NCBI GenBank assembly: GCA_963806185.1
Contig: CAWDXE010000001.1
Location: 704,001 to 768,000, forward strand
Length of the DNA stretch: 64,000 bases
Source: an uncultured candidate division Zixibacteria bacterium
GTDB lineage: Bacteria > Zixibacteria > MSB-5A5 > GN15 > FEB-12
Direction of reading: 5' to 3'
Of the stretch, positions 1 to 64,000 are shown piece by piece (positions within the stretch are counted from its first letter, which is position 1; each line of letters starts with the position of its first letter). Both the position numbers and the translations under genes were made by a program. The notes beneath the pieces are model-generated. The model was not told where the DNA came from, made no database searches, and saw nothing but the letters and a program-made list of their open reading frames with translations.

Positions 1-145
1 ACCACAACTGTTTGCCGTCAAACGCCAGCCCCTGCGGGCAACGATACGGCGACGCAATCGAGCGAACAGTATCGCCCGGCGTGGCCAAGATGCTCCCGGC
101 CAGAATCTGAATAGTCAGAATAACGCAGATTAGTAAGCTCTTCAT
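1..145 (-). CDS. N-terminal part of a secreted protein with a beta-propeller-like repeat (possibly transglutaminase-associated); runs off the window edge
   Basis: Not in the ORF track. Manual translation from ATG at 145 gives MKSLLICVILTIQILAGSILA-TPGDTVRSIASPYRCPQGLAFDGKQLW..., with a GAGGAG RBS upstream. Signal peptide plus a 'P.GLAFDG..LW' propeller-blade motif. Confidence 0.75.
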   Translation of the reverse strand, partial: MKSLLICVILTIQILAGSILATPGDTVRSIASPYRCPQGLAFDGKQLW

Positions 146-474
146 GAGATTCTCCTCTGAACAGGACGCCAAAACCGACGCCGATGGTCTGGTAATATTG
201 AAAATATGATAGCGTTTGTGGCGATGCTGTCAAGAGAATCAAGACAAGTGAGTGGTGCTGTGTCTTCATGATCTTATCCTTAAGGTGAAATCGGTGAAGA
301 ACAGTGTTCTTTCGGCCCGTGATGGCCCTGGCTGTACTGCCGCGACGTTGACTTTGTGCTTGCCAGCCTCTATAGTGTTGCGAAATCTCGAATCACGAGC
401 GTGACGCATCCGCCTTATGCGGCCGTAGATCATGAATCAATCGCAGCATCACAACACGTGTGAGGAATTCCTAT

Positions 475-1467
475 ATGCCGAGATATGCTATTCCGGTCAT
501 CACTGCCATGGTCGCGTTTTGCACTTTGCTTCTTTTCGTCTCTTGTGCAGATGACAAATCGACCAATCCCGCCTCCGCGCCCGTGTTAGTCACCGTCGTT
601 GCCAGCACAGTAACGCAGACTACAGCTCAGTGTGGAGGGAATATTACCTCTGACGGTGGATCAACTCCGACGGCGCGGGGTGTATGCTGGAGTACCGGCG
701 CAACACCAACGGTGGCTGATAGCAAGACAACGGATGGCTCCGGAACGGGGAGTTTTGTCAGCTCGATTACCGGTTTGTCCGGTCGCACACCCTATTATTT
801 CAGGGCTTATGCCACCAACAGTACCGGGACCGGCTACGGCAGCATTCTGTCGTTCACCACGACGGATTCGATGGGGTCAGTGACGGACATCGATGGAAAC
901 ACGTACCGGACGGTAAAAATAGGCAGCCTATGGTGGATGGCTGAGAATCTCAAGGTTACCCACTATCGGAACGGCATTGCCATACCGAATGTCACCGACA
1001 GCGCGACCTGGGGAGATCTACTCTCCGGCGCCTACTGCGATCCGGCGAATGCCGCCACCAACGTAGCCGTGTACGGTCGATTGTATAATTTCTATGCGGT
1101 GAACGACAGCAGCATTCTCGCACCGGCCGGATGGCATGTGGCAAGTGACGCAGAGTGGCAAACGTTGGTTGATTATAACAGCGGGGATAGCGTGGCGGGC
1201 GGCAAACTGAAGGAAACTGGAACGACCCATTGGATTACCCCCAACGCCGGAGCTACCAACGAATGCGGCTTTTCCGGCTTGCCGGCCGGCTTCCGCTGGC
1301 CCACTGGCGGTTTCTACGGTTTGGGCGCCCATGGCAACTTCTGGACCGCGACTGGGGCCAGCGGCGTCACGGCATGGTATCGCTACATGCACTGCACGAA
1401 TACTGAAGTGGGTCATTTCAGTTCGTCGCTGCAGGCTGGTTTTGCTGTCCGCTGTGTCAGGGATTGA
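475..1467 (+). CDS. FISUMP (Fibrobacter succinogenes major paralogous) domain lipoprotein with N-terminal FN3-like domain
   Basis: Lipobox VSC; 'DIDGNTYRTVKIGSLWWMAENL', 'YGRLYNF', 'APAGWHV' and C-terminal 'AVRCVRD' motifs; GAGG RBS before ATG 475. Confidence 0.9.
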   Translation: MPRYAIPVITAMVAFCTLLLFVSCADDKSTNPASAPVLVTVVASTVTQTTAQCGGNITSDGGSTPTARGVCWSTGATPTVADSKTTDGSGTGSFVSSITGLSGRTPYYFRAYATNSTGTGYGSILSFTTTDSMGSVTDIDGNTYRTVKIGSLWWMAENLKVTHYRNGIAIPNVTDSATWGDLLSGAYCDPANAATNVAVYGRLYNFYAVNDSSILAPAGWHVASDAEWQTLVDYNSGDSVAGGKLKETGTTHWITPNAGATNECGFSGLPAGFRWPTGGFYGLGAHGNFWTATGASGVTAWYRYMHCTNTEVGHFSSSLQAGFAVRCVRD

Positions 1468-1625
1468 GCGGCCCACGGGCAATGGAGCCGTACGAGCTTT
1501 ACGGTGAATCAGTTGAAACCTGCCGAGGTTAGTTGGAGAAGATGCAGCTGACGTGCCCCCTGTGGAGAGTTTCCACATTTGTCCTCAGGGGCATCGTAGC
1601 AGCCACTTGTGATTGACGGCAGGAC

Positions 1626-1778
1626 CTAGAATTGCAACCAACGCTGGCCGACATACATCCCCAACCCGGTGCCGACCATACTGAGAATGAAGGCTGTCAT
1701 CAGCCCAAACCGGGCTCCTACCCACCAGCCGAGCCAGCTACCCAATATTGACGCTAGCGTAATGAGGAGCTTTCTCAT
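1626..1778 (-). CDS. Small (50 aa) two-helix membrane protein
   Basis: Below the ORF-track cutoff. Manual translation: MRKLLITLASILGSWLGWWVGARFGLMTAFILSMVGTGLGMYVGQRWLQF*. Gly-zipper hydrophobic pattern; AAGGAG immediately upstream. Confidence 0.7.
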   Translation of the reverse strand: MRKLLITLASILGSWLGWWVGARFGLMTAFILSMVGTGLGMYVGQRWLQF

Positions 1779-1786
1779 ACTCCTTG

Positions 1787-1814
1787 ATTTCGGATGCGAT
1801 TGAGCAGAACTTTA
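1787..1814 (-). promoter_or_regulatory. Possible sigma28-like promoter for the small membrane protein
   Basis: Minus strand reads TAAAGTT...TCCGAAAT (TAAA-N16-tCCGAaAt), a partial match to TAAA-N15-GCCGATAA. Confidence 0.3.
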
Positions 1815-1836
1815 GTAACCAATTGGCTGTGGGCAA

Positions 1837-2655
1837 CTACCTGGCGAACATGATTCCGATGCCGATTCTGCTCAGAGACCTTTTATAGTCTACCAGACTC
1901 TCCCCGTACCCGTGCGAAATCCTGATGATGAAGTAGCTCATTTCGCTTCTGGGAACCGGCAGACTATACGTCAGCACGACACCTCCCTTGCCGGTACTTA
2001 TGTTCCCTCGAAGAGTCAGATGCAGCGTGTGATTCGACTTGGATTTGTGCGACAAGTGAATATCGCTGTATCCGAGATAGTCAGTAATATCGGGGTTATC
2101 ATCACCTACCGCATCGTCAGGGGATGTTTTTTCGTCCTCAGGCAGTCGATACCTCAGTTTGACATACAACAGGAAGTTTGGCTGGTAGTAATATGGGCAT
2201 GCATACAACAAGTTCCAGCTTCGTGAAATAGGAGGCTTCTGCCCGTTTGATTCATGCTCAAATCCCAGATCCGCGCCAACCTCTCCGGCGTGGAAGGGAA
2301 ATCGCTTGGTGCGGTAAAACAGCTCCGGGTTGTAGTTGGTCTCCCGAAATGGCGCCGAATTATGGTGATCATATGCCTGCCAGAAAGAGATCTGACTATA
2401 GGCAAAATATATCGGCGTGTTGAATATCCGGTACTTGGCGCTCACCTGAAACACGGCCTCTGTTGTTGCGCGCTTGTATTCGTCAGAAATCGTGACGGGC
2501 AACATGAACGTTTCTTTGTGCATGGACAAACCGGGCCCCGTCCGTATCATCTGAAACCTCTCCGGCGCCTCCTGTGCCCGGGCAGATACGGCCAGGAACA
2601 CCATTAACACCAGATGTCCAGCACGAATGTATTTGCCTTCGGCCGTAGGTCTCAT
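1837..2655 (-). CDS. pldA: Outer membrane phospholipase A1
   Basis: Catalytic 'EHESNG' motif, 'SAPFRETNYNPE', 'SRSWN' and 'GYGESLVDY'; GGAGG RBS before ATG 2655. Confidence 0.9.
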   Translation of the reverse strand: MRPTAEGKYIRAGHLVLMVFLAVSARAQEAPERFQMIRTGPGLSMHKETFMLPVTISDEYKRATTEAVFQVSAKYRIFNTPIYFAYSQISFWQAYDHHNSAPFRETNYNPELFYRTKRFPFHAGEVGADLGFEHESNGQKPPISRSWNLLYACPYYYQPNFLLYVKLRYRLPEDEKTSPDDAVGDDNPDITDYLGYSDIHLSHKSKSNHTLHLTLRGNISTGKGGVVLTYSLPVPRSEMSYFIIRISHGYGESLVDYKRSLSRIGIGIMFAR

Positions 2656-2739
2656 CGAAGCAACCTCCAAAGCAGCACACTGGTTTGTGCCGTGTTTCAA
2701 CGCTTTAGGTGCCGTTGCGGCTTCACTCGGACCAGGGAA

Positions 2740-3399
2740 TCAGAACCGATAGCCAAGAGTGAACGCCAGGCACCTGTTCTTCATGTAGTCGTCGGTTATC
2801 ATGTGGTAGATATCTGCGGGATCCTCAGCCTCCAACAATCGGTTCCATTCCGCCGGATCATAAGCGTTGACCATACCAACTGTATATCTGATATCGAACA
2901 CCAGATGTCGGTAGTCAACCGCCCCGCCAATGGCGATGCCGACATCAAAACCCTTCATGGCATTTTTGGTATCGATGACATCTGATATCACAGACCCCCT
3001 GAAGTCCGCCGACATCAGGATACTCATCGCCGGACCCAGGTACACTGACGGTTTCAGCTTGCCGTTAACCGACAGACAATACTTCAAGACCACCGGGACT
3101 TCCAGATAGTTGTGCCTCCAGCGTCGCCCGCCCAGGATGCCACCGCCGGCCCCTTTCTCAACGTAGATCAACTCCGGCTGCAACGCCACTTCTGGTGTGA
3201 GATTGTAAGTCAGGAAGACACCAATAACTGGCCCCGCGTAACTGTCATATCCCTCAAACTCATCGATCGATGTGCTGAGGGTAGAAAACCCGAGCCCCAG
3301 TTTAATCCCCTTGCCGGAGATTCCCGGGATCTTTCCCTCCGCCTGAACGCTCAGACACAGCACGAGTAGGATCGACAACGCGGCAAGAAACGGTTTCAT
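2740..3399 (-). CDS. Porin-family / outer membrane beta-barrel protein (OMP_b-brl_2/PorT-like)
   Basis: Signal peptide, 'LQPELIYVEKG', 'NYLEVPVVLKY', 'YLGP', 'DIRYTVG' and C-terminal aromatic 'LGYRF'. Confidence 0.8.
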   Translation of the reverse strand: MKPFLAALSILLVLCLSVQAEGKIPGISGKGIKLGLGFSTLSTSIDEFEGYDSYAGPVIGVFLTYNLTPEVALQPELIYVEKGAGGGILGGRRWRHNYLEVPVVLKYCLSVNGKLKPSVYLGPAMSILMSADFRGSVISDVIDTKNAMKGFDVGIAIGGAVDYRHLVFDIRYTVGMVNAYDPAEWNRLLEAEDPADIYHMITDDYMKNRCLAFTLGYRF

Positions 3400-3939
3400 G
3401 ATCTGTCCTTTCCTATTTGTGTCCGGCCTCACACTCCGGATGTGTGGCCACCCTGAGCCGGAAATAGCTTTTATCCGGACGAATTCCCCGGCTTGGGTTA
3501 CGGTGATTCAATGAGAACATGCCAACGGGAGGTCCGAAAACATTCATACAATTTCGTACGTCCGCACAGAAGTGCCTCATCATAGTTGCAATCGAAAGAG
3601 TCGTCATGATGACACCCGGTGCCGACCTTTTCCCGAATTACCGTTAACAGAATTGCCAATGTCACCATAGTAATGTGGTCAACGAGCGCAATGCAATATT
3701 GAATACCGGCCGGGAGATGACGCCATCAGATTGGCGAAACGGAAAAGCCTATAGAATCAGTATGATATCTCTTGAGATGTGTTTTTGTCAGACTCAACTG
3801 TGGCGTGATGAGTCTTCGTACCCGGTATGATGTCAATTCGCTGGACGGAATCGTTGTCGTGGATTCACACGCCAGTATGGACTGAGAATTGGCCGGTGTT
3901 GGTGTTGCCTTCAACGGAGATGGAGTTGTGGACGGCAAT

Positions 3940-5562
3940 TCATGAAAGGGGGAAGCGAAATTCAAACGTGGTCCCGAATCCGATCCGACTCTCAATCGAT
4001 ACCCCGGCCCCGTGATTCTCAAGAATTCGGGCACAGGTCGTCAAGCCGTAACCATGTCCCTGCGGCTTGGTAGTGAGGTGGATCTTGAACAATTTCTCCC
4101 TCACCTCGGGAGTCATTCCCCTACCGTTGTCCGAAACCCGGAGAACCAGCTCACCTTTGTCCAGACACGTGGACACGATAATGATGCCGTCGCGACGACC
4201 GGTCTCGAGGATGGCGTCGGCCGCGTTATTGATGATATTGATAATCACCTGAGCAATCTGATCCCGGTCCACCTGCAGCTCGGGCAGCTGCGGAGTCAGA
4301 TTGGCATTCAGTTTTATGGCACTGAATCTCTTCTGGATAGCCGCGAACGATATCACATCGGTGACGATATCGTTCATTAACGCGGGCAGCTTCTGCGGAT
4401 TAATTCGAGCATAGTCCATCAGACCGGCTGTGAATCGCTCCATGCGGGTGACACTGTCGCGCAATTTGACAAGTGTTTCTTTGAGCTTGGGTTGATTCCC
4501 CCGGTCCAACGCGATCATCGCCAGTTCAACGCCCCCAAGAATCATCCCCAGATGGTTGTTCAGCTCGTGAGATATAGACGACGCCATGACACCTCGTTCG
4601 GCAAATTTCTCCAGCTCAAACATCCGGCGTTCGTTACTGATTTCTTCTGTCTTGTCGTCCAGCGTGATGATCATACCCTTTTCGGACGCCGAGAGCTCAA
4701 CACCGAGGCGCACGCTGACGCTGAACACTCGTTCTCCATCCGCACCCTTCGCAATCATCGCCGCAGGCAAACGGGCCGATTGATCCGTCTGAAGCTTGCG
4801 CAAGCGCTCAGCCCATCCGGCGTAGACGTCATCGGGAAATACGGTTTCAATGCTTCCACCGATTTCGAGGGAGTCTCCGGCTCTGCCCCTCGTTGACGCC
4901 GTCAGGTCATTGGCCGCCCGGTTGGCGGAAACCAGCGTGCCGCCGCTGTCGAACACGAGCATCGCCTGGCGGACACTGTCAAGAATTTGAATGTGGCGCG
5001 CACTCAATGCTGCCATCTCGGCGTAAATTACGGTGGTTGCGAGAAGCGGCGTGATGCTGGCGACGAAATGCTGAAGGAGTTGGAGATTCTCGTCAGAACA
5101 CTCCCGGTCTCCGACGCAGGGCCCCATCAGGATAGCGCCGATCGCCGAATCGTTCACGACCAGGGGCACAAATAACCGTACGCCCAGCGTTTTCCACTCC
5201 ATCAGAATCTCAGCGTCACCGTCATCCGGATTGAGCTCACTCAAATCAATCGGCCGGGGGGCGGCCATGGCCTCTGCAAATCTCAGCGCGGCGCGAAGGT
5301 GCCCTATACTGACCGACCACCCGCGAAATTTCCCTATTGCAGAGTGGGTGACCTTCCGAGTATCGAGATTGTTGTTTCGGGTCAAAATCACCGCACTGGT
5401 GACGGCGAACTGACCTGCCACCGACAGGGCGACCGAATCAATGAGTGTCTGCAGATCGGGGTTGTGAGCAAACTGGTCGGCGAGGCTGGACAGGGCCTCG
5501 AAGCCGAGCACTTTGCGCTCTTGCTCGTATGACCGGTCTGCGTACGTCGGCGTATTGCTCAT
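3940..5562 (-). CDS. Cytoplasmic GAF/PAS sensor histidine kinase
   Basis: H-box 'SISHELNNHL', N-box 'NIINNAADA', G1 'SDNGRGM', G2 'GHGYGL'; GAF-like 'LFVPLVVNDSAIGAILMG' and PAS-like 'ILDSVRQAMLVFD'; no TM segment. Start could extend to 5613. Confidence 0.88.
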   Translation of the reverse strand: MSNTPTYADRSYEQERKVLGFEALSSLADQFAHNPDLQTLIDSVALSVAGQFAVTSAVILTRNNNLDTRKVTHSAIGKFRGWSVSIGHLRAALRFAEAMAAPRPIDLSELNPDDGDAEILMEWKTLGVRLFVPLVVNDSAIGAILMGPCVGDRECSDENLQLLQHFVASITPLLATTVIYAEMAALSARHIQILDSVRQAMLVFDSGGTLVSANRAANDLTASTRGRAGDSLEIGGSIETVFPDDVYAGWAERLRKLQTDQSARLPAAMIAKGADGERVFSVSVRLGVELSASEKGMIITLDDKTEEISNERRMFELEKFAERGVMASSISHELNNHLGMILGGVELAMIALDRGNQPKLKETLVKLRDSVTRMERFTAGLMDYARINPQKLPALMNDIVTDVISFAAIQKRFSAIKLNANLTPQLPELQVDRDQIAQVIINIINNAADAILETGRRDGIIIVSTCLDKGELVLRVSDNGRGMTPEVREKLFKIHLTTKPQGHGYGLTTCARILENHGAGVSIESRIGFGTTFEFRFPLS

Positions 5563-5590
5563 GGCTATTTTGCTCGTTACATGACGCCTG

Positions 5591-5944
5591 TCAACGCGTG
5601 ACACAGACGGCAAGAGCGGCCTCTCTGGTTTCCTTGATAGACAGGAAGTCGAGCAGGTCGAGCACCCCTAACACGTGACTGATCGTAGCGGACACGTTGC
5701 ACAACACGATGTCGCCGCCCACGTCGCGGAAGGATTCAATGGTGCCGAGAATTGCTCCAACGCCCGCAGAAGAGAGAAACTCGAGCCTTTCGCAGTCCAG
5801 GATGACAAAGCCACAACCTCGCTGCCGTGCGCCTACGATGGCTTGAACGACTGCCTCGGCGTTGTTGTTATCAAGCATAGTACCGAGAAGGATCGAGCTG
5901 ATGTGCTCCGTGATCGGCTGTTCGCAAAAATTAGTCACACTCAT
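5591..5944 (-). CDS. STAS-domain anti-sigma factor antagonist (RsbV/SpoIIAA-like)
   Basis: 117 aa; 'ILDCERLEFLSSAGVG' carries the phosphorylatable Ser. Confidence 0.9.
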   Translation of the reverse strand: MSVTNFCEQPITEHISSILLGTMLDNNNAEAVVQAIVGARQRGCGFVILDCERLEFLSSAGVGAILGTIESFRDVGGDIVLCNVSATISHVLGVLDLLDFLSIKETREAALAVCVTR

Positions 5945-5945
5945 A

Positions 5946-6713
5946 TTAGCAGCGCCATTTCTTAGTCACGGTGAGGACATTGCGTGACTCTCCGTCACGT
6001 TCATAAGCAACACTATCGGCAAGCTGGTGAATCATCGGCAGTCCAAAACCTCTCTTCTGTCGGCTGTGGGATGCCGCAGCGGCATCGAGACGGTGTAGCT
6101 TGGCAGTTGGGTCGAAGTACTCTCCGGCATCGACGAACGTGATGGTCAGGGCATCTCCGTCGGCAACTGCGCGGACCTGAAATCTATCCTGCCCTGTTAA
6201 GCCGGAATGTATGCGAATATTTGTGGCAATTTCATAGAACATCGTACGCAGTTCCAGAATAGTGGTGGCACTGGCGTGGATATCCGCGAGAAACGCCATG
6301 AAACGGGCCAAGGCAGCGTCAATGTCGTCAATAACAGCCGGGATGTCGTCGGCAAACGACTTCGATGCCTCAAGCCTTGGCTGGTCGTGCTCCACCTGCC
6401 GCCCGAGCCATGGGGCGGCACCCTCGTATTCGAAGGCGTCCTCCAAATCCAGCAGTTGAAGAATTCTAAGAAGAGCCTGAGGTGGATTGGATAGTCGCAG
6501 AGGGATGCCATGATCATGACAAAGAGTATGCGCGCTCCAAAGCATGTTAATATGACTTGAGACTACGCGCTCAAGTGAACGGCAGTCCATCCTGAGCAGA
6601 GTGGGGTTGCCGGCGATTGCCTCACGCACCACCTGGTCGAAGCCACTCAGGGTGCCCGGCGAAATATCGCATGGCAGCAGAATAGTGTGAATCTGATTAG
6701 CGAGCAGCGACAT
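5946..6713 (-). CDS. STAS + RsbW/SpoIIAB-like Ser kinase (HATPase_c_2) fusion
   Basis: N-terminal STAS ('MDCRSLERVVSSHIN'); C-terminal 'EIATNIRIHS', 'FVDAGEYFDP' and 'RGFGLPMIHQLADSV'. Confidence 0.85.
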   Translation of the reverse strand: MSLLANQIHTILLPCDISPGTLSGFDQVVREAIAGNPTLLRMDCRSLERVVSSHINMLWSAHTLCHDHGIPLRLSNPPQALLRILQLLDLEDAFEYEGAAPWLGRQVEHDQPRLEASKSFADDIPAVIDDIDAALARFMAFLADIHASATTILELRTMFYEIATNIRIHSGLTGQDRFQVRAVADGDALTITFVDAGEYFDPTAKLHRLDAAAASHSRQKRGFGLPMIHQLADSVAYERDGESRNVLTVTKKWRC

Positions 6714-8301
6714 ACTGTCTTTCTTTCGGTGTATCTGTCGGTTGATTAGTGAGCCGTCGGGCCCATTTCAGTGAGACTAGGGTAATATCGTCGGCTTGTG
6801 GCGATGCACCCACAAATGACTCGATATCATCCATGATCGCTCGTGTGAAATCGGCCGCGGGCAGGGCCGCACTTCTGTTTGCGATCGATAAGAAGCGATC
6901 CATGCCGTATTCGGCATTGCTTGCGTTCATCGCCTCGTTGATTCCATCAGTGTAAAGGACGCACCAATCGTCATCTGCTAATTGAATCTGACCCGACTCG
7001 ATACGCCGGTCAAATTGATCGGCACTCATCAGTCCGAGCGGGTATCCCTTCGTCTTAATCAGTCTTTGCTCCTGCGTCGCCGACACGACGTGAATGAGTG
7101 GATTATGTCCGGCCGATGCGAATCTGAGTAATCCCGTGGTAGTGTCGAGTATACCGCAGAACATTGTCACAAACGTGCCCTTGCGCACTTCGGGTAACAG
7201 ATCCTTGTTGACGGCCGAAAGCAATTCGGCCGGTCCGACGCTTCGACGGGCATGCTTCAGGACCAGATCGCGAGTCAATAGCATAACCAGCATGCCGGGA
7301 AGAGATTTTCCGGACACGTCGCCGATGATGACGGCGAGTTTATCAGCTCCCAGCTCGATAAAATCAAAGTAATCACCCCCAACTGTCCGGGCGCTTCGAT
7401 AGGTTCCGGCAAATTGGTATCCGTCGCCCTCGGGATAGCTCTTGGGCAGGATATTCGATTGAATTTCACGAGCAATGTCAAGTTCGCGGCTCATGCGATC
7501 CGCTTCCACAGCCAGTTGTTTGGCATGCTCAAGCCTGGTCCCCATCACTCGAAGCGTGTCGGCCAGGAATCCGAATTCGTTCTTGTCGCGTACGGGCGGG
7601 TCCAGAGTCAGAGAACCCGTCTCGACGTTGCGTAGCGAATCGGTGATCAGGCTCAACGGCCTGAGCCGACGTCGGAGGACGACGGCGGTCAGAGCGACAC
7701 CTATGGCGGCCATGACCAGAGTAAACACCGACATGGTGACCAGGGCGGACCGTCGAACGGCAGCGATCTGACGTTTTGAGGAACTGGTGACAAGGGTTCC
7801 CAGAATCAGACCCTGTTCGATAATCGGCACGGCGACGATGATGGAGTCTGCGTTCACCTGGAGAATCTCGCCCTTGCGGAGCGTTCCGTCGTATCCGCTT
7901 GAGGGTATCAGGTGGAAACTTGTCCCGCTGATAACCTGCCGCATATCGGTATGCGCCAGAAACCTGCCATCACCGCCGGCGATCGCGGCCCAGCCGCAAG
8001 GCGGACTCTCAGCTTTTAACTTGCTGCAGATATCGGTTAGCATGAGGACATCGGGGCCGTCTGCGGCAATCACTTGCTTTGCGGCCGCACCCGCTGATGA
8101 CCGCGCCTGGACGAGCAACGTTTCCACGACATTCTGAGTGACGGTCGTCACCAGCTTGTTAGTTATAATGATTCCTGTCACGAGCATGAGGATGACAACC
8201 AGACCGCCGACATAGATTGCGAACTCACGCCGGATCGAACGCCGGTATTTCGACGCCGATGGCCAGGGGAGCATTGGATCTTTCGGGGCCTCACTCGTCA
8301 T
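6697..8301 (-). CDS. Membrane-bound HAMP + SpoIIE/PP2C (RsbU-like) protein phosphatase
   Basis: Two TM helices flank a ~130-aa extracytoplasmic domain; HAMP ('RPLSLIT...NEFGFLA'); PP2C motifs 'VGGDYFD', 'IGDVSGKS', 'SAGHNP', 'YTDGINEA' and 'DDITL'. Confidence 0.92.
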   Translation of the reverse strand: MTSEAPKDPMLPWPSASKYRRSIRREFAIYVGGLVVILMLVTGIIITNKLVTTVTQNVVETLLVQARSSAGAAAKQVIAADGPDVLMLTDICSKLKAESPPCGWAAIAGGDGRFLAHTDMRQVISGTSFHLIPSSGYDGTLRKGEILQVNADSIIVAVPIIEQGLILGTLVTSSSKRQIAAVRRSALVTMSVFTLVMAAIGVALTAVVLRRRLRPLSLITDSLRNVETGSLTLDPPVRDKNEFGFLADTLRVMGTRLEHAKQLAVEADRMSRELDIAREIQSNILPKSYPEGDGYQFAGTYRSARTVGGDYFDFIELGADKLAVIIGDVSGKSLPGMLVMLLTRDLVLKHARRSVGPAELLSAVNKDLLPEVRKGTFVTMFCGILDTTTGLLRFASAGHNPLIHVVSATQEQRLIKTKGYPLGLMSADQFDRRIESGQIQLADDDWCVLYTDGINEAMNASNAEYGMDRFLSIANRSAALPAADFTRAIMDDIESFVGASPQADDITLVSLKWARRLTNQPTDTPKERQYVAAR

Positions 8302-10303
8302 ACGACAGCTCCTTCAGTTTTTCAATCTCGTTACGCGTGCGACGGGCATAGGCCGCGATCTCAGAGTTGTTCGGCGCAACTTTGAGCGCCTTTTCCCATA
8401 TCGTCAGTGCCTCGCGCAGACGATTCTGCCCGTATAGGTCCACACCCACAAAGCGATATGCCTTTAAGAGGTACTCCCGCACCGATTGATAGCCGGGGGC
8501 GAGTCGTTCCACTTCTTCCCATGCCTCAATAGCCTGCGACAGGTCGCCCCGGTTGAAGGCGGTTTGGGCTTGATCATATGAATGTTGTACCTGCTTGAGA
8601 ACGTCGCGGCTCAGAGCGACCGCCTTAACGGTCGGCATCTTCAACCCCGATTGCAGGTTCTGGATTTCGTTTCGACAGGTCTTCTGGAGTTCGAGGCATC
8701 GTGCCTGGCCGGGGAACCGAACCAGCGCCGAGTCAAGCAGGTCTATGGAACGCTGATACTCCCTATTGACCATTTCCTTTTCCGCGGTCGCTTTGAAGCA
8801 CTCGAATTCCGCCTTCTTGAGCGCAACCTGAGCAAGCGCATTGTCGGGTGCCATGTTGTGCAGGGACTGAGCGGCTGTCAACGCCTGTATGGGGGCTCCG
8901 TAACTTATGAGGGAGTCGATCAACCAGACTCGCCGCTGAACAAATTCCTGCTGTCGAGCAACTTCGGCGCTCGCTTCAGCAGCTTGATGCGACATGTCCA
9001 TCGCCTCGGTCGAGGTCGAATCCACAGAAAGGGCCAGGCCGGCGAAATACCGGCATCCTGAGAAGTCGAGCGCCGCCAGATGGGCCCGCGCTGAGTCAAG
9101 ATGCGCGGCCAGCTCAATTCGTCGACTCGTTTGAAGAATCTGGGTGCGTACTCGTGCCGCCAGCATTGCGTACTCAGTAGTATCGATACCACTGTTGCGT
9201 GCAAGGAACAGGGCACGATCGAAGCTCGCGTCGGCGGCGGCCAGATCACCGGCGGAAAGGGCTCGTTTGCCCGATTCCAGAAGCTCGTTAGCCCGCTCCC
9301 CGTTCTTCTGGGTCAATCGTTCGCTCATGAGCCGATTGAAGGCAGCCTCTCGGCGCTCGGCACGAATGGAACGTCTTTCACTCACCGACTTGCCGATGCT
9401 CGTGGTCAGGGAAATCATGTGCAGTGCACCCAGCTCCCGATCCACCATAGCATAGTCAAAACTAATGCCGTTATACGAAATGCCGGCCCCACCGGAGAAC
9501 TTGTCTTCCTGAATACTGCCGCGGAGTTGCAGAATGTCGAAGAGTGAGAGTTCCAGTCCAAGAGATCCGCTGCCGGGAGTATTATCCCGTTTCGTGAGAC
9601 CACCGCTTATTTCCAGCGTTTGCCGATGATCCGGACTCATCAGCAACATACCGCTGAGCCCGGCTTGAAATTCAAACGGCGATTTGATCGACTCGTCGAC
9701 TAGGCGCATCGACGGCGCGATGATATTTCTTCCCACCAAAGTGAGACATATATCGTCGCACCAGCCGTACGGCGAGGGTATCTTTCTGGTGGCCGCTATG
9801 TCAAGGCCCGGCGTCGAGGTTGCTTTGTAGGTATCAAGCGAATGTGTTTCGATCGAGAACGTTGCACCCAGATCGAAAGAGCCGACCGACCGACCGTACG
9901 CCAACCGCAGTCCGAGGCGGCTGTCGGAGATTGAATCCAGCAGGAGATTCGATGCGTCGCGCTTCTCGATACCGTCGATGCCCAGTCGAGTGATCCCTAT
10001 GCCCAGCGATCCCCAATCCAGTGTGGGAAGAACAAGGCCGAGATACTGGTAAGTCACGTCAGAATCAAACAAGCGCGAGTGGAAACCCATAACCGTGTAC
10101 TTCTCTGCCCGGGCCAGACGGGCCGGATTCCAGAAGGGTGCGGTGGCATAGTCGCAAACCGCTACATCGGCGCCTCCGAGGGCCAAATCGCGCGCGCCGA
10201 CCCCAAACCCAAACGGCGACGCGGCGCCGCCGGTCTGCGCCAGAGTTCCGGTGCCGGCAAACAACAGCAAAAGCAAGCTGGCGAAAGTAAGAGACGTCTT
10301 CAT
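8291..10303 (-). CDS. PorV/PorP/PorQ-like (FadL-fold) outer membrane barrel fused to a C-terminal TPR/helical region
   Basis: Signal peptide; 'GVGARDLALGGA...A.FWNPARLA' PorV-family N-terminal motif; 'FDYAM...LGALHMISL' barrel end; then ~350 aa helical/TPR ('AIEAWEEVERLAP', 'ALTIWEKALKVAP'). Confidence 0.8.
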   Translation of the reverse strand: MKTSLTFASLLLLLFAGTGTLAQTGGAASPFGFGVGARDLALGGADVAVCDYATAPFWNPARLARAEKYTVMGFHSRLFDSDVTYQYLGLVLPTLDWGSLGIGITRLGIDGIEKRDASNLLLDSISDSRLGLRLAYGRSVGSFDLGATFSIETHSLDTYKATSTPGLDIAATRKIPSPYGWCDDICLTLVGRNIIAPSMRLVDESIKSPFEFQAGLSGMLLMSPDHRQTLEISGGLTKRDNTPGSGSLGLELSLFDILQLRGSIQEDKFSGGAGISYNGISFDYAMVDRELGALHMISLTTSIGKSVSERRSIRAERREAAFNRLMSERLTQKNGERANELLESGKRALSAGDLAAADASFDRALFLARNSGIDTTEYAMLAARVRTQILQTSRRIELAAHLDSARAHLAALDFSGCRYFAGLALSVDSTSTEAMDMSHQAAEASAEVARQQEFVQRRVWLIDSLISYGAPIQALTAAQSLHNMAPDNALAQVALKKAEFECFKATAEKEMVNREYQRSIDLLDSALVRFPGQARCLELQKTCRNEIQNLQSGLKMPTVKAVALSRDVLKQVQHSYDQAQTAFNRGDLSQAIEAWEEVERLAPGYQSVREYLLKAYRFVGVDLYGQNRLREALTIWEKALKVAPNNSEIAAYARRTRNEIEKLKELSYDE

Positions 10304-13300
10304 CGCACCACCGCAACCTTTCGCCTGAATGTCTCGGTCCGTCCCGAATCATAGGTCGCGATTATGCGACAGAAATAGACTCCGGGCACGACGGTTCGGC
10401 CGTCGCCGTTCATCCCGTTCCAGGTGTCACTCTGATAGGCACCAGCCGGGCGAAATGACTGATTGGAAATCCGAGAGACGGCGTCTCCGGTGATGGAGAA
10501 TATGTCTATGTCTACCATGGCATTCTCAGTCAGGACAAAGCCGATGGTTGTAACTTCCCCCCGCCCCGGGTTGAACGGATTGGGATAGTTCGTGAAGGAT
10601 GTCTCGAGTTCCGCCGCCACAATTGATATCTCACCGGCCGCAACGGGATACGTCGTGCCTGAGAGAACTGGATATACCGGCGTCTGCAGGCTCTTATCCA
10701 CAACGGTGATGAAGGACGAATCAAGAAAAGTAAGCACGATATTTCCGGGTTCGGCATCACCGGACAGATCGCAGGTCACGCGGATTGGCACACTCTCCCC
10801 GCGACTCATCGTTACGGGCGTCGACGCGATAATGGCAAGTGTATCGCCGGTCATCATGGTATCAGTGCCAATCTCTGCGCCGCCAATTTCCATGTGGAAT
10901 GCCGCCACAGACGCACTGATCGGACCGGCCGCGGAACCAGTTGAGACTCTGCGGCTCAGCGCAGCGGTCATTCCGCGAATTTCAATCTGCCCCAACGGAG
11001 AAGAAGATTGATACGCCAGTGTGCCCTCGAAAATGGTGACTTTGTGAGTTCCAGCGGGAGCCATTTGCACGGGTCTCACGGTTCGGACGGCAATTGGCCG
11101 ACCGGCCGGGAGTAATATAGACGTCGTGCCGGTCGTAAAGGGGAAGGTGGCAACACAACCGGCCGCCGCATTTGCCCCGACCGTTCGGCTCGGATCGCTC
11201 ATGTCATTGATGCTGAAGTCGGTCAGCCCGACTATGTGAAGGGCAAATGATCCGTAGGGCGCCTCGAGCCGGAAATCGCCCACCAGATCTATCTGAAGAC
11301 TATCGCCGGCCGACAGCACCAAACCGGAATCCGCCAACGTCAGGTCCATCGCCCCTCCCGGTGCCGGCACGATTTCACAGTCTCGAATTGCGCCACCATT
11401 GACGCTGACGCCCATTTTGTCGAATAATTGATCCGGATCGATTCCGCCGCCGCTGCCGTCCTCAATCTTCAGGTTCAGCCGGCTCAGTCGCACAGCCGAA
11501 TGTTGAGGCAAGGTGGGATACGTCACGCCAAGGGAGACCAGCGGCACCGCTCCGGCGCCACCGGCGATTGATGACGGCGCGATATCATCGAGGCAGATTG
11601 AGACCGGCTCGGCGGGCAACCGGAACGCTGACCAGTTTGATACGATCGGGAAGACATTGCCGCTCGCCAACGTAGTATCTGAGACAGCCAGCAGGGCCGA
11701 ACCGGTGTTCAAGTCCCGCACGGTAAACAGACTGCTATCGGCAATCCGGAGTTGGAATCCGGCCGCCGGAACTGATGGTCTGACGGAAACTGCAACTACG
11801 ATGGAATCGATCTCCTGTGCCGATAGATTCACGGGAGTGGATAATGGTATATCAATGTTTGACGAATCCTGAAACGCGAGTGTCACTTCACCGATGAGGT
11901 AGTTGTGTCGCCAGACAGTCAGCTTGCTGAAGAGATCTCCGGCCGGCAATCCGTTCCCGATTGAGTCAGTGACTTCCAGTGATACTTCAGTCAACTGCAC
12001 CGCGGAGCTTCCCGATTCGCCCCCATGTCTCACCAGCAATTTGAGAATGTTTGCGTCCTGCTGGCCGTTGTTGATTGTCGGCAAGGTGCAGGAAGCGGCT
12101 GAAACGGCAATCTGTTGAGACGGTTCGTCGATTCGCGTGGATGCGGTCCGCATGGGATACGTGACAGATTGTGCATTTGGAACCGTTTGTCCGGTGTTGG
12201 CATCAAGCAGCGGTATCCATGACGCACTGTCTACTGATATGCTGAAGTCAGGCGCGACAGTACTGGGGACAATATCGACGATCAAGAGGAGTGTTTGTAC
12301 GCCGCTCGGCCCAATTGACACCGGATGACTGAAGGCAAGCTGCACTGCTGATTCAGTTGGAACCGTCGTGAGCACCGAGAGAATTTCATATCCGGCCGCT
12401 ATCATCATCCGGCTGAAAACTGAGTTGGCTGGAACTGCGGCTCCCTGCCCATCGGCCACACGGAAACGCAGGTATTGAATCTCCATGGCCGCTACGGCCG
12501 TACTGGTGTCCGGATGGGCACATTCCAGGGTCATGGGAAAGATATAGCTCTGGCCCTTTGTTACCGCGGTGGGACTGGTATTGAGCAACCGCGGCGTGAC
12601 GGGAGATATCGCGCGTTGAATGCACGACGGAAGTGTTTGAATCAGGATTGAGGAGTCCACGGGTGCTCTTGAAACCGCCTGGAATGACCAGGATTCACGG
12701 CCTTCGCCGGTAGCTGTGAAATAGAAATGGCGGGTGATCGATTCGCCTGACGCCAGATTCACCGGGCCGTTCGAACTGCTATCCAGCCGCACGAGCGACG
12801 GATTCTCTATCTCCACCAGACTGGCGAACACGGAGTCAATCGGGCTGCCCGTGAGATTGGTGACGGTAAGGGGGACCTCGATCGATTGGCCCACAGAGTA
12901 CGTCTCCCGCATCGGTCCCAGCGAAACTTTCAATCCCGAAGTCGACACCGTGAACGTACCCGGCGCCAAGATTGACGAATCGATCGGACCGTCGTTGTCC
13001 GATTCAAAGTCACAGCCTGCTTGCGGAATCTCCAGCCGGATGGTGGCATTCGGCTCCGCCGAGATCGCAATGTCTCCTGCAATGAATAGTTGGGGCGGGG
13101 TTGACGAAACAAACAAGCCCAGGTCACTCAAGGACCACGTCCCCGCACCATAGGCGAATGAGCCCAGCATCGAATCACCCGCATCGAGCTGGTGATTGGT
13201 ATTGACGTCGTGCCACAGGGAAAGCTCCGCAATGGTCGTATTGTTGGCCGTCCCGAGATTGCTCACATATATATTGTGGAGCCAATCCGGCCGATCACCG

Positions 13301-16300
13301 TTGAAGGCCGGAGAGAACGACAATAGAACAACATTGGTATCACCCGGAGCCAGCGAGCGGCCGGTGGGGCCATAGATCGCGTACTGACGCCGAATAGAAC
13401 CATCGACGACAAGCTCTCCCCGGCTGGAAAGTGGTAAGTCACCATTGAGATTGACAATCTCGGAAAACGAGAAATTAGTAGCCTTCGCAATAGTGGTTGA
13501 CAGCGTATCGCCATCAATCGGATCGAGCGGCAGATCGGAGATGACAAAGAAATACGCCAACGACTCAGGCGGGAGCGTGGCGGTGAACCCCTCAAACCGC
13601 AATGTCCCGTTGGAAAACAGTCCCGTCCCGATAAGCTGATCGTTGTCCAGAATCCGGTTCCGGTTGGTGTCCCAGAATAATGACACTTGACCCAATTCGT
13701 GATCGGCAAAATCCGTCGACCCAGCCGAGCGAGTGCTGTTGGTGAGCGTCAATTGAGTCAGCGTCTTCGGCTGACTGACATACCCGTTGTACAGGGCAAA
13801 CGTCAAGAGCCCCAGATCGGCCGAACCGGGATATACCGGCGCCGACGGAGTGGGAATCGATATTGCGGTCACCCGGTTTGACGGGAAAATGAGAAATGAT
13901 GACGTATTGGCGACCGCGACATCATCCGGTCCCGTCGTCCCGGCGGTGGTCGTCACACCCAGCGGCGGAAGGTCAAGACGCAATGTCCCGCCTTCGAATT
14001 GCTCTGCCGAGACAGATGTCGTGACGACAAATCGATTTAGCGGCGAATCCAGGGCAGTGCTGATGCCGCTGAGTCTCCATTCCTCCCCGATCAACCCGAA
14101 TTGCCCGACCGCTGCATCATCGGTGCTGAATCCGTTTCCAGTGCGATCTTTCCAGAGCCGTACGTTTTCCAGCACATCATGTTCAGACAGGGTGCCCGAA
14201 TTCACAACCTTTATGGACGTCAGCCTGTCGGCCGCGTAACCGTTGCGGGGAATTTCGAAATCCAGAACCGGTTGATCGACCTGCCCCGCGTAAAGATTGC
14301 CGGATGGGAGCGAATGTACGACCACCGCTGCCGCCGGGAAAGCGTCGATCGAGAATGTCGATGGATTCGTCAGCGGAAAACTACCGGTCAACCTGACCGC
14401 CTGATCAAATACTATTGCCGACGAGTCCGCCAGCGAGAAACCGATCGAGTTGCCATTCTTACACTTGAGTAGACTAAGCTTTGCCGCCACCACGACAGTG
14501 CAGCTTCCGCCACTTCCTGCTACCGCGAGCCCTCCTACATGAAAGTCGGCGTAACCGCTTTGCACGCGGCCGAGGGTAACCAACGAGTCAGCGGCGGATA
14601 TCGATCCCGGTACGCCGTCACGGTCGAGATACAAGTAGACCGAGTCGACTTGCGATGCCAGTTGTGCCGCGCTCGCGCCCTGCGGGTCGGTGCCCAGAAA
14701 CGCAAAGCGACACGAATCTATGGCGACTGACTGCGTGTATCCATTGGTCATTTGTATTGCGAAAAGCGGCCCGGTCGACTGGCCGGGAATGCAGGGATGG
14801 GCAGACACGGCCACCCTCGACGCAATGATTGCCTGCGGCCCCTCAATAGTGAGTGTGTCCGGAGAAGGTACCTCCTGATCGATCGGCCCATCGTTGCCCG
14901 AGCTGACGCGAATACCATCTATCGGAACCGCCAGTGCCACGGTCGCGCCGTCATTCGGATACCGATTCAACCTGGCGGCGACAAAAAGCCTCGACGCTGG
15001 GTCGTCCAAGGTGAGCGCCAGGCCGCCTCGCGACCAGCTTTCACCGTTGAATACCATGCTGCCAAGTGAAGATTCTGCGGACGAGCCACCCCAGAGACCA
15101 TCGCCGTCGTCCGCAAAGATCACGAGCGAATCGAAATCGGTTTCAGAAGAAGTTCCAGCGTTGACAAGGGTGATGGCCCTGAGCGTATCAGCGTCGTAGC
15201 CGTTGCGCGGCAAATCCAAAGTCAGACAGAGCTGGAGACTGTCGGCTACGGTCAGCGTACTGAAACCCGTCGAGACGGCCGTGACTTGTGATGCCACCAA
15301 ACCGTTCACCTCGGTTAAGCCCAACGAATTTGACAGCGGCGGCCCCGCGACGATCGTCAGATCGGCGGTCTCGATATCCGCTCCGGGAATCAGGGCAACA
15401 TCGACAGTATCACCATCCCTCGCCATCATTGCGGATACAGCCGTGATAATGAATGTAAGGCCGCTGTCCGCCGGTATTTCGATAGGTTGAACGGCAAACG
15501 CCATCTCACCCGACCCGTATGCGGTCTCGGCCAACAGGCTATCGGCAACGGAGAGCAATGAATCATCGTCGCGGTCGACATACAGCCGCGCCGCCACCAT
15601 GTTGGCCGCCAGTTGCTCAGCTGTCCCCGTTCCCGTCGACAGATCCCGGACTGCCATCGCCGTCACGGTCTTCGAAGCGCTGAAGTAATTGTCGATTCGG
15701 AACTCTGCGACCGGCGCCTCAGCACCGTCAGGATGAATCGTGCCGTTACCAAGCGGGATCGTTGAAAAATACAGTTCCTCCACGCGAAGGTCTGCAGTGG
15801 TATCGACTATGCCGGCTATCTGGTTGCTCACACTCACCGCGCCGAGCCCGGGAGCAGTGGCAATGTATGTTCCGGATGCGTCGATTCTCCCAACTCGCCC
15901 GAGCGACCGCCAGGACACGACTCCCGGATCAGTCGCGTTGCCGAGACTATCAAGTCCAATGGCCGTGAATTTGATCGTGTCGCCAATGCCTGCCCGAACT
16001 GAGTCCGGCTCCACTCTGATACTCACCAGCGGTCCGGGTATGACAGTGATAGTGCCGCTCGTGTCGACCAATCCGCCCGCTTCGACGACAACATGGCCGG
16101 TGCCGGTTGTTTGGGCGGTGAATAGTCCATCTGCGGCGATTGTACCGAGACCGCCCAACATGTCCCAGGCAGTGACAGGCTGGGGAACCGTGATATTGTG
16201 ATCTGCGTCTCGCGAAACCATTTCAAAGCGGAGTGAATCGCCTGCTTGCAGCGTTCCCGTATCCGGAATAATCTCCAGCGAAACCGGCTCGCCGCTCGAT

Positions 16301-18261
16301 ACGGTAATGTCACCGGTGGTATCAGCCAGACCGCTGGCGTGCACGGCAACAACCTTGATCAGCCCGAGTCTGCGTAATGAGAGAACCGTGGACGGTCCGG
16401 TGTTTGGCGTGAGTTCACCGATTGATGGAGTACCGAGCAGGCTCCAATCGACCGACACATCGCTGATTAGATTATTGAGAGCGGTATAGCCACGGGCAAA
16501 AAGTTGGGTTGTGTCATTGTCAGTGGTGACCCCAAGAGTGTCTACCACCGTGCCGTCGAAGAGTTCGATTCGCACATGATCGAGACCACCACCGAGGGTG
16601 ACGCTTACTTCTCCCGAATCTCTGATACCGCTGTATGAAGCCTTCACCCAGTAAGAACCGATCAGCCCCGCAGTGTACAGACCGCTCGCGCTGATGTTCC
16701 CAACGATATCAGTCGTGTACCAGCTCACTGAATCGGTGTAATCCGCGATGAAGTTCGCCAAAGCGTCGTACCCCAGGGCGGAGTACTGATGAGACTCCAG
16801 CGTCGGGACAACATTCGTCGACGGTAGCACATCGATATTCGCCAGCGGCCCCGGGGTCACCCGGATCGTGTCGCTTTCCGCGCTCAGTCCCAGAGTATCC
16901 TGAACGGTGATCAATCCTGATCCCGAATGCGCTGCAACGAACAGTCCAGTCGAATCAATCTCGCCTATGTTGCCGCTGACATTCCAACTGAGCGTCCCGA
17001 CATCCGTAATAGTATCACCGTGCTGATCCAGGCCGATCACCGAGAACAACTGAGAATCGCCGGCCTGAATTGTCAGACTGTCCGGAATGATCTCCAACGC
17101 CACCGGAGCACCCGCTTTGACGTACATGGGCCCGGATTGCGCAGTGACGCCGTCGATATTGGAAGTGACAGAGATAAACCCCGTACCGGCACGGTCAGGA
17201 ACAAAGAGACCGGTCGAATCAACGGAACCAGTAGCAAACGTGTGCGACCAGGTCAGAATACCTTCGGGTGCAGGATTGTCTGCACTGTCGTGAGCTATGG
17301 CTATGAATTGGTACGTGGAGTCGCTCGACAGCGTATCCAGCAGGGGCAGAATTGCCAGATGGTCCAGCCCGCCCGTCTCTAAAGCGCCGAGATCCGGGGC
17401 GAGTCCGGTGTACGCACATCCGATATCAATGCCGGCGTCGATAGCCGGCGATCCGAAATCGAGGTGAAAGTCACCCGCCGCCGTATCGACGAACAATGGA
17501 TCCAGCGACAATCCGCCCGCAGAGTCCGCCACGCCCCCAAAGAAGTCTCCGGCGTTGTTGTCCCAAAGCAGATTGAAGGCGCAGATATTGCCGGTTACAC
17601 CCGAAATCCCTTGAACGCACGATGCAATGATGTTGTCAACGATGCGGGCTGTGTTTTCGTTCACCTGGATATCGATACCGGTGTTGGCGACGTAGATCGT
17701 ATTGCCGAGAATCGATGTGCTTTTCGCGTCATGCAGATTGTACACACCAGCTCTCCCTGAGCGAAGCAACAATGAGCGAACAACACGGTTACCCGAACCT
17801 TCGATCTGGATAGCATTCTCTTTAGCATCGTGAACATAACAGTATGCGATGACACACGAGTCTCCCTCGACTCGTATGCCGTGCTTCCTTGTTGACAACA
17901 GTTCCAGTCCTTCGACACGGATGAACGACTCTGAGAGTGAAATGATCGTGATATCATGATCCTGCGCATCAATGGTCGGTAGGCCACCGTATCCTCGATA
18001 GACAATTGGAGCCACCGCTGTTCCGTGGGTTTTCAAATCAATTGTACTGCCGACGGTATACACTCCGGAGAGAATATTGATAGTGTCACCAGGATGGAGG
18101 AGATGATCTTCTTCGCCATTGTCAATCGTTGCCCAGGCTTCTGTTTCACTCAATCCCGATTTCGAATCGTCTCCCGTGGGTGCGACAAAATACGACGTCG
18201 CGCCTGCGGACATCGCCAGAGACGAGATGAGCACCACCCTTTTGAGCAGCCGATATATCAT
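10300..18261 (-). CDS. Giant (2653 aa) secreted/surface protein: beta-helix + Ig-like repeats + Ca-loop-bearing repeats + FlgD-Ig C-terminal sorting domain
   Basis: Signal peptide; 'YFVAPTGDDS..G.SE..AW.TI' and 'DFHL..GSPAIDAG' (pectin-lyase-fold beta-helix); Big_2-like repeats; repeated 'L(W/Y)xDxDxD/NG' loops; C-terminal 'NYPNPFNP...WNG...G...VPGVYFCRI...KVAVVR'. Confidence 0.88.
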   Translation of the reverse strand: MIYRLLKRVVLISSLAMSAGATSYFVAPTGDDSKSGLSETEAWATIDNGEEDHLLHPGDTINILSGVYTVGSTIDLKTHGTAVAPIVYRGYGGLPTIDAQDHDITIISLSESFIRVEGLELLSTRKHGIRVEGDSCVIAYCYVHDAKENAIQIEGSGNRVVRSLLLRSGRAGVYNLHDAKSTSILGNTIYVANTGIDIQVNENTARIVDNIIASCVQGISGVTGNICAFNLLWDNNAGDFFGGVADSAGGLSLDPLFVDTAAGDFHLDFGSPAIDAGIDIGCAYTGLAPDLGALETGGLDHLAILPLLDTLSSDSTYQFIAIAHDSADNPAPEGILTWSHTFATGSVDSTGLFVPDRAGTGFISVTSNIDGVTAQSGPMYVKAGAPVALEIIPDSLTIQAGDSQLFSVIGLDQHGDTITDVGTLSWNVSGNIGEIDSTGLFVAAHSGSGLITVQDTLGLSAESDTIRVTPGPLANIDVLPSTNVVPTLESHQYSALGYDALANFIADYTDSVSWYTTDIVGNISASGLYTAGLIGSYWVKASYSGIRDSGEVSVTLGGGLDHVRIELFDGTVVDTLGVTTDNDTTQLFARGYTALNNLISDVSVDWSLLGTPSIGELTPNTGPSTVLSLRRLGLIKVVAVHASGLADTTGDITVSSGEPVSLEIIPDTGTLQAGDSLRFEMVSRDADHNITVPQPVTAWDMLGGLGTIAADGLFTAQTTGTGHVVVEAGGLVDTSGTITVIPGPLVSIRVEPDSVRAGIGDTIKFTAIGLDSLGNATDPGVVSWRSLGRVGRIDASGTYIATAPGLGAVSVSNQIAGIVDTTADLRVEELYFSTIPLGNGTIHPDGAEAPVAEFRIDNYFSASKTVTAMAVRDLSTGTGTAEQLAANMVAARLYVDRDDDSLLSVADSLLAETAYGSGEMAFAVQPIEIPADSGLTFIITAVSAMMARDGDTVDVALIPGADIETADLTIVAGPPLSNSLGLTEVNGLVASQVTAVSTGFSTLTVADSLQLCLTLDLPRNGYDADTLRAITLVNAGTSSETDFDSLVIFADDGDGLWGGSSAESSLGSMVFNGESWSRGGLALTLDDPASRLFVAARLNRYPNDGATVALAVPIDGIRVSSGNDGPIDQEVPSPDTLTIEGPQAIIASRVAVSAHPCIPGQSTGPLFAIQMTNGYTQSVAIDSCRFAFLGTDPQGASAAQLASQVDSVYLYLDRDGVPGSISAADSLVTLGRVQSGYADFHVGGLAVAGSGGSCTVVVAAKLSLLKCKNGNSIGFSLADSSAIVFDQAVRLTGSFPLTNPSTFSIDAFPAAAVVVHSLPSGNLYAGQVDQPVLDFEIPRNGYAADRLTSIKVVNSGTLSEHDVLENVRLWKDRTGNGFSTDDAAVGQFGLIGEEWRLSGISTALDSPLNRFVVTTSVSAEQFEGGTLRLDLPPLGVTTTAGTTGPDDVAVANTSSFLIFPSNRVTAISIPTPSAPVYPGSADLGLLTFALYNGYVSQPKTLTQLTLTNSTRSAGSTDFADHELGQVSLFWDTNRNRILDNDQLIGTGLFSNGTLRFEGFTATLPPESLAYFFVISDLPLDPIDGDTLSTTIAKATNFSFSEIVNLNGDLPLSSRGELVVDGSIRRQYAIYGPTGRSLAPGDTNVVLLSFSPAFNGDRPDWLHNIYVSNLGTANNTTIAELSLWHDVNTNHQLDAGDSMLGSFAYGAGTWSLSDLGLFVSSTPPQLFIAGDIAISAEPNATIRLEIPQAGCDFESDNDGPIDSSILAPGTFTVSTSGLKVSLGPMRETYSVGQSIEVPLTVTNLTGSPIDSVFASLVEIENPSLVRLDSSSNGPVNLASGESITRHFYFTATGEGRESWSFQAVSRAPVDSSILIQTLPSCIQRAISPVTPRLLNTSPTAVTKGQSYIFPMTLECAHPDTSTAVAAMEIQYLRFRVADGQGAAVPANSVFSRMMIAAGYEILSVLTTVPTESAVQLAFSHPVSIGPSGVQTLLLIVDIVPSTVAPDFSISVDSASWIPLLDANTGQTVPNAQSVTYPMRTASTRIDEPSQQIAVSAASCTLPTINNGQQDANILKLLVRHGGESGSSAVQLTEVSLEVTDSIGNGLPAGDLFSKLTVWRHNYLIGEVTLAFQDSSNIDIPLSTPVNLSAQEIDSIVVAVSVRPSVPAAGFQLRIADSSLFTVRDLNTGSALLAVSDTTLASGNVFPIVSNWSAFRLPAEPVSICLDDIAPSSIAGGAGAVPLVSLGVTYPTLPQHSAVRLSRLNLKIEDGSGGGIDPDQLFDKMGVSVNGGAIRDCEIVPAPGGAMDLTLADSGLVLSAGDSLQIDLVGDFRLEAPYGSFALHIVGLTDFSINDMSDPSRTVGANAAAGCVATFPFTTGTTSILLPAGRPIAVRTVRPVQMAPAGTHKVTIFEGTLAYQSSSPLGQIEIRGMTAALSRRVSTGSAAGPISASVAAFHMEIGGAEIGTDTMMTGDTLAIIASTPVTMSRGESVPIRVTCDLSGDAEPGNIVLTFLDSSFITVVDKSLQTPVYPVLSGTTYPVAAGEISIVAAELETSFTNYPNPFNPGRGEVTTIGFVLTENAMVDIDIFSITGDAVSRISNQSFRPAGAYQSDTWNGMNGDGRTVVPGVYFCRIIATYDSGRTETFRRKVAVVR

Positions 18262-18296
18262 GTTTAGTTATCTGCCCCTACCCCCGATTAACTTAT

Positions 18297-18323
18297 TTAT
18301 CGGCACCCACTTAAAGATGTTGA
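18297..18323 (-). promoter_or_regulatory. Sigma28 (FliA/SigD)-type promoter upstream of the six-gene operon
   Basis: Minus strand TCAA-catctttaagtgggt(15 nt)-GCCGATAA: perfect -10, correct spacing, 3/4 match at -35; about 35 nt upstream of ATG 18261. Confidence 0.65.
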
Positions 18324-18863
18324 GCGCGCAATCCAGACGGCCAGGATTGCGTCATAAAACCGGAGGTCTTTAGGTCTCATTTACGCGTCTCATTCCTGAA
18401 GAATGCCCCGGGCTGCAGCATCGGCTGATAACCCCTTGGCGTCCTGCCAAGTACCAGCGGTCACCCCCTCCCCTTCGCTTAAGGTAATCGTCGAACCCTG
18501 CCGGATGCCGATTGTAGCGATCTATGGGTGAGAAAGTCGTTGGATAGGTTGAATCGGAATATATGCTGAAGTATAGCAGTACTTGATCGGCCGATGCCCA
18601 TTGGCACGACTCAGTAGAGGCCGACGTTCATAAGTAAATCTTCCAACGGAGAACACCAGAATGAAACGGTCGCTCGTTCTCATTTGTGTCCTGATCAGTA
18701 GCCCTTTCACCGTGGATCACTTTGCACAACGTCCGCATAAGACACATATCATTGTCCGGCTGTTGCGACAACGCGGCCTGCACCCACGATTCGCAATTAA
18801 GACTACTCTTCTGCCGATTCTGTCGCCCCACCTTCTGGTTACCGACACCATCCACCTTCTGTC

Positions 18864-18891
18864 TTGACTCATCCGACACCCGAGATATATT
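18864..18891 (+). promoter_or_regulatory. Putative sigma70 promoter for the gene at 19007
   Basis: TTGACT-N16-TATATT. Confidence 0.4.
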
Positions 18892-19006
18892 GTAGATACG
18901 ATCATCTCCCATCGTAACTGTAGGCACTCTGTCATTTGAAAAATATCAACCGACACCCGGCGATGGCTATTTGCCGGGGCATTTCTTCTTTCGAAGGAGA
19001 ACCAAT

Positions 19007-20479
19007 ATGCGAGCACCACTCTTCACACTGATCATCGTGCTTGGTGCGATAAGTTCAATGGCGGCCGCCGCTCCGGACACGCTCTGGACGCGCACCATCG
19101 GCGGCTCGAGCTATGAATGGGCCTGGGACGTTAAGGAGACTTCCGACCATCGCTACGTGATGGTTGGTTGGACCAAGTCGACCGCTCATGGTGACAGCGA
19201 CATTCGTATTGTCAAACTGAATCAGGACGGCAGCACTTACTGGGACAGAACTTACGGCGTTACTGATTGTGACGATGTGATGTCCGGCATTGTTGAGTCG
19301 GCGGATAGTTGCCTTTATCTGGGTGGTTATGGCACCGGACAGTTCGGCGTCGAGAGCGCCAACTTCTACATGATGAAGCTCGACCCGTTCGGGTTTAAGC
19401 TCGACGAGTACAACTACGACTGCGATTCCGCGACCGATTACGGTAACGATCTGTGTCGAATGCTTGACGGTGGCTTCCTGATGGTAGGTCATTCCTATTA
19501 CTGGTCGGATTCGCAAAGTAAATACGATTGGGCTCCGAGCATAATCCGGATCGACGCGGTCGGCAACAAGCTGCATCACGTGCTTAGCGACATTCCCGGA
19601 ATCCAGGAGCTGAATCGTGTCATCCCGACAACCGATAGCGGCGCTATCGCGATCGGCAGAGCCGGCGCCGTGTATGTGGTGAAGATCAATTCATCCGGTA
19701 ATCCCAGCTGGACCAAGGGGTACGGCGGCGTCGGCGTCGGAGCTGACATTGTACAGCTCGACGATGGTGGCTATATGGCTTTTGGCGATCGCGATTTTGG
19801 TTATCCCTACGAAGAAGACTTCTGGCTGCTGCGGCTCAACGCCAACGGCGACTCGTTGTGGACCAAACGATACCAGCACGGCGAGAGAGACCTTGCCTAT
19901 GGGCTCGATCAGACGGCCGATGGCGGCTTCGTAATGGTCGGCGATCAGTACCGCAACGAGGGCATGGACCCGACCGATATGTACATCATTCGAACGAATG
20001 CCAATGGTGACACCATCTGGACCAAAACGGTTGGCGGAGATCAATACGAATACGCCTATTCCGTGGAGCAGACATCCGACGGCGGCTACATTGTCGTCGG
20101 GCGCACAAGCTCCTACGGCTCGGGGATGGATGACTTCTATATCGTCAAGCTGGCTCCCGATGTCCCAACCGATGCACCGGAAATCAACGACGCACACCCG
20201 ATGACCTACAGCCTTAGTACGAACTACCCCAACCCCTTCAATCCGAGCACGACGATCGAGTACACGCTCCAAGGTCGGGGGCTGGTAGTAATTGAGATCC
20301 TCAATCCGTTGGGTCAGATGGTGCGAAACCTCGTTAACGAGGAACAGTCGGCCGGCTCACATCGCGTCATCTGGGATGGACTCGACCACAACAACCGACC
20401 GGTCCCGACGGGAATCTACTTGTATAGGATGTCCACCGACGGTGTTTCGCAGTCCAAGAAGATGCTCCTGCTGAAATAG
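19007..20479 (+). CDS. Secreted beta-propeller-like repeat protein with T9SS type A/FlgD-Ig C-terminal domain
   Basis: GAAGGAG RBS; signal peptide; repeats 'GDTxWTKxxGG...QTxDGG(Y/F)xxxG'; C-terminal 'NYPNPFNPSTTIEY...PTGIYLYRM...KKMLLLK'. Confidence 0.88.
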   Translation: MRAPLFTLIIVLGAISSMAAAAPDTLWTRTIGGSSYEWAWDVKETSDHRYVMVGWTKSTAHGDSDIRIVKLNQDGSTYWDRTYGVTDCDDVMSGIVESADSCLYLGGYGTGQFGVESANFYMMKLDPFGFKLDEYNYDCDSATDYGNDLCRMLDGGFLMVGHSYYWSDSQSKYDWAPSIIRIDAVGNKLHHVLSDIPGIQELNRVIPTTDSGAIAIGRAGAVYVVKINSSGNPSWTKGYGGVGVGADIVQLDDGGYMAFGDRDFGYPYEEDFWLLRLNANGDSLWTKRYQHGERDLAYGLDQTADGGFVMVGDQYRNEGMDPTDMYIIRTNANGDTIWTKTVGGDQYEYAYSVEQTSDGGYIVVGRTSSYGSGMDDFYIVKLAPDVPTDAPEINDAHPMTYSLSTNYPNPFNPSTTIEYTLQGRGLVVIEILNPLGQMVRNLVNEEQSAGSHRVIWDGLDHNNRPVPTGIYLYRMSTDGVSQSKKMLLLK

Positions 20480-20962
20480 TGCCGCCATTATGCGGTTTCG
20501 TGGCGAGGCAGTTCGCAGAGACTTGCCTTGATTTTTCCCTGAGCTCGGGCTGTCGTCTCGGTACGGCCCGATGCCGGTCAAGGGAGTAACTGTCCCGGTA
20601 GTGACGGCTCTATGCGGCTTTCTGTCCACGCATCAATCATCCTCTCCCCCTGGCGGGCCGCGGCATGCCTATCTCCCATAACAAACTAATGTCATCCCGT
20701 ATCGAATGATAGACCGCAGGTCATTCACCCTCGGAATCACGATCGCTTAATTCGTACTAAACAGTATCAAATTGTCGGCGACGATCCTTGCCTGGCTGCA
20801 ATTCAATCCAGCGCATGCTATTGAATTCCCGGAAGGACAAGATACCGGTCGAACCGGCAGAAACTTGTTTGCACGGTTGGCTGAACCACATTACCTTGGG
20901 TGGAAAATGGAGGCAAAGCACCCCGCTTGGCCTATGCCGGCGGCCCGCAGGAGACCACACCT

Positions 20963-22918
20963 ATGTCGACACATGAACAGCCACCGCGTCCAGCGAAAAG
21001 CGTCGATGCGGCAGTCCCGCACGATCCCTACGAAGATTACGAACTTCCCGTCGGGGGATTCACAGGAACACCTGACGAGATTGAGCGTCAGTGGTACGAA
21101 AAGTGCTATCTCACCCGCGGTGATACTATCAAGCAGCTCACCTGGCGGTCTATCATTATGGGATCGGTGCTGGGTGCCGTTCTCTCGCTGACCAATATCT
21201 ACATCGGACTCAAGGCCGGCTGGGGCTTTGGCGTCGCCATTACCGCCTGCATTTTGTCGTACGCGATCTGGACGGCTCTTTACAAGATACGAGTCGCGAA
21301 GACGCCGATGACTATCCTGGAGAACAACTGCATGCAATCCTGCGCCAGCGCGGCGGGTTACTCCACGGGTGGGACTCTGGTATCGGCGTTCGCCGCCTAT
21401 ATTATGCTCAACAACGCCACCCTCCCGTACTGGATCATGATCGGCTGGGTGTTCTTCATCGCCATCCTCGGCGTGACAATGGCCGTGCCCATGAAGCGAC
21501 AGATGATTAATCTGGAGCAGCTTAGATTCCCGAGCGGGATTGCCGCCGCTGAGACACTTCGGGCCCTGCACGCCAAAGGGCAGAAAGGGATGCGTGCCGC
21601 GCGCGCGCTGGGGATATGGGGACTGCTGGCAATGATCAGCGAAGTCCTGACTAACCAACTTCATTTGATTAGCGAAAAGTTGACCGCTTTCGAGCTCTCA
21701 GGATATGTGAGCCGGTTCAGTACGGCCACGCTCGGTGAGGCCTGGATCGGCCGAACGGTTACCTGGTTGTGGGATCCGATCTTCATAGCCGCCGGCATGT
21801 TTGTCGGCATGCGGGTGGCCATCAGCATGTTTGTGGGCTCTATTCTCTGCTGGATGATATTTGTTCCGTGGGTACAGGCGACCGTACCGGAGGCGGCCGG
21901 GCTCGTCGGCTTCAGAAATCTCGTCCAGTGGTCGCTGTGGGGCGGGACGGCGTGCATGGTCACCTCGGGAATCCTGTCGGTGCTTTTCCAGTGGCGGAGC
22001 GCCATGCGCGCGTTTAAGGGCCTTGGCGACATGATTTTCAATCGCAAGAGTGGAAAGGGCGACGAAATCGACGCGATCGAGACGCCGAGTTCGTGGTTCT
22101 TGATTGGGCAAGTCGTGGCGCTGGCGGGCCTCGCGATCCTGGCGCAAAAGACGTTCGACATGCCGTACTGGCAGAGTGTCATCGCGGTGTTACTCAGCTT
22201 TGCGTTGGCGCTGGTCGCTTGCCGAGTTACGGGCGAGACTGATACGACACCAGTTGGAGCCATGGGCAAAATCACACAACTTACTTTCGGTGCCCTCTCT
22301 CCTGGCAATATGAACGTGAACCTGATGGCCGCCAACATCACCGCCGGAGCGGCAACTTCCTCAGCCGATTTGCTTACCGATCTCAAGAGCGGATATCTTC
22401 TGGGCGCCAATCCGCGCAAACAGTTTATCGCGCAATTTTCGGGTATCTTCATCGGTACGATTGTCACCGTGACCGCTTTCCGCGTGCTGGTTCCCGATGC
22501 CAGTGTGCTAGGCACCGACCAGTTCCCGGCACCGGCCGCGCAAACCTGGAAGGGTGTCGCTGAGGCGCTCTCCGCCGGGTTGAGCCACATGCACCCGGTG
22601 AAAGTATGGGGTATCGTGATTGGCGGACTCGTCGGCCTTATCCTTCCGATTCTCTCTAAACTCTTCCCGAAACAGCAGAAGTGGATTCCCTCGGCCTCCG
22701 GCCTCGGGCTGGCCTGGGTCTTCCAGTGGTTCTACGGCCTGTTGTTCTTTATTGGCGCCGTGATTGGCTGGCTCTGGCAGAAGAAGAATCCGGCGCAATG
22801 TGAGGAATATTTGTTCCCCGTCGCATCCGGTGTTGTCGCCGGTGGCGCTATCATGGGAGTCATCGCCGTCTTCTGGGAAAGCGGCGCGGAGATCGTGAGG
22901 CAATTCTTCGCCCACTAG
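20963..22918 (+). CDS. OPT family oligopeptide transporter
   Basis: 'NIYIGLKAGW', 'ILENNCMQS', 'LRFPSGIAAAETL', 'DLKSGYLLGANPRKQ' and 'FPAPAA'; polytopic membrane protein; AGGAG RBS before ATG 20963. Confidence 0.92.
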   Translation: MSTHEQPPRPAKSVDAAVPHDPYEDYELPVGGFTGTPDEIERQWYEKCYLTRGDTIKQLTWRSIIMGSVLGAVLSLTNIYIGLKAGWGFGVAITACILSYAIWTALYKIRVAKTPMTILENNCMQSCASAAGYSTGGTLVSAFAAYIMLNNATLPYWIMIGWVFFIAILGVTMAVPMKRQMINLEQLRFPSGIAAAETLRALHAKGQKGMRAARALGIWGLLAMISEVLTNQLHLISEKLTAFELSGYVSRFSTATLGEAWIGRTVTWLWDPIFIAAGMFVGMRVAISMFVGSILCWMIFVPWVQATVPEAAGLVGFRNLVQWSLWGGTACMVTSGILSVLFQWRSAMRAFKGLGDMIFNRKSGKGDEIDAIETPSSWFLIGQVVALAGLAILAQKTFDMPYWQSVIAVLLSFALALVACRVTGETDTTPVGAMGKITQLTFGALSPGNMNVNLMAANITAGAATSSADLLTDLKSGYLLGANPRKQFIAQFSGIFIGTIVTVTAFRVLVPDASVLGTDQFPAPAAQTWKGVAEALSAGLSHMHPVKVWGIVIGGLVGLILPILSKLFPKQQKWIPSASGLGLAWVFQWFYGLLFFIGAVIGWLWQKKNPAQCEEYLFPVASGVVAGGAIMGVIAVFWESGAEIVRQFFAH

Positions 22919-23246
22919 TTCGGGCAAGATATTGCAGCTTCCGGCCGTGAATCAGTGTATATGCGAAGGCGGGTTGTAATCAACCCGCCTTCTTGTTTTA
23001 TCATACCTGCCATCGCGACAACATCACTTGAGCGGGAGCCTCTTGCGGCTTTCGCGAAAAGCCCCTGCGCAAAACTGATAGAGGTAGATGCAGGCATACA
23101 GCAGAAGTTCAACGCAGTCCAAAGACAATTATCGACGTTGTCGTGGAAAGCTGGTAATACGTAAGGCAGAGTTCGGCAACAGCCGTCCGCCTGCGGGACT
23201 GGCTTGAAATAATCCGAGCTAATGAGTGCCTGGGGGAAGACTGTGT

Positions 23247-25157
23247 CTAGAGAGCCGTAGGCGCGGGGGCTGCCATCCCCTGCATTAATCCGGCCTGTAC
23301 CTTTGCGGCACGCTTACGCTGCTCGGAGTCGAGGATCGCCTTGCGCATCCGAATCGCCTTCGGGGTCACTTCGACCAGCTCGTCGGGGCCGATCCACTCA
23401 ATCGCCTGCTCCAGGGTCATTTTGCGCGGAACGGCCAGGGTGACGGCAATATCCTTGGTGGACGAACGATGGTTGGTGAGCTGCTTGCGCCGGGTCGGGT
23501 TGCACGGCAGGTCGTCCGGCCGGGAATTCTCTCCGACAATCTGTCCCGTGTACACGCGCGTGGTCGGCTCCACGAAGATCACCGACCGCTCCTGAAGTCC
23601 CTCAATTGCATATGCCGTGGCCGGACCGGTTTCCATGCTGACTACTGATCCCCGGTTCCGAGCGTTCACTTCGCCGCGCCACTGCCCATACCCGACAAAG
23701 CGCGCAGCCATAATTCCCATTCCGCGCGTATCGGTAAGAAATTCTGATCGATAGCCGATCAGCCCACGGGTCGGGATATCAAATTCAAGCCGCACAACAT
23801 TCGTGCCGGCATTGTCAACCTTGCGCAATTCTCCTTTGCGGCGAGCCAGCTTCTCAATAATGATCCCCTGGTACTCTTCGGGGACGTCGATGATCACCTG
23901 CTCCATCGGCTCCAGCGTATTCCCGTTTTTGTCCTGTTGCGTAATGACTTCCGGGCGGGAGACGCAGAACTCCAGTCCTTCGCGGCGCATCTCTTCAATC
24001 AGAATCGCCAGGTGAAGCTCACCGCGCCCCGATACCTTTACGCCGTCGGCGCGCCCCAGGTCCTCCATGCGCAGCGCCACGTTGGTGCGCAGTTCCTTGA
24101 CCAGTCGTTCTTTGAGCTGCCTGAGCATGATGGCGGTGCCGTCTTCTCCGGAGAATGGTCCGTTATTGACGAGAAAGAACATGGAGACGGTCGGTTCCTC
24201 AATGGCCAGCGGCGGGAGAGCCGATGATACATCTTCGATCGCGGAGAACGTATCGCCGATACCAATCTCATCCGGACCGGCCAGCCAGACGATATCGCCG
24301 GCACCGATCTTGTCGGCTTCAGCCCGCTGCAATCCGCGCGTTACCCAGAGATGTACGCCCTTTTCCCGTGATGTGCTGATATGATCATACCCGGCCTCCT
24401 GGTTCGCCGAGTCTTTCCAGCGCATGACGAACTTGGTGAAGTCGTCCCCCTTATTCAGACTCCCGCGAAGAACTCGGCCACAGCCGATCTGCCCGATATA
24501 ATCATTCCAGGCCAGGGTGCTGACTTGCATCAGGAAAGGACCGTCGGGATCCACTTGAGGCGCAGGGACCCTTTCAACAATCGTCTCGAAAAGAGCTTCC
24601 ATCCCCTTGTGAGACTTGTGGTGCAGATCGCGGACAAACCAGCCGTCGAGCCCGGATCCATACAACACCGGGAAATGTGCCTGCTCGTCGGTCGCTCCCA
24701 GGTCGATAAACAGATCAAATGTCTTGTTAAGTGCAAAATCGGGCCGGGCATTCGGGCGATCGACCTTGTTGATGATCACGATCGGCCGCAAGCCGAGTTT
24801 GAGAGCGCGCATCAGCACGTACCGCGTCTGCGGCATCGGTCCTTCATTGGCGTCAACCAGAAGAAGTACCGAATCGACCATCGACAGCACTCGCTCCACC
24901 TCGCCCGAAAAATCAGCGTGCCCCGGCGTATCGATGATATTGATGAGATAATCGCCCCAGGTCACGGTGCAATGCTTGGCCCGAATAGTGATACCCCGCT
25001 CGCGCTCGAGATCCTGGCTATCCATCAATCGCTCGGCAACCTGTTGGTTGTCCCGAAATGTCCGGGTGGCACGAAAGATGGAGTCAATCAGGGTTGTCTT
25101 GCCGTGATCAATATGCGCCACGATGGCCAAATTACGAATGCGCTCGACAGGGATCAT
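23247..25157 (-). CDS. typA: Translational GTPase TypA/BipA
   Basis: 'IRNLAIVAHIDHGKTTL', 'ERERGITI', 'DTPGHADF.GEVER', 'GRGELHL', 'PTRGLIG' and 'ELVEVTPKAIRMRK'. Confidence 0.97.
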   Translation of the reverse strand: MIPVERIRNLAIVAHIDHGKTTLIDSIFRATRTFRDNQQVAERLMDSQDLERERGITIRAKHCTVTWGDYLINIIDTPGHADFSGEVERVLSMVDSVLLLVDANEGPMPQTRYVLMRALKLGLRPIVIINKVDRPNARPDFALNKTFDLFIDLGATDEQAHFPVLYGSGLDGWFVRDLHHKSHKGMEALFETIVERVPAPQVDPDGPFLMQVSTLAWNDYIGQIGCGRVLRGSLNKGDDFTKFVMRWKDSANQEAGYDHISTSREKGVHLWVTRGLQRAEADKIGAGDIVWLAGPDEIGIGDTFSAIEDVSSALPPLAIEEPTVSMFFLVNNGPFSGEDGTAIMLRQLKERLVKELRTNVALRMEDLGRADGVKVSGRGELHLAILIEEMRREGLEFCVSRPEVITQQDKNGNTLEPMEQVIIDVPEEYQGIIIEKLARRKGELRKVDNAGTNVVRLEFDIPTRGLIGYRSEFLTDTRGMGIMAARFVGYGQWRGEVNARNRGSVVSMETGPATAYAIEGLQERSVIFVEPTTRVYTGQIVGENSRPDDLPCNPTRRKQLTNHRSSTKDIAVTLAVPRKMTLEQAIEWIGPDELVEVTPKAIRMRKAILDSEQRKRAAKVQAGLMQGMAAPAPTAL

Positions 25158-25304
25158 ACTGTAGCAATGCCTTTCATATGATCGAGTTGACCTCGACCCA
25201 TTTTCCTTCTCTACACCGCGTCCTTGATCAAACCATTCACGGGAAGATCACGTAAAAGAAGACCCGGATCGGCTGACGCCGCCGGGTGAGTGCAGACGGA
25301 CACA

Positions 25305-25333
25305 AGTATAGCATACAACGTCAAAAACACCAA
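25305..25333 (-). promoter_or_regulatory. Putative sigma70 promoter of typA
   Basis: Minus strand TTGGTG-N17-TATACT with extended -10 TG. Confidence 0.45.
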
Positions 25334-25442
25334 CATGTTTCTGCATGAATTCCCCCTTGACAGCCCGTCCGGTGGCCTCTTGACATGCCGGTTTCGGTTC
25401 GGTATGTAGACTCTCCTGCAGGAGCTAACTGGAGGCAGGACC

Positions 25443-26315
25443 ATGGCTTTGGCATTTCGAGACGACTATTGGGACCATCCTGCCCTCAAGCAGGAGTTTA
25501 TCCGCTTTGTGAACAGCATGTTCGGCCTGGACCTGAGCCTGTGGGACAAAAGCGGTTTCTGGGACAACAATTACCGGCCCTTTTCCTTCTTTGAGGGCGA
25601 CAAACTGGTCGCCAGTCTCTGCCTTTATTCCATGTCCATGACTGTCCAGGGAAAGGATTGTCTGGCTGGACAATTCTCGGCGGTGGCCACGCTGCCGGAG
25701 TATCGCCGTCGGGGACTGAGCGCCAAGCTCATGAAGCTAGCGACCGAATGGGCGACGGACACGCACGCCTTCTTCTTTCTCTTTGCCAATGAAGAAGCGT
25801 TCCCGTTCTACGAGCGCTGCGGTTACCGTCGGTACTCGGAATATAAATATCACCTGCCGGTGGTCGGCCGACCGGCGATTCCTGGTCTCGTGAGGCTCGA
25901 TGTTCAAAACGCTGGACATCTCGGAATGATCTTTCGTTACGCTTCTGAACGAGCTCCGGTATCCAGCGCTCTCGGCGTGAATAGTCCGAAATTGCTTATG
26001 TTCTGGTGCCTGTATGGTCTGCGCGACCATATCTATCACGTACCCGAACTTGATCTTCTGGTGCTTCTGGGGCGCCAGGGGAATCTACTGACGATTTACG
26101 ATTTGGTTGGCCGAGACCTGCCCGCATTCACAACAATCTATCCTTACGTGGGCCACCCCGACGACCAGACGGTCAATTTTCTATTCCTGCCGGACAGGCT
26201 GGGATTACGGGATGGTGTCGAGAGAATCGAGGTCACCGAGAACGGGACGCATCTGTCCGGTCACTTTCCGCTGAGCGATACACCCTTTATCTTCCCGCTG
26301 ACTTCTCACGCATAG
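25443..26315 (+). CDS. GNAT family N-acetyltransferase
   Basis: Motif A 'VATLPEYRRRGLS' and 'FYERCGY'; GGAGG RBS. Confidence 0.9.
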   Translation: MALAFRDDYWDHPALKQEFIRFVNSMFGLDLSLWDKSGFWDNNYRPFSFFEGDKLVASLCLYSMSMTVQGKDCLAGQFSAVATLPEYRRRGLSAKLMKLATEWATDTHAFFFLFANEEAFPFYERCGYRRYSEYKYHLPVVGRPAIPGLVRLDVQNAGHLGMIFRYASERAPVSSALGVNSPKLLMFWCLYGLRDHIYHVPELDLLVLLGRQGNLLTIYDLVGRDLPAFTTIYPYVGHPDDQTVNFLFLPDRLGLRDGVERIEVTENGTHLSGHFPLSDTPFIFPLTSHA

Positions 26316-26434
26316 GTTGGATAACCCAGACGATCCGGCACCGAAAAGTGATTGCTACATTTCTTGGACGCACGTACTGTAACCTGTCACACAACTCGGA
26401 GACTCCCGCCTTTCACTTTTTGGAGATTGGGTCT

Positions 26435-26941
26435 ATGGACACTGCTATCAAATTAATCATCTGGGGGCAGTTCGGCGCCGCCATCGATACGCTCGAGAAT
26501 GCCATCACGAATTGTCCCGAGGATCTCTGGGGTGATCGATCGCGCCAGCCGGAGTACTGGTACATCGCCTACCACACCCTGTTCTGGCTCGATTTCTACC
26601 TGTCTGATTCTCACGATGACTTTCGCCCGCCGGCCCCGTTTGGCCTTGAGGAAATGGATCCGGCCGGAGTACTTCCACCCCGCGTTTATTCCAAGGACGA
26701 GCTGCTGACTTATCTGAGGTACGGCCGCGAAAAGGGCCGTAACGCCATTGCTTCTCTAACCGACGATAAACTTCGGCAGCAATACAACTTCGGCAAGGTG
26801 AGTCTTCCGATCGTGGAACTTCATTTGTATACGATGCGCCACCTTCAGCACCACGCGGCACAACTCAATCTGATCCTGCGCCAGTCAGCTGACAGGGGCT
26901 CAGGCTGGGTATTCAAGTCGAAAACACCGCTTGAAATCTGA
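26435..26941 (+). CDS. DinB family protein
   Basis: 'WYIAYHTLFWLDFYL' and 'MRHLQHHAAQL' His motifs. Confidence 0.88.
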   Translation: MDTAIKLIIWGQFGAAIDTLENAITNCPEDLWGDRSRQPEYWYIAYHTLFWLDFYLSDSHDDFRPPAPFGLEEMDPAGVLPPRVYSKDELLTYLRYGREKGRNAIASLTDDKLRQQYNFGKVSLPIVELHLYTMRHLQHHAAQLNLILRQSADRGSGWVFKSKTPLEI

Positions 26942-27227
26942 ATATGGACGTTTATTATCGTCTTACTGTTCGGCATCAAGTTCAGCGGTCAATTGGCAGT
27001 CGGTAACTGGTAGTCGACAATAAAACGCTTTGAGGTTGGACCATTAATGGGTATTTTGTCGGAAATTGGCACTCGCACGTTGCAGAGACTTAAGTAGGTA
27101 ACACGTATCGTTTTGTTTTCTTTGGTTCAGCGTCCGTAGTTTCTTGTCCTGGTTCTGGAGATTTCCAACTGCACTTGGATCCCGCTGCTTACCGAGGTGA
27201 ACACCGCATGGAGAGGAGCCCCCAGCC

Positions 27228-28337
27228 GTGTCTGCCCTGAGTCGCAAACCATTGACCATTGGCGGCCACGTCGCTCGCTTTCCCATTATTCAAGGTGGCA
27301 TGGGGGTCGGCATTTCATTGTCCGGTCTCGCCTCCGCGGTCGCGAATGAAGGGGGTATCGGCGTCATCGCCGCCTCCGGCGTCGGCATGAACGAACGCGA
27401 CTTCCGATCGAACTTTCTCGAGGCAAACATCCGCGCCCTGCGACGTGAGATTCGGCGAGCTCGTGACGCGACTTCCGGTATTCTCGGCCTCAATGTCATG
27501 ATGGCCAACTCCAATCACGGCGATCTCTTCCGGACAGCCATCGAGGAAGGTATTGATATCATCTTCTCCGGTGCCGGTCTTCCGATGAACCTGCCTCAGT
27601 ACTTGAACGGTTCCACTCGCACCAAGCTGGTGCCGATAGTTTCTTCGGCGAGAGCTGCCAGCTTGATCTGCAAGCGCTGGCTTCACAAGTTCGATTATTT
27701 GCCGGACGCAGTGGTGGTCGAAGGACCACGGGCAGGTGGGCATCTTGGCTTTGCCGAAGATCAGATCTTTGACCCCGACTTTGCACTGGACAGGTTGATA
27801 CCAGCCGTGCTCGAGGAGGTCAATCAGTATTCGACGAAGTATGATAAAGCTATTCCCGTCATTGCTGCCGGCGGCGTGTACAGCGGGGGCGACATCCTGT
27901 CGTTTCTGGATATGGGTGCGGGCGGCGTTCAGATGGGTACTCGGTTTGTGGCCACTCACGAATGCGACGCCGACCTGTCGTTCAAGCAGATGTATATTGA
28001 TGCCCGCTCGGAGGACATTGTCATCATCAAGAGTCCGGTCGGGATGCCGGGGCGGGCGATTCGCAATGAGTACATTGACGATGTCTCTTCCGGCATGAAG
28101 AAGCCGTTCAACTGTCCCTATCACTGCATTTCAACGTGCGACATAGTCAATTCCCCGTACTGCATCGCCCATGCCCTCATGAGCGCCCAGAAGGGACGCT
28201 TCCGCTTCGGCTTCGCCTTCGCCGGTGCCAACGTACACCGGGTGACCGAGATCATCTCGACCAAGGAACTGTTCAAGCGACTGATCGCCGAATACGAAGA
28301 AGCGTTTTCCACTCTTCTGGCTGCTTCACTGGCCTGA
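27228..28337 (+). CDS. Nitronate monooxygenase / FabK-like FMN-dependent oxidoreductase
   Basis: 'PIIQGGMGVGIS', 'VEGPRAGGHLG', 'VIAAGG', 'GVQMGTRF' and Cys cluster 'CPYHCISTC...YCI'. Confidence 0.9.
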   Translation: MSALSRKPLTIGGHVARFPIIQGGMGVGISLSGLASAVANEGGIGVIAASGVGMNERDFRSNFLEANIRALRREIRRARDATSGILGLNVMMANSNHGDLFRTAIEEGIDIIFSGAGLPMNLPQYLNGSTRTKLVPIVSSARAASLICKRWLHKFDYLPDAVVVEGPRAGGHLGFAEDQIFDPDFALDRLIPAVLEEVNQYSTKYDKAIPVIAAGGVYSGGDILSFLDMGAGGVQMGTRFVATHECDADLSFKQMYIDARSEDIVIIKSPVGMPGRAIRNEYIDDVSSGMKKPFNCPYHCISTCDIVNSPYCIAHALMSAQKGRFRFGFAFAGANVHRVTEIISTKELFKRLIAEYEEAFSTLLAASLA

Positions 28338-28431
28338 ACTGGTCCTTCTGGCCGCAATCGCCCATTTGCGATTTCCCGACAATCAGCATAATTTCTCAGC
28401 ACACGCAATCAACTCTTGTCAGGAGATTTCT

Positions 28432-28986
28432 GTGACCGTATTCAGTCTCCCCGGCCCGCACCTTACCCTGTCTATCCTCAGCCCCGATCAGGCCGAGTTG
28501 GTCCGACGGTATTATCTGGAGAACCGCGATCATCTTGAACCATGGGAACCGAGTCGCGATGAATCGTTTTATTCGCTGTCGGCAATCGAGACTCGCCTTC
28601 GCACCGGTGCCGACGCCTTCGCCGACGGCACATCGTTTTCCTTCGCCGTTATCGATAACGAATCAGGCCGGATGATTGGAATCTGCAATTTCTCCAATAT
28701 CGTGCGAGGCGTGTTTCAAGCCTGCCATCTTGGCTTTGCTATCGATGTGTCGTTTCAGGGAAGGGGAATGATGTTCGAGGCTGTGAAGATGGGGATTAAA
28801 TACATGTTCGACGAGGTAGGGCTGCATCGCATCATGGCCAACTACTTGCCAGACAACGAGCGGAGCGCCCGTTTGTTAACCCGGCTCGGATTCGAGCGCG
28901 AAGGTTACGCCCGGGCCTATCTGAAGATTGCTCGCCGGTGGCAGGACCATGTTCTCACCGCCCTGATAAATCCGAACGCCAAATGA
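28432..28986 (+). CDS. rimJ: RimJ-like ribosomal-protein-alanine N-acetyltransferase
   Basis: 'ENRDHLEPWEP', 'NIVRGVFQACHLG', 'LHRIMANY' and 'GFEREGYARAYLKI..RWQDHVLTAL'; AGGAG RBS before GTG 28432. Confidence 0.85.
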   Translation: MTVFSLPGPHLTLSILSPDQAELVRRYYLENRDHLEPWEPSRDESFYSLSAIETRLRTGADAFADGTSFSFAVIDNESGRMIGICNFSNIVRGVFQACHLGFAIDVSFQGRGMMFEAVKMGIKYMFDEVGLHRIMANYLPDNERSARLLTRLGFEREGYARAYLKIARRWQDHVLTALINPNAK

Positions 28987-28994
28987 CTGTGCGA

Positions 28995-30890
28995 CTACCG
29001 GTCTATCCCCACACCGATCTCCACCGGCGTCGAGCTGGTCGAATCTGCCCGTGGCGTTATCCAGCGTCTTCCGTTTTGCGCCCATGACTCCTTGTAAGTG
29101 TCATTTCCACCGCCATCGACGAAGATGCCAAACGTGTTCAGGTATGCCCGTGGACCCTGCTTTAGACCTCTCGCTCCGCCGAGCATATACTGGCCGCTGG
29201 TGTTGTACACGTCGTCACCGGCCCAGTCGTCGAATATGCCGATCCCCTGGAAGTTTCCCCCACCCGCCGAAAGTCCCGGCGCAAAGTAGGTGTCGTTGCC
29301 GCTTCGGTCGTTGAAATACCCAATAGTAAAATCATGCCCCGACCCGATCGACATGTTCATGGTCGCATTGTACGTGTCGTTTCCGTCGAAATCGTCCAAA
29401 TAGCCGATCGCATAGTGCGCTCCCGAACCGAGTGTGTACCACACACTGTAATAGTCGTCATTGCCGGCACCGTCGATCAGCATGCCTAGGGCGAACCAGT
29501 ACCCGCACCCTTGCGCAAACAGGCCGGCGCGGTACTGATCATCACCGTTCACGTCGCAGAGAATGCCGACTCCTCCTGCCCAACTGTGACCGTCGACATA
29601 ATCTGCCCGCTTCCCGAATCCAACCCCCTGGGCCAACGATGAATTGTGCTCCTGCGTTTGCTGTCCCGGGCTGAAGAGAATGCTGTCCTCCGCCAAATAC
29701 ACATCGTCTCCCGAGTAGTTCAGGCACAAGCCGCACCCCTTCGTATATCCATACCCCTGCGCATTCGACCAGCAGTACAACGAATCGTTCCCGGTGCTGT
29801 CGGTCAGAATGCCGATACCGAATACCCCGCACCCCTGCGCATTGGACTTGCAGCGATAGACATCGCGACCGGTGTTGTCGATCACCACTCCGACACCGAA
29901 TACGCCGCACCCCTGCGCGACATTCTTCGCTTCGTACCGGTCATCACCCTCCCTGTCGATTACCACTGCCATCCCCAGCACGGCGCCGCCGACGCCGGGT
30001 ACGGTCGAATCCGACGACAGGTAGCGGTCATTTCCGGCGACATCAATGATCGCACACAACGGATAGCCAGTGGGATATCCCGAGATACGATAGGTATCAT
30101 CGCCCCCCGGATCGAGTATCAGGAGCGGCGGTGTGCGATACGTGTAGGTGTCCTTGCCCTTCGTGCCGATTACTATCAAACCCTTCTTGGACGGAATCTC
30201 GGTTTGGAAACTCGGAAAGGCGCAGAACTCGAGTGAATCGGCCACCCGGCTGAGTGCCTCCGCGATATCCTCGGCGCCACCCACCATTCTATTCAGGTCT
30301 ACCTTTGCCGCCAGTTCCTCGACCAGATCGTTGTATTGCTGACTGTCGGACACGAAATATTGGAAAACCTGCCGGCGGCACTTGTCAAGATCAACCTTCT
30401 CGAATGATCGTGTGAAATTGAACTCGGCATCATCGACAATCGCGTAGAGCAGATCGACCTTGTCCTTCAGCTTGTTGTATTTCTCCCCCGCCAGTAGATT
30501 GCGACTCCGGGTGAATGACGGCAGCGGTAAAGAGTCTTGCCGCTTAAGGTATTTCTCCAGAGGATCGCCAATCAGATTCCGCCGCACTGGGCAGTCTATT
30601 TTGCGCCCCGCATTAGCGACCAGAGCGCTGATATTGCCGATATCCGCCGAGTACGCCTCCAGGTTCATCTTCCCGTACTTTGGCAGTTTGAACGGATTCC
30701 GGTGAAACATGGTGAAGTACGTCAGGCGCCAGGTGTCCCCGCCGAAAGTCGCCATTTCGTCGGCGTCGAACCGGATGTCTTCGTGGGTCATACCCACCTG
30801 CGCCATCGCCGAATCAATCAAATCCAACTCCTGAGCGCTGACGAACGCCGGGACGAGACACACCACTGCGAGAACTGCTAATTGCTTCAT
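28995..30890 (-). CDS. Secreted hypothetical protein with Gly/Asp-rich repeats (probable Ca-binding beta-solenoid)
   Basis: Signal peptide; ~10 repeats of 'AQGxGxxGxGxLxDxxGxDxY'. Confidence 0.8.
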   Translation of the reverse strand: MKQLAVLAVVCLVPAFVSAQELDLIDSAMAQVGMTHEDIRFDADEMATFGGDTWRLTYFTMFHRNPFKLPKYGKMNLEAYSADIGNISALVANAGRKIDCPVRRNLIGDPLEKYLKRQDSLPLPSFTRSRNLLAGEKYNKLKDKVDLLYAIVDDAEFNFTRSFEKVDLDKCRRQVFQYFVSDSQQYNDLVEELAAKVDLNRMVGGAEDIAEALSRVADSLEFCAFPSFQTEIPSKKGLIVIGTKGKDTYTYRTPPLLILDPGGDDTYRISGYPTGYPLCAIIDVAGNDRYLSSDSTVPGVGGAVLGMAVVIDREGDDRYEAKNVAQGCGVFGVGVVIDNTGRDVYRCKSNAQGCGVFGIGILTDSTGNDSLYCWSNAQGYGYTKGCGLCLNYSGDDVYLAEDSILFSPGQQTQEHNSSLAQGVGFGKRADYVDGHSWAGGVGILCDVNGDDQYRAGLFAQGCGYWFALGMLIDGAGNDDYYSVWYTLGSGAHYAIGYLDDFDGNDTYNATMNMSIGSGHDFTIGYFNDRSGNDTYFAPGLSAGGGNFQGIGIFDDWAGDDVYNTSGQYMLGGARGLKQGPRAYLNTFGIFVDGGGNDTYKESWAQNGRRWITPRADSTSSTPVEIGVGIDR

Positions 30891-31011
30891 TCGAGATCTC
30901 CCGATTTGCTGGATTCCAATATACCCGGGACATTGACTATAACCAGTTTTAATCCGGGTGGTGAGTCAACTGGCCCTTGCCGAGATCGGCCCGCCCAACT
31001 ACATTTCCCCC

Positions 31012-31527
31012 ATGACCGTTCGTAAACTCGCTGCCGATGACGTCGCCGCCTTCCGCGAACTGCGGATCGAAATGTGCCGATCACACCCCGAGGCATTCGG
31101 GCAGACACCCGACGAAGTTTCGGTCATGACGGATGAGAAGTTGCTTGAGTGGATGGCTCCCAGCGACGACTACCCTGAAAAGTTTGTGCTGGGTGAGTTC
31201 GACGGCGACAGGCTTATCGGCACAGTCGCCTTTCGCCGCGAAGATTCGGTGAAAGAACGCCACCGCGGCTGGATCTGGTCGGTGTATGTGCTTCCGGAAG
31301 GGCGTGGCAAGGGAATTAGTCGGAATCTCATGCAGATGACAATCGACGAGTCGCGCAGGATCAACGGCCTCGAGTTACTGACACTCGTCGTGGCGATGCC
31401 TCAAACCAGCGCCCGCACCCTTTACACCTCTCTTGGTTTCTTCACCACCGGGCTCATTCTCCACGGCTACAAGCTGCCCGATGGCCGGTATATTGATCAG
31501 GAAGAAATGATGCTCTGGTTGACGTAG
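31012..31527 (+). CDS. GNAT family N-acetyltransferase
   Basis: 'HPEAFG', 'KERHRGWIWSVYVLPEGRGKGI' and 'LYTSLGF'. Confidence 0.88.
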   Translation: MTVRKLAADDVAAFRELRIEMCRSHPEAFGQTPDEVSVMTDEKLLEWMAPSDDYPEKFVLGEFDGDRLIGTVAFRREDSVKERHRGWIWSVYVLPEGRGKGISRNLMQMTIDESRRINGLELLTLVVAMPQTSARTLYTSLGFFTTGLILHGYKLPDGRYIDQEEMMLWLT

Positions 31528-31549
31528 TCTCGCGTTTGGTGACGATCCC

Positions 31550-32305
31550 ATGATCAGACTGATCTTCATATTCATACTTTCGGCGTTTCTGGCCGGCCTG
31601 GCATGCGAGAAGGACAGCACCATTGGCCCCGTTGACAATAATTCCGCGTATACCGATCTGACCGTCAACATCTTCGGTATGACGCCGGTCATCGGGCATC
31701 CGGCGGTCTTCGATGTCCGCACAGTTTCAAGTTCGCTGGTGGCCCGGGGCATTCTCGACCCGATCGGCAACGCCACTGTGACCTTCAAAATGCCGGGGGC
31801 TCTCCCTCCCGGTTCAAACGAGAATCTCGATTTCTACTCAGACCTGAATGACAACGGCACCTACGATGCCCCGCCCATCGATCACGCCTGGCGGGTGGCT
31901 ATCCCCGCCAACGGCGTTGTCAACTTCACTCACAACACCTCGTTCACCGATATTGGGACACTGGCCGGCCTTTTCAACTTCGAAATGAATTTTGACGCCG
32001 CCTTCGGCGTTCATGGGACCGGGAAACTGGTCGAGCTTCGAGTGGCCGATTCACTCACCGGCCAGACCGTCGGACTCTACCGCAAAGGGATTTTCGGATC
32101 CGGCGTTCAGCAGATAATCATCCCCGGCGTGCTCAGGTCGAACCGAACCTATCGGATTGACTTCTACGCCGATCAAAACGGCAATTCAAAATACGAGGCG
32201 CCGCCGACCGATCATGCCTGGCGTCTGTATGGCCATACCCCTGACAATCTGCAGCTAACCATCGACTTCGTAACCAACACCACCTACACCGACGTCAAGT
32301 TCTAG
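31550..32305 (+). CDS. Lipoprotein with two tandem homologous domains
   Basis: Lipobox LAC; internal duplication 'DFYSDLNDNGTYDAPPIDHAWR' / 'DFYADQNGNSKYEAPPTDHAWR'. Confidence 0.8.
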   Translation: MIRLIFIFILSAFLAGLACEKDSTIGPVDNNSAYTDLTVNIFGMTPVIGHPAVFDVRTVSSSLVARGILDPIGNATVTFKMPGALPPGSNENLDFYSDLNDNGTYDAPPIDHAWRVAIPANGVVNFTHNTSFTDIGTLAGLFNFEMNFDAAFGVHGTGKLVELRVADSLTGQTVGLYRKGIFGSGVQQIIIPGVLRSNRTYRIDFYADQNGNSKYEAPPTDHAWRLYGHTPDNLQLTIDFVTNTTYTDVKF

Positions 32306-32418
32306 GTCTATGCCGGCACGCACCGGCCGTATGGAACCCGGATGATGACTCGGCTGTTTCCTATAGACTGGACGCGCCGAGTCCATTATATTGCCACATA
32401 TAGAAATATGAGGAATCC

Positions 32419-33348
32419 ATGAAGACTCGTGAATTTTTCTTCGCGGTCGCGCTGCTGGGCGGCGTTGCTCCGGCCGGACGCGCGCTGGCCTGCTCGGTAT
32501 GTCGGTGCGGCGACAATGCGTTCTTGTTCTCGGAGAAGACGACCGGGCTGCCCGATCAGGAACAGGATCACCGTTTCTGGCTCAGTCTCGGCAATCAGTA
32601 CTCAACCAAGTCGAATGCACTGGCCGAAGACGAAGGACCCGGCACCGAACGTCAGCGCGAATTGCGCCCATCGCTTCGCGCTTTCTACAGTCCCTCTGAT
32701 CGCCTCTCGTTTTCGGTTGAGGCACCGTACCAGATTCGTCGTATCAAGTTTACGACCGCTGACGGGACGGAGCAGGAAAAATCCTCGGGTCTTGGCGACA
32801 TAGAACTCGCCGCGGTATGGACCCAACACCTCGCCGGCGGCGCCGGCAAGTTCTACACCGGAGGTCTATCGCTTACGATCAAAATTCCGACCGGCGCAAA
32901 TGACAAACAGCTCAATGGCGAGCGTGTGGAAGAACACCTCCAGGCCGGCACCGGCACAACCGATTGGCAACTTGGCGCCGCCATCTCACGCTTCACCTGC
33001 AACAACCGCATCTTTGCCAGCGCCTATTATCGTGTCAACGGTACCAACGAATTTGATTATCACTATGGCAACGCCGTTCTCGGCAACCTCGGGGCTCAAT
33101 GGCCCGTGGCAACTTGGCTTTCCGGCTCGGTGCAACTCAATGGTCGCTATGCCCGTCGCGATCTCCAAACTGCCCAAGTCGTAGAAAACACCGGCGGCTG
33201 GATGACCTACCTCACGCCCGGCCTGCGCCTGAACGTCTCCCCCTCGGCCAGTTTTTCGACGTCAGTTCAGCTTCCCGTCTACGACGATCTCCACGGCGAA
33301 CAGTCAGAAAAGGCTGTGTTGAGTACAGGTTTGAGCTACGAGTTTTGA
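32419..33348 (+). CDS. Outer membrane beta-barrel 'transporter' with N-terminal CxxCxC motif (MetA-pathway/phenol-degradation-like family)
   Basis: Signal peptide ending ALA, then CSVCRCG; 'SGLGDIEL', 'KIPTG', 'LQAGTGTTD' and C-terminal 'LSYEF'. Confidence 0.78.
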   Translation: MKTREFFFAVALLGGVAPAGRALACSVCRCGDNAFLFSEKTTGLPDQEQDHRFWLSLGNQYSTKSNALAEDEGPGTERQRELRPSLRAFYSPSDRLSFSVEAPYQIRRIKFTTADGTEQEKSSGLGDIELAAVWTQHLAGGAGKFYTGGLSLTIKIPTGANDKQLNGERVEEHLQAGTGTTDWQLGAAISRFTCNNRIFASAYYRVNGTNEFDYHYGNAVLGNLGAQWPVATWLSGSVQLNGRYARRDLQTAQVVENTGGWMTYLTPGLRLNVSPSASFSTSVQLPVYDDLHGEQSEKAVLSTGLSYEF

Positions 33349-33555
33349 GCCCTGGACTGTAGACAATTCTTCACGACTAGAGAATACTCTTCATTTGTGA
33401 ATTTCTTCTTATCATTAAATAGGCAGTTCACGCGGTTGCACGATTCAGTTTAATTTGTTTAACTGCAATGAATTGAAGATATTCTAGCCACCCGCAAGCG
33501 GTGTTGGCATCTGTTTTTCAATACAATATCTGCCACTTATGGCCAATGAATCGAT

Positions 33556-34933
33556 ATGCAAGAGTTACTAGCTACATTAATACGCTGCAAAACGGTGAGT
33601 CGCCCTCTGGCCGTAATCGCGCTACAAATCGCCTTTCTGGGCGTCGCGGTTGCCGCTGTTGCCCAACCGGGAAACTCCGATAGCCTCACCCTGCCGCAAG
33701 TAATTCACGAGGTCCTCAGTCGGAATGATCGTGTTGCGGCCGCCCGCTTCATGCAGGAATCAGCCGAACGAAAAGCCTCCTCAACCGGAACGTGGGACGA
33801 CCCCATGCTCATGCTGGCCGTGGAAAACCTGCCCACCTCTCTGGACTTCAAAATGGACGATATGACTATGCGCGTCACCGGTCTGAGCCAATCGATCCCC
33901 TACTCCGGTTATAAGGGGCTCGAGCGCAAAGCCGCCCGTGCCGACGCCCAGGTCTCCACGGCGCAACTGCACATCACCACACTCGATCTGGTCACGGCCG
34001 CCAAGCAGGCGTACTTCGATTTGTACTATCGGCAAGCGAACCTGCGCGACCTTCAGCAACAGCACGAATTGTTGGAGCAGGTCGTCGCATCCACTACCGC
34101 CAAACTTCGTACCAATCAAGCCGGGCAAGACGAAGTCCTCACTGCCCAAGCCGATCTCTGGCGCCTTGAATCGTCCCTGTTGTCGCTTCAGCAGCAGGTC
34201 GATGCAGCCCGGTATAATCTGAACAGTCTGCGCGGTCTCGAGCCGAATGCTTCGGTCTTGCCGCTCGCGACGCCGGTTCTGTCGACGCCGCCCGATTCCC
34301 CGGCTTCCTGGATTGAGTCGGCCGAAAAAAGCTATCCCGAGTTGCGTCAACTTGATCACCAGGCAGAAAGCTACCGCCTATCGGCAACGGCCGCCCGGCG
34401 TATGCAGTGGCCGATGCTCACCCTCTTTGGCAGTTATGGTTACCGCGACGGGCTCTCAACTCGCCTGATGGCCGATCACGAAATTCAGAGTCGAGCCTCG
34501 GGGTGACATGATCAGCTTTGGCGCCAATATCTCACTGCCGATTTTTAGCCGGGGAAAACAGCGCCAGATGGCACGGTCCATGGACGCAATGAACAGGAGT
34601 ACGCTGGCCGGCGCCAAGCAACTTCGCCGCGATATTCGCGCCAATCTTGCCTCGTTGCACTCACGTGCTTTGCGCCTCAATCAGAGCCTGGCCTTGTATC
34701 AGGATCGGATACTTCCGGCCACCCGGGAGGCCTACCGCTCGACACTGGCCGGCTATACCACCAATCGAACTCCGTTTGCGTCGGTCTTGAATTCGGCTGT
34801 CGCTGTCTATCGCGATCAATCGACTATTAATGATCTGAATAATGAACTGGCTCGCACGCTGGCTGAGGTCGAACGATACACCTCCGATCCATCAGCCTGG
34901 GATACCACCGGTGATTCACATAGCGATCAATAA
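33556..34933 (+). pseudogene. TolC/CusC-like outer membrane efflux protein split by a +1 frameshift (real or sequencing error)
   Basis: ORFs 33556-34506 and 34508-34933 encode consecutive parts of one OMF. Removing 1 nt near 34488-34490 gives the continuous reading ...EIQVEPRGDMISFGANISLPIF... Confidence 0.75.
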
Positions 34934-34956
34934 TCACTTCGAAGCAAGGATTACCA

Positions 34957-36486
34957 ATGACTGATACACATGTCGAATACAATCCCGATGATGAACCGAT
35001 GCCGGAAGGCAGTGAAGAGGCCCCGCCCTTCACCCACACGATGTCCATCGTGCGGTGGGTGATTCTGATCGCCATGACATTATTCGCACTCACTATGGTG
35101 CTGACCTATTTTGGAGCGACCCCTTGGGCTCAAAACGCCGGCAGCGCTGTGCAGTATCACTGCCCGATGCACCCGACGTATGTCAGCAGCCAGCCGGGCG
35201 AATGCCCCATCTGCGGCATGAACCTGGTGCCGGTCGGGAGTGAAGCCAAAACGGACACGGTTGCGATAGCCGACAGCCACATGGCTAAGCCGGGCCAATA
35301 CACCTGCCCCATGGATCCGCAGATTGTCTCCGATACCGCCGGCAAATGCCCCATCTGTGGAATGAATCTTGAACTGGTGACCGCTGCTCCAGGAGACGAT
35401 ATGAAGCACGCCGGTCACACTGCGGATCTCGGGTCCGCTCCCGTTCCCGGTCTGGTGCCAGTCACGATTGAGCCTCAGCGACTCCAGCTCATAGGCGTCC
35501 GGACTGGCACGGTCACGCGACGCAATGTGAGCAACACGACACCGCTCGTCGGCTATGTCACACCCGACGAATCCAAAGTCTCCAATCTCACAGTCCGTGT
35601 CAGCGGTTGGGTGCAGAAACTCAATGTCAATGAGACCGGCCAGCGCGTAACAAAGGAGCAGCCACTGCTCACGCTCTACAGTCAGGATCTTTATCAGGCC
35701 GAACAGGATTTTCTCGCGGCCCTGTCGATGACGCGGCAGGACGGCACCGATGCCGCCCTCGCTATTACGCATAATCAGATTCTCGATGCCGCTCGCGAGC
35801 GGCTGCGGTTGCTGGGTCTTACCACTGACGATATAACGCAACTCGAAAACTCCGGTACAGCCAGGCCGGAGATTTCTCTTCGCTCTCCTTATGACGGCGT
35901 TGTCCTGGAGAAGAATGTGAACGACGGCCAGCAAGTGACTCCCGACCAGCGCCTCTTCACTATCGCCGACTTGAGAACGATCTGGGTGCTCGCCGACGTG
36001 TACGAGGCCGATATCGCCTCGGTCAGAATCGGCCAGCCGACCACTATGACTATTGCCGCCTATCCGAATGAGCAGTTCACAGGCAAGGTGAGCTTCATCT
36101 ACCCGACAATTTCCGAGCAGACTCGCACACTCAAGGTACGGATTGAATTTGCCAATGCTGACTTCCGCCTTCGTCCCGGTATGTACGCTCAGATTGAACT
36201 CGCCGGTGGCGCTGATGAAGTGTTAGCCGTTTCGCGCGATGCTGTCATGGACGGCGGTGAAATCGCCTACGCCTTTGTCATCCACAACGGCACACACTTC
36301 GAACCCCGCCTCATAAAGATCGGCCGTTCAACCGGCGATTATGTCGAAGTTCAGGGCGGACTCAGCGAGGGTGAGACGGTAGTGACGAGCGCCAATTTCC
36401 TTATTGATTCCGAAAGCCGTCTCAAAGCGGCGATTTCCGGCATGGGCGGCGCTCAAGCCGATCCGCACGCCGGGCATGGAAAGTAG
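34957..36486 (+). CDS. cusB: Heavy-metal RND efflux periplasmic adaptor (CusB-like) with two heavy-metal-binding domains
   Basis: 'YHCPMHP...GECPICGMNL', 'YTCPMDP...GKCPICGMNL', 'LRPGMYA' and 'ANFLIDSES'. Confidence 0.9.
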   Translation: MTDTHVEYNPDDEPMPEGSEEAPPFTHTMSIVRWVILIAMTLFALTMVLTYFGATPWAQNAGSAVQYHCPMHPTYVSSQPGECPICGMNLVPVGSEAKTDTVAIADSHMAKPGQYTCPMDPQIVSDTAGKCPICGMNLELVTAAPGDDMKHAGHTADLGSAPVPGLVPVTIEPQRLQLIGVRTGTVTRRNVSNTTPLVGYVTPDESKVSNLTVRVSGWVQKLNVNETGQRVTKEQPLLTLYSQDLYQAEQDFLAALSMTRQDGTDAALAITHNQILDAARERLRLLGLTTDDITQLENSGTARPEISLRSPYDGVVLEKNVNDGQQVTPDQRLFTIADLRTIWVLADVYEADIASVRIGQPTTMTIAAYPNEQFTGKVSFIYPTISEQTRTLKVRIEFANADFRLRPGMYAQIELAGGADEVLAVSRDAVMDGGEIAYAFVIHNGTHFEPRLIKIGRSTGDYVEVQGGLSEGETVVTSANFLIDSESRLKAAISGMGGAQADPHAGHGK

Positions 36487-36492
36487 CGATGT

Positions 36493-39400
36493 ATGGTAAA
36501 GGCAATTATTGATTTCTGCGCCCGTAATCGGATGGTGGTGTTTATCGCGACCGCGTTCGCTCTCGCCGGCGCCTGGTATTCCATCAATAATATTGCGCTG
36601 GATGCCATTCCGGATTTGTCAGACGCGCAGGTGATTCTCTATTCGGAATGGATGGGGCGTAGCCCTGATCTGGTCGAGGATCAGGTCACGTATCCAGTCG
36701 TAACTTCGCTACTGGCTGCACCTGGCGTGTCCGCCGTACGCGGCTTTTCCATGTTCGGTATGTCATTCGTCTATGTCATTTTCGACGAAGGCACAGATAT
36801 CTACTGGGCACGCAGTCGCGTACTCGAGTACACTCAGCAGCTTCAGGGCAAGCTTCCCGCGGGCGTAACGCCAACTCTCGGCCCCGACGCTTCGTCCGTC
36901 GGCTGGGTATTCCAGTATGCCCTTATCGACACCTCCGGCACGCACGATCTAGCTGATCTACGCACCTTCCAGGATTTCAACCTTCGCTACGCCTTGTCAT
37001 CCGTCCCGGGCGTGGCTGAAGTAGCCAGCGTTGGCGGATACCAAAAACAGTATCAGGTGGAAGTAGACCCGCAGAAGTTGCAGGCCTACGGCTTGAGCAT
37101 CGGCGACGTCACCCGCGCCGTCCGCCAAAGCAATGCCGATGTCGGCGGTCGCGTTATGGAACTCACGGAACGGGAGTATTACGTCCGGGGGCGCGGCTAC
37201 ATTCAATCGCTCGATGACCTGCGCAAGATCAGCCTCAAGGCTTCGGCTACCGGTACGCCGGTGCTGCTGGGCAGTATCGCCAATGTCTCTTTCGGCCCGG
37301 ATATCCGTCGCGGTGTCGCTGAGCTCGACGGTATCGGCGAAGCCGTCGGCGGCACGATTGTCATGCGTTACGGCGAGAACGCACTCGACGTCATCAACCG
37401 GGTCAAAGCAAAGATCGAGGAATTGAAGTCGTCTTTTCCACCCGGCATTGAACTGAAAATCGTCTACGACCGCAGTTCTCTCATCCATCGAGCCATCAAC
37501 ACGCTGAAACATAGCCTCATCGAAGAAGGAATTGTCGTCGCCTTGGTGATCTTTCTCTTCCTCCTGCATTTTCAGAGCTCGCTCGTGCCGATCATCACGC
37601 TCCCGATTGCCGTTAGCCTGTCGTTCATCCCCATGTATTTCCTGGGGATCAATTCCAATATCATGAGCCTTGGCGGTCTGGCAATCGCTGTCGGCGCCAT
37701 GGTCGATGCGGCCATTGTCCTGGTCGAAAACGCGCACAAGAGGATTGAAAAAGCGCCTCTCTCCGCCAATCGGAAGGAAGTCATCATCGCCGCCGCCAAG
37801 GAAGTTGGTCCGTCGATCTTCTACGCGCTCCTGATCATCACGATCGCTTTCCTGCCCATCTTTGCTCTCACCGGCCAGGGAGGTCGGATGTTCAAACCGC
37901 TCGCGTACACCAAGACGTTCGCGATGTTTTTCGGCGCCCTGACCGCCATTACTATCGCCCCGGCTCTCATGGTGACTTTCCTGAAGGGCAAGGTTCACTC
38001 GGAGGCCAAGCACCCTGTCTCGCGCGGCATCATCAAACTCTACAAGCCGTTCGTTTTTGTCGCCTTGCGCAATCCGAAAACGACCATCATGATCGGCCTC
38101 ATGGCCATACTGTCCGCCCTGCCGATGATACCCAAAATCGGCTCGGAGTTTATGCCTGCCCTCAATGAAGGCGACATTCTGTACATGCCGACCACCTTCC
38201 CGAACATTTCTGTCGAGGCCGCCAAGCAATACATGCAGTTCCAGGATCGCGTCATCCGTCAGTTCCCTGAAGTTGTCTCCGTTTTCGGCAAGGCAGGACG
38301 CTCGGAAACGGCCACCGACCCGGCGCCTCTTTCGATGCTGGAAACGGTTGTACAACTCAAGTCGACCGAACAATGGCGCAAGGTGACGCAGGATCGCTGG
38401 TATTCCGGCTGGATGCCCGATGCCGTTCAGCCACCGTTCCGCGCCATATGGCCCGATACGCGCTCGATCACATGGAGTGAACTGGTGGCTCAGTTTGATT
38501 CGGCCATGCAGATGCCCGGCTGGACCAACGCCTGGACGATGCCGATCAAGACGCGTATTGACATGCTCTCCACCGGTATCCGCACACCAATCGGAGTCAA
38601 GATTTTCGGCAATGATCTCGGCGAAATCGAACGTATCGGCCTGGAGCTGGAAAAATCGCTCTCCAAGATCCCAGCCACACGCTCGGTCTACTCCGATCGC
38701 AACACCGGCGGCTATTATGTCGACATCATTCCCGATCGCGACGCCATCGCACGCTACGGACTGACCATTCGCGACGTACAGGACGTGATCGAAACCGCCA
38801 TCGGCGGCACACCGATCGAAATGACTATTGAGGGCAGGGATCGTTTCAGCGTCAATGTCCGGTACCCGCGTGACCTTCGGGACAATATCGAGAAACTGAA
38901 GCGGATCCTGGTCCCGCTCCCCGCGGCCAATGCACCGTCCTCCGGCGGATCATCCGGCATGGGATCCGGTATGGGCATCGCACCGAACAATGCCCGGTTC
39001 GGGTCACCCGTGCTCGCTTCGACCGATCCATCAATTGAGTATGAAGTTTGGCAGAAGATGGTGCTCGCACAGATGAACAACGGCATGGGGAACGACGCAT
39101 CGTCCATTCCCGGCGGCGCACCATTCCCCGGCGGCGTAAACGGGATGAACAACCAACCGATGCGCCAGGCAATGCCATCGCAACAAATGAAGAGCGGGAG
39201 CTCTGCCGCGACCTACGCCAACCCGCAGGGGAGTCGCGCCATCCCCCTTGGCCAGATAGCCGAGATCAAGTTCGCCGGCGGCCCACCGATGATCCGCGAC
39301 GAAAACGGTATGCTGGTTGGCTACGTCTATGTGGACATGGATCAGAACAAACGTGACATAGGCAGTTACGTGGACGAAGCCAAGCGGGTGGTGAACGCCG

Positions 39401-40023
39401 AGATCTCCGTCCCCTCCGGTTTCTATCTGAAATGGACCGGTCAATACGAGCTCATGGAGACAATGGCCAAGCGGATGAAGATCGTTATTCCCATTACGCT
39501 GATCATTGTCGTTCTTTTGCTCTACCTGAATTTCCGTAACTTCACCGAGACCCTGATTGTGCTGGCCTCCGTACCGTTTGCACTGGTCGGTTCTATCTGG
39601 CTTATGTACTTTCTCGGCTACAACTTTTCCACCGCTACGCTTGTCGGGATCATCGCATTGGTCGGACTTGCTACCCAGACCGGCATTGTGATGATCCTCT
39701 ATCTCGATCATGCCTACGAGCGGCGACTCAAGGCGGGCAAGATCCGCAATCTCGACGACATCATCTGGGCGCACATGGAAGGCACGGTCATGCGCGTGCG
39801 TCCCAAGCTGATGACTGTCAGCACGATGATGATCGGTCTGATTCCCCTCCTGTGGGCAACCGGCAGCGGCGCCGATGTCATGAAGCGGATCGCCGCCCCG
39901 ATGGTGGGCGGGTTGATCAGCTCGGCGTTCCTGACGCTGGAAATCATTCCCGTCGTGTATACTTACTGGCGGTTGTGGCAGATTCGCCACACCCAAACGG
40001 GAACTACAATGGGCAATGATTGA
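36493..40023 (+). CDS. cusA: Cu(I)/Ag(I) RND efflux permease (CusA-like) with a large insertion
   Basis: 'DAIPDLSDAQVI', 'VEDQVTYP', 'YWARSRVLEY', 'GAMVDAAIV', 'TDPAPLSMLET', 'WTMPIKTRIDMLSTG' and 'RVRPKLMTV'. Confidence 0.95.
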   Translation: MVKAIIDFCARNRMVVFIATAFALAGAWYSINNIALDAIPDLSDAQVILYSEWMGRSPDLVEDQVTYPVVTSLLAAPGVSAVRGFSMFGMSFVYVIFDEGTDIYWARSRVLEYTQQLQGKLPAGVTPTLGPDASSVGWVFQYALIDTSGTHDLADLRTFQDFNLRYALSSVPGVAEVASVGGYQKQYQVEVDPQKLQAYGLSIGDVTRAVRQSNADVGGRVMELTEREYYVRGRGYIQSLDDLRKISLKASATGTPVLLGSIANVSFGPDIRRGVAELDGIGEAVGGTIVMRYGENALDVINRVKAKIEELKSSFPPGIELKIVYDRSSLIHRAINTLKHSLIEEGIVVALVIFLFLLHFQSSLVPIITLPIAVSLSFIPMYFLGINSNIMSLGGLAIAVGAMVDAAIVLVENAHKRIEKAPLSANRKEVIIAAAKEVGPSIFYALLIITIAFLPIFALTGQGGRMFKPLAYTKTFAMFFGALTAITIAPALMVTFLKGKVHSEAKHPVSRGIIKLYKPFVFVALRNPKTTIMIGLMAILSALPMIPKIGSEFMPALNEGDILYMPTTFPNISVEAAKQYMQFQDRVIRQFPEVVSVFGKAGRSETATDPAPLSMLETVVQLKSTEQWRKVTQDRWYSGWMPDAVQPPFRAIWPDTRSITWSELVAQFDSAMQMPGWTNAWTMPIKTRIDMLSTGIRTPIGVKIFGNDLGEIERIGLELEKSLSKIPATRSVYSDRNTGGYYVDIIPDRDAIARYGLTIRDVQDVIETAIGGTPIEMTIEGRDRFSVNVRYPRDLRDNIEKLKRILVPLPAANAPSSGGSSGMGSGMGIAPNNARFGSPVLASTDPSIEYEVWQKMVLAQMNNGMGNDASSIPGGAPFPGGVNGMNNQPMRQAMPSQQMKSGSSAATYANPQGSRAIPLGQIAEIKFAGGPPMIRDENGMLVGYVYVDMDQNKRDIGSYVDEAKRVVNAEISVPSGFYLKWTGQYELMETMAKRMKIVIPITLIIVVLLLYLNFRNFTETLIVLASVPFALVGSIWLMYFLGYNFSTATLVGIIALVGLATQTGIVMILYLDHAYERRLKAGKIRNLDDIIWAHMEGTVMRVRPKLMTVSTMMIGLIPLLWATGSGADVMKRIAAPMVGGLISSAFLTLEIIPVVYTYWRLWQIRHTQTGTTMGND

Positions 40024-40151
40024 GTCTGTCAACAGCTACTTCGTTGATCCACATGGAATTGTGGCCCAACCCGTGAACCACTCCCGCCGCACCCATGCCT
40101 TCTGACGGACCGATATCTCGGTCGCAAACCCCTCGATGAGAATAATTTTCC

Positions 40152-40180
40152 TTGACATAGACCTATTTGGTCTTGATATT
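40152..40180 (+). promoter_or_regulatory. Putative sigma70 promoter with a palindrome in the spacer, upstream of the 2165-aa gene
   Basis: TTGACA-N17-GATATT; the spacer contains AGACC-tattt-GGTCT. Confidence 0.45.
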
Positions 40181-40515
40181 TGATTCGACGTAGAGTGCAT
40201 AGCTTACCGCCATGAGGTTGTTGCAGGCACTCGATTAGGTATCCGGCGAGAGAGAGCACATGATTGGTCGAAGGTAGTCACGACGGACGATTCGCAGACT
40301 TCCGGAAACCGCCAATTCCGGTTTGATTGCCGTCCGTTTCGGTTTCTGTGCCCACTCCCCAATTCCGATCTCGCTGGTCGACATACTTTGGAAAACTTAA
40401 GATTATCGCCGTCTGAATGAAGCGGCATGCTGCGCGTTAAGCATGCTGTCGGCAATTTCGGCGGACGTAGACATCATCATGTGAGGACCGGTTCTTCAAC
40501 GTTCCGGGAGGATGT

Positions 40516-43500
40516 ATGTATCGTCGACTGTTCATTGGGATATTTCTGCTTCTTTGTCTTACATCTGTAGCAAATGCGCAATACATAATCATCGGACCGC
40601 CCGATGACCAGACGATTGTTGACACCAGCATTCATCCCAGCCCGGCACCGGCCCGTCTCAAGCCGTTCGATGCCACCGCGTCTCCCGGCACGGTCACCTC
40701 GCTCGACCTGTCGCAGCTCGACTGCTCTCAGTTTCCTTCGATCTGTGCGTATGTCGACGTGCTCGACGGCAGCGGCAATCCGATCAGCGGGCTGAATCCC
40801 GACAGCTTCTGCGTCTTTCAAAACGGTGTGCCCATCCCAAGTTTCACGGTCCAGCAACTGACGGCGGGCAACTGCATTACTTCAGTATGCTTGGTGGTGG
40901 ATATCAGCGGCAGTATGACGACCGATCACCGGCTCGATTCAGCCAAATCGGCCATGCACCGGTTCGTCAACAATATGGACACCTATGATCAGGTGGCCAT
41001 CGTGACGTTTTCCAGCTGCTGGTCTCTGCTCATCAATTTCACGAGCAACAAGACCTCGCTGCACAATGCCATCAATGGGCTGTCGGCCAACGGTAACACG
41101 GCCGCTTTCGACGGCATCTACAAGGGCGTCGACTTTGCCCGCTTCCAGCTCGGGAGCAAGGCCGTTATCGCCTTCACGGACGGAGTCGAAAACCGCAGCC
41201 ACTTGTGTGCTCCCAACCCGCCCGACGGCGTCACCGACAACACGTACTCGGACGACTCCACCGCGATTGTCAATCTCGCCAATTCGGCCGGCGTGCCGAT
41301 CTATACCTTCAACCTGGGGCCGATCGACACCACCTGGTTCAATCCGTACGCCCTTCAGAAATTCGCCAATGCCACCGGCGGCTTCTGGTCACACGCCCCG
41401 ACCGGCGCGGCCATCGATTCTCTCTATTCGAAAATCAAACAGCGCTTGTGCAGTCGCTACTACATCTGCTACCAGAGTACGGACACCATCGCGAATGGCG
41501 ACATCCACTGGACCAAAATCTGCAAAAAGACCGGTCCGAACTGCACCCTCTGTGATTCGGCTTCGTGTCAGGAAACCGCCCCACCGGTCATCGTGCGCAC
41601 CCCGGCCACGATTAACCTGAGCAATTCCTGCCAATCGACTACCAGCCCGGCTTCAATTTGCGCCTACGTCACTGACCTGGATACGCCGAAAGCCAGCCTG
41701 GTGGTGACCCTGTACTATCGCACCGGACCGTCGAGTTATACGTCGATTACAATGACTCCTACCGGCGCGCCAACCGACAGCACCTTCTGCGCGTCCATTC
41801 CCATAAGCGCGCTCAAGTGCCAGACCTTTGTCGATTACTACATAACGGCATCCGACGGACAGGCGACTGTTTCCTCGCCGCAGGTCAACCCACAGGTGTC
41901 GCCGCACAATTTCGCGCTGTGCCCGAACCATCCGCCGACTGCCAATGCCGGGGCTGACCAATTTGTCTTCCAGTGCGCGCCGGCTCAACTCTGCTGGGCG
42001 GCGTCGTGCAGTGATGTCGACGGCAACCTGAAATCGTGCGTTCTCTTCAGCGGGCCCGGCACCTACAACGGATCGCAGATTTGCTTCACCCCGAACACGA
42101 CCATGAACTACGAATTCGTGCTCAAGGCGACTGATAGCTGTGATGCCGTCGGCTACGATACCGTAGTCATTCACTACACACTCAACAGCGCCCCGGTGGC
42201 CAACGCCGGCCGAGACTCGACGCTGTTCCTCTGCACACCCCAAGAGATATGCTGGACGGCCGGCTGTACCGACCCCAACAACAACTTGAGCACGTGTCAG
42301 TTGCTCTCCGGTCCCGGTACGTACAACGGCAGTCAGATCTGCTTCACGCCGCCATCCAGCGGCAGTTACCAGTTCGTGCTCAAGGCTACCGATAGTTGCG
42401 GCCTGACCTCGCAGGATACCTCGATTATCAATGTGACCATAAACTCGGCGCCGGTCTGCATCGTCCCCAATGAAACCACCTTTGCCCAGTGTGCTCCGAC
42501 TCAGGTCTGCCTGCCTTACTCCGCCACCGACGTCAATGGCAATTTCCGCTCGTGCCAGATTGTGTCGGGACCCGGCTCGCTGGTCGGTGGGAACTGGTGC
42601 TACACACCGTCCACAACTCAGAATGTGACTGTTACCATCCATTGCGATGATTCCTGCAATGCCTATTGTGAATCCAGCTTCACCGTGCATTTCCTGGTCA
42701 ACCAGCCACCGACGATTGCCTTCGGCAACGATACCTCGCTGTTCCTCTGCGCTTCGCAGCAGATTTGCCTGAGCTACACCGTGAGCGATGCCGACAACAA
42801 CGTCAATCTCGAACAACTGGTATCAGGCCCCGGGACAATCGATACGGGGGCCAACACGGTCTGCTTCACACCGGTCGCATCAGGCACCTACACGTTTGTA
42901 GTCAGAGCCCAGGACACCTGCCTGACTCAGGACCTTGATACCATCAACGTGACGGTGGCCCTCAATCAGAAACCTATCGCTGGCGCCGGTGCCGACCAGA
43001 ACCTGTTCCTCTGTTCGGCCACCCAGATCTGCTGGCCGGCCTCGGTCTCAGATCCGAACGGCAATCTGCAGAGCTCCGCCTTGACCGGACCCGGCTCGTT
43101 TGACGGCAGCCAGATCTGCTTTACCCCGGCCGCTTCCGGTATCTACACCTTCGTGCTCGCCGCCACTGATTCGTGTGGTGAACAGGCGGCCGACACGGTG
43201 AGCATACAAGTGACCCTGAATGGTGCGCCGACTATCGCTTTCGGCAATGACACGACCATCTCGCTCTGCAGTTCACAGCAATTCTGCTTTGGGTATGCGG
43301 TCTCCGATCCCAACGGACCCGGTAGTATCGTTGAGACTATGGTTTCCGGATTCGGCGCCATCGATACCTCTCTCAATCAGATATGCTTCACACCTGCAGT
43401 GTCGGGCACGTATCAGTTCATCGTCCGAGCCACCGATTCGTGCGGCGCGTACGATAACGATACCATAAGCGTGACCGTCACCATTGGCGCGGTCGCCGAC

Positions 43501-46500
43501 ATTTCGTGCCCGCCCGGCCCGATTGCCGTTTCGCTCTGCGCGCCCGGACAGGTCTGCCAGATGATCGCCATCACCCCCGGCACAGCGAACGTGACAACAT
43601 CGCTCGGTACCTATTCCGCCGGCCAACTCTGCTTTAATGCACCGACATCAGGCACGTACAACGCGACCCTTATCGCTTCTACTCCGTGCGGAGCCGACAC
43701 CTGCCTGGTGACATTCAATGTGACGATTGGCAGCGCTCCACAACTCACGTGCCCCGGAGTAACGAGCAAGTTCCTTTGTACTGCCGGCCAGGTCTGTATC
43801 CCGATCGGCGTGGTGGGCGGGGGAACAGTCTCCGTTTTACCGATTGGTTCCTACAATAGCGGCGACGTCTGTTTCACGGCCGACTCGAGCGGCCACTACG
43901 TGCTTACGGTAATTGCCTCAGGCACTTGTGGCGCCGATACGTGTACGCTTGAAGCCAACGTCCAAATCAACAGCCACCCGGTGGCCACTAACCCACCGGC
44001 CAATATCGATACCTTCCTCTGCGCCGGCGCGCAGATCTGCAGACAGTTTGCCGCGTCGGATCCCAACGGTGGCGCCCTGACCTGGTCGCGACTCTCCGGA
44101 GCCGGTACCGTGACCGCCGGTGGCCTCTGGTGCTTCACGGCAAACACGAGTGGCATCTATTCTGTTGTGGTTGCGGTCGCCGATTCCTGCGGCGCCGCCG
44201 ACACGGTCTCGATGCAATATACGGTCGCCATCAATACCGCCCCGATCGTCCAATTCGGCAACGATACGACGCTCTTCCAGTGCGCTAATGCCCAGTTCTG
44301 CGTCCCGTACACGGTGACTGATCCCAACGGCAACGTCACTCTCGAACAGCTCTTTGTCGGCACGGGCAGTATCGATACCGCCGCCAATACTGTTTGCTTC
44401 ACTCCTGCCGGTGCCGGTACGTACACGTTCGTCGTAAAAGCAACTGACGCGTGCGGTGCGACGGACGTCGACACGATTGTTGTCACCATTACTGCCAACC
44501 ACGCCCCTGTGGCCAATGCGGGCCCGGATCAAGTGCTTAAGCTGTGCACGCCCACTCAGGTCTGTTGGCCGGCGTCATGCACCGATCCGGATGGCAACCT
44601 GGATAGCTGCAAATTGATCGGCGGCCCCGGCACTTACGCCGGCGGTCAGATTTGCTTCACACCCGGCGCCTCTGGAAGCTACACCTTCATTACTCGGGCA
44701 GTCGATCACTGTGGCATCGCTGATCAGGATACGGCGATCATTACGATCACACTCAACGCCCCACCGGTCTGTCATATGCCTCCGGCTGAAACAACCCTGG
44801 TCGTCCAGTGTGCGCCTGCGCAGATCAGTCTGCCGGTCGGCGCCACTGACCCCAATGGCAATTTCTCACACTGTGAATTGGTCACCGGACCCGGCTCACT
44901 GGTGGGAGGAAACTGGGTCTTCACCCCTACTGTCGACCAGTTGGTGAAAGTCAAAGTGCAGTGCAGCGATTCGTGCGGCGCGTTCTGCGTCGATTCGTTC
45001 TTCGTAAAGATCAATCTCAACGCTGCGCCGGTAGCCAACGCCGGTCGCGATACCTCTGTGTTCGTCTGCAGCACCAAGACCATCTGCGTAGCGGCGGGAT
45101 GCACCGACGAAGATCATAATCTGTCTTCTTGTGAGTTGATCTCACCGTTTGGGAGCTACGACAGCAACACCGGCCAGATTTGCCTGACCGTCAATAACGG
45201 TGACGGCTCGGACAAGACGTACCAGCTCATACTCAAAGCCACTGACTCGTGCGGCGCGGTCGACTTCGACACGTCGATAGTCTCGGTGAACATGAACGCC
45301 GCACCGGCGATCAGCGCCCCTTCTGATTTCACAGCCTACCTCGATGCTATCGGACCCGTCTGCTTCGACATCACTGTGAATGACCCCGACGCCAATTTGG
45401 CCAGTGTGACCGTGTCACCGTTCGGCACCTACAACGCCGGGCACGTCTGCTTCGATGCCGACTCAACGGGCGTCTACTGTCTGGTTCTCACCGCCACCGA
45501 TCAATGCGGTCTAACCGACAAGGACACGGTTTGTGTTAATGTGCAGATTGACGAGTGTTTCCACGTCCAGATCGAGAAGGTGCATGATGCGATGCAGGGC
45601 CAGCATTCGCTCGTCGACATTTTCCTCAACTCCTCCGGTAAACCAGTCGGCGGCTTTAGCTTCCTTATCGCGTACGACAACTCTGCCCTCTTCCCGTCGA
45701 CCGTTACGCCCGGCGCACTCCTAACCGGCTGCAGTTGGGAGTACTTCACCTTCCGCTTCGGTGCCAACGGGAATTGCGGCAACGCCTGCCCCAGCGGGCT
45801 GCTGTCTGTCACGGCGCTCGCCGAGACCAATAATGGCGCCTACCACCCAGGATGCTATCTCGATGGCCAGGTTGGTACGTTAGCGACACTCGACTTCCTC
45901 GTCTCCAACGATCGCACGCTGGAATGCCAGTATGCACCGGTGCGCTTCTTCTGGCTGGAATGCGGCGACAACACCTTCTCCTCCAAGTACGGAGATACGC
46001 TCTGGATTTCGCGCAACGTGTACGATCTGGAACTGAACAATATCACCAACACCAGCTACAGCCTCCCCGGCTACTATGGCGCACCGAACGAGTGTCTCGT
46101 ACCCGGCGGCAAAGGCTTGCCGCAGCGCTGTATCGACTTCACCAACGGCGGCATCGACATCGTCTGCGCCGACTCTATCGACGCCCGAGGCGATATCAAT
46201 CTCAACGATCTTCCCTACGAGATCGCCGACGTAGTGATGTTCACGCAGTACTTTATCAAAGGCTTGGCGGCATTCCCGCGTGATTGCCCCGGCTGCATAC
46301 CGCCAACCTATGCGACGCAGGGGGCGATCGCCGCCTCCGACGTTAACGCTGACGGCGTTCCGCTGACTGTCGGCGACCTCGTCTACCTGATCCGCGTCGT
46401 CGTGGGTGATGCCGCTCCGTACGAGAAGCTCAACCCCAATGCCGGTTATGAAGCAACGGTTGCGGTAAGTGGTACGACCGTGCGCGTAAGCGAGTCCAAT

Positions 46501-47013
46501 GTCCGTTTGGCCGGTGCGCAAATCGTCGTGGAAGGTGATGTCACGCCGACACTCGGCAGCGCCGCTCGCGATATGGAATTGCAGTACAGCTTTGACGGCA
46601 CCGTGACTCGCATTCTGGTGTTCAGTTCCAATCACAAGGCTTCTCTGCAAACCGGCGAATTGCTCAACCTGGGCGGCCAGTTCACGGTGAAGAGCGTCGA
46701 TCTGGGAGCCGTTGATGGTTCGGTCGTGGTCGCCAGGCTTTCCAGCTTGCCCAGCGAATACAGCTTGAGCCAGAACTATCCCAACCCGTTTAACCCGGTC
46801 ACCAGGATCAACTTCGCTCTGCCTGAGGCGGGCAAGTGGAAGCTCGACGTGTACAACATCCTTGGCCAGACAGTCAATTCGTTTGAGGGTGAAGATCAGG
46901 CTGGGTACTATCAGGTAACCTGGGATGCCTCCGCTTACGCGTCCGGCGTCTACTTCTATCGCCTGAGCTCGGGCACCTATAGCGCCACTAAGAAGATGGT
47001 ACTTCTCAAGTAA
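40516..47013 (+). CDS. Giant Cys-rich surface protein: VWA + ~14 Ig-like repeats + cohesin-like + dockerin-like + T9SS type A CTD
   Basis: GGAGG RBS; signal peptide; MIDAS 'DISGS' and 'FTDG'; ~85-aa repeats ending 'ATDSCG..DT'; 'VGGFSFLIAYD' (cohesin-like); 'GDINLN...IAD' / 'SDVNADG..LTVGDLVYLI' (dockerin-like); 'QNYPNPFNP...KKMVLLK'. Confidence 0.9.
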   Translation: MYRRLFIGIFLLLCLTSVANAQYIIIGPPDDQTIVDTSIHPSPAPARLKPFDATASPGTVTSLDLSQLDCSQFPSICAYVDVLDGSGNPISGLNPDSFCVFQNGVPIPSFTVQQLTAGNCITSVCLVVDISGSMTTDHRLDSAKSAMHRFVNNMDTYDQVAIVTFSSCWSLLINFTSNKTSLHNAINGLSANGNTAAFDGIYKGVDFARFQLGSKAVIAFTDGVENRSHLCAPNPPDGVTDNTYSDDSTAIVNLANSAGVPIYTFNLGPIDTTWFNPYALQKFANATGGFWSHAPTGAAIDSLYSKIKQRLCSRYYICYQSTDTIANGDIHWTKICKKTGPNCTLCDSASCQETAPPVIVRTPATINLSNSCQSTTSPASICAYVTDLDTPKASLVVTLYYRTGPSSYTSITMTPTGAPTDSTFCASIPISALKCQTFVDYYITASDGQATVSSPQVNPQVSPHNFALCPNHPPTANAGADQFVFQCAPAQLCWAASCSDVDGNLKSCVLFSGPGTYNGSQICFTPNTTMNYEFVLKATDSCDAVGYDTVVIHYTLNSAPVANAGRDSTLFLCTPQEICWTAGCTDPNNNLSTCQLLSGPGTYNGSQICFTPPSSGSYQFVLKATDSCGLTSQDTSIINVTINSAPVCIVPNETTFAQCAPTQVCLPYSATDVNGNFRSCQIVSGPGSLVGGNWCYTPSTTQNVTVTIHCDDSCNAYCESSFTVHFLVNQPPTIAFGNDTSLFLCASQQICLSYTVSDADNNVNLEQLVSGPGTIDTGANTVCFTPVASGTYTFVVRAQDTCLTQDLDTINVTVALNQKPIAGAGADQNLFLCSATQICWPASVSDPNGNLQSSALTGPGSFDGSQICFTPAASGIYTFVLAATDSCGEQAADTVSIQVTLNGAPTIAFGNDTTISLCSSQQFCFGYAVSDPNGPGSIVETMVSGFGAIDTSLNQICFTPAVSGTYQFIVRATDSCGAYDNDTISVTVTIGAVADISCPPGPIAVSLCAPGQVCQMIAITPGTANVTTSLGTYSAGQLCFNAPTSGTYNATLIASTPCGADTCLVTFNVTIGSAPQLTCPGVTSKFLCTAGQVCIPIGVVGGGTVSVLPIGSYNSGDVCFTADSSGHYVLTVIASGTCGADTCTLEANVQINSHPVATNPPANIDTFLCAGAQICRQFAASDPNGGALTWSRLSGAGTVTAGGLWCFTANTSGIYSVVVAVADSCGAADTVSMQYTVAINTAPIVQFGNDTTLFQCANAQFCVPYTVTDPNGNVTLEQLFVGTGSIDTAANTVCFTPAGAGTYTFVVKATDACGATDVDTIVVTITANHAPVANAGPDQVLKLCTPTQVCWPASCTDPDGNLDSCKLIGGPGTYAGGQICFTPGASGSYTFITRAVDHCGIADQDTAIITITLNAPPVCHMPPAETTLVVQCAPAQISLPVGATDPNGNFSHCELVTGPGSLVGGNWVFTPTVDQLVKVKVQCSDSCGAFCVDSFFVKINLNAAPVANAGRDTSVFVCSTKTICVAAGCTDEDHNLSSCELISPFGSYDSNTGQICLTVNNGDGSDKTYQLILKATDSCGAVDFDTSIVSVNMNAAPAISAPSDFTAYLDAIGPVCFDITVNDPDANLASVTVSPFGTYNAGHVCFDADSTGVYCLVLTATDQCGLTDKDTVCVNVQIDECFHVQIEKVHDAMQGQHSLVDIFLNSSGKPVGGFSFLIAYDNSALFPSTVTPGALLTGCSWEYFTFRFGANGNCGNACPSGLLSVTALAETNNGAYHPGCYLDGQVGTLATLDFLVSNDRTLECQYAPVRFFWLECGDNTFSSKYGDTLWISRNVYDLELNNITNTSYSLPGYYGAPNECLVPGGKGLPQRCIDFTNGGIDIVCADSIDARGDINLNDLPYEIADVVMFTQYFIKGLAAFPRDCPGCIPPTYATQGAIAASDVNADGVPLTVGDLVYLIRVVVGDAAPYEKLNPNAGYEATVAVSGTTVRVSESNVRLAGAQIVVEGDVTPTLGSAARDMELQYSFDGTVTRILVFSSNHKASLQTGELLNLGGQFTVKSVDLGAVDGSVVVARLSSLPSEYSLSQNYPNPFNPVTRINFALPEAGKWKLDVYNILGQTVNSFEGEDQAGYYQVTWDASAYASGVYFYRLSSGTYSATKKMVLLK

Positions 47014-47039
47014 TCGCCGCGCACTGCGGATTGATGAAA

Positions 47040-47074
47040 GAAGGACAGGTCACGGTGACCTGTCCTTCGCTTTT
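47040..47074 (+). terminator. Rho-independent terminator
   Basis: GAAGGACAGGTCAC-g-GTGACCTGTCCTTC followed by gcTTTT, directly after the stop at 47013. Confidence 0.8.
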
Positions 47075-47159
47075 GTGACTTTACTGCTTTCCAGCGATTA
47101 TGAAAAGGCCGTAGTTGGTGGTCATGGGCCGACGTGAATCCGCCCGGAGAATTGCCCTT

Positions 47160-48359
47160 ATGTTCTGCCGAACATCCCTGTGCCTCATATTTCTGTTGCT
47201 GTGCCCCTCGTGCCTTCGGTCGGAATCGACATCCCTTGCGGACTTCTGGAACACGCCCCGGCACGGCGCCAATTGCTTCAACAAAAAAGTAACCTCCGCA
47301 TGGTGGGCCGCCGCCCACTCAGCCGGCCTTGATCTGGTTCGGCTCACCTTCTCCAAGTGGCAATCCGCCCATCGCGATTTCCTCATCGGCAATGCCGATC
47401 GATACGAAGGGCTCGTGCAGGCAGATTTGAATATACTGCGGTCGGTGCTCGATACGGCCCAGAGCTATGGCCTTCGCGTTGTCCTTGTCCCGCTGTCCGT
47501 TCCCGGTGCACGCTGGCGCCAGCAGAACGGCGACAGATTTGATCTTCGCCTGTGGCGAGATACTACCTATCGCACGCAGGTCTGCGCCTTCTGGCATGAT
47601 CTTGCGACAGCCCTCAAGGGACATCCGGCCCTGGCTGGGTACAATGTTCTCAATGAACCGATCCCTGAAAAGACGGCCATCCTTCAGCCGGATTCAGCTG
47701 AATTGGCAAAGTGGTATGCCACGACGTTGGGCACAGCAGCCGATCTTAACGAATTCAATCGCCGGGTGGTGCGATCTATTCGTGAGGTAGATGCAACCAT
47801 GCCGGTCATTCTTGATGCTGGCTGGTGGGCCAATCCAAACGGCTTCGCTTATCTGACGCCGCTTTCTGATTCGCTGGTGTACTACTCATTCCATGTGTAC
47901 GAACCTTGGAACTTCACTAATAGGAAAGCCAACAACGGCCGAATCGCCTACGGCCGCGATTCAATCGCATACCAGTGTTCCGATCGGGAACACTGGCTGG
48001 TCGATATGCCATTGCTGCAGTGCATTGTCGAGCCTGTTGCCAGGTGGCAGGCTCGATTCCACATTCCCTCGACCCATATCATCGCAGGAGAATTTGGCTG
48101 CCATCGGATGAGCCCCGGCGCCGACCGATATCTGACGGACTTGATCGACATCTTTGACACCCACGGCTGGCATTGGGCGTTCTATTCCTTCCGCGAAGAC
48201 ACCTGGGATGGCATGGATTACGAAATCGGCTCAAGACCTCTTGGGGAGAATTATTGGGAGGCTGTTGAGAGGGGTGACTCGCCTGAACCGCCCAGAGCGG
48301 ATAACCCGCTCTGGCGGGTTATCGCCGATCATCTGATAAAGACGCCGACACCGCGCTGA
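47160..48359 (+). CDS. Glycoside hydrolase family 5 (cellulase family) protein
   Basis: Acid/base 'YNVLNEP', 'YSFHVYEP', nucleophile 'GEFG' and 'GWHWAFY'; N-terminal signal/lipoprotein-like segment. Confidence 0.88.
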   Translation: MFCRTSLCLIFLLLCPSCLRSESTSLADFWNTPRHGANCFNKKVTSAWWAAAHSAGLDLVRLTFSKWQSAHRDFLIGNADRYEGLVQADLNILRSVLDTAQSYGLRVVLVPLSVPGARWRQQNGDRFDLRLWRDTTYRTQVCAFWHDLATALKGHPALAGYNVLNEPIPEKTAILQPDSAELAKWYATTLGTAADLNEFNRRVVRSIREVDATMPVILDAGWWANPNGFAYLTPLSDSLVYYSFHVYEPWNFTNRKANNGRIAYGRDSIAYQCSDREHWLVDMPLLQCIVEPVARWQARFHIPSTHIIAGEFGCHRMSPGADRYLTDLIDIFDTHGWHWAFYSFREDTWDGMDYEIGSRPLGENYWEAVERGDSPEPPRADNPLWRVIADHLIKTPTPR

Positions 48360-48408
48360 TCGCAGTCTCGATGGCCCCGCTGCTTCTGCTCCGCTGAAAT
48401 CCGCGCCA

Positions 48409-49137
48409 TTACAGTCTGTCAGTCCGACGTCGCTTATACTCGCGCAGCTTTTCCTCACCGAGCGGTGTGGCTCGTTTCACCCTCATGCTGTCCCGCCACT
48501 CTGCCGCAAAATCCCGCTGGTATCGCCAGTTGATGGCGGCAACAATCAACATTCCGAGACACGCTCCCATGGTCGCAAGCGCCATGTCCTTGTGCGCATC
48601 CCAGACATCCCCCTGTGTGCCGAGATAAGCCATACCCAGATCGCCGCCCACGATCAGCGTTACACCCCACTCTATCAACTCATACAACATTGAAAGCGAC
48701 ATGACCAACTCAATAGGCAGATAGTAGCTCCACGCCCCTTTCGACTGAGCTACACGCATGAACAGTTCTCGCATCGGGTACGCGAAGAGCAAACCAAATG
48801 AAAAATGCACGAGCCGATCGAAGTGATTTCGCTGAAAGCCGAACATGTCGGCAAACGAGAAGCCGATTGCCCTCGTCCACTTCTCGTACGGTACCTCGGC
48901 ATAAGTGTAGTGAGCGCCGATCGTGTGAAGGCAGAGAAATACAAAGAGTACCGTATAAGATACTTTGCTCAACCGGAAGCGATTGCGAGTGAACACCAGC
49001 AGTCCGATAAACGCCACGGTGAGCAGGTTTTCAAGAACCCAGTCGGAGAAATGGGACGGTCCGGCTGCCCAGATCATCCACCAGACCGCGAAGACGCACA
49101 ATAGAATTGTGGGATATGACAATCGCTTATGATTCAT
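48409..49137 (-). CDS. DUF2238 / YjdF-like inner membrane protein
   Basis: 'WVLEN', 'HTIGAHYTYAEVP', 'RNHFDRLVHF', 'YELIEW' and 'LGTQGDVWDAHKDM'. Confidence 0.9.
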   Translation of the reverse strand: MNHKRLSYPTILLCVFAVWWMIWAAGPSHFSDWVLENLLTVAFIGLLVFTRNRFRLSKVSYTVLFVFLCLHTIGAHYTYAEVPYEKWTRAIGFSFADMFGFQRNHFDRLVHFSFGLLFAYPMRELFMRVAQSKGAWSYYLPIELVMSLSMLYELIEWGVTLIVGGDLGMAYLGTQGDVWDAHKDMALATMGACLGMLIVAAINWRYQRDFAAEWRDSMRVKRATPLGEEKLREYKRRRTDRL

Positions 49138-49213
49138 GGTGGTCGGAGTATGTCTCCGTTGACGAAATCTTGCAACTAATTTTCCGGGGTCGTTGACTGG
49201 TCCACCGGCAGGC

Positions 49214-49254
49214 AAAAAATACAGGGATGGCAGCATCCTGCAGACCATCCCCGT
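49214..49254 (-). terminator. Rho-independent terminator on the minus strand
   Basis: Minus strand ACGGGGATGG...CCATCCCTGT followed by aTTTTTT. Confidence 0.6.
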
Positions 49255-49272
49255 TGCAAGAAACGTCCAAAA

Positions 49273-49340
49273 CTACTTCATCAGCAGCATGGACCTGGAT
49301 GCGGTAAAGGGTCCCGCTTCAATTCGACATAGATCCCAGA
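49273..49340 (-). pseudogene. Relic 3' end of a gene with a T9SS/FlgD-type C-terminal sorting domain
   Basis: Minus strand encodes SGIY/(frameshift)/CRIEAGPFTASRSMLLMK*, matching the CTD ends of the genes at 20479 and 47013. No open frame upstream. Confidence 0.55.
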
Positions 49341-49662
49341 GCGCCCGGAATTGGCCGCAAATCTGGACACAGGGTCAAATATCAGCTTGAGAATGAACGG
49401 TCAGGCTAACGGTGATAAAACGAATACAACCCGTCAGTGCCGGACATTCACCTCGGCTTTGTGTGCGGTAATGGTGATGTGTGCGTTGTCGATGAAATAC
49501 ACTTTAATATCAGGGCTGATACAGATCCATGCAAGCCATTTCTGTAAGCGCCAAAGGGCTGCACCCGGGGCTATTGTCCGCCTTGTGCCGCATTCACCAG
49601 ACACCACACCGTACCTGCCGCCAGTTTACAAATCGATTGTGTTGACCTATAATCTAAGATGA

Positions 49663-50523
49663 TTGATGAGAGGACAGCTGGCGGTGATTGGTGATATCGG
49701 ACTGGTTTTACTCGGTATTGCGGTAGGGGCTTTCGGCACGCTTATCGGCGCCGGCGGCGGGTTCATTCTTGTCCCCATCCTGCTTCTGTTGTACCCCGGC
49801 GACTCGCCCGAACTCATCACCAGCATCTCGTTGGCTGTGGTGTTCTTCAATGCCGCATCCGGCTCGATCGCGTACGGCCGCATGGGGCGCATAGATTACA
49901 AGTCGGGCCTTGTCTTCGCCCTCGCCGCTGTACCAGGCGCCATACTCGGAGCACTGACCACACAGTTCATCCCGCGACAAATCTTCAATATTATCTTCGG
50001 CGTACTTCTGCTCCTTGCGGCGATCTATCTGGCAACGCGGCGTTCTCGCGAACGTAAGACTAGCCACCATCCTCGTCCCGGTCATTTCGTTCGTCGTATT
50101 GTCGAACGGGATGGTACTGCTCATGAGTACTCCTTCAATCTCTGGATCGGTATCGTCACGAGTGCTTTGGTCGGCTACCTCTCTAGTTTGCTTGGTATCG
50201 GGGGAGGTATCGTTCATGTGCCGGTAATGGCAACCTTGCTGGACTTCCCCGTCCATCTGGCAACAGCCACGTCGCACTTTGTCCTCGCGCTGATGGCTTT
50301 AACCGGCACGATTGTTCACATCGCATCCGGTTCCTTCGACCACGGTATCGTGATGACCCTATGCTTGGCGGCTGGAGTGGTGATTGGAGCGCAAATCGGC
50401 GCCCGCCTTTCGAGCCGGATTCACGGCGACTGGATTATCCGCAGCCTGGCCGTCGCCCTGGCGCTGGTCGGTATGCGCATTCTGGCCATGGCTTTGCCTG
50501 CCTCGTGGCAATTCTGGAAATAG
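49663..50523 (+). CDS. TSUP / TauE-SafE family sulfite exporter
   Basis: 'GTLIGAGGGFILVP' and 'SSLLGIGGGIVHVP...ATATSHF'; polytopic membrane protein. Confidence 0.9.
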   Translation: MMRGQLAVIGDIGLVLLGIAVGAFGTLIGAGGGFILVPILLLLYPGDSPELITSISLAVVFFNAASGSIAYGRMGRIDYKSGLVFALAAVPGAILGALTTQFIPRQIFNIIFGVLLLLAAIYLATRRSRERKTSHHPRPGHFVRRIVERDGTAHEYSFNLWIGIVTSALVGYLSSLLGIGGGIVHVPVMATLLDFPVHLATATSHFVLALMALTGTIVHIASGSFDHGIVMTLCLAAGVVIGAQIGARLSSRIHGDWIIRSLAVALALVGMRILAMALPASWQFWK

Positions 50524-50751
50524 CCGTAGCACCCGATCACTCCGGATGTTCTTAAAAAAAGTGGGCGCAAAACTCCGGTTTAATCGTATATTACTCTTGT
50601 GAACGGCCCTTCTCGGCCGTCCATCGTGGCCACCGGCCTGCCACGGTGACCCCGGCACACGATTTTCGGCACATTACGAAGCGGTCGACGACCCTGACCC
50701 GCATGCGTCATCGCCGCCACCGCCCAACATATACAGACCTTGAGGTGTGGT

Positions 50752-51084
50752 ATGAAAACGTTTGTGCTGATGAGTCGGTACTGTCCTCACGGACCGAGCC
50801 TCGTTGAGGTCGCTGCCCGCGTCAAGGATGGTAACAAGATCGGACGCGCCTGGATCGAGAAAGCCCAGACGCTCGTCCCCGAAGCAAAGTTTGTCGCCCA
50901 CTATGCTTTGCTGGGCGGCTACGATTTCATGGATATCTATGAAGCGCCCGATGAACAGGCTGCCGCGAAGGTGGCCATGATCGGAAATGCCAATGGTGCC
51001 TTCATGGTCGAGACCTGGACGGCAATCCCAGACCACTTCCTGGTTCAGCTCGCCCGTGAAGTAGAGCGCGCCGCAAATCCATGA
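50752..51084 (+). CDS. GYD domain-containing protein
   Basis: 'YALLGGYDFMDIYEAPD...ETWTAIP'; GAGGT RBS. Confidence 0.82.
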   Translation: MKTFVLMSRYCPHGPSLVEVAARVKDGNKIGRAWIEKAQTLVPEAKFVAHYALLGGYDFMDIYEAPDEQAAAKVAMIGNANGAFMVETWTAIPDHFLVQLAREVERAANP

Positions 51085-51203
51085 GTCGTATTCCGTCGGG
51101 CGCTGGCGGTGTGCAACAGCGCCCGACAAAGCATTTGTTGCGGTCTGCCTAGACGCTTCCGCACTCTGTCTTTTGCACGGCTTCGGTACTGACTGTCGCG
51201 ACT

Positions 51204-51893
51204 ATGGTGAATATTTCTTCTCGAGTTGCGCTCATGCGCGAATACTACGATCGTCGCGCTCCATGGCATGATGACTACATGGATGCGTCCTCGCTCGATG
51301 GGCTCAGAGCGCGATTCGCTGAAGTGCTTTCTGTCGTGACGCCGCTTGTTCGCGACGCTACCGTGCTTGAAATCGCCTGCGGCACGGGCAACTGGACCCA
51401 GCTACTGGCCGAGCATGCTCGCACGGTCACGGCCATCGACAGCAGCCCGCGTGCGCTTGATCTCGCCGCCGTCAAATTGCGCCTTGCAGAGAATGTGACG
51501 CTGTGTTGTCTTGACGCTTTTGAGATCGACCAAATAGGCGGTCGGTTTGATTGCCTGTTCGCATCCGACTGGTATTCTCACATTCCCCGGTCGCTCATTC
51601 CTGTCTTTCTAACAAAACTGAAGACCGTAGCCCGTTCAGGCGCCAAGCTCATTCTTCTCGACATGAATTGCTTTCGGGAGCTGGCCGAAGAAATCTCCGG
51701 CTATGATGAAGAAGGTAATTGCCTCAGTCGAAGGGAACTGCCGGATGGCTCGGTGTATGAGATCATCAAGAATTTCCCCACCGAGGAAGACCTTCGTAGC
51801 CAGCTGCGGGGCTGGGGGTCAAACACAAGATTCATCCTGCCAGGTCAGCTAAATCGTTGGCTTACAATAACAAACAGGTCGATCGTTAGATAG
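51204..51893 (+). CDS. Class I SAM-dependent methyltransferase
   Basis: 'YYDRRA', 'VLEIACGTGNWT', 'AIDSS', 'WYSHIP' and 'IIKNFP'. Confidence 0.88.
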   Translation: MVNISSRVALMREYYDRRAPWHDDYMDASSLDGLRARFAEVLSVVTPLVRDATVLEIACGTGNWTQLLAEHARTVTAIDSSPRALDLAAVKLRLAENVTLCCLDAFEIDQIGGRFDCLFASDWYSHIPRSLIPVFLTKLKTVARSGAKLILLDMNCFRELAEEISGYDEEGNCLSRRELPDGSVYEIIKNFPTEEDLRSQLRGWGSNTRFILPGQLNRWLTITNRSIVR

Positions 51894-51917
51894 TCCTGCA
51901 GATTTCACTAATTTCGC

Positions 51918-51973
51918 TTGCATCCCCGCAACTTTTCCCGATATTATATCGTAATGATATCATAATGATATCT
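51918..51973 (+). promoter_or_regulatory. Putative sigma70 promoter and tandem TGATATC operator for the SPFH-RHH operon
   Basis: TTGCAT-N18-TATTAT, then ATGATATCATAATGATATC (palindromic TGATATCA repeated at 11-bp spacing) just before the AGGAGG RBS. Confidence 0.6.
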
Positions 51974-51984
51974 CAGGAGGTAAT

Positions 51985-52842
51985 ATGATTAAAGAACGCG
52001 AAATCCACGCCATATCGGGTTGGGGTCCCTTGATCCTGCTCTTCGTGGTAATCCTAGGCTGCATCGGCGGCATTATTGTTGGGCCGGTGGCCATTAAGGT
52101 TGCCTGTGCGGTCGTCATGCTCGTATCCATTATTCTTCTGTGCGGCCTGTTCATGGTGAACCCGAACGAAGGGCGTGTGCTGCAACTCTTCGGACGGTAC
52201 ATGGGCACGGCCAAGACCGAAGGTCTGCGCTGGGCAAATCCGTTCTACACGGAGAAACGCGTCTCATTGCGCGTGCGGAATTTCGAGACCAACCGGATGA
52301 AGGTGAACGATATCGACGGCAATCCGATCGAAATTGGCGCGATCGTGGTTTGGAAAGTAGTGGACACCGCCGAGGCTACTTTCCAGGTAGACAGCTACGA
52401 AGGGTTCGTCAAAATCCAGAGCGAGGCGGCCGTCCGTAATCTCGCCACCAAGTACCCGTACGACCATCCCGGTGAAGACAATGTCGCGCTGCGCAGTCAA
52501 CCGATGGTCGTCGCCAAACTTCTGCAGGAGGAAATACAAGATCGTCTCCAGCAGGCCGGTGTCGAGGTCATGGAAGCGCGCTTGTCGCACCTCGCCTACG
52601 CGCCGGAAATTGCGGAGGCTATGCTCCGACGTCAACAGGCCGGCGCAGTCGTGGCCGCCCGCAGACTGATTGTCGACGGTGCTGTCGGCATGGTCGAAAT
52701 GGCCCTCGACGAACTCGCGAAAAAGAACATCATCGAGTTTGATACCGAGCGCAAAGCTGCCATGGTCTCGAATCTGCTCGTGGTGCTTTGCAGTGAGTCG
52801 TCCAGTCAGCCGGTCATCAACACAGGCACACTCTATCATTGA
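51985..52842 (+). CDS. SPFH/band 7 domain membrane protein
   Basis: Two TM helices; 'GLRWANPF', '[12 protein letters not shown]', '[17 protein letters not shown]' and '[10 protein letters not shown]'. Confidence 0.92.
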
Positions 52843-52845
52843 GTT

Positions 52846-53040
52846 ATGGCTGAACGGAAGTCATTCCTACTGCGCATCGAAAAGGAGATGCTCGACCAGC
52901 TCCAGGGATGGGCTGACGATGAATTGCGCAGTCTCAACGGCCAGCTCGAGTATCTTTTGAGGGATGCATTACGCAAGGCGGGGCGTCTCAAAGCCCCGCC
53001 GGGCGCGGCCGGATCGTCAACTACTGAATCAGAGAAGTAG
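52846..53040 (+). CDS. Ribbon-helix-helix (Arc-like) DNA-binding protein
   Basis: 'RKSFLLRI...L..WADDELRSLNGQLEYLL'; starts 3 nt after the SPFH stop. Confidence 0.85.
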   Translation: MAERKSFLLRIEKEMLDQLQGWADDELRSLNGQLEYLLRDALRKAGRLKAPPGAAGSSTTESEK

Positions 53041-53063
53041 TCTTGTCGTTGCCACGGTGACGT

Positions 53064-54304
53064 TCACAACGCAATGCGCAGCGATGGGTCGGCTGTTCCG
53101 ATAGCTGCATTGTAAGTTTCAAACAGTCGATCCGGCGCCGCGAGTAACGCAATGGCCGGCTGTTTGTCGGTGCCGTTCTTGCTGATCGTTCGAATCATCC
53201 ACCACCCTAGCGTATAGACCATCGATGGCCGGTCCATGGCGCGCTGTCGCACGGCCGTCTCCAGATCCTCGACCTTCGAGCATCTCGGTGCAGGTGGTCC
53301 CGAAGTTGTTCCATCGCCAACTCATGGTAGCTCCTCCCCATCCACTCCCGGAACGCTATCGCTTGCGTAGAATCCACCTTGACCGTCGCCAACCGCTCGT
53401 TGAGCTGCGCTATCCAATTCCGCACTACCTGACTGTCTTCGAACACTTCCTTTTGCGATGGCGACAAACCGTCAATTTGCTTCGCGATACCTTCCGATAC
53501 GATCCCCCGCTGAACAACGGACAAGACCCCTTGATAGTCGTTCGAACGGGTAGCGCGCGGGACATATTGCACGGCGAATATGTGATGCAGCTCATGTCCA
53601 ATGATCGGCTCCATCACATCCGCACCGACACTATCGAGATTGTCCAGCCCCGGTGACTGATGACTGAACACTGCGCCGTAAAGATCGAACCCGACCTTTC
53701 CCTGGTGCGCAAACGCGTCGCCATTGCCGTCGTAGAAGAAATAGATCTCAGGGGTAGTGAATTCGCCGGCAGGGAGCCACGGCGTTGCCAGGTTCCGGCA
53801 CCGTTCCATATCGATCTTCGGAATCACTTCCCTGACCCACTTCGCAACTTTGTCCCGCTTCCGGCAAAGGAGCAGCAGGTTGTTAGCGATACTGGCTGGA
53901 CCATCGATTGCGACGAAAGGAAGGTGCAGTAGCATGTCCCGGTGAACCTCGGGAGTCACATTCCGAAAATGCGAGTAGTACACCTGGTAAGTCGGGGAAT
54001 TTAGCAGCGTATCGATTGCTTTCTGCAAGGAGAGATCTTGTCGGTTCCTTGACGCCGGCGCCTCGGCCGCTGCAACTCGTACCCCTTCCGGCAACGTAGC
54101 CAGACTGTCAGAGACCCGTTCCCACCCCGGATTATGGGCCAGCAGCGTGTCCACCACCGCCAACAACAGGCTCACCCCGTCGCTGTGGAGCTTTGTCTGA
54201 CTCTGATCCGGAACTGAATTCGAACAGGCACATGACACCAAGATGCCGATCATCACGGAAATCACGATCCTCTTGATCAACCGTATTGCTTCAACTGCTC
54301 TCAT
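53064..54304 (-). pseudogene. Putative Zn-dependent protease lipoprotein (HExxH, DUF5700-like), frameshifted near the 3' end
   Basis: 'GHELHH' and 'SEGIA' in ORF 53207-54304. The C-terminus 'SKVEDLETAVRQRAMDRPSMVYTLGWWM...' continues in another frame to the stop at 53064; shift near 53280. Confidence 0.65.
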
Positions 54305-54561
54305 ATTACACTCCGGCTCCCCCTCCTATGATGAGCCATACTCATGGCGGGTTGCAACGACTTTTTAAGACTCGTTCGTCTTCGCCGCCAGAAGTATCTA
54401 TACGGATTTGGTGCTGTTTCTGACTCGAGGTGTTGAACAGATCAAATCCAGTCGTTAACGATCAATTCCTCTCGTTCAGTACGACTCGCCTTGATTCTGT
54501 CGATAACTGTGCATAGTATAGGGATGAACAACATGCACGTTCTGGAGCTGAGAGATTTTCT

Positions 54562-55953
54562 ATGCAGACTATACACGATCCACACGACGCCATAAATTCT
54601 CGCATCGTCAAGCCAGGCAGCCGGATATACATGTCCGGCAATGCCGCCACCCCGCAGGTGATAACTAAAGCGCTCGGCGCGGACCACACGGTAAACGGCC
54701 TTGACCTCTATGTCGTTCTTCCGCTCGGTGATGGCATAAAGGAACTCTATTCCCGCGAACGGTGTCAGGGAATCACCCATCGCGTCATTTTCAACAGTCA
54801 ATGGACGCGCGACGCTATCAACAACGGCTGGGCATACTACCACCCCACTCACCTCTCCGAACTTCCCCGGACCATTCGCTACCACTTCAAGCCAAGTGTC
54901 GTGTTTGCCTCCGTAAGCGGACCCGATCGCGGCGGACGGTATTCGCTGGGGACGACTGTCGAGGGTGTACTGCGTGCGATCCACGAAGTCAAGCGCGCCG
55001 GTGGCGTGGTCATTGCGGAGAATAACCGGCAAATGCCATTCGTCCTGGGTACCACCATCGACGAATCTTCGATCGACTACATGATTGATGTCGACTATCC
55101 ACTTCCTCAGGCCCCGTTTCAACACCCCGATGATCAGGCGAAGCGCATCGGCGAAATTATCGCTGCGCTGTATGTCAAGGACGGACGGGGAACGACAGCC
55201 GGCTCGACTTTGCAGTACGGAATCGGCGAGGTACCGGAGGCAGTCACCGACGCCATCCTTCGCCTCGGGTACGGCGACCTGGCTATTCACACAGAGTTGT
55301 TCGCCGACGGCATGGCGCGCCTTGTACAAAAGGGCGTGGTAACGAACAGATGGAAGACCAATCTGAATTTCTCCGTCTCGTCAATATTTCTCAGCGAGTC
55401 GCAGGCTGGGTATGATTGGATGTCGTACAACAGCGCCGTTCAGAGCCGGCCGAGCAACTACACCAACTCGGTTTTCAAGATTGCCGAGCTACCGAACATG
55501 GTGGCGATCAATAGCGCGATCGGTGTGGATCTTCACGGCAACATTTGGGCGGATTCGCTCGAGGCCCGCAAGATTTACAGCGGCGTCGGCGGTCAGGCCG
55601 ATTTTATCCGCGGCTCGCAGTACTCCAAGATAGGGGTGGCGATCATTGCGCTGAAATCCTCGACGAGTGACGGTATCTCCAAGGTGGTCGACCGTTCGCC
55701 GGCCGGCATCACGACGACCGCTATTCCCTCAGACCAGGTTATCCTGGTGACCGAGCAGGGCGCTTTCGATCCGCGCGGCCTGAGCCTTGGTGAACGGGCG
55801 CTGGGCATCGCACATCTGGCTCGCCCGGAGGAACGCGATCGTCTGTTGAAGCTCGTGATGGACAATGCCGCGTATCACAAGTCGTCCACGGGCCACAGCG
55901 GTCGCATCCCCGGCTTCACCAGCTACGACGACGCGGTGAAGGGGAGGTACTAG
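54562..55953 (+). CDS. Acetyl-CoA hydrolase/transferase family protein (4-hydroxybutyrate CoA-transferase-like)
   Basis: 'GNAATP', 'GSTLQYGIGEVP', 'IHTELFADG', 'YSGVGGQADFIRG' and 'VTEQG'. Confidence 0.88.
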   Translation: MQTIHDPHDAINSRIVKPGSRIYMSGNAATPQVITKALGADHTVNGLDLYVVLPLGDGIKELYSRERCQGITHRVIFNSQWTRDAINNGWAYYHPTHLSELPRTIRYHFKPSVVFASVSGPDRGGRYSLGTTVEGVLRAIHEVKRAGGVVIAENNRQMPFVLGTTIDESSIDYMIDVDYPLPQAPFQHPDDQAKRIGEIIAALYVKDGRGTTAGSTLQYGIGEVPEAVTDAILRLGYGDLAIHTELFADGMARLVQKGVVTNRWKTNLNFSVSSIFLSESQAGYDWMSYNSAVQSRPSNYTNSVFKIAELPNMVAINSAIGVDLHGNIWADSLEARKIYSGVGGQADFIRGSQYSKIGVAIIALKSSTSDGISKVVDRSPAGITTTAIPSDQVILVTEQGAFDPRGLSLGERALGIAHLARPEERDRLLKLVMDNAAYHKSSTGHSGRIPGFTSYDDAVKGRY

Positions 55954-56084
55954 CGGTCGCACCGCCTTACGGGATTAAACCGCCTCTTTTGCCTGATGAC
56001 GATCTCTGCTCCTCCTCTTGACAATCACCATCAATTGACGTAGAGTCATAGAGCGATTATACCATTCTACGTTCGGAGGAGAGC

Positions 56085-56591
56085 ATGACGCGCTTGATCG
56101 GCTGTTGCATTCTGGCCTTCTTGGTTTGTGGTTTTTCGGTAGACGCCAGGGAGATAAAGCTCAAGAACACTTTCTTCGGGGGATGGAAATACTCTGTCGA
56201 TGGGGGCGACTTTCATAAAGTCGGCTGGACCGGTAAGACGCTTCGACTAGAGATGGAGGACAATCCAGAATCCGTCAAGCTGATTGATTCCTATCGCAAA
56301 TACAATCTCGCTGGCCAGATTATTGGTATACCCGGAGGGTTCTTGGTGGGCTGGGCGGCCGGATCTGCCATCGCCGGCAGATACAAAGACAGCGACAAAA
56401 CCTTACTCACAATTGGTGCTCCGTTGTGTGCCACCAGCATCGTGTTAGAATTGGTTGCGAACGGCAAACTGAAAAAGGCAATCAAAACGTATAACGACCC
56501 GGCCCCGGCAGTAACTCTTCGGACAGATGTTCAGATGCGAACAGTGAACGGTCACGCGACTGGATTTGCAGTACTCGCATTGGGATTCTGA
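56085..56591 (+). CDS. Hypothetical exported/membrane protein
   Basis: GGAGGAG RBS; signal peptide; two hydrophobic segments. Confidence 0.7.
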   Translation: MTRLIGCCILAFLVCGFSVDAREIKLKNTFFGGWKYSVDGGDFHKVGWTGKTLRLEMEDNPESVKLIDSYRKYNLAGQIIGIPGGFLVGWAAGSAIAGRYKDSDKTLLTIGAPLCATSIVLELVANGKLKKAIKTYNDPAPAVTLRTDVQMRTVNGHATGFAVLALGF

Positions 56592-56620
56592 TCGAGTCAC
56601 GAATAACTGCACAACCACCA

Positions 56621-56666
56621 GAAAGCCCGGCACAGGGAGTTGACAATACTCTTGCGCCGGGCTTTC
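56621..56666 (+). terminator. Stem-loop, probable terminator
   Basis: GAAAGCCCGGC...GCCGGGCTTTC inverted repeat after the stop at 56591. Confidence 0.55.
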
Positions 56667-56714
56667 CGTTGAATTGGCACGTGGTGTCGGACCCCCGTGC
56701 CTGACACTATTCCC

Positions 56715-56766
56715 CCAATACTCATTGCGAGGAGCGCTTCCCAGCGCGGCGAAGCTATCTCGAATC
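56715..56766 (+). repeat. REP-like repeat copy A
   Basis: CCAATACTCATTGCGAGGAGCG...GAAGCTATCTCGAATC; 49/52 identical to copy C. Confidence 0.85.
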
Positions 56767-56813
56767 TCTTGATCGCCGCTGAACAGTCGCTCTCTGAAGC
56801 CCTTCACTAGTGT

Positions 56814-57104
56814 CTACTTTCCCTCCAGAATCTCCGTGCCCAAATCCTCCCACGTTGGGTTCATCGCGTTCACCAGTGCGATCTTGTCGCTCCGTGATCC
56901 TCCCTTGAGTTGCTTTTCCCGAATAATCGCCTCTCGAAGGTCAGGCGTCTCCTCGAAGTAAACCAGCTTGTATACTCTGTATTTCTGTGTAAACCCGGCG
57001 ATCAACCCCTGTCGATGCTGAAGCAGGCGTGCCCGGATGTTCCTTGTCACACCCGTATAGAGGACGGTGTTTCTTGCGTTTGTAAGTATGTAAACGAATG
57101 GCAT
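56814..57104 (-). CDS. Stand-alone GIY-YIG nuclease family protein (96 aa)
   Basis: 'FVYILTN...LYTGVT', 'R..QH', 'FTQKY..YKLVYFE', 'AIIREKQLK..SR..K' and 'NPTWEDL'; GAGG RBS before ATG 57104. Confidence 0.92.
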   Translation of the reverse strand: MPFVYILTNARNTVLYTGVTRNIRARLLQHRQGLIAGFTQKYRVYKLVYFEETPDLREAIIREKQLKGGSRSDKIALVNAMNPTWEDLGTEILEGK

Positions 57105-57121
57105 AGAACCTCGCAGGCCTT

Positions 57122-57156
57122 GAGATTGCTTCGTCGCTTCGCTCCTCGCAATGAGT
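57122..57156 (-). repeat. REP-like repeat copy B (inverted relative to A and C)
   Basis: GAGATTGCTTCGTCGCTTCGCTCCTCGCAATGAGT is the reverse complement of the A/C core, with a shorter loop. Confidence 0.85.
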
Positions 57157-57206
57157 CCTTTGAGACTTCGACGTAGCCTCATGCCCCCGTGGGTCAAACC
57201 ACTAAG

Positions 57207-57258
57207 CCAATACTCATTGCGAGGAGCGCCTCCCAGCGCGACGAAGCAATCTCGAATC
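57207..57258 (+). repeat. REP-like repeat copy C
   Basis: CCAATACTCATTGCGAGGAGCGCCTCCCAGCGCGACGAAGCAATCTCGAATC. Confidence 0.85.
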
Positions 57259-57508
57259 CCGCTACAACCTGAGACTCTCCCCACGCTCCCATTACTCTAT
57301 GGGAGTAGGTATAGTGTGTTTGTCCCGAGAGAATCTCCACCCCCCCACTGACACCTGCAGTCAGTCAAAATCGTCACATTTACCCCCCACTTGACTTATC
57401 CACAATAATTGCCGTTCTTGTCGCCAACCTAAAACGTTTCCTGATACCGTCCCGGTGGGAAATCCTCGCTCGCGCACAACTGCGCTTCGGACAGTTTCAC
57501 GAACAACT

Positions 57509-58789
57509 ATGAAAGACCACATGACAGCAGCTAAACTGTCCCCCGCCGGATTCTCCGGCCTCGGTATCGCTCCCGGCCTCATGGCCGCCATCGCTCGCCT
57601 CAACTTTGTCGAGCCCACCGCCGTCCAGCGCAAATCGATTCCGGTCGGTCTAGAAGGCAAGGACGTTATCGTCATCGCTCAAACCGGCACCGGCAAAACC
57701 CTGGCTTACGGCATCCCCCTCATTCAGCGCCTCGCCCAGATCAAGGGGCGCGGCCTCGTCCTGCTTCCCTCGCGCGAGCTGGCCATCCAGGTTGACGAAG
57801 CCCTCAAGTCGGTCGGCAAAGCCGTCGGCATGCGCTCGGCCCTTCTGATCGGCGGCGCCTCGATGAGTCTCCAGCGCACCGCCCTGTTGAAGCGTCCGCG
57901 CATTATCATCGCTACCCCGGGCCGATTGCTCGACCATATGCAGCATCGCACAGTTGACCTCACCGACGTTCGCATCCTTGTGCTCGACGAAGCCGACCGG
58001 ATGCTCGACATGGGCTTCGCCCCGCAGATCAATCGTGTGTTCGACGTAGTCCCAAAAGATCGTCAGACCATGCTTTTCTCGGCCACTATGCCGGGTGAAA
58101 TCGTACACATCGCGCAAAAGCGGATGAAACTTCCGATCCACGTCGAAATCGCACCGCCGGGCACAACCGCTGATAGAGTTGAACAGGAAGTCTTTTTCGT
58201 CGATCGCGAGAATAAGACCAGCCTGTTGGAAATCCTCTTGAAGGAATCTCCCGGCTCGACTCTTGTGTTCACCCGTACCAAGCATGGCGCTCGCAAGCTG
58301 ACACGCTCAGTGAAGAATATGGGCCACTCCGCCGCGGAACTCCACTCCGACCGCACCCAGGCCCAACGTCAGGCGTCGCTGGCCGGATTCAAATCGGGTA
58401 AGTATCGCGTATTGGTGGCTACTGATATCGCCGCGCGCGGTCTTGACGTCACCGGTATCGAGATGGTCGTCAACTACGATCTCCCAACCGAAACCGAGAC
58501 CTACGTCCATCGCATCGGTCGCACCGGCCGCGCTGGCCAACCGGGCCGCGCGGTGTCATTCGCGACCTTTGACCAACGCAGCGATATTCGCGATATCGAA
58601 CGCCTGATTCGCACTGCTTTGCCGGTCTCCAAGCTCCCCTCATCGCTCCCGGCGCGCACCCGTCTGGATCGGCCGGAAGACATTCGATCTCAGAATGTCC
58701 CCACGCGTGTTTCACCGCCCAGAGAACAACCGGCCTTCGGCCGCGCCGCTCGTCGCGACGGTTTCAAGAAGCGCCGCCAGATTCGATAG
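57509..58789 (+). CDS. DEAD-box RNA helicase (RhlE-like)
   Basis: Q motif; 'AQTGTGKT', 'PSRELA', 'TPGRL', 'DEAD', 'SAT' and 'YVHRIGRTGRAG'; basic C-terminal tail. Start 57509 or 57521. Confidence 0.95.
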   Translation: MKDHMTAAKLSPAGFSGLGIAPGLMAAIARLNFVEPTAVQRKSIPVGLEGKDVIVIAQTGTGKTLAYGIPLIQRLAQIKGRGLVLLPSRELAIQVDEALKSVGKAVGMRSALLIGGASMSLQRTALLKRPRIIIATPGRLLDHMQHRTVDLTDVRILVLDEADRMLDMGFAPQINRVFDVVPKDRQTMLFSATMPGEIVHIAQKRMKLPIHVEIAPPGTTADRVEQEVFFVDRENKTSLLEILLKESPGSTLVFTRTKHGARKLTRSVKNMGHSAAELHSDRTQAQRQASLAGFKSGKYRVLVATDIAARGLDVTGIEMVVNYDLPTETETYVHRIGRTGRAGQPGRAVSFATFDQRSDIRDIERLIRTALPVSKLPSSLPARTRLDRPEDIRSQNVPTRVSPPREQPAFGRAARRDGFKKRRQIR

Positions 58790-58799
58790 ACATGTTATG

Positions 58800-59177
58800 C
58801 GTGGCGCACGTCTCGTGCGCCACGTTGTCCTTTTCCCCTGCCACATCATCACAAATCGTCATGCTGAAGCCGATTCAAATCGGCCTTCAGCATCTGCGTG
58901 TCCACCGAACTTTCGAACATGTCATTGAGAGGCTCACTTCCCCATAGATGTCATTGCGAGGCGCGCTTCGCGCCGTGGCAATCTTTCAGTTCACTTCACG
59001 TTGTCCGTCACCCTTCGCCTCCGCTCAAGATGAACTACGTCGAAGTGCGACTGTACAATTGCTTCCCCGCCCTCACCCCAACCCTCTCCCTGAAGGGAGA
59101 GGGAGCATAGATGCGTACCCCAGAGGTCACCGATTGACGAAGTGTATCTTGAGCAAAGCCGAAGGGCTCAGGCTGAC
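58800..59177. repeat. Cluster of several distinct palindromic REP-like elements between convergent genes
   Basis: Hairpins at 58800-58824, 58857-58895, 58950-58984 (related to copies A-C) and 59070-59104, plus an inverted pair at 59011-59031 / 59146-59166. Confidence 0.75.
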
Positions 59178-59212
59178 ACAAGTGAATTCAACTTTAGCTT
59201 GAGAATGGGAAA

Positions 59213-60244
59213 TTAGAACCCAATATGCAGCGCTTTGATCAGGTAGAAACACCCCGCTGCAATCAACCCCGCCGCCGGAATCGTCAAAAGCCACGCCCAC
59301 ACGATGCGTTCCGCTACACCCCACTTGATTCCCGATAACTTCGTAGTACTGCCAACACCGATAATGCCGCCCGTTATCGTGTGCGTTGTGGAAACCGGAA
59401 TACCAAAATGAGTGGCACCGAAAAGCGTGAGTGCCCCGGCGGTCTCAGCACAAAAGCCGCCCACCGGCTTCAGCTTCGTGATCTTCATTCCCATCGTCTT
59501 GACTATCCGCCAGCCGCCCAATGCCGTGCCGACACCCATCGCCGCGTGACACGATAAAATGATCCAAAGCGTGTTCCACTCGGTGAGCGAAAGCTGGGTC
59601 CCTGGCCGCATCATGCCCCCGGCAATGAGCAGGGCCATGATAATGCCCATCGTCTTCTGCGCATCATTGCCGCCATGTCCCAACGAATATAGAGCCGCGG
59701 AGAATAACTGTGCCTTGCGAAATATCTTGTCTACTTCGGTCGGACGATACCTCCTGAACAGCCAATAAACTCCCACCATAATGGCGAAACCGAGCACCAG
59801 TCCAATGAGCGGCGCGAGCGGAATAAACTTGACCGTCTTCCAGATATTCTCCCAGTGAATGACGTCCATCCCCTTGTAGGCAAGACCGGCCCCGGCCACG
59901 CCGCCGATCAGCGCGTGCGACGAACTGGTCGGCAAGCCAAGCCACCAGGTGATCAGATCCCAGACTACTGCCCCCAACAATCCCGCGAGTACAACATACA
60001 CGTACACCGTGTCGGTGCCGTCTATCTGTACAATCTTCGCAATCGTATCGGCTACACGTGGCGCAAAGATGAACATCGCCACAAAGTTGAAAAATGCCGC
60101 CCACAGCACCGCCACACGCGGGCTGAGCACGCGCGTCGAGACAACTGTTGCTATCGAATTGGCCGCATCGTGAAACCCGTTGATCACGTCAAAAACCAGC
60201 GCGACGCCGACTGTACAAACGACTACAATCTCAACGGAACTCAT
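59213..60244 (-). CDS. pit: Inorganic phosphate transporter, PiT family
   Basis: 'NGFHDAANSIATVVST', 'GLPTSSSHALIGG', 'HGGNDAQKTMG' and 'GIPVSTTH'. Confidence 0.95.
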   Translation of the reverse strand: MSSVEIVVVCTVGVALVFDVINGFHDAANSIATVVSTRVLSPRVAVLWAAFFNFVAMFIFAPRVADTIAKIVQIDGTDTVYVYVVLAGLLGAVVWDLITWWLGLPTSSSHALIGGVAGAGLAYKGMDVIHWENIWKTVKFIPLAPLIGLVLGFAIMVGVYWLFRRYRPTEVDKIFRKAQLFSAALYSLGHGGNDAQKTMGIIMALLIAGGMMRPGTQLSLTEWNTLWIILSCHAAMGVGTALGGWRIVKTMGMKITKLKPVGGFCAETAGALTLFGATHFGIPVSTTHTITGGIIGVGSTTKLSGIKWGVAERIVWAWLLTIPAAGLIAAGCFYLIKALHIGF

Positions 60245-60246
60245 GC

Positions 60247-60876
60247 TTAGGAAGCCTCAATGACAATACCCGATACAATGTTTGCCACTTCCTCACAACG
60301 GTCGGTGGCCCGCTCCAGCCGTTCAAAAATCTCTTTCCACTTGATCACCATCACCGGGTCCTTTTCTTCCTTGAACAGATGACCCAGGGCCGCCCGAAGA
60401 ATCTGGTCCGCCTGATTTTCCGCTTCGTAGACGGCTATGCAGTGTTTTTGTACCACCGAGCCGTCCTTATTGATCGAATCAAGATGGGTGATCGCACCAT
60501 CGATCTCCGTCGCGGCTCTCACCAGTGCCTCGGTAAACTGCTTGAACTCCGGCCTTACTTTCGACATCTCGTACAACGCCATGCGCGACGCCACCGAGTC
60601 GACCGAATCGACAATGTCATCCAGACGTTTGATCAGCCGATGAATATCAGAGCGATCGATCGGCGTGATAAACGTCCGGTGCAACGCGCCGATACACTCA
60701 CGCGTGATGTCGTCCGCCTGGTGTTCAATCTCTTTGATCCGATCCGCCCGGCGACCCATTTCACCTGGATTCGCCGCAAACGAATCAAGCTCCCGACAGG
60801 CCTCAATCGTTATCTTGGTGTGTCTCTGGAAATAGCCGAAAAAACTCGTTTCCCTGGGCAGCAGGCTCTTGAACAT
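60247..60876 (-). CDS. DUF47 family phosphate transport regulator
   Basis: 'EHQADDIT...L..TFITPIDRSDI' and 'WKEIFERLE.ATD.CE'. Confidence 0.92.
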   Translation of the reverse strand: MFKSLLPRETSFFGYFQRHTKITIEACRELDSFAANPGEMGRRADRIKEIEHQADDITRECIGALHRTFITPIDRSDIHRLIKRLDDIVDSVDSVASRMALYEMSKVRPEFKQFTEALVRAATEIDGAITHLDSINKDGSVVQKHCIAVYEAENQADQILRAALGHLFKEEKDPVMVIKWKEIFERLERATDRCEEVANIVSGIVIEAS

Positions 60877-60878
60877 GG

Positions 60879-61577
60879 TTACTCCTTCGTTTCCTTCCGG
60901 CCGGACTGACCATTTGGCTGGCGCTTCCCGTGACGGACAATGTCGCCCTCAACAAGATATATCACGTCTTCGGCGATATTGGTGGCATGGTCAGCCACCC
61001 GTTCGAAGTTGCGCGACACCGCCAGTAGTTGTATAAAGAACCGCACTCGCGACGGATCGTGCAAAATACCGTCCTGTACCTGCTGATACATCTGGCGATG
61101 AATCGCATCGATCTCATCATCAGCCGGTAATACTCGATAGGCCTTGGCCACATCGATATCGACCAGCGCGTCGATCGCCAGCCGCAACATCGTCTGCACC
61201 TTCTTGGCCATGGTCAGAAAGTCAAATGCGGTCTCGGCCGGCGCCTCGGTCGCCAACACCGCCGTCCGTTCGGCGATATTCACCGCCAGATCGCCGATGC
61301 GCTCAAGATCGTTATTGATCTTCATGACCGCGATGATATACCGCAGATCTCCCGCCACGGGCTGATGAAGCGCAAGTACCTTGAGACACTCTTCTTCGAT
61401 CTCAACCTCGCGTGCATCTATCTCACGGTCTTGTTCGATTACTTTGTTGGCCAGGGGGACATTTCGATCGGCGATGGACGTGACCGCCATGTGCAGAGAT
61501 TCCTCGACATAGGCGCTGAGCGACAATATAGATTTCTTCAGAAGCTCGAATTCACGTTCCAGATGTCGCGCCATCAT
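60879..61577 (-). CDS. phoU: Phosphate signalling complex protein PhoU
   Basis: 'LALHQPVAGDLR', 'DLERIGDLAVNIA' and 'ERVADHATNIAEDVIY'; AAGGAG RBS before ATG 61577. Confidence 0.95.
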   Translation of the reverse strand: MMARHLEREFELLKKSILSLSAYVEESLHMAVTSIADRNVPLANKVIEQDREIDAREVEIEEECLKVLALHQPVAGDLRYIIAVMKINNDLERIGDLAVNIAERTAVLATEAPAETAFDFLTMAKKVQTMLRLAIDALVDIDVAKAYRVLPADDEIDAIHRQMYQQVQDGILHDPSRVRFFIQLLAVSRNFERVADHATNIAEDVIYLVEGDIVRHGKRQPNGQSGRKETKE

Positions 61578-61761
61578 GCCACTCCTTGTCGAGGCGTTGC
61601 GGCGAATATAACGAGACACCCGGCAGGGGTAAAATGAATTCCTCACTCCGCTAAAACAATGTCCGAATGTGTAAATCGTGTGGATAACCCGGAGAAAGTC
61701 GACTGCCGCCGACAACGCCAATATCAACTATGCCGTAAGAACTTACGACCGGATGGCCGGG

Positions 61762-62688
61762 TCAAACGGAGACTTTCGTTTTCGTCGGCAGGTTGAGTCC
61801 TGAGAGGACCAGACCGGCAAAGATGAACGATCCGCCGATGGCTCCCTGACGAGTGAACACTTCCCCTCCCACCGTCCAGGCAAAAATCGCGGCAAACACC
61901 GGTTCGAGCGCAAAAATCAGCGATACGCGAAGCGGTGAGGTGAGCTTCTGGGCAAACATTTGAATGACGAATGCGGACAGCGTCGGCAACAACGCCAGAA
62001 AGATCACCGCCCACCAGGTGGCACCATTCGCCACACCGAAAGACCTTCCGGTCGCGGCGCTCATGATGATACTGAAAACGCCTACCAGCAGAAACTGCTG
62101 ACAGCTTATCCGGATCGGGTCCAATCCCCCTTTCATGAACCTATCGGAGTACAGCAAGTGCAGCGCATACGTCATTGCGGAAATCAACGTCAGGGCATCG
62201 CCAAAATTTATCTCGCGCAACCCCCCGGTGAGCACCCATAGTCCGGACAGCGAAACGACTGACGCGATCAGCTCCATGACGGTGGGTCGCGACTTGAATA
62301 TGGTGATGAGGAAAATCGGCACGAACAGGACAAACAGACCGGTGATGAAACCGGAATTGGCGGCCGTCGTATATTTCAGCCCTACTGTCTGCGACGCATA
62401 CAGCCCCCACAGGATGACCGAGAGGGCCAGCCCTTTGCCGAAGTCTTTGAAGAGTGATTGACGTTTGATAATCAACCAGACCAGCAGCACCGAACCGGCC
62501 ATGAGAAAGCGGTAGCCAACCATGGTGATCGGATCGATTCCCGCAAGTGCACCTTTGACAATAACAAAGGTTGCTCCCCAGATCAGTGCTGCATAGAGCA
62601 ATCCGGCATCGGCCCACCATGCCAGTCGCCGATGGCGAGTATTGACCTGAGCATCAGTTACCATGTCGTCATTCAACTCTCCACTCAC
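61762..62688 (-). CDS. DMT/EamA family transporter
   Basis: 'LIWGATFVIVK', 'QTVGLKYTTAANSGFITGL' and 'LIFALEPVFA'. Confidence 0.92.
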   Translation of the reverse strand: MSGELNDDMVTDAQVNTRHRRLAWWADAGLLYAALIWGATFVIVKGALAGIDPITMVGYRFLMAGSVLLVWLIIKRQSLFKDFGKGLALSVILWGLYASQTVGLKYTTAANSGFITGLFVLFVPIFLITIFKSRPTVMELIASVVSLSGLWVLTGGLREINFGDALTLISAMTYALHLLYSDRFMKGGLDPIRISCQQFLLVGVFSIIMSAATGRSFGVANGATWWAVIFLALLPTLSAFVIQMFAQKLTSPLRVSLIFALEPVFAAIFAWTVGGEVFTRQGAIGGSFIFAGLVLSGLNLPTKTKVSV

Positions 62689-62697
62689 AATCGCTGA

Positions 62698-64000
62698 TTA
62701 TCCCCGCCGGCCGCCGAACAGTGATCCCAGAACTCCGCGTACCAGCGAGCGGCCCAACTGACTGCCGACCGATCGCATCGTGCTCTTGGCAAACGCCTCC
62801 ATCGACGTATCCGCCGTTCTCCCTCGGGAGGTCTGGCCCGCTCGACCGACCATACGCTCTGTTTCCGCCTCCGGCTCCTTCAGTGCCTGTTCCGCACGCA
62901 CCTTCAAAAGCTCGTAGGCCGACTCGCGATCGACACCCTTCTCATAGTGACCGAAGATTCCTGACTGTCCGATAATCTCCTGTCGTTGATCCGATGTGAT
63001 CGGGCCGATCTGACTGTATGGCGGCAACATGTAAGCCGCGTCGACAACTCCGGGACTGCCTTTATCGTCGAGAAACGACACCAGCGCCTCGCCGATCTCC
63101 AGCTCAGTGATCTTTCGTTCGACATCCAGTTTCGGATTGGTGCGAAATGTCTGAGCGGCCGCCTTCACCGCCTTCTGATCGCCGGGTGTGAACGCACGAA
63201 GGGCATGCTGTACTCGGTTGCCGAGTTGAGCGAGAACCGTCTCGGGAATATCCAGCGGATTCTGTGTGACAAAAAAGATCCCCACCCCTTTCGATCGGAT
63301 CAACCGCACCACCTGCTCGATCTTCTCGAGCAGTGGTTTCGGCGCATCCGTAAACAAGAGGTGCGCCTCGTCAAAGAAGAACACCAGCTTCGGCTTGTCC
63401 ACGTCGCCTACTTCCGGCAACCGCTCAAACAACTCCGCCAACAACCAGAGTAGAAACGTGGAATACAACTTCGGCGACTGCATCAGCCTGTCCGCCGCCA
63501 GCACATTTACAATGCCTTGTCCCTTGGCGTCCGTCTGTATCAGATCATCGAGGTTGAGCGCCGGTTCACCGAAGAACTGATCCCCCCCTTGTTCCTCAAT
63601 TGCTACCAGACCGCGTTGAATCGCCCCGATACTTGCCGCTGAAATATTGCCATATTCAGTCGTGAACTGCTTGGCGTTCTCACCCGCATATTTGAGCATT
63701 GCCTGGAGATCCTTGAGATCGAGCAGGAGCAGTCCGTTGTCATCGGCAATCTTGAACACCAGACTCAAAACGCCGCTTTGAGTTTCGTTCAGATTTAGTA
63801 ATCGTGACAGTAGCAGCGGCCCCATGTCCGACACGGTGGCCCGCACCGGGTGCCCCTGCTTGCCGAAAAGGTCCCAGAACACAACTGTGCGACCGGCATA
63901 CTCATGCTGCGTGATGCCGAGTTTCTCCAACCGCGCGACAATCCTCGGCGATGCGGTACCCGGCTTACTGATGCCGGAAAAATCCCCTTTGACGTCAGCC
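62698..64000 (-). CDS. HerA-like ATPase YjgR/DUF853 (5' end outside the window)
   Basis: Frame is open to the window edge ('ADVKGDFSG'); '[12 protein letters not shown]', Walker B 'FFDEAHLLF', '[15 protein letters not shown]' and '[14 protein letters not shown]'. Confidence 0.92.

Follow-up and report, generated by a model that had tools for sequence, protein, structure and literature searches.

The locus lies in a window of 64,000 nucleotides, the whole stretch of DNA analysed in this study, from an uncultured Zixibacteria bacterium. Six open reading frames stand in tandem on its minus strand, encoding a giant secreted protein of 2653 aa (10300-18261), a PorV-fold barrel-TPR protein of 670 aa (8291-10303), a sensor phosphatase with HAMP and SpoIIE domains of 534 aa (6697-8301), a STAS-RsbW fusion (STAS and HATPase_c_2) of 255 aa (5946-6713), a stand-alone STAS protein of 117 aa (5591-5944), and a GAF-PAS histidine kinase of 540 aa when read from its ATG (3940-5562), for which a TTG at 5613 offers an alternative start giving 557 aa. 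The genes were called from open reading frames and domain searches, together with a structure model for the barrel-TPR protein and with TIGR00377, over its cut-off, for the stand-alone STAS protein. When the coordinates were re-derived, the co-oriented arrangement reported in the initial annotation, with overlaps of 4, 11 and 17 nt and gaps of 1 and 28 nt, was reproduced throughout; its domain calls agree with the profile searches for all six genes, except that the barrel is PorV-like and not PorP/SprF-like. The putative operon is preceded, on the same strand, by the motif TCAA-N15-GCCGATAA at 18323-18297, detected by a fixed-pattern search, whose consensus we take to be that of a sigma-28 (FliA)-type promoter. 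The first base of the motif, 18323, is also the outer end of the block and lies 62 nt upstream of the cargo start codon. An Rfam search of 3300-19200 returned no family, a terminator scan gave candidate sites no more often than chance predicts (14 found, 13.6 expected), and a sigma-70 promoter scan gave nothing decisive.

The cargo protein starts with a signal peptide, called by eye, and a beta-helix head (residues 23-295), continues through five Ig-like repeats (302-822) and six stalk repeats (851-1771) into further beta-sandwich domains, and ends in a T9SS-type CTD that takes up the last 105 aa, with the final residues RRKVAVVR; profile search recovered the beta-helix and a weak FlgD_ig-type match for the CTD. 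The stalk repeats fall into unnamed protein-atlas clusters, with BNR_assoc_N at 13% of members as a lead. The best structural matches of the CTD are the CTDs of PorU (Z 11.6) and PorZ (Z 10.6). TIGR04183 matched 52 of the 64 orthologous C-termini (E <= 0.01), with the window's own CTD below cut-off, and the type B model TIGR04131 matched none of the 64, which together with the fold rules out a type B reading; the CTD resembles those of PorU, PorZ and type A cargo. It is also better conserved than any other part of the cargo, at 57% against 31-48%; the head is variable across orthologues, and at one locus (L034) a CTD of this class follows a cargo body of another kind. Display on the cell surface is the likely fate of the giant protein.

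The model of the barrel protein (pLDDT 87.8, pTM 0.53) displays an N-terminal plug and 14 strands of FadL type and continues, in the same chain, into a TPR tail of about 360 aa, helical throughout, that is predicted to lie in the periplasm. Its best fold matches are two PorV structures, 8gl6_F (Z 31.7, rmsd 3.3 over 283 residues) and 6h3i_F (Z 31.4, rmsd 2.8 over 278 residues), followed by FadL (Z 29.2). The PorV/PorQ family model NF033709 scored 64.5 bits, below its cut-off of 90, and the PorP/SprF model PF11751 gave no match in the barrel and none over cut-off genome-wide; this, with the PorV fold match, excludes a PorP/SprF identity. The available text on T9SS describes PorV working with type A CTDs and PorU, PorZ with PorQ, and type B cargo with PorP/SprF (PMC12618676, PMC9143113), and cargo genes followed by the gene of their cognate shuttle barrel (PMC12618676). 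The initial annotation had likened the locus to a cargo paired with a PorP/SprF-like barrel, and the succession of cargo gene and barrel gene stands, but the likeness is limited to gene order because the barrel has a PorV fold and the CTD is PorU/PorZ/type-A-like. The 4-nt overlap of cargo stop and barrel start seen here recurs as overlapping or abutting genes in the related loci compared. Within this genome, none of 34 type-A-like CTD genes stands directly 5' of a PorV-family barrel gene against 6 of the 25 others, the CTD tree of this genome being poorly resolved. From the fold and gene order, we consider it likely that the barrel binds the cargo CTD and holds the cargo at the surface, and it may also dock on SprA.

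The sensor phosphatase consists of a transmembrane segment, a single periplasmic Cache domain at residues 46-188, a second transmembrane segment, HAMP and PP2C/SpoIIE, and its metal-binding residues D310, D313, D328, D452, D504 and D505 are invariant in 36/36 aligned sequences. The closest solved sequence to the Cache domain is DcuS (E 0.005), and the SiaA model (NF038263) scores 52.4 bits on the phosphatase against a cut-off of 700. The STAS-RsbW fusion joins a degenerate STAS domain to an RsbW/SpoIIAB-type serine kinase domain, harbors invariant E161, N165, G197, G222 and G224 (18/18) and, judged by its sequence, is the putative kinase counteracting the phosphatase. In the stand-alone STAS protein D50, S58, S59, G61 and G63 are invariant (26/26), and the likely phosphoacceptor is Ser59, a position that we assume by analogy with SpoIIAA/RsbV. 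The PP2C metal site, the phosphoacceptor serine of STAS and the ATP-binding motifs of RsbW are all intact, and the presence of an RsbU/RsbV/RsbW-type module, as first annotated, is upheld. The histidine kinase is soluble, with no membrane segment, and contains PAS, HisKA and HATPase_c domains after an N-terminal GAF domain recognised by Pfam matches in relatives and by a profile match. No response regulator gene adjoins it; among 70 orthologues, 10 are hybrid kinases of greater length that include a receiver domain. Its GAF is related to that of the sister-module diguanylate cyclase (probability 98%), a likeness that may be generic.

With the STAS-kinase gene as anchor, all six genes were found in order in 41 of the 47 relatives' loci with enough DNA to judge. 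Phosphatase, tail, barrel and CTD occur together in 47/50 loci so anchored with enough upstream DNA, and STAS and GAF kinase follow downstream in 53/57. As a rough control, taken from a metagenome scan whose listed matches were mostly generic PP2C genes, a PorV-type barrel stood beside the phosphatase in 3 of 80 loci of such relatives among the matches listed, many of them short, and these three are sister-module members. The linkage of the six genes is more than chance. The block halves can separate, since one locus (L109) keeps the STAS-kinase and histidine kinase without the three upstream genes, two (L066 and L081) have decayed and three (L086, L097 and L106) have no GAF kinase. The initial annotation would have abandoned its reading had synteny been confined to this genome; the gene neighbourhoods show the order kept, in these loci and, for the sister module, across phyla.

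This sister module comprises cargo, barrel-TPR, a fused kinase/phosphatase, STAS and often a diguanylate cyclase. Its marker occurs in 232 of 285 phylum genomes, and it is complete in 39/42 loci from other phyla and in 30/39 distant loci; STAS is present in 12/20 near sister loci and the diguanylate cyclase in 22/33, with polysaccharide export genes at the module end. Genes for cyclic di-GMP and exopolysaccharide follow the sister copy in most Zixibacteria examined. The cargo-to-switch architecture thus survived an old duplication. The sigma-28-type pattern, set before the orthologous upstream regions were searched, precedes 12 of 40 orthologous cargo genes, where shuffled sequences gave a mean of 0.72 and a maximum of 4, and 0 of 38 sister-module cargo genes.

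Seven of the 39 distant sister loci, from two families, have no cargo or barrel and carry a stand-alone TPR gene directly 5' of the phosphatase. Its product matches the tail with 84-131 bits in six loci; the seventh has a short piece that scores 43 bits. Other TPR proteins in these loci reach 15-16 bits, and the stand-alone gene was the only tail-half match in 5/5 such genomes searched. The tail is kept beside the phosphatase and therefore points to a tail-sensor pair; as it works without the barrel in two families, surface input is not always needed. Cargo-barrel pairs occur elsewhere, but assigning a tail-less barrel to these families was rejected because those pairs have no clear orthology. 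Among loci of the two families in which the sister STAS has moved off the phosphatase, a diguanylate cyclase comes after it in 3/4; in one family (L329) it lies elsewhere without a cyclase. Two further sister loci have a phosphatase without tail and without barrel.

The SprA/Sov translocon is over cut-off in this genome and was found in 207/209 well-assembled phylum genomes, whereas GldK and GldM (TIGR03525, PF12081), which stand for the PorK/N ring and the PorL/M motor of the Bacteroidota T9SS, gave no match in this 82% complete genome, which may weaken the export step. The reading we prefer, with a chance somewhat below even, is a trans-envelope relay from cargo through barrel tail, Cache and STAS to the histidine kinase, built upon the observed gene order and its conservation, catalytic motifs, SprA, sigma-28-type motif, and barrel and CTD folds. 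The cargo would likely be exported via SprA and held on the surface by its dedicated PorV-fold barrel. The helical tail of that barrel, which prediction places in the periplasm, would likely contact the Cache domain of the phosphatase. Through this contact the surface protein's state would control how the small STAS protein is phosphorylated, in a direction that we infer, and the STAS protein would then bind and switch the neighbouring histidine kinase. An output of this kind, in which STAS targets the kinase in the manner of SiaABCD and not a SigB-type sigma factor, is likely by analogy.

The relay depends on contact between tail and sensor, which the gene linkage of the two appears to favour. 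An explanation with no physical relay, which we regard as unlikely, holds that what the Cache domain detects is a small molecule in the periplasm, that cargo and barrel are simply co-expressed with the switch, and that the tail serves to anchor or stabilise the barrel. Small molecules are common ligands of Cache domains, which counts against the relay, as do the Cache fold itself with DcuS nearest and the sensing of alpha-ketoglutarate by chlamydial RsbU, as its available text describes (PMC11619594). Our own mean-field coupling analysis of 129 paired sequences placed tail-Cache coevolution no higher than shuffled pairs (top z 6.8 and 5.9 against 5.2-8.4, at a low depth of about 65 and about 115 effective sequences), a single shared sigma-28-type promoter can account for co-expression, and the TPR protein PorE forms an anchoring complex in which it binds PorP, according to the parts available (PMC9143113; TPR domain PMC12773672). 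Anchoring, however, leaves unexplained the tail retained beside the phosphatase after the loss of barrel and cargo, and the sister module keeps its order across phyla without that promoter.

A secretion checkpoint is improbable to a slightly greater degree. Here the unexported CTD, or the unloaded barrel, would bind the Cache domain in the periplasm with the tail as co-receptor, and the system would report export rather than contact. The PorA CTD binds the sensor PorY in the periplasm, as the available text reports (PMC12152298), and a conserved CTD under a variable head, or under another cargo body of the same CTD class, would suit such a role; barrel binding accounts equally well for CTD conservation, and the tail-phosphatase pair is kept where no cargo gene adjoins.

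We hold about as little expectation for an output to a sigma factor, in which the input is that of the relay, STAS or the RsbW domain controls FliA through FlgM in the manner of HsbA, and the operon regulates itself through the sigma-28 promoter in front of it. The motif in front of the operon, the intact anti-anti-sigma motif of STAS, and the switching of HsbA between FlgM and a cyclase in the available account (PMC5085249) agree with it. The genome encodes FliA and a divergent FlgM homologue (E 1.7e-10), which overturned an apparent absence of FlgM, the Pfam FlgM model matching in only 10/40 relatives. On the other side, no SigB/SigF-type sigma (TIGR02980) was over cut-off in the genome, the best match being FliA in the flagellar cluster; 60/63 carrier genomes have exactly two sigma-70 region 3 (PF04539) matches, likely the primary sigma and FliA judging by length; and a GAF enzyme follows STAS in both module types. 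A SigB-type target was rejected on the genome search and the PF04539 counts, and the sigma-factor analogy drawn initially is weak, the STAS travelling with a GAF-bearing enzyme. Kinase and sigma outputs can coexist.

In FecA-FecR-FecI and YfiBNR, the periplasmic part of an outer-membrane protein controls an inner-membrane signalling protein, as the relay would have it; here there is no TonB-dependent receptor, anti-sigma or ECF sigma, and the folds are unrelated. T9SS cargo-barrel pairs share with the module the order of cargo and barrel genes, the PorV fold (Z 31.7), a PorU/PorZ-like CTD and SprA, but here a 360-aa tail, predicted to be periplasmic, is fused to the barrel and signalling genes follow; no type B CTD, PorP/SprF or GldK/GldM was found, and the phylum lies outside Bacteroidota. 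A SiaABCD-type gene set (phosphatase, kinase, small target and output enzyme in one block) is present here. In Pseudomonas aeruginosa, as far as the available text goes (PMC7647112, PMC8457831), a PP2C and a kinase likewise balance a small target acting on an enzyme of the same operon, SiaC activating the cyclase SiaD by binding (PMC8457831), and in the sister module, similarly, a diguanylate cyclase and polysaccharide export genes come last; that system has no outer-membrane barrel or cargo, whereas the present one has a classical STAS serine target and, as its likely output, a histidine kinase. In PorA-PorXY-SigP of Porphyromonas gingivalis a T9SS cargo also feeds an inner-membrane sensor, but in the part of the source available its CTD binds a histidine kinase (PMC12152298), whereas here the cargo gene is accompanied by genes for a dedicated barrel-TPR protein and a PP2C partner switch. 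HsbR-HsbA-FlgM/HsbD (PMC5085249) and SypE-SypA (PMC8256260, PMC3610818), in their available descriptions, have kinase and phosphatase acting on STAS, in one chain as in the sister module, with FliA, cyclase or exopolysaccharide outputs; they are cytoplasmic and phosphorelay-driven, unlike an inner-membrane phosphatase linked to an outer-membrane protein. RsbU/RsbV/RsbW-SigB and chlamydial Rsb, as available (PMC8256260, PMC11619594), share the three catalytic modules with motifs intact, and chlamydial RsbU has a periplasmic sensor domain too (PMC11619594); here no SigB/SigF-type sigma was found, the kinase is fused to a second STAS, and there is a link to secretion cargo.

A literature search, with subscription journals and supplements outside its scope, gave among the matches listed no description of the module, and none that joins T9SS with partner switching or with these phyla, in keeping with the initial annotation, which knew of no such coupling. 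The module is judged new in kind because its gene set falls outside every family tested and no description was found; should the tail-sensor link prove false, what is left is known parts in a new variant. SprA, PorU-like and many PorV-like genes, and cargo-specific barrels occur in a phylum where the literature found places no T9SS.

Few routes across two membranes are known by which bacteria could sense surface contact or keep watch on giant secreted proteins. The broadest proposal, which we put forward tentatively and with less assurance than the relay itself, is a new class of cell-surface signalling in which a T9SS shuttle barrel would be a receptor reading the load or occupancy of a giant surface fibre and, through a periplasm-spanning TPR arm, acting on a PP2C partner switch. 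The class would have an old origin and a wide distribution, taking in Zixibacteria, Eisenbacteria, Krumholzibacteriota, Latescibacterota and Calditrichota. Its T9SS would do without the known motor, and it would govern the change from motile to sessile life through a kinase or through cyclic di-GMP and exopolysaccharide; a sigma-28 promoter would cast the module as a surface-contact sensor of flagellated cells. The main claims are testable with small soluble domains (tail, Cache, CTD, STAS and kinase), and Calditrichota have cultured members. The module is conserved across several little-studied phyla, many of their bacteria uncultured, and, if the proposal is true, it would add a trans-envelope route made of T9SS parts and a serine-phosphorylation switch.

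The six minus-strand genes of the window (C1:704001-768000 of G000, a genome 82% complete) form a real and widely conserved gene system, which is apparently undescribed; a literature search, with subscription journals and supplements outside its scope, found no description of the module. The open reading frames bore out the overlaps (4, 11 and 17 nt) and gaps (1 and 28 nt) reported by the initial annotation, as Pfam and NCBIfam did its domain assignments: a 2653-aa surface cargo with a T9SS-type CTD (10300-18261), a PorV-fold barrel with a TPR tail (8291-10303), a PP2C phosphatase (6697-8301), a STAS-RsbW fusion, here the STAS-kinase (5946-6713), a STAS protein (5591-5944) and a GAF-PAS histidine kinase, here the GAF kinase (3940-5562). 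Those close homologues of the barrel that bear a taxon name are Zixibacteria, and full-length orthologues (40-66% identity) occur in 18 of 60 relatives. Synteny does extend beyond this genome, with the gene order kept in all 20 barrel-selected loci as far as the contigs extend. To avoid selection on the barrel, a second search used the STAS-kinase profile, which matched in 81 of the 285 genomes of the phylum; 20 of its 83 matches were already in the locus set, three lying less than 600 bases from a contig start were excluded, and 60 were examined. Phosphatase, tail, barrel and CTD were present in 47 of the 50 STAS-kinase-anchored loci with at least 4.2 kb upstream, STAS and GAF kinase in 53 of the 57 whose downstream stretch is 1.3 kb or more, and all six genes in 41 of 47. 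The exceptions are two decayed loci (L066, L081), one without the upstream three genes (L109) and three where the GAF kinase is missing (L086, L097, L106); at L102, no phosphatase was found within the 600 bases up to the contig end. In a rough control, a PorV-type barrel adjoined three of the best 80 generic PP2C loci listed, all three being members of the paralogous sister module.

A trans-envelope relay from the cargo, via barrel and tail, to the phosphatase, the STAS protein and the GAF kinase is tentatively the most likely mechanism, at somewhat less than even probability. SprA would export the cargo, the barrel would hold its CTD, the tail would touch the Cache domain of the phosphatase, phosphatase and RsbW would fix STAS phosphorylation, and STAS would switch the GAF kinase on the model of SiaC and SiaD, the former switching the latter according to an excerpt of PMC8457831. 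The cargo and barrel resemble a T9SS cargo-shuttle pair (excerpts of PMC12618676 and PMC9143113), to which the block adds a phosphatase/kinase switch of the SiaABCD type (excerpt of PMC7647112); it appears to work like this switch, yet fails the SiaABCD membership test, as it does those for type B/PorP-SprF and RsbUVW-SigB.

In the phosphatase, two main hydrophobic segments flank a single Cache domain, followed by HAMP and a PP2C domain with invariant aspartates. The Cache domain matches DcuS (E 0.005), and sCache_3_2 was matched in 51 of 129 family members, the window's own protein being without a match. Metabolite sensing by such a domain, with mere co-expression of the surface genes, is considered unlikely; the tail genes found beside phosphatases, discussed below, speak against it. 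Both the RsbW motif and the serine motif of STAS are intact. The GAF kinase is soluble, with strongly conserved N-terminal helices (61 aligned sequences); a profile search found no receiver gene adjoining its simple forms, and hybrid kinases account for 10 of its 70 orthologues. At L109 (3727-6536) and L113 (3826-6611), STAS-RsbW and STAS are merged in a single protein of 382-385 aa, at L109 alongside the kinase and without phosphatase, barrel or cargo. Three more PP2C/RsbW/STAS clusters occur in G000 (C4:190868-199045, C7:598673-600738 and C3:20832-23167), the first of them close to pieces of a GAF kinase related to this one, so that cross-talk is possible.

In the cargo, the beta-helix head leads to five Ig-like repeats; six stalk repeats and the C-terminal domain follow. 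In a set of 41 complete orthologues, 1876-3386 aa long, the head is variable (0-3 beta-helices, 0-8 Ig repeats), exactly six stalk repeats are kept in 39, and conservation peaks in the final 100 residues (57% identity). The last 500 residues are predicted to form a chain of beta-sandwiches (pLDDT 89.6), whose modelled last domain resembles the PorU CTD, with Z 11.6 and rmsd 2.2 over 93 residues, and the PorZ CTD, at Z 10.6; these scores exceed those of other Ig-like folds (Z 9-10) only modestly. PorZ pairs with PorQ. The barrel model comprises a plug and 14 strands and continues into some 360 residues of helix; the strand count being even, barrel topology would place the tail in the periplasm. 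Of the PorV/PorP-like barrel with T9SS cargo proposed at the outset, the PorV fold was upheld (best structural match, Z 31.7), but type B/PorP-SprF membership was not, since TIGR04131 matched none of the 64 orthologous cargo C-termini; TIGR04183 was weakly matched by 52. The cargo classes of G000 split cleanly, with 0 of 34 type-A-like CTD genes directly before a PorV-family barrel versus 6 of 25 others. A CTD checkpoint like that of the PorA CTD and PorY (excerpt of PMC12152298) would draw on the same conserved C-terminus, and we regard it as improbable. A group of eight paralogous CTD proteins, roughly 810-860 aa long (C7:493584, C7:496172, C1:851734, C4:436601, C4:442103, C6:22033, C6:128712, C8:74342), ending GK.V.I and none adjoining a barrel, falls together with two cargos linked to barrels in the poorly resolved CTD tree of G000. 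The window also encodes another large CTD protein, 2165 aa long and with a type A tail (40516-48359; matches to VWA, Big_9, PKD and Y_Y_Y), which a GH5 hydrolase gene follows, and has the TolC-type outer-membrane efflux gene of a CusCBA-like block, apparently in two ORFs (33556-34933; 316 and 141 aa). The SprA translocon (C4:96285-102386) is present in 207 of the 209 phylum genomes that are well assembled; G000 carries, besides a gene like PorU, 10 matches over cut-off to the PorV family, and GldK and GldM gave no match there, so that this is possibly a T9SS without the known motor.

The promoter motif TCAA-N15-GCCGATAA, of sigma-28 type, lies at 18297-18323 of the window, starting at 18323. 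A strict pattern fixed beforehand was found upstream of 12 of 40 orthologous cargo genes (0.72 in shuffles, maximum 4 in 200); it preceded none of the 38 cargo genes of sister modules, 1 of 144 other genes at the same loci, and 7 of the 36 wza genes in sister loci. A pattern relaxed after data inspection was found upstream of 24 of the 40 (shuffles 1.27). Given this enrichment, the operon is likely in the flagellar regulon. Genome-wide, the strict pattern has 16 sites in G000, where base frequencies would predict about 2.5; the motif also occurs upstream of a flagellin gene. RsbUVW partner switching is known, among others, from chlamydiae (excerpts of PMC8256260 and PMC11619594); of such a switch, the RsbW and STAS serine motifs and the PP2C aspartates are intact here, and no SigB/SigF-type sigma over cut-off was found in G000. 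The best match to such models was FliA, adjoining flhF and flhG-like genes. PF04539 matches number two in 60 of 63 carrier genomes, one in 2 and three in 1; judged by length, the two are probably the primary sigma and FliA. A divergent FlgM homologue occurs in G000, and output via FlgM/FliA, HsbA-like (excerpt of PMC5085249), is doubtful, no more probable than the checkpoint.

The sister module of G000 (L036, C7:500996-513368) encodes a 986-aa CTD cargo, a PorV-TPR barrel, RsbW and phosphatase in one chain (RsbW-Cache-HAMP-PP2C), STAS, a GAF-GGDEF cyclase and then polysaccharide export genes; Wza, a TPR protein and a CpsD-type kinase are encoded after the cyclase. A frameshift splits its barrel and the fusion is shorter than its relatives'; these breaks may be assembly errors. 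Its marker was matched in 232 of the 285 genomes of the phylum; five families lack it. Twenty near, barrel-anchored loci had the CTD in 20, phosphatase in 19, cyclase in 18 and STAS in 12. Distant loci were anchored on the phosphatase (40 of 54 matches examined), and 39 showed cargo, barrel and tail in 30, a stand-alone TPR alone in 7 and neither in 2, with STAS and cyclase downstream in 22 of 33. Beyond the phylum, a scan with the sister STAS motif, covering the best 80 loci by closeness to an Eisenbacteria-type query, listed Eisenbacteria, Krumholzibacteriota, Latescibacterota, Calditrichota, Goldiibacteriota and others, and among the matches listed 39 of 42 loci with at least 9 kb upstream carried CTD, barrel, tail and kinase/phosphatase. 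Because the genomes are kin, these counts are not independent events. In distant families (L120-L144, e.g. L122:7986-12378), the sister phosphatase is extended at its C-terminus by 260 aa that look helix-turn-helix-like by eye; next come a ParA-like ATPase and a STAS protein whose basic tail is similar, likewise labelled by eye.

The sister locus of two families has lost cargo and barrel, and a tail-matching ORF of 255-366 aa, with a signal peptide by eye, stands directly before the phosphatase (L158 yielded a short piece alone); it is the sole match to the tail half in all five such genomes searched (98-100% complete). The STAS gene is relocated in these families, with the cyclase next after it in 3 of 4 loci, and in a third family it is relocated alone, without the cyclase. 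In metagenome contigs L185 and L226 a secreted TPR protein lies directly before a HAMP-PP2C gene, with no barrel seen, perhaps another pair of tail and phosphatase. Coupling analysis of tail and Cache, at low alignment depth, gave no signal above shuffled pairs. Since the stand-alone tail stays with the phosphatase after barrel loss, its link to a barrel is not obligatory, and this arrangement is the best evidence suggesting that tail and sensor phosphatase are partners. FecARI and YfiBNR are cell-surface signalling systems for comparison. Gene order, folds, motifs and promoter are observed, the contact of tail and Cache domain is inferred like each of the other contacts, and trans-envelope signalling is the best reading.

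What the first reader, a model, noticed from the sequence alone, without database searches (positions are those of the whole stretch)
56715..57258. GIY-YIG nuclease bracketed by inverted REP-like repeats: a RAYT/REP-like module with a different enzyme?
Seen: a 96-aa GIY-YIG gene lies between inverted copies A (56715-56766) and B (57122-57156) of a hairpin-forming repeat (ACTCATTGCGAGGAGCG...CGACGAAGCAATCTC). A third copy C (49/52 identical to A) lies 50 nt further on, and a diverged copy sits at 58950. No transposase and no obvious target-site duplication. Established: REP repeats are propagated by adjacent HUH RAYT transposases in the same gene-flanked-by-REPs layout. Inference: this nuclease may recognise, nick or mobilise the repeat family, forming a minimal selfish element.
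Basis: partly seen in the sequence, partly recalled or inferred. Interest (0 to 1): 0.72.

Follow-up and report, generated by a model that had tools for sequence, protein, structure and literature searches.

The report
Ssn nuclease with its private repeat
A tiny nuclease gene of the already published Ssn family sits between inverted copies of a short repeat found about 30 times in this genome and in none of 60 relatives searched; it likely cuts and likely helps spread that repeat, and these repeats line up with a DNA strand-bias pattern that may point to several replication start sites in this bacterium.

Summary
Observation confirmed, though single copies are weak hairpins. The idea is already in print: this is the Ssn system (single-domain GIY-YIG ssDNA nucleases with flanking hairpins; Chenal 2025, PMC11893778), whose Discussion draws the REP/transposase parallel. 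The protein is 46-47% identical to Neisseria orthologues and keeps the tested catalytic residues. The scan found Ssn loci before on other DNA.

What is different here: (1) the repeat has an internal loop, misses the published SRM pattern, and its CTC-headed form is private to this genome (27 copies vs 0 in 60 relatives); (2) four Ssn paralogues each carry their own repeat type, and repeat type tracks protein branch in 114 homologues; (3) related cassettes are missing at the orthologous site in three congener comparisons; (4) solo repeats lie on the C-rich strand (58 of 66 clusters). No cleavage or movement is shown.

In passing: the genome's GC skew is sawtooth, with eight abrupt upward steps and dnaA at none, as if replicated from several origins. 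A repeat-rich relative shows many sign changes; a repeat-poor one looks classical. The repeats are not point origins. Verdict: new variant of a known kind.

The parts
56814..57104 (-). Ssn-family single-domain GIY-YIG nuclease gene, 96 aa; Y5, Y16, R26, H30, E63, N83 intact; GSR motif at 69-71 where Neisseria has WNR
56715..56766 (+). Repeat copy A (CTC-headed subfamily T1; head at 56720-23), tail toward the gene's 3' end
57122..57156 (-). Repeat copy B (T1, short form), tail toward the gene's start, 17 nt before the ATG
   Evidence: contigs of other organisms match this core and diverge at 57122 and 57154
57207..57258 (+). Repeat copy C (T1), 49/52 identical to A, head-to-head with B; B+C fold into one long hairpin
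56679..56707 (+). Separate GTGG-headed palindrome next to A's head; 4 similar copies elsewhere in the genome; with A it forms an 88-nt direct repeat (80%) of 57171-57258
57171..57206 (+). Diverged counterpart of the 56679 palindrome between B and C
   Evidence: family D1
58950..58984 (+). Copy D: sister subfamily T2 (GTC head), the type that flanks the paralogue at G000:C7:1009901
58921..58940 (+). Truncated repeat head 29 nt upstream of D (head duplication)
58858..59190 (.). Mosaic of several palindrome families after the DEAD-box helicase gene, D among them

Best explanation
The 96-residue gene is an Ssn-family GIY-YIG nuclease flanked tail-inward by its own repeat subfamily, which it likely binds as single-stranded DNA, likely cuts a few bases upstream of the repeat head, and likely helps to copy around the genome. 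Shown: family-level homology, intact catalytic residues, one repeat type per paralogue, repeat type tracking protein branch, a genome-private amplified subfamily, patchy cassettes in congeners, strand polarity of solo copies. Inferred from Neisseria SsnA (cut 4 nt 5' of the head, one strand only): cuts near 56715/16 (+) and 57160/61 (-), i.e. outside the repeat pair, one per strand, bracketing a unit of about 445 bp. The nuclease cannot rejoin DNA (established for GIY-YIG hydrolases, recalled), so spread would need host break repair, likely at fork-associated single-stranded DNA. The repeat likely forms a 4-5 bp base stem, a purine-rich internal loop and a variable upper stem. Odds by step: Ssn homologue 0.95; cuts its own repeat 0.8; drives spread 0.55.
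For: 46% over 92 aa to the NTS-flanked N. gonorrhoeae orthologue (E 1.5e-24) and 47% to a protein named as N. meningitidis, against E 0.0013 to the YhbQ-type PDB entry 1zg2. 4 of 4 Ssn-like genes of this genome have 2-3 copies of one repeat type within 250 bp and none of the other three types. On a 114-row tree the T label needs 8 changes (shuffled mean 23.5; 0 of 500 as low); the GS/GT motif goes with T flanks in 19 and no flank in 4, never N or B. Both flanks are tail-inward in 36 of 57 loci with repeats on both sides (16 of 23 for T). CTC-headed pattern: 27 here, 0 in 60 relatives. Genomes with a T-branch gene have 10 or more T repeats in 10 of 11, others in 11 of 49. T-branch cassettes are missing at the orthologous site in G004, G122 and G034. 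One base-stem pair covaries: T-A 57, C-G 27, other 4. Solo repeats: 58 of 66 scored clusters on the C-rich strand, no link to gene direction (27 vs 25); 30 vs 9 in G052.
Against: No biochemistry for this branch; the published SRM pattern does not match. T1 units fold poorly: 2 of 19 distinct inner parts beat shuffles, against 19 of 20 for T2. 11 of 49 relatives have many T repeats and no T-branch gene found, and a 29-copy T3 subfamily here has no gene found (genome 82% complete). Congeners are about 80% identical, too far for junctions or for telling gain from loss. The tree is a quick one, 100 columns, 9 of 111 branches starred; most rows come from one phylum; kin are not independent. Polarity is not Ssn-specific (a GTAG-type family shows 42 vs 7), may partly reflect C-rich target flanks, and is not evident for 84 NTS in N. 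gonorrhoeae.
Confidence: 0.6

Rival explanations
1. The nuclease recognises the repeat but is a host-domesticated ssDNA restriction or repair factor; the repeats are spread by something else (RAYT/Y1 transposases, recombination, slippage).
For: In N. meningitidis SsnA lowers integration of NTS-bearing transforming DNA (PMC11893778). Six Y1 genes are in the genome. Repeat families co-cluster (59 of 145 within 1 kb of another family; null mean 18, max 37). Repeat-rich relatives without a found T-branch gene exist.
Against: 0 of 6 Y1 genes have T or N repeats within 600 bp; PMC3733652 also found CGTC repeats not linked to transposases. A private head variant amplified to about 30 copies beside its own gene, and patchy multi-paralogue cassettes, fit selfish turnover better.
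Confidence: 0.28
2. Repeat clusters and their nucleases create or mark DnaA-independent replication start zones (break- or nick-primed replication), which would explain the sawtooth GC skew.
For: 2 of 4 Ssn genes lie within 1.5 kb of a cumulative-skew minimum; 40 of 73 repeat clusters lie within 50 kb of one (26% of the genome); 52 point toward the nearest minimum, 8 away, 9 far. Repeat-rich G052 has about 15 minus-to-plus changes in 80 samples; G012, with 1 T match and no clear N-type hairpins, has one clear change near dnaA.
Against: Oriented skew shows no step at the repeat (-0.089 left, -0.081 right) and turns positive only about 45 kb on. This window's gene is 104 kb from a minimum. The 10 minima used were picked by eye from 17. 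Only three genomes. No shared non-repeat element was found at the minima.
Confidence: 0.08
3. The gene is an ordinary small GIY-YIG passenger that happens to sit in an intergenic hotspot where repeats pile up.
For: Repeats of many families do pile up together; 23 of 114 tree rows had no recognised flank.
Against: One type per paralogue, tail-inward bias, and motif-to-repeat correspondence across phyla.
Confidence: 0.04

Closest known systems
Ssn nucleases with NTS/SRM repeats (SsnA of Neisseria meningitidis, CDD cd10448; Chenal et al. 2025, PMC11893778)
   Same: Single-domain 94-96 aa GIY-YIG protein, 46-47% identity, same three tested catalytic residues, gene flanked by oriented palindromic repeats that are also dispersed in the genome; the paper already proposes the selfish-element and REP analogy.
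   Different: Repeat has an internal loop and a CTC head and misses the SRM search pattern; protein has GSR in place of WNR..W; tail-inward inverted flanks (head-inward at the N. gonorrhoeae locus); four paralogues with four repeat types; mostly solo, strand-polarised copies. None of the four enzymes tested in the paper is described with this repeat type (no match to two core motifs in its 14 supplements).
CGTC-tagged REP families (Di Nocera et al. 2013, PMC3733652; include Neisseria dRS3 and Rickettsia RPE-4/-6)
   Same: Unpaired 4-nt head, stem opening with AT, short tail, no linked transposase.
   Different: Described stems are 8-9 bp with 4-5 nt loops; here the stem is interrupted and the head is ACTC. 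The consensus figure could not be seen, and similar repeats in Rickettsia are recalled but unchecked, so the GTC-headed T type may already be catalogued.
RAYT (TnpA-REP) with GTAG REPs; IS200/IS605
   Same: Gene flanked by inverted cognate palindromes, ssDNA substrate, orientation bias to replication reported for IS200 (PMC3971601).
   Different: HUH/Y1 enzymes cut and rejoin; GIY-YIG is unrelated and hydrolytic (recalled). No PF01797 match at this locus.
Multi-origin, DnaA-independent replication in cyanobacteria (PMC7198777), for the incidental skew finding
   Same: Departure from a two-replichore skew in a bacterium that still encodes dnaA.
   Different: Those genomes are called irregular; here the skew is strong and regular, with abrupt upward steps and gradual decline. 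Origin use is not measured here.

Membership tests
Ssn nuclease family | BLAST E < 1e-10 with at least 75% cover to Neisseria SsnA | tested here: met
   E 1.5e-24, 92 of 94 residues, against the N. gonorrhoeae orthologue used as proxy; 47% to cluster-mate P0007 named N. meningitidis. CAX49033 itself was not in hand.
Ssn nuclease family | Single GIY-YIG domain, under 150 aa | tested here: met
   96 aa, PF01541 only
Ssn nuclease family | Catalytic Y6, Y17, E64 | tested here: met
   Y5, Y16, E63 in the alignment
Ssn nuclease family | Top CDD hit cd10448 | not testable with these tools
   No CDD library; closer to Neisseria SsnA than to YhbQ-type 1zg2
Ssn nuclease family | Flanked by oriented 20-50 nt palindromic repeats dispersed in the genome (common, not universal: 71% one side, 42% both in the paper) | tested here: met
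Ssn nuclease family | Site-specific cleavage of ssDNA 5' of the cognate repeat | not testable with these tools
   needs purified protein
SRM repeats as published | Match to the degenerate SRM search pattern | tested here: not met
   0 matches in window 56001-59100; 47 elsewhere in the genome. The repeat is therefore filed as a variant, not as an SRM.
SRM repeats as published | Continuous hairpin stem | tested here: inconclusive
   A, B, C fold no better than shuffles; base-stem pair covaries across subfamilies
RAYT/REP module | HUH Y1 transposase (PF01797) between the repeats | tested here: not met
   six PF01797 matches, none here, none within 600 bp of these repeats
RAYT/REP module | GTAG-type head on the repeat | tested here: not met
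   head is ACTC in 28 of 30 T1 copies
Mobile element (IS-like) | Empty orthologous sites with defined junctions | tested here: inconclusive
   three congener sites lack a related cassette, junctions unalignable; no close relative for this locus

The most novel reading that the evidence does not exclude
Ssn nucleases are the missing propagators of CGTC-type REPs, act with replication-strand polarity, and diversify fast into enzyme-repeat pairs with private specificity; and in this lineage repeat-rich genomes have left single-origin replication for about eight to fifteen origins per chromosome, with the repeat-nuclease load as cause or companion.
Probability: 0.15. Interest if true: 0.88.

Novelty: new variant of a known kind. 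Interest (0 to 1): 0.45.

Why it matters
The enzyme that spreads CGTC-type REPs has been an open question since 2013, and Ssn is the standing candidate. This genome offers a clean test set: four enzymes, four repeat types, one repeat private to the genome, one paralogue that seems to have switched target. A 4 x 4 cleavage matrix would give the specificity code and extend ssDNA tools to an interrupted-stem target that the published pattern misses. The strand polarity ties repeat gain or loss to replication. The incidental sawtooth skew matters on its own: a bacterium with strong, regular multi-origin replication signatures would surprise specialists, and it can be tested from sequence alone.

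Tried and rejected
Rfam on 55900-59300: two chance eukaryotic lncRNA hits below threshold. Promoter and terminator scan of 56560-57520: 0 and 0. NCBIfam: no family over cut-off. PDB sequences: only 1zg2. Empty site for this locus: 60 relatives gave no synteny of the neighbours; seven runs with 5-8% of words gave no piece spanning the cassette, and no RNA holder was listed, which is no evidence. Congener tests for L085 and L024 were uninformative. Repeats as point origins: rejected by the oriented skew profile. Skew as a gene-direction effect: rejected (rho 0.08; four-fold sites rho +0.96 and -0.96). DnaA-box clusters (3 or more per kb): none. Shared genes or 11-mers at nine minima: only repeat mosaics and common paralogues. 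My first translation was off frame, corrected. Skew of two more single-contig relatives (G151, G039) is not known. Print searches: Ssn terms gave only PMC11893778 as relevant; the head 10-mer gave 47 papers, 25 listed, none about this repeat by title; RPE terms gave 2 papers, listing only; polarity and multi-origin searches gave nothing on this lineage or on Ssn (the lineage name used was my guess). Most subscription papers are outside this library. No structure was predicted.

Full report
Observation. The minus-strand gene 57104-56814 encodes 96 aa with one GIY-YIG domain. A and B both point their tails at the gene. Singly, A, B and C do not fold better than shuffles. The family reads as a short base stem, a purine-rich internal loop and a variable upper part; one base-stem pair changes from T-A (57) to C-G (27) together, with 4 other cases. 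The 58950 copy is a sister subfamily.

What it is. A paper search led to the Ssn family. Of PMC11893778 I read the abstract, parts 1-5 of 11 of the text (Introduction, Results, Discussion, first Methods), sections 17 and 18, Supplementary Data 5, part 1 of 2 of the supplementary PDF, and searched all 14 supplements; figures were not visible. It shows that four such enzymes cut ssDNA near their own repeat, that Neisseria SsnA lowers transformation by repeat-bearing DNA, and it proposes the IS200/REP analogy. The window protein meets its BLAST, size and catalytic-residue criteria against a 94-aa N. gonorrhoeae orthologue flanked by exact NTS copies. The repeat does not match the SRM pattern. PMC3733652 (passages only) catalogued CGTC-headed REPs and found no linked transposase.

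This genome. Seven PF01541 matches exist: four Ssn-like, two other small ones, one in a 635-aa frame. Each of the four has its own repeat type within 250 bp: window T1 (3 copies), C7 T2 (3), C1:866754 N1 (2), C6 N2 (2); genome counts are 30, 30, 53 and 32, against 0-2 in five simulated genomes (the patterns were written by me after seeing the flanks, and N counts include nested matches). So 27 of 30 T1 copies lie away from the gene. The CTC-headed pattern occurs 27 times here and in 0 of 60 relatives; of 66 T-type copies beside homologous genes only the 3 in this window have it. The paper found the three bases before the stem to matter most for cleavage, so a shifted specificity is the natural inference.

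Homologues. 119 loci (own paralogues; 49 of the 58 non-self matches were fetched) were classed by flank. Five were dropped (three fragments, one duplicate, one frameshift). Of 114 rows: 36 N, 28 B (another interrupted type), 26 T, 1 mixed, 23 none. Labels cluster on the tree (27 changes; shuffled 62.8; 0 of 200), though the tree is the quick version with weak support. A protein motif separates them: GS/GT 19 T and 4 none; W..W 28 N, 1 mixed, 7 none; 46 of 112 rows fit neither. Both flanks are tail-inward in 36 of 57. T-branch genes go with T-rich genomes (10 of 11 vs 11 of 49; kin not independent). Of five congener tests three were informative: G004, G122 and G034 lack the cassette at the orthologous site, G034 keeping one repeat and G133 keeping the cassette.

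Strand polarity. Excluding gene-flanking copies, 134 copies form 70 clusters: 58 on the C-rich strand, 8 on the G-rich, 4 flat; no relation to gene direction. In G052, 68 T matches reduce to 57 counted: 30, 9 and 18 flat. If G-rich marks the leading strand (established; PMC7111523 passages), the strand that SsnA would cut is the leading-strand template, not the exposed lagging-strand template. That fits either loss of self-cutting orientations or insertion into nascent lagging strand; I cannot separate them. Against over-reading: flanks are C-richer than background, a GTAG-type family is polarised too (42 vs 7) while three others are not, and N. gonorrhoeae NTS show no clear bias. PMC3971601 (passages) reports such bias for IS200. 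The Ssn main text has no occurrence of lagging, leading strand, replichore or skew.

Mechanism. From the oligos and the 20-nt product in the paper SsnA cuts 4 nt before the head. Carried over, cuts fall outside A and B, one per strand, bracketing about 445 bp; this is inference. Rejoining would need host repair. The 88-nt direct repeat (56679-766, 57171-258) suggests C arose by local duplication of A with its neighbour; also inference.

Incidental skew. G000 shows eight upward skew steps of 0.118-0.248 (two more under 0.09) and seven downward ones, none above 0.11; the skew is independent of gene direction and follows four-fold sites; dnaA (C1:993839) is 129 kb from the nearest strong minimum. 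G052 (80 samples, 36% of it) has about 15 minus-to-plus changes by my count; G012 (40 samples) has one clear change near its dnaA plus one isolated blip. Repeats crowd near the steps and point at them, but skew does not step at the repeats. Several origins is the simplest reading (my odds 0.55); misassembly or inversions are not excluded without reads. Multi-origin replication is known in cyanobacteria (PMC7198777, abstract). Searches and the scan's own notes showed nothing on this pattern here.

Verdict. Real, and a variant of a system published in 2025 and met often in this scan. The added value is the four-pair test set, the private repeat, the polarity and the skew lead.

Noticed in passing
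G000, steps near C1:214k, C1:866k, C4:184k, C4:310k, C5:46k, C6:150k, C7:404k, C7:862k: Sawtooth GC skew with abrupt upward steps and gradual decline, independent of gene direction; dnaA at none of them. Looks like several replication origins. Many sign changes also in G052, classical pattern in G012.
   Followed up: partly
G000:C1:866467-866769: Ssn paralogue that groups with the two T-type genes (SH-aLRT 95, long branch) but is flanked by continuous-stem N1 repeats: an apparent target switch.
   Followed up: partly
G000, 29 copies, e.g. C6:150714: Third interrupted subfamily (T3) with a compensatory C-G pair in the base stem and no gene found beside it.
   Followed up: partly
G000:C5:47747-48120: Small GIY-YIG gene of another branch (YhbQ-like by my reading) followed by a different palindrome; a broad pattern for that type gives 44 copies, also polarised (31 vs 8).
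   Followed up: partly
G000:C5:189600-190060: 88-aa GIY-YIG gene between a tRNA-like gene and a repeat of that gene's 3' end; tRNA identity not checked.
   Followed up: no
G000:C6:108387, C1:1018330, C5:58623, C1:836346, C6:16738, C5:284100: Six Y1 (RAYT-like) genes, each with its own GTAG/GTGG-type palindromes in the flanks.
   Followed up: partly
window 58921-58984; G000:C6:151080-151200: Head duplications: truncated 5' arms stacked upstream of full repeats (T1 0 of 30, T2 4 of 30, N1 10 of 53, N2 19 of 32, nested matches included).
   Followed up: partly
window 57396-57404: One perfect DnaA box between the cassette and the DEAD-box helicase gene; 20 in the genome, no cluster of three.
   Followed up: partly
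window 56085-56591: 168-aa ORF with a signal-like start and hydrophobic stretches; no Pfam or NCBIfam match.
   Followed up: no
L017 (NZ_CP119140.1): Listed as a plasmid but 2.17 Mb with dnaA at position 544: apparently the N. gonorrhoeae chromosome.
   Followed up: no
L156 (G004:C20:3154-3267): The site that holds an Ssn cassette in G107 holds an inverted pair of a different palindrome family in G004: the same intergenic spot is reused.
   Followed up: no
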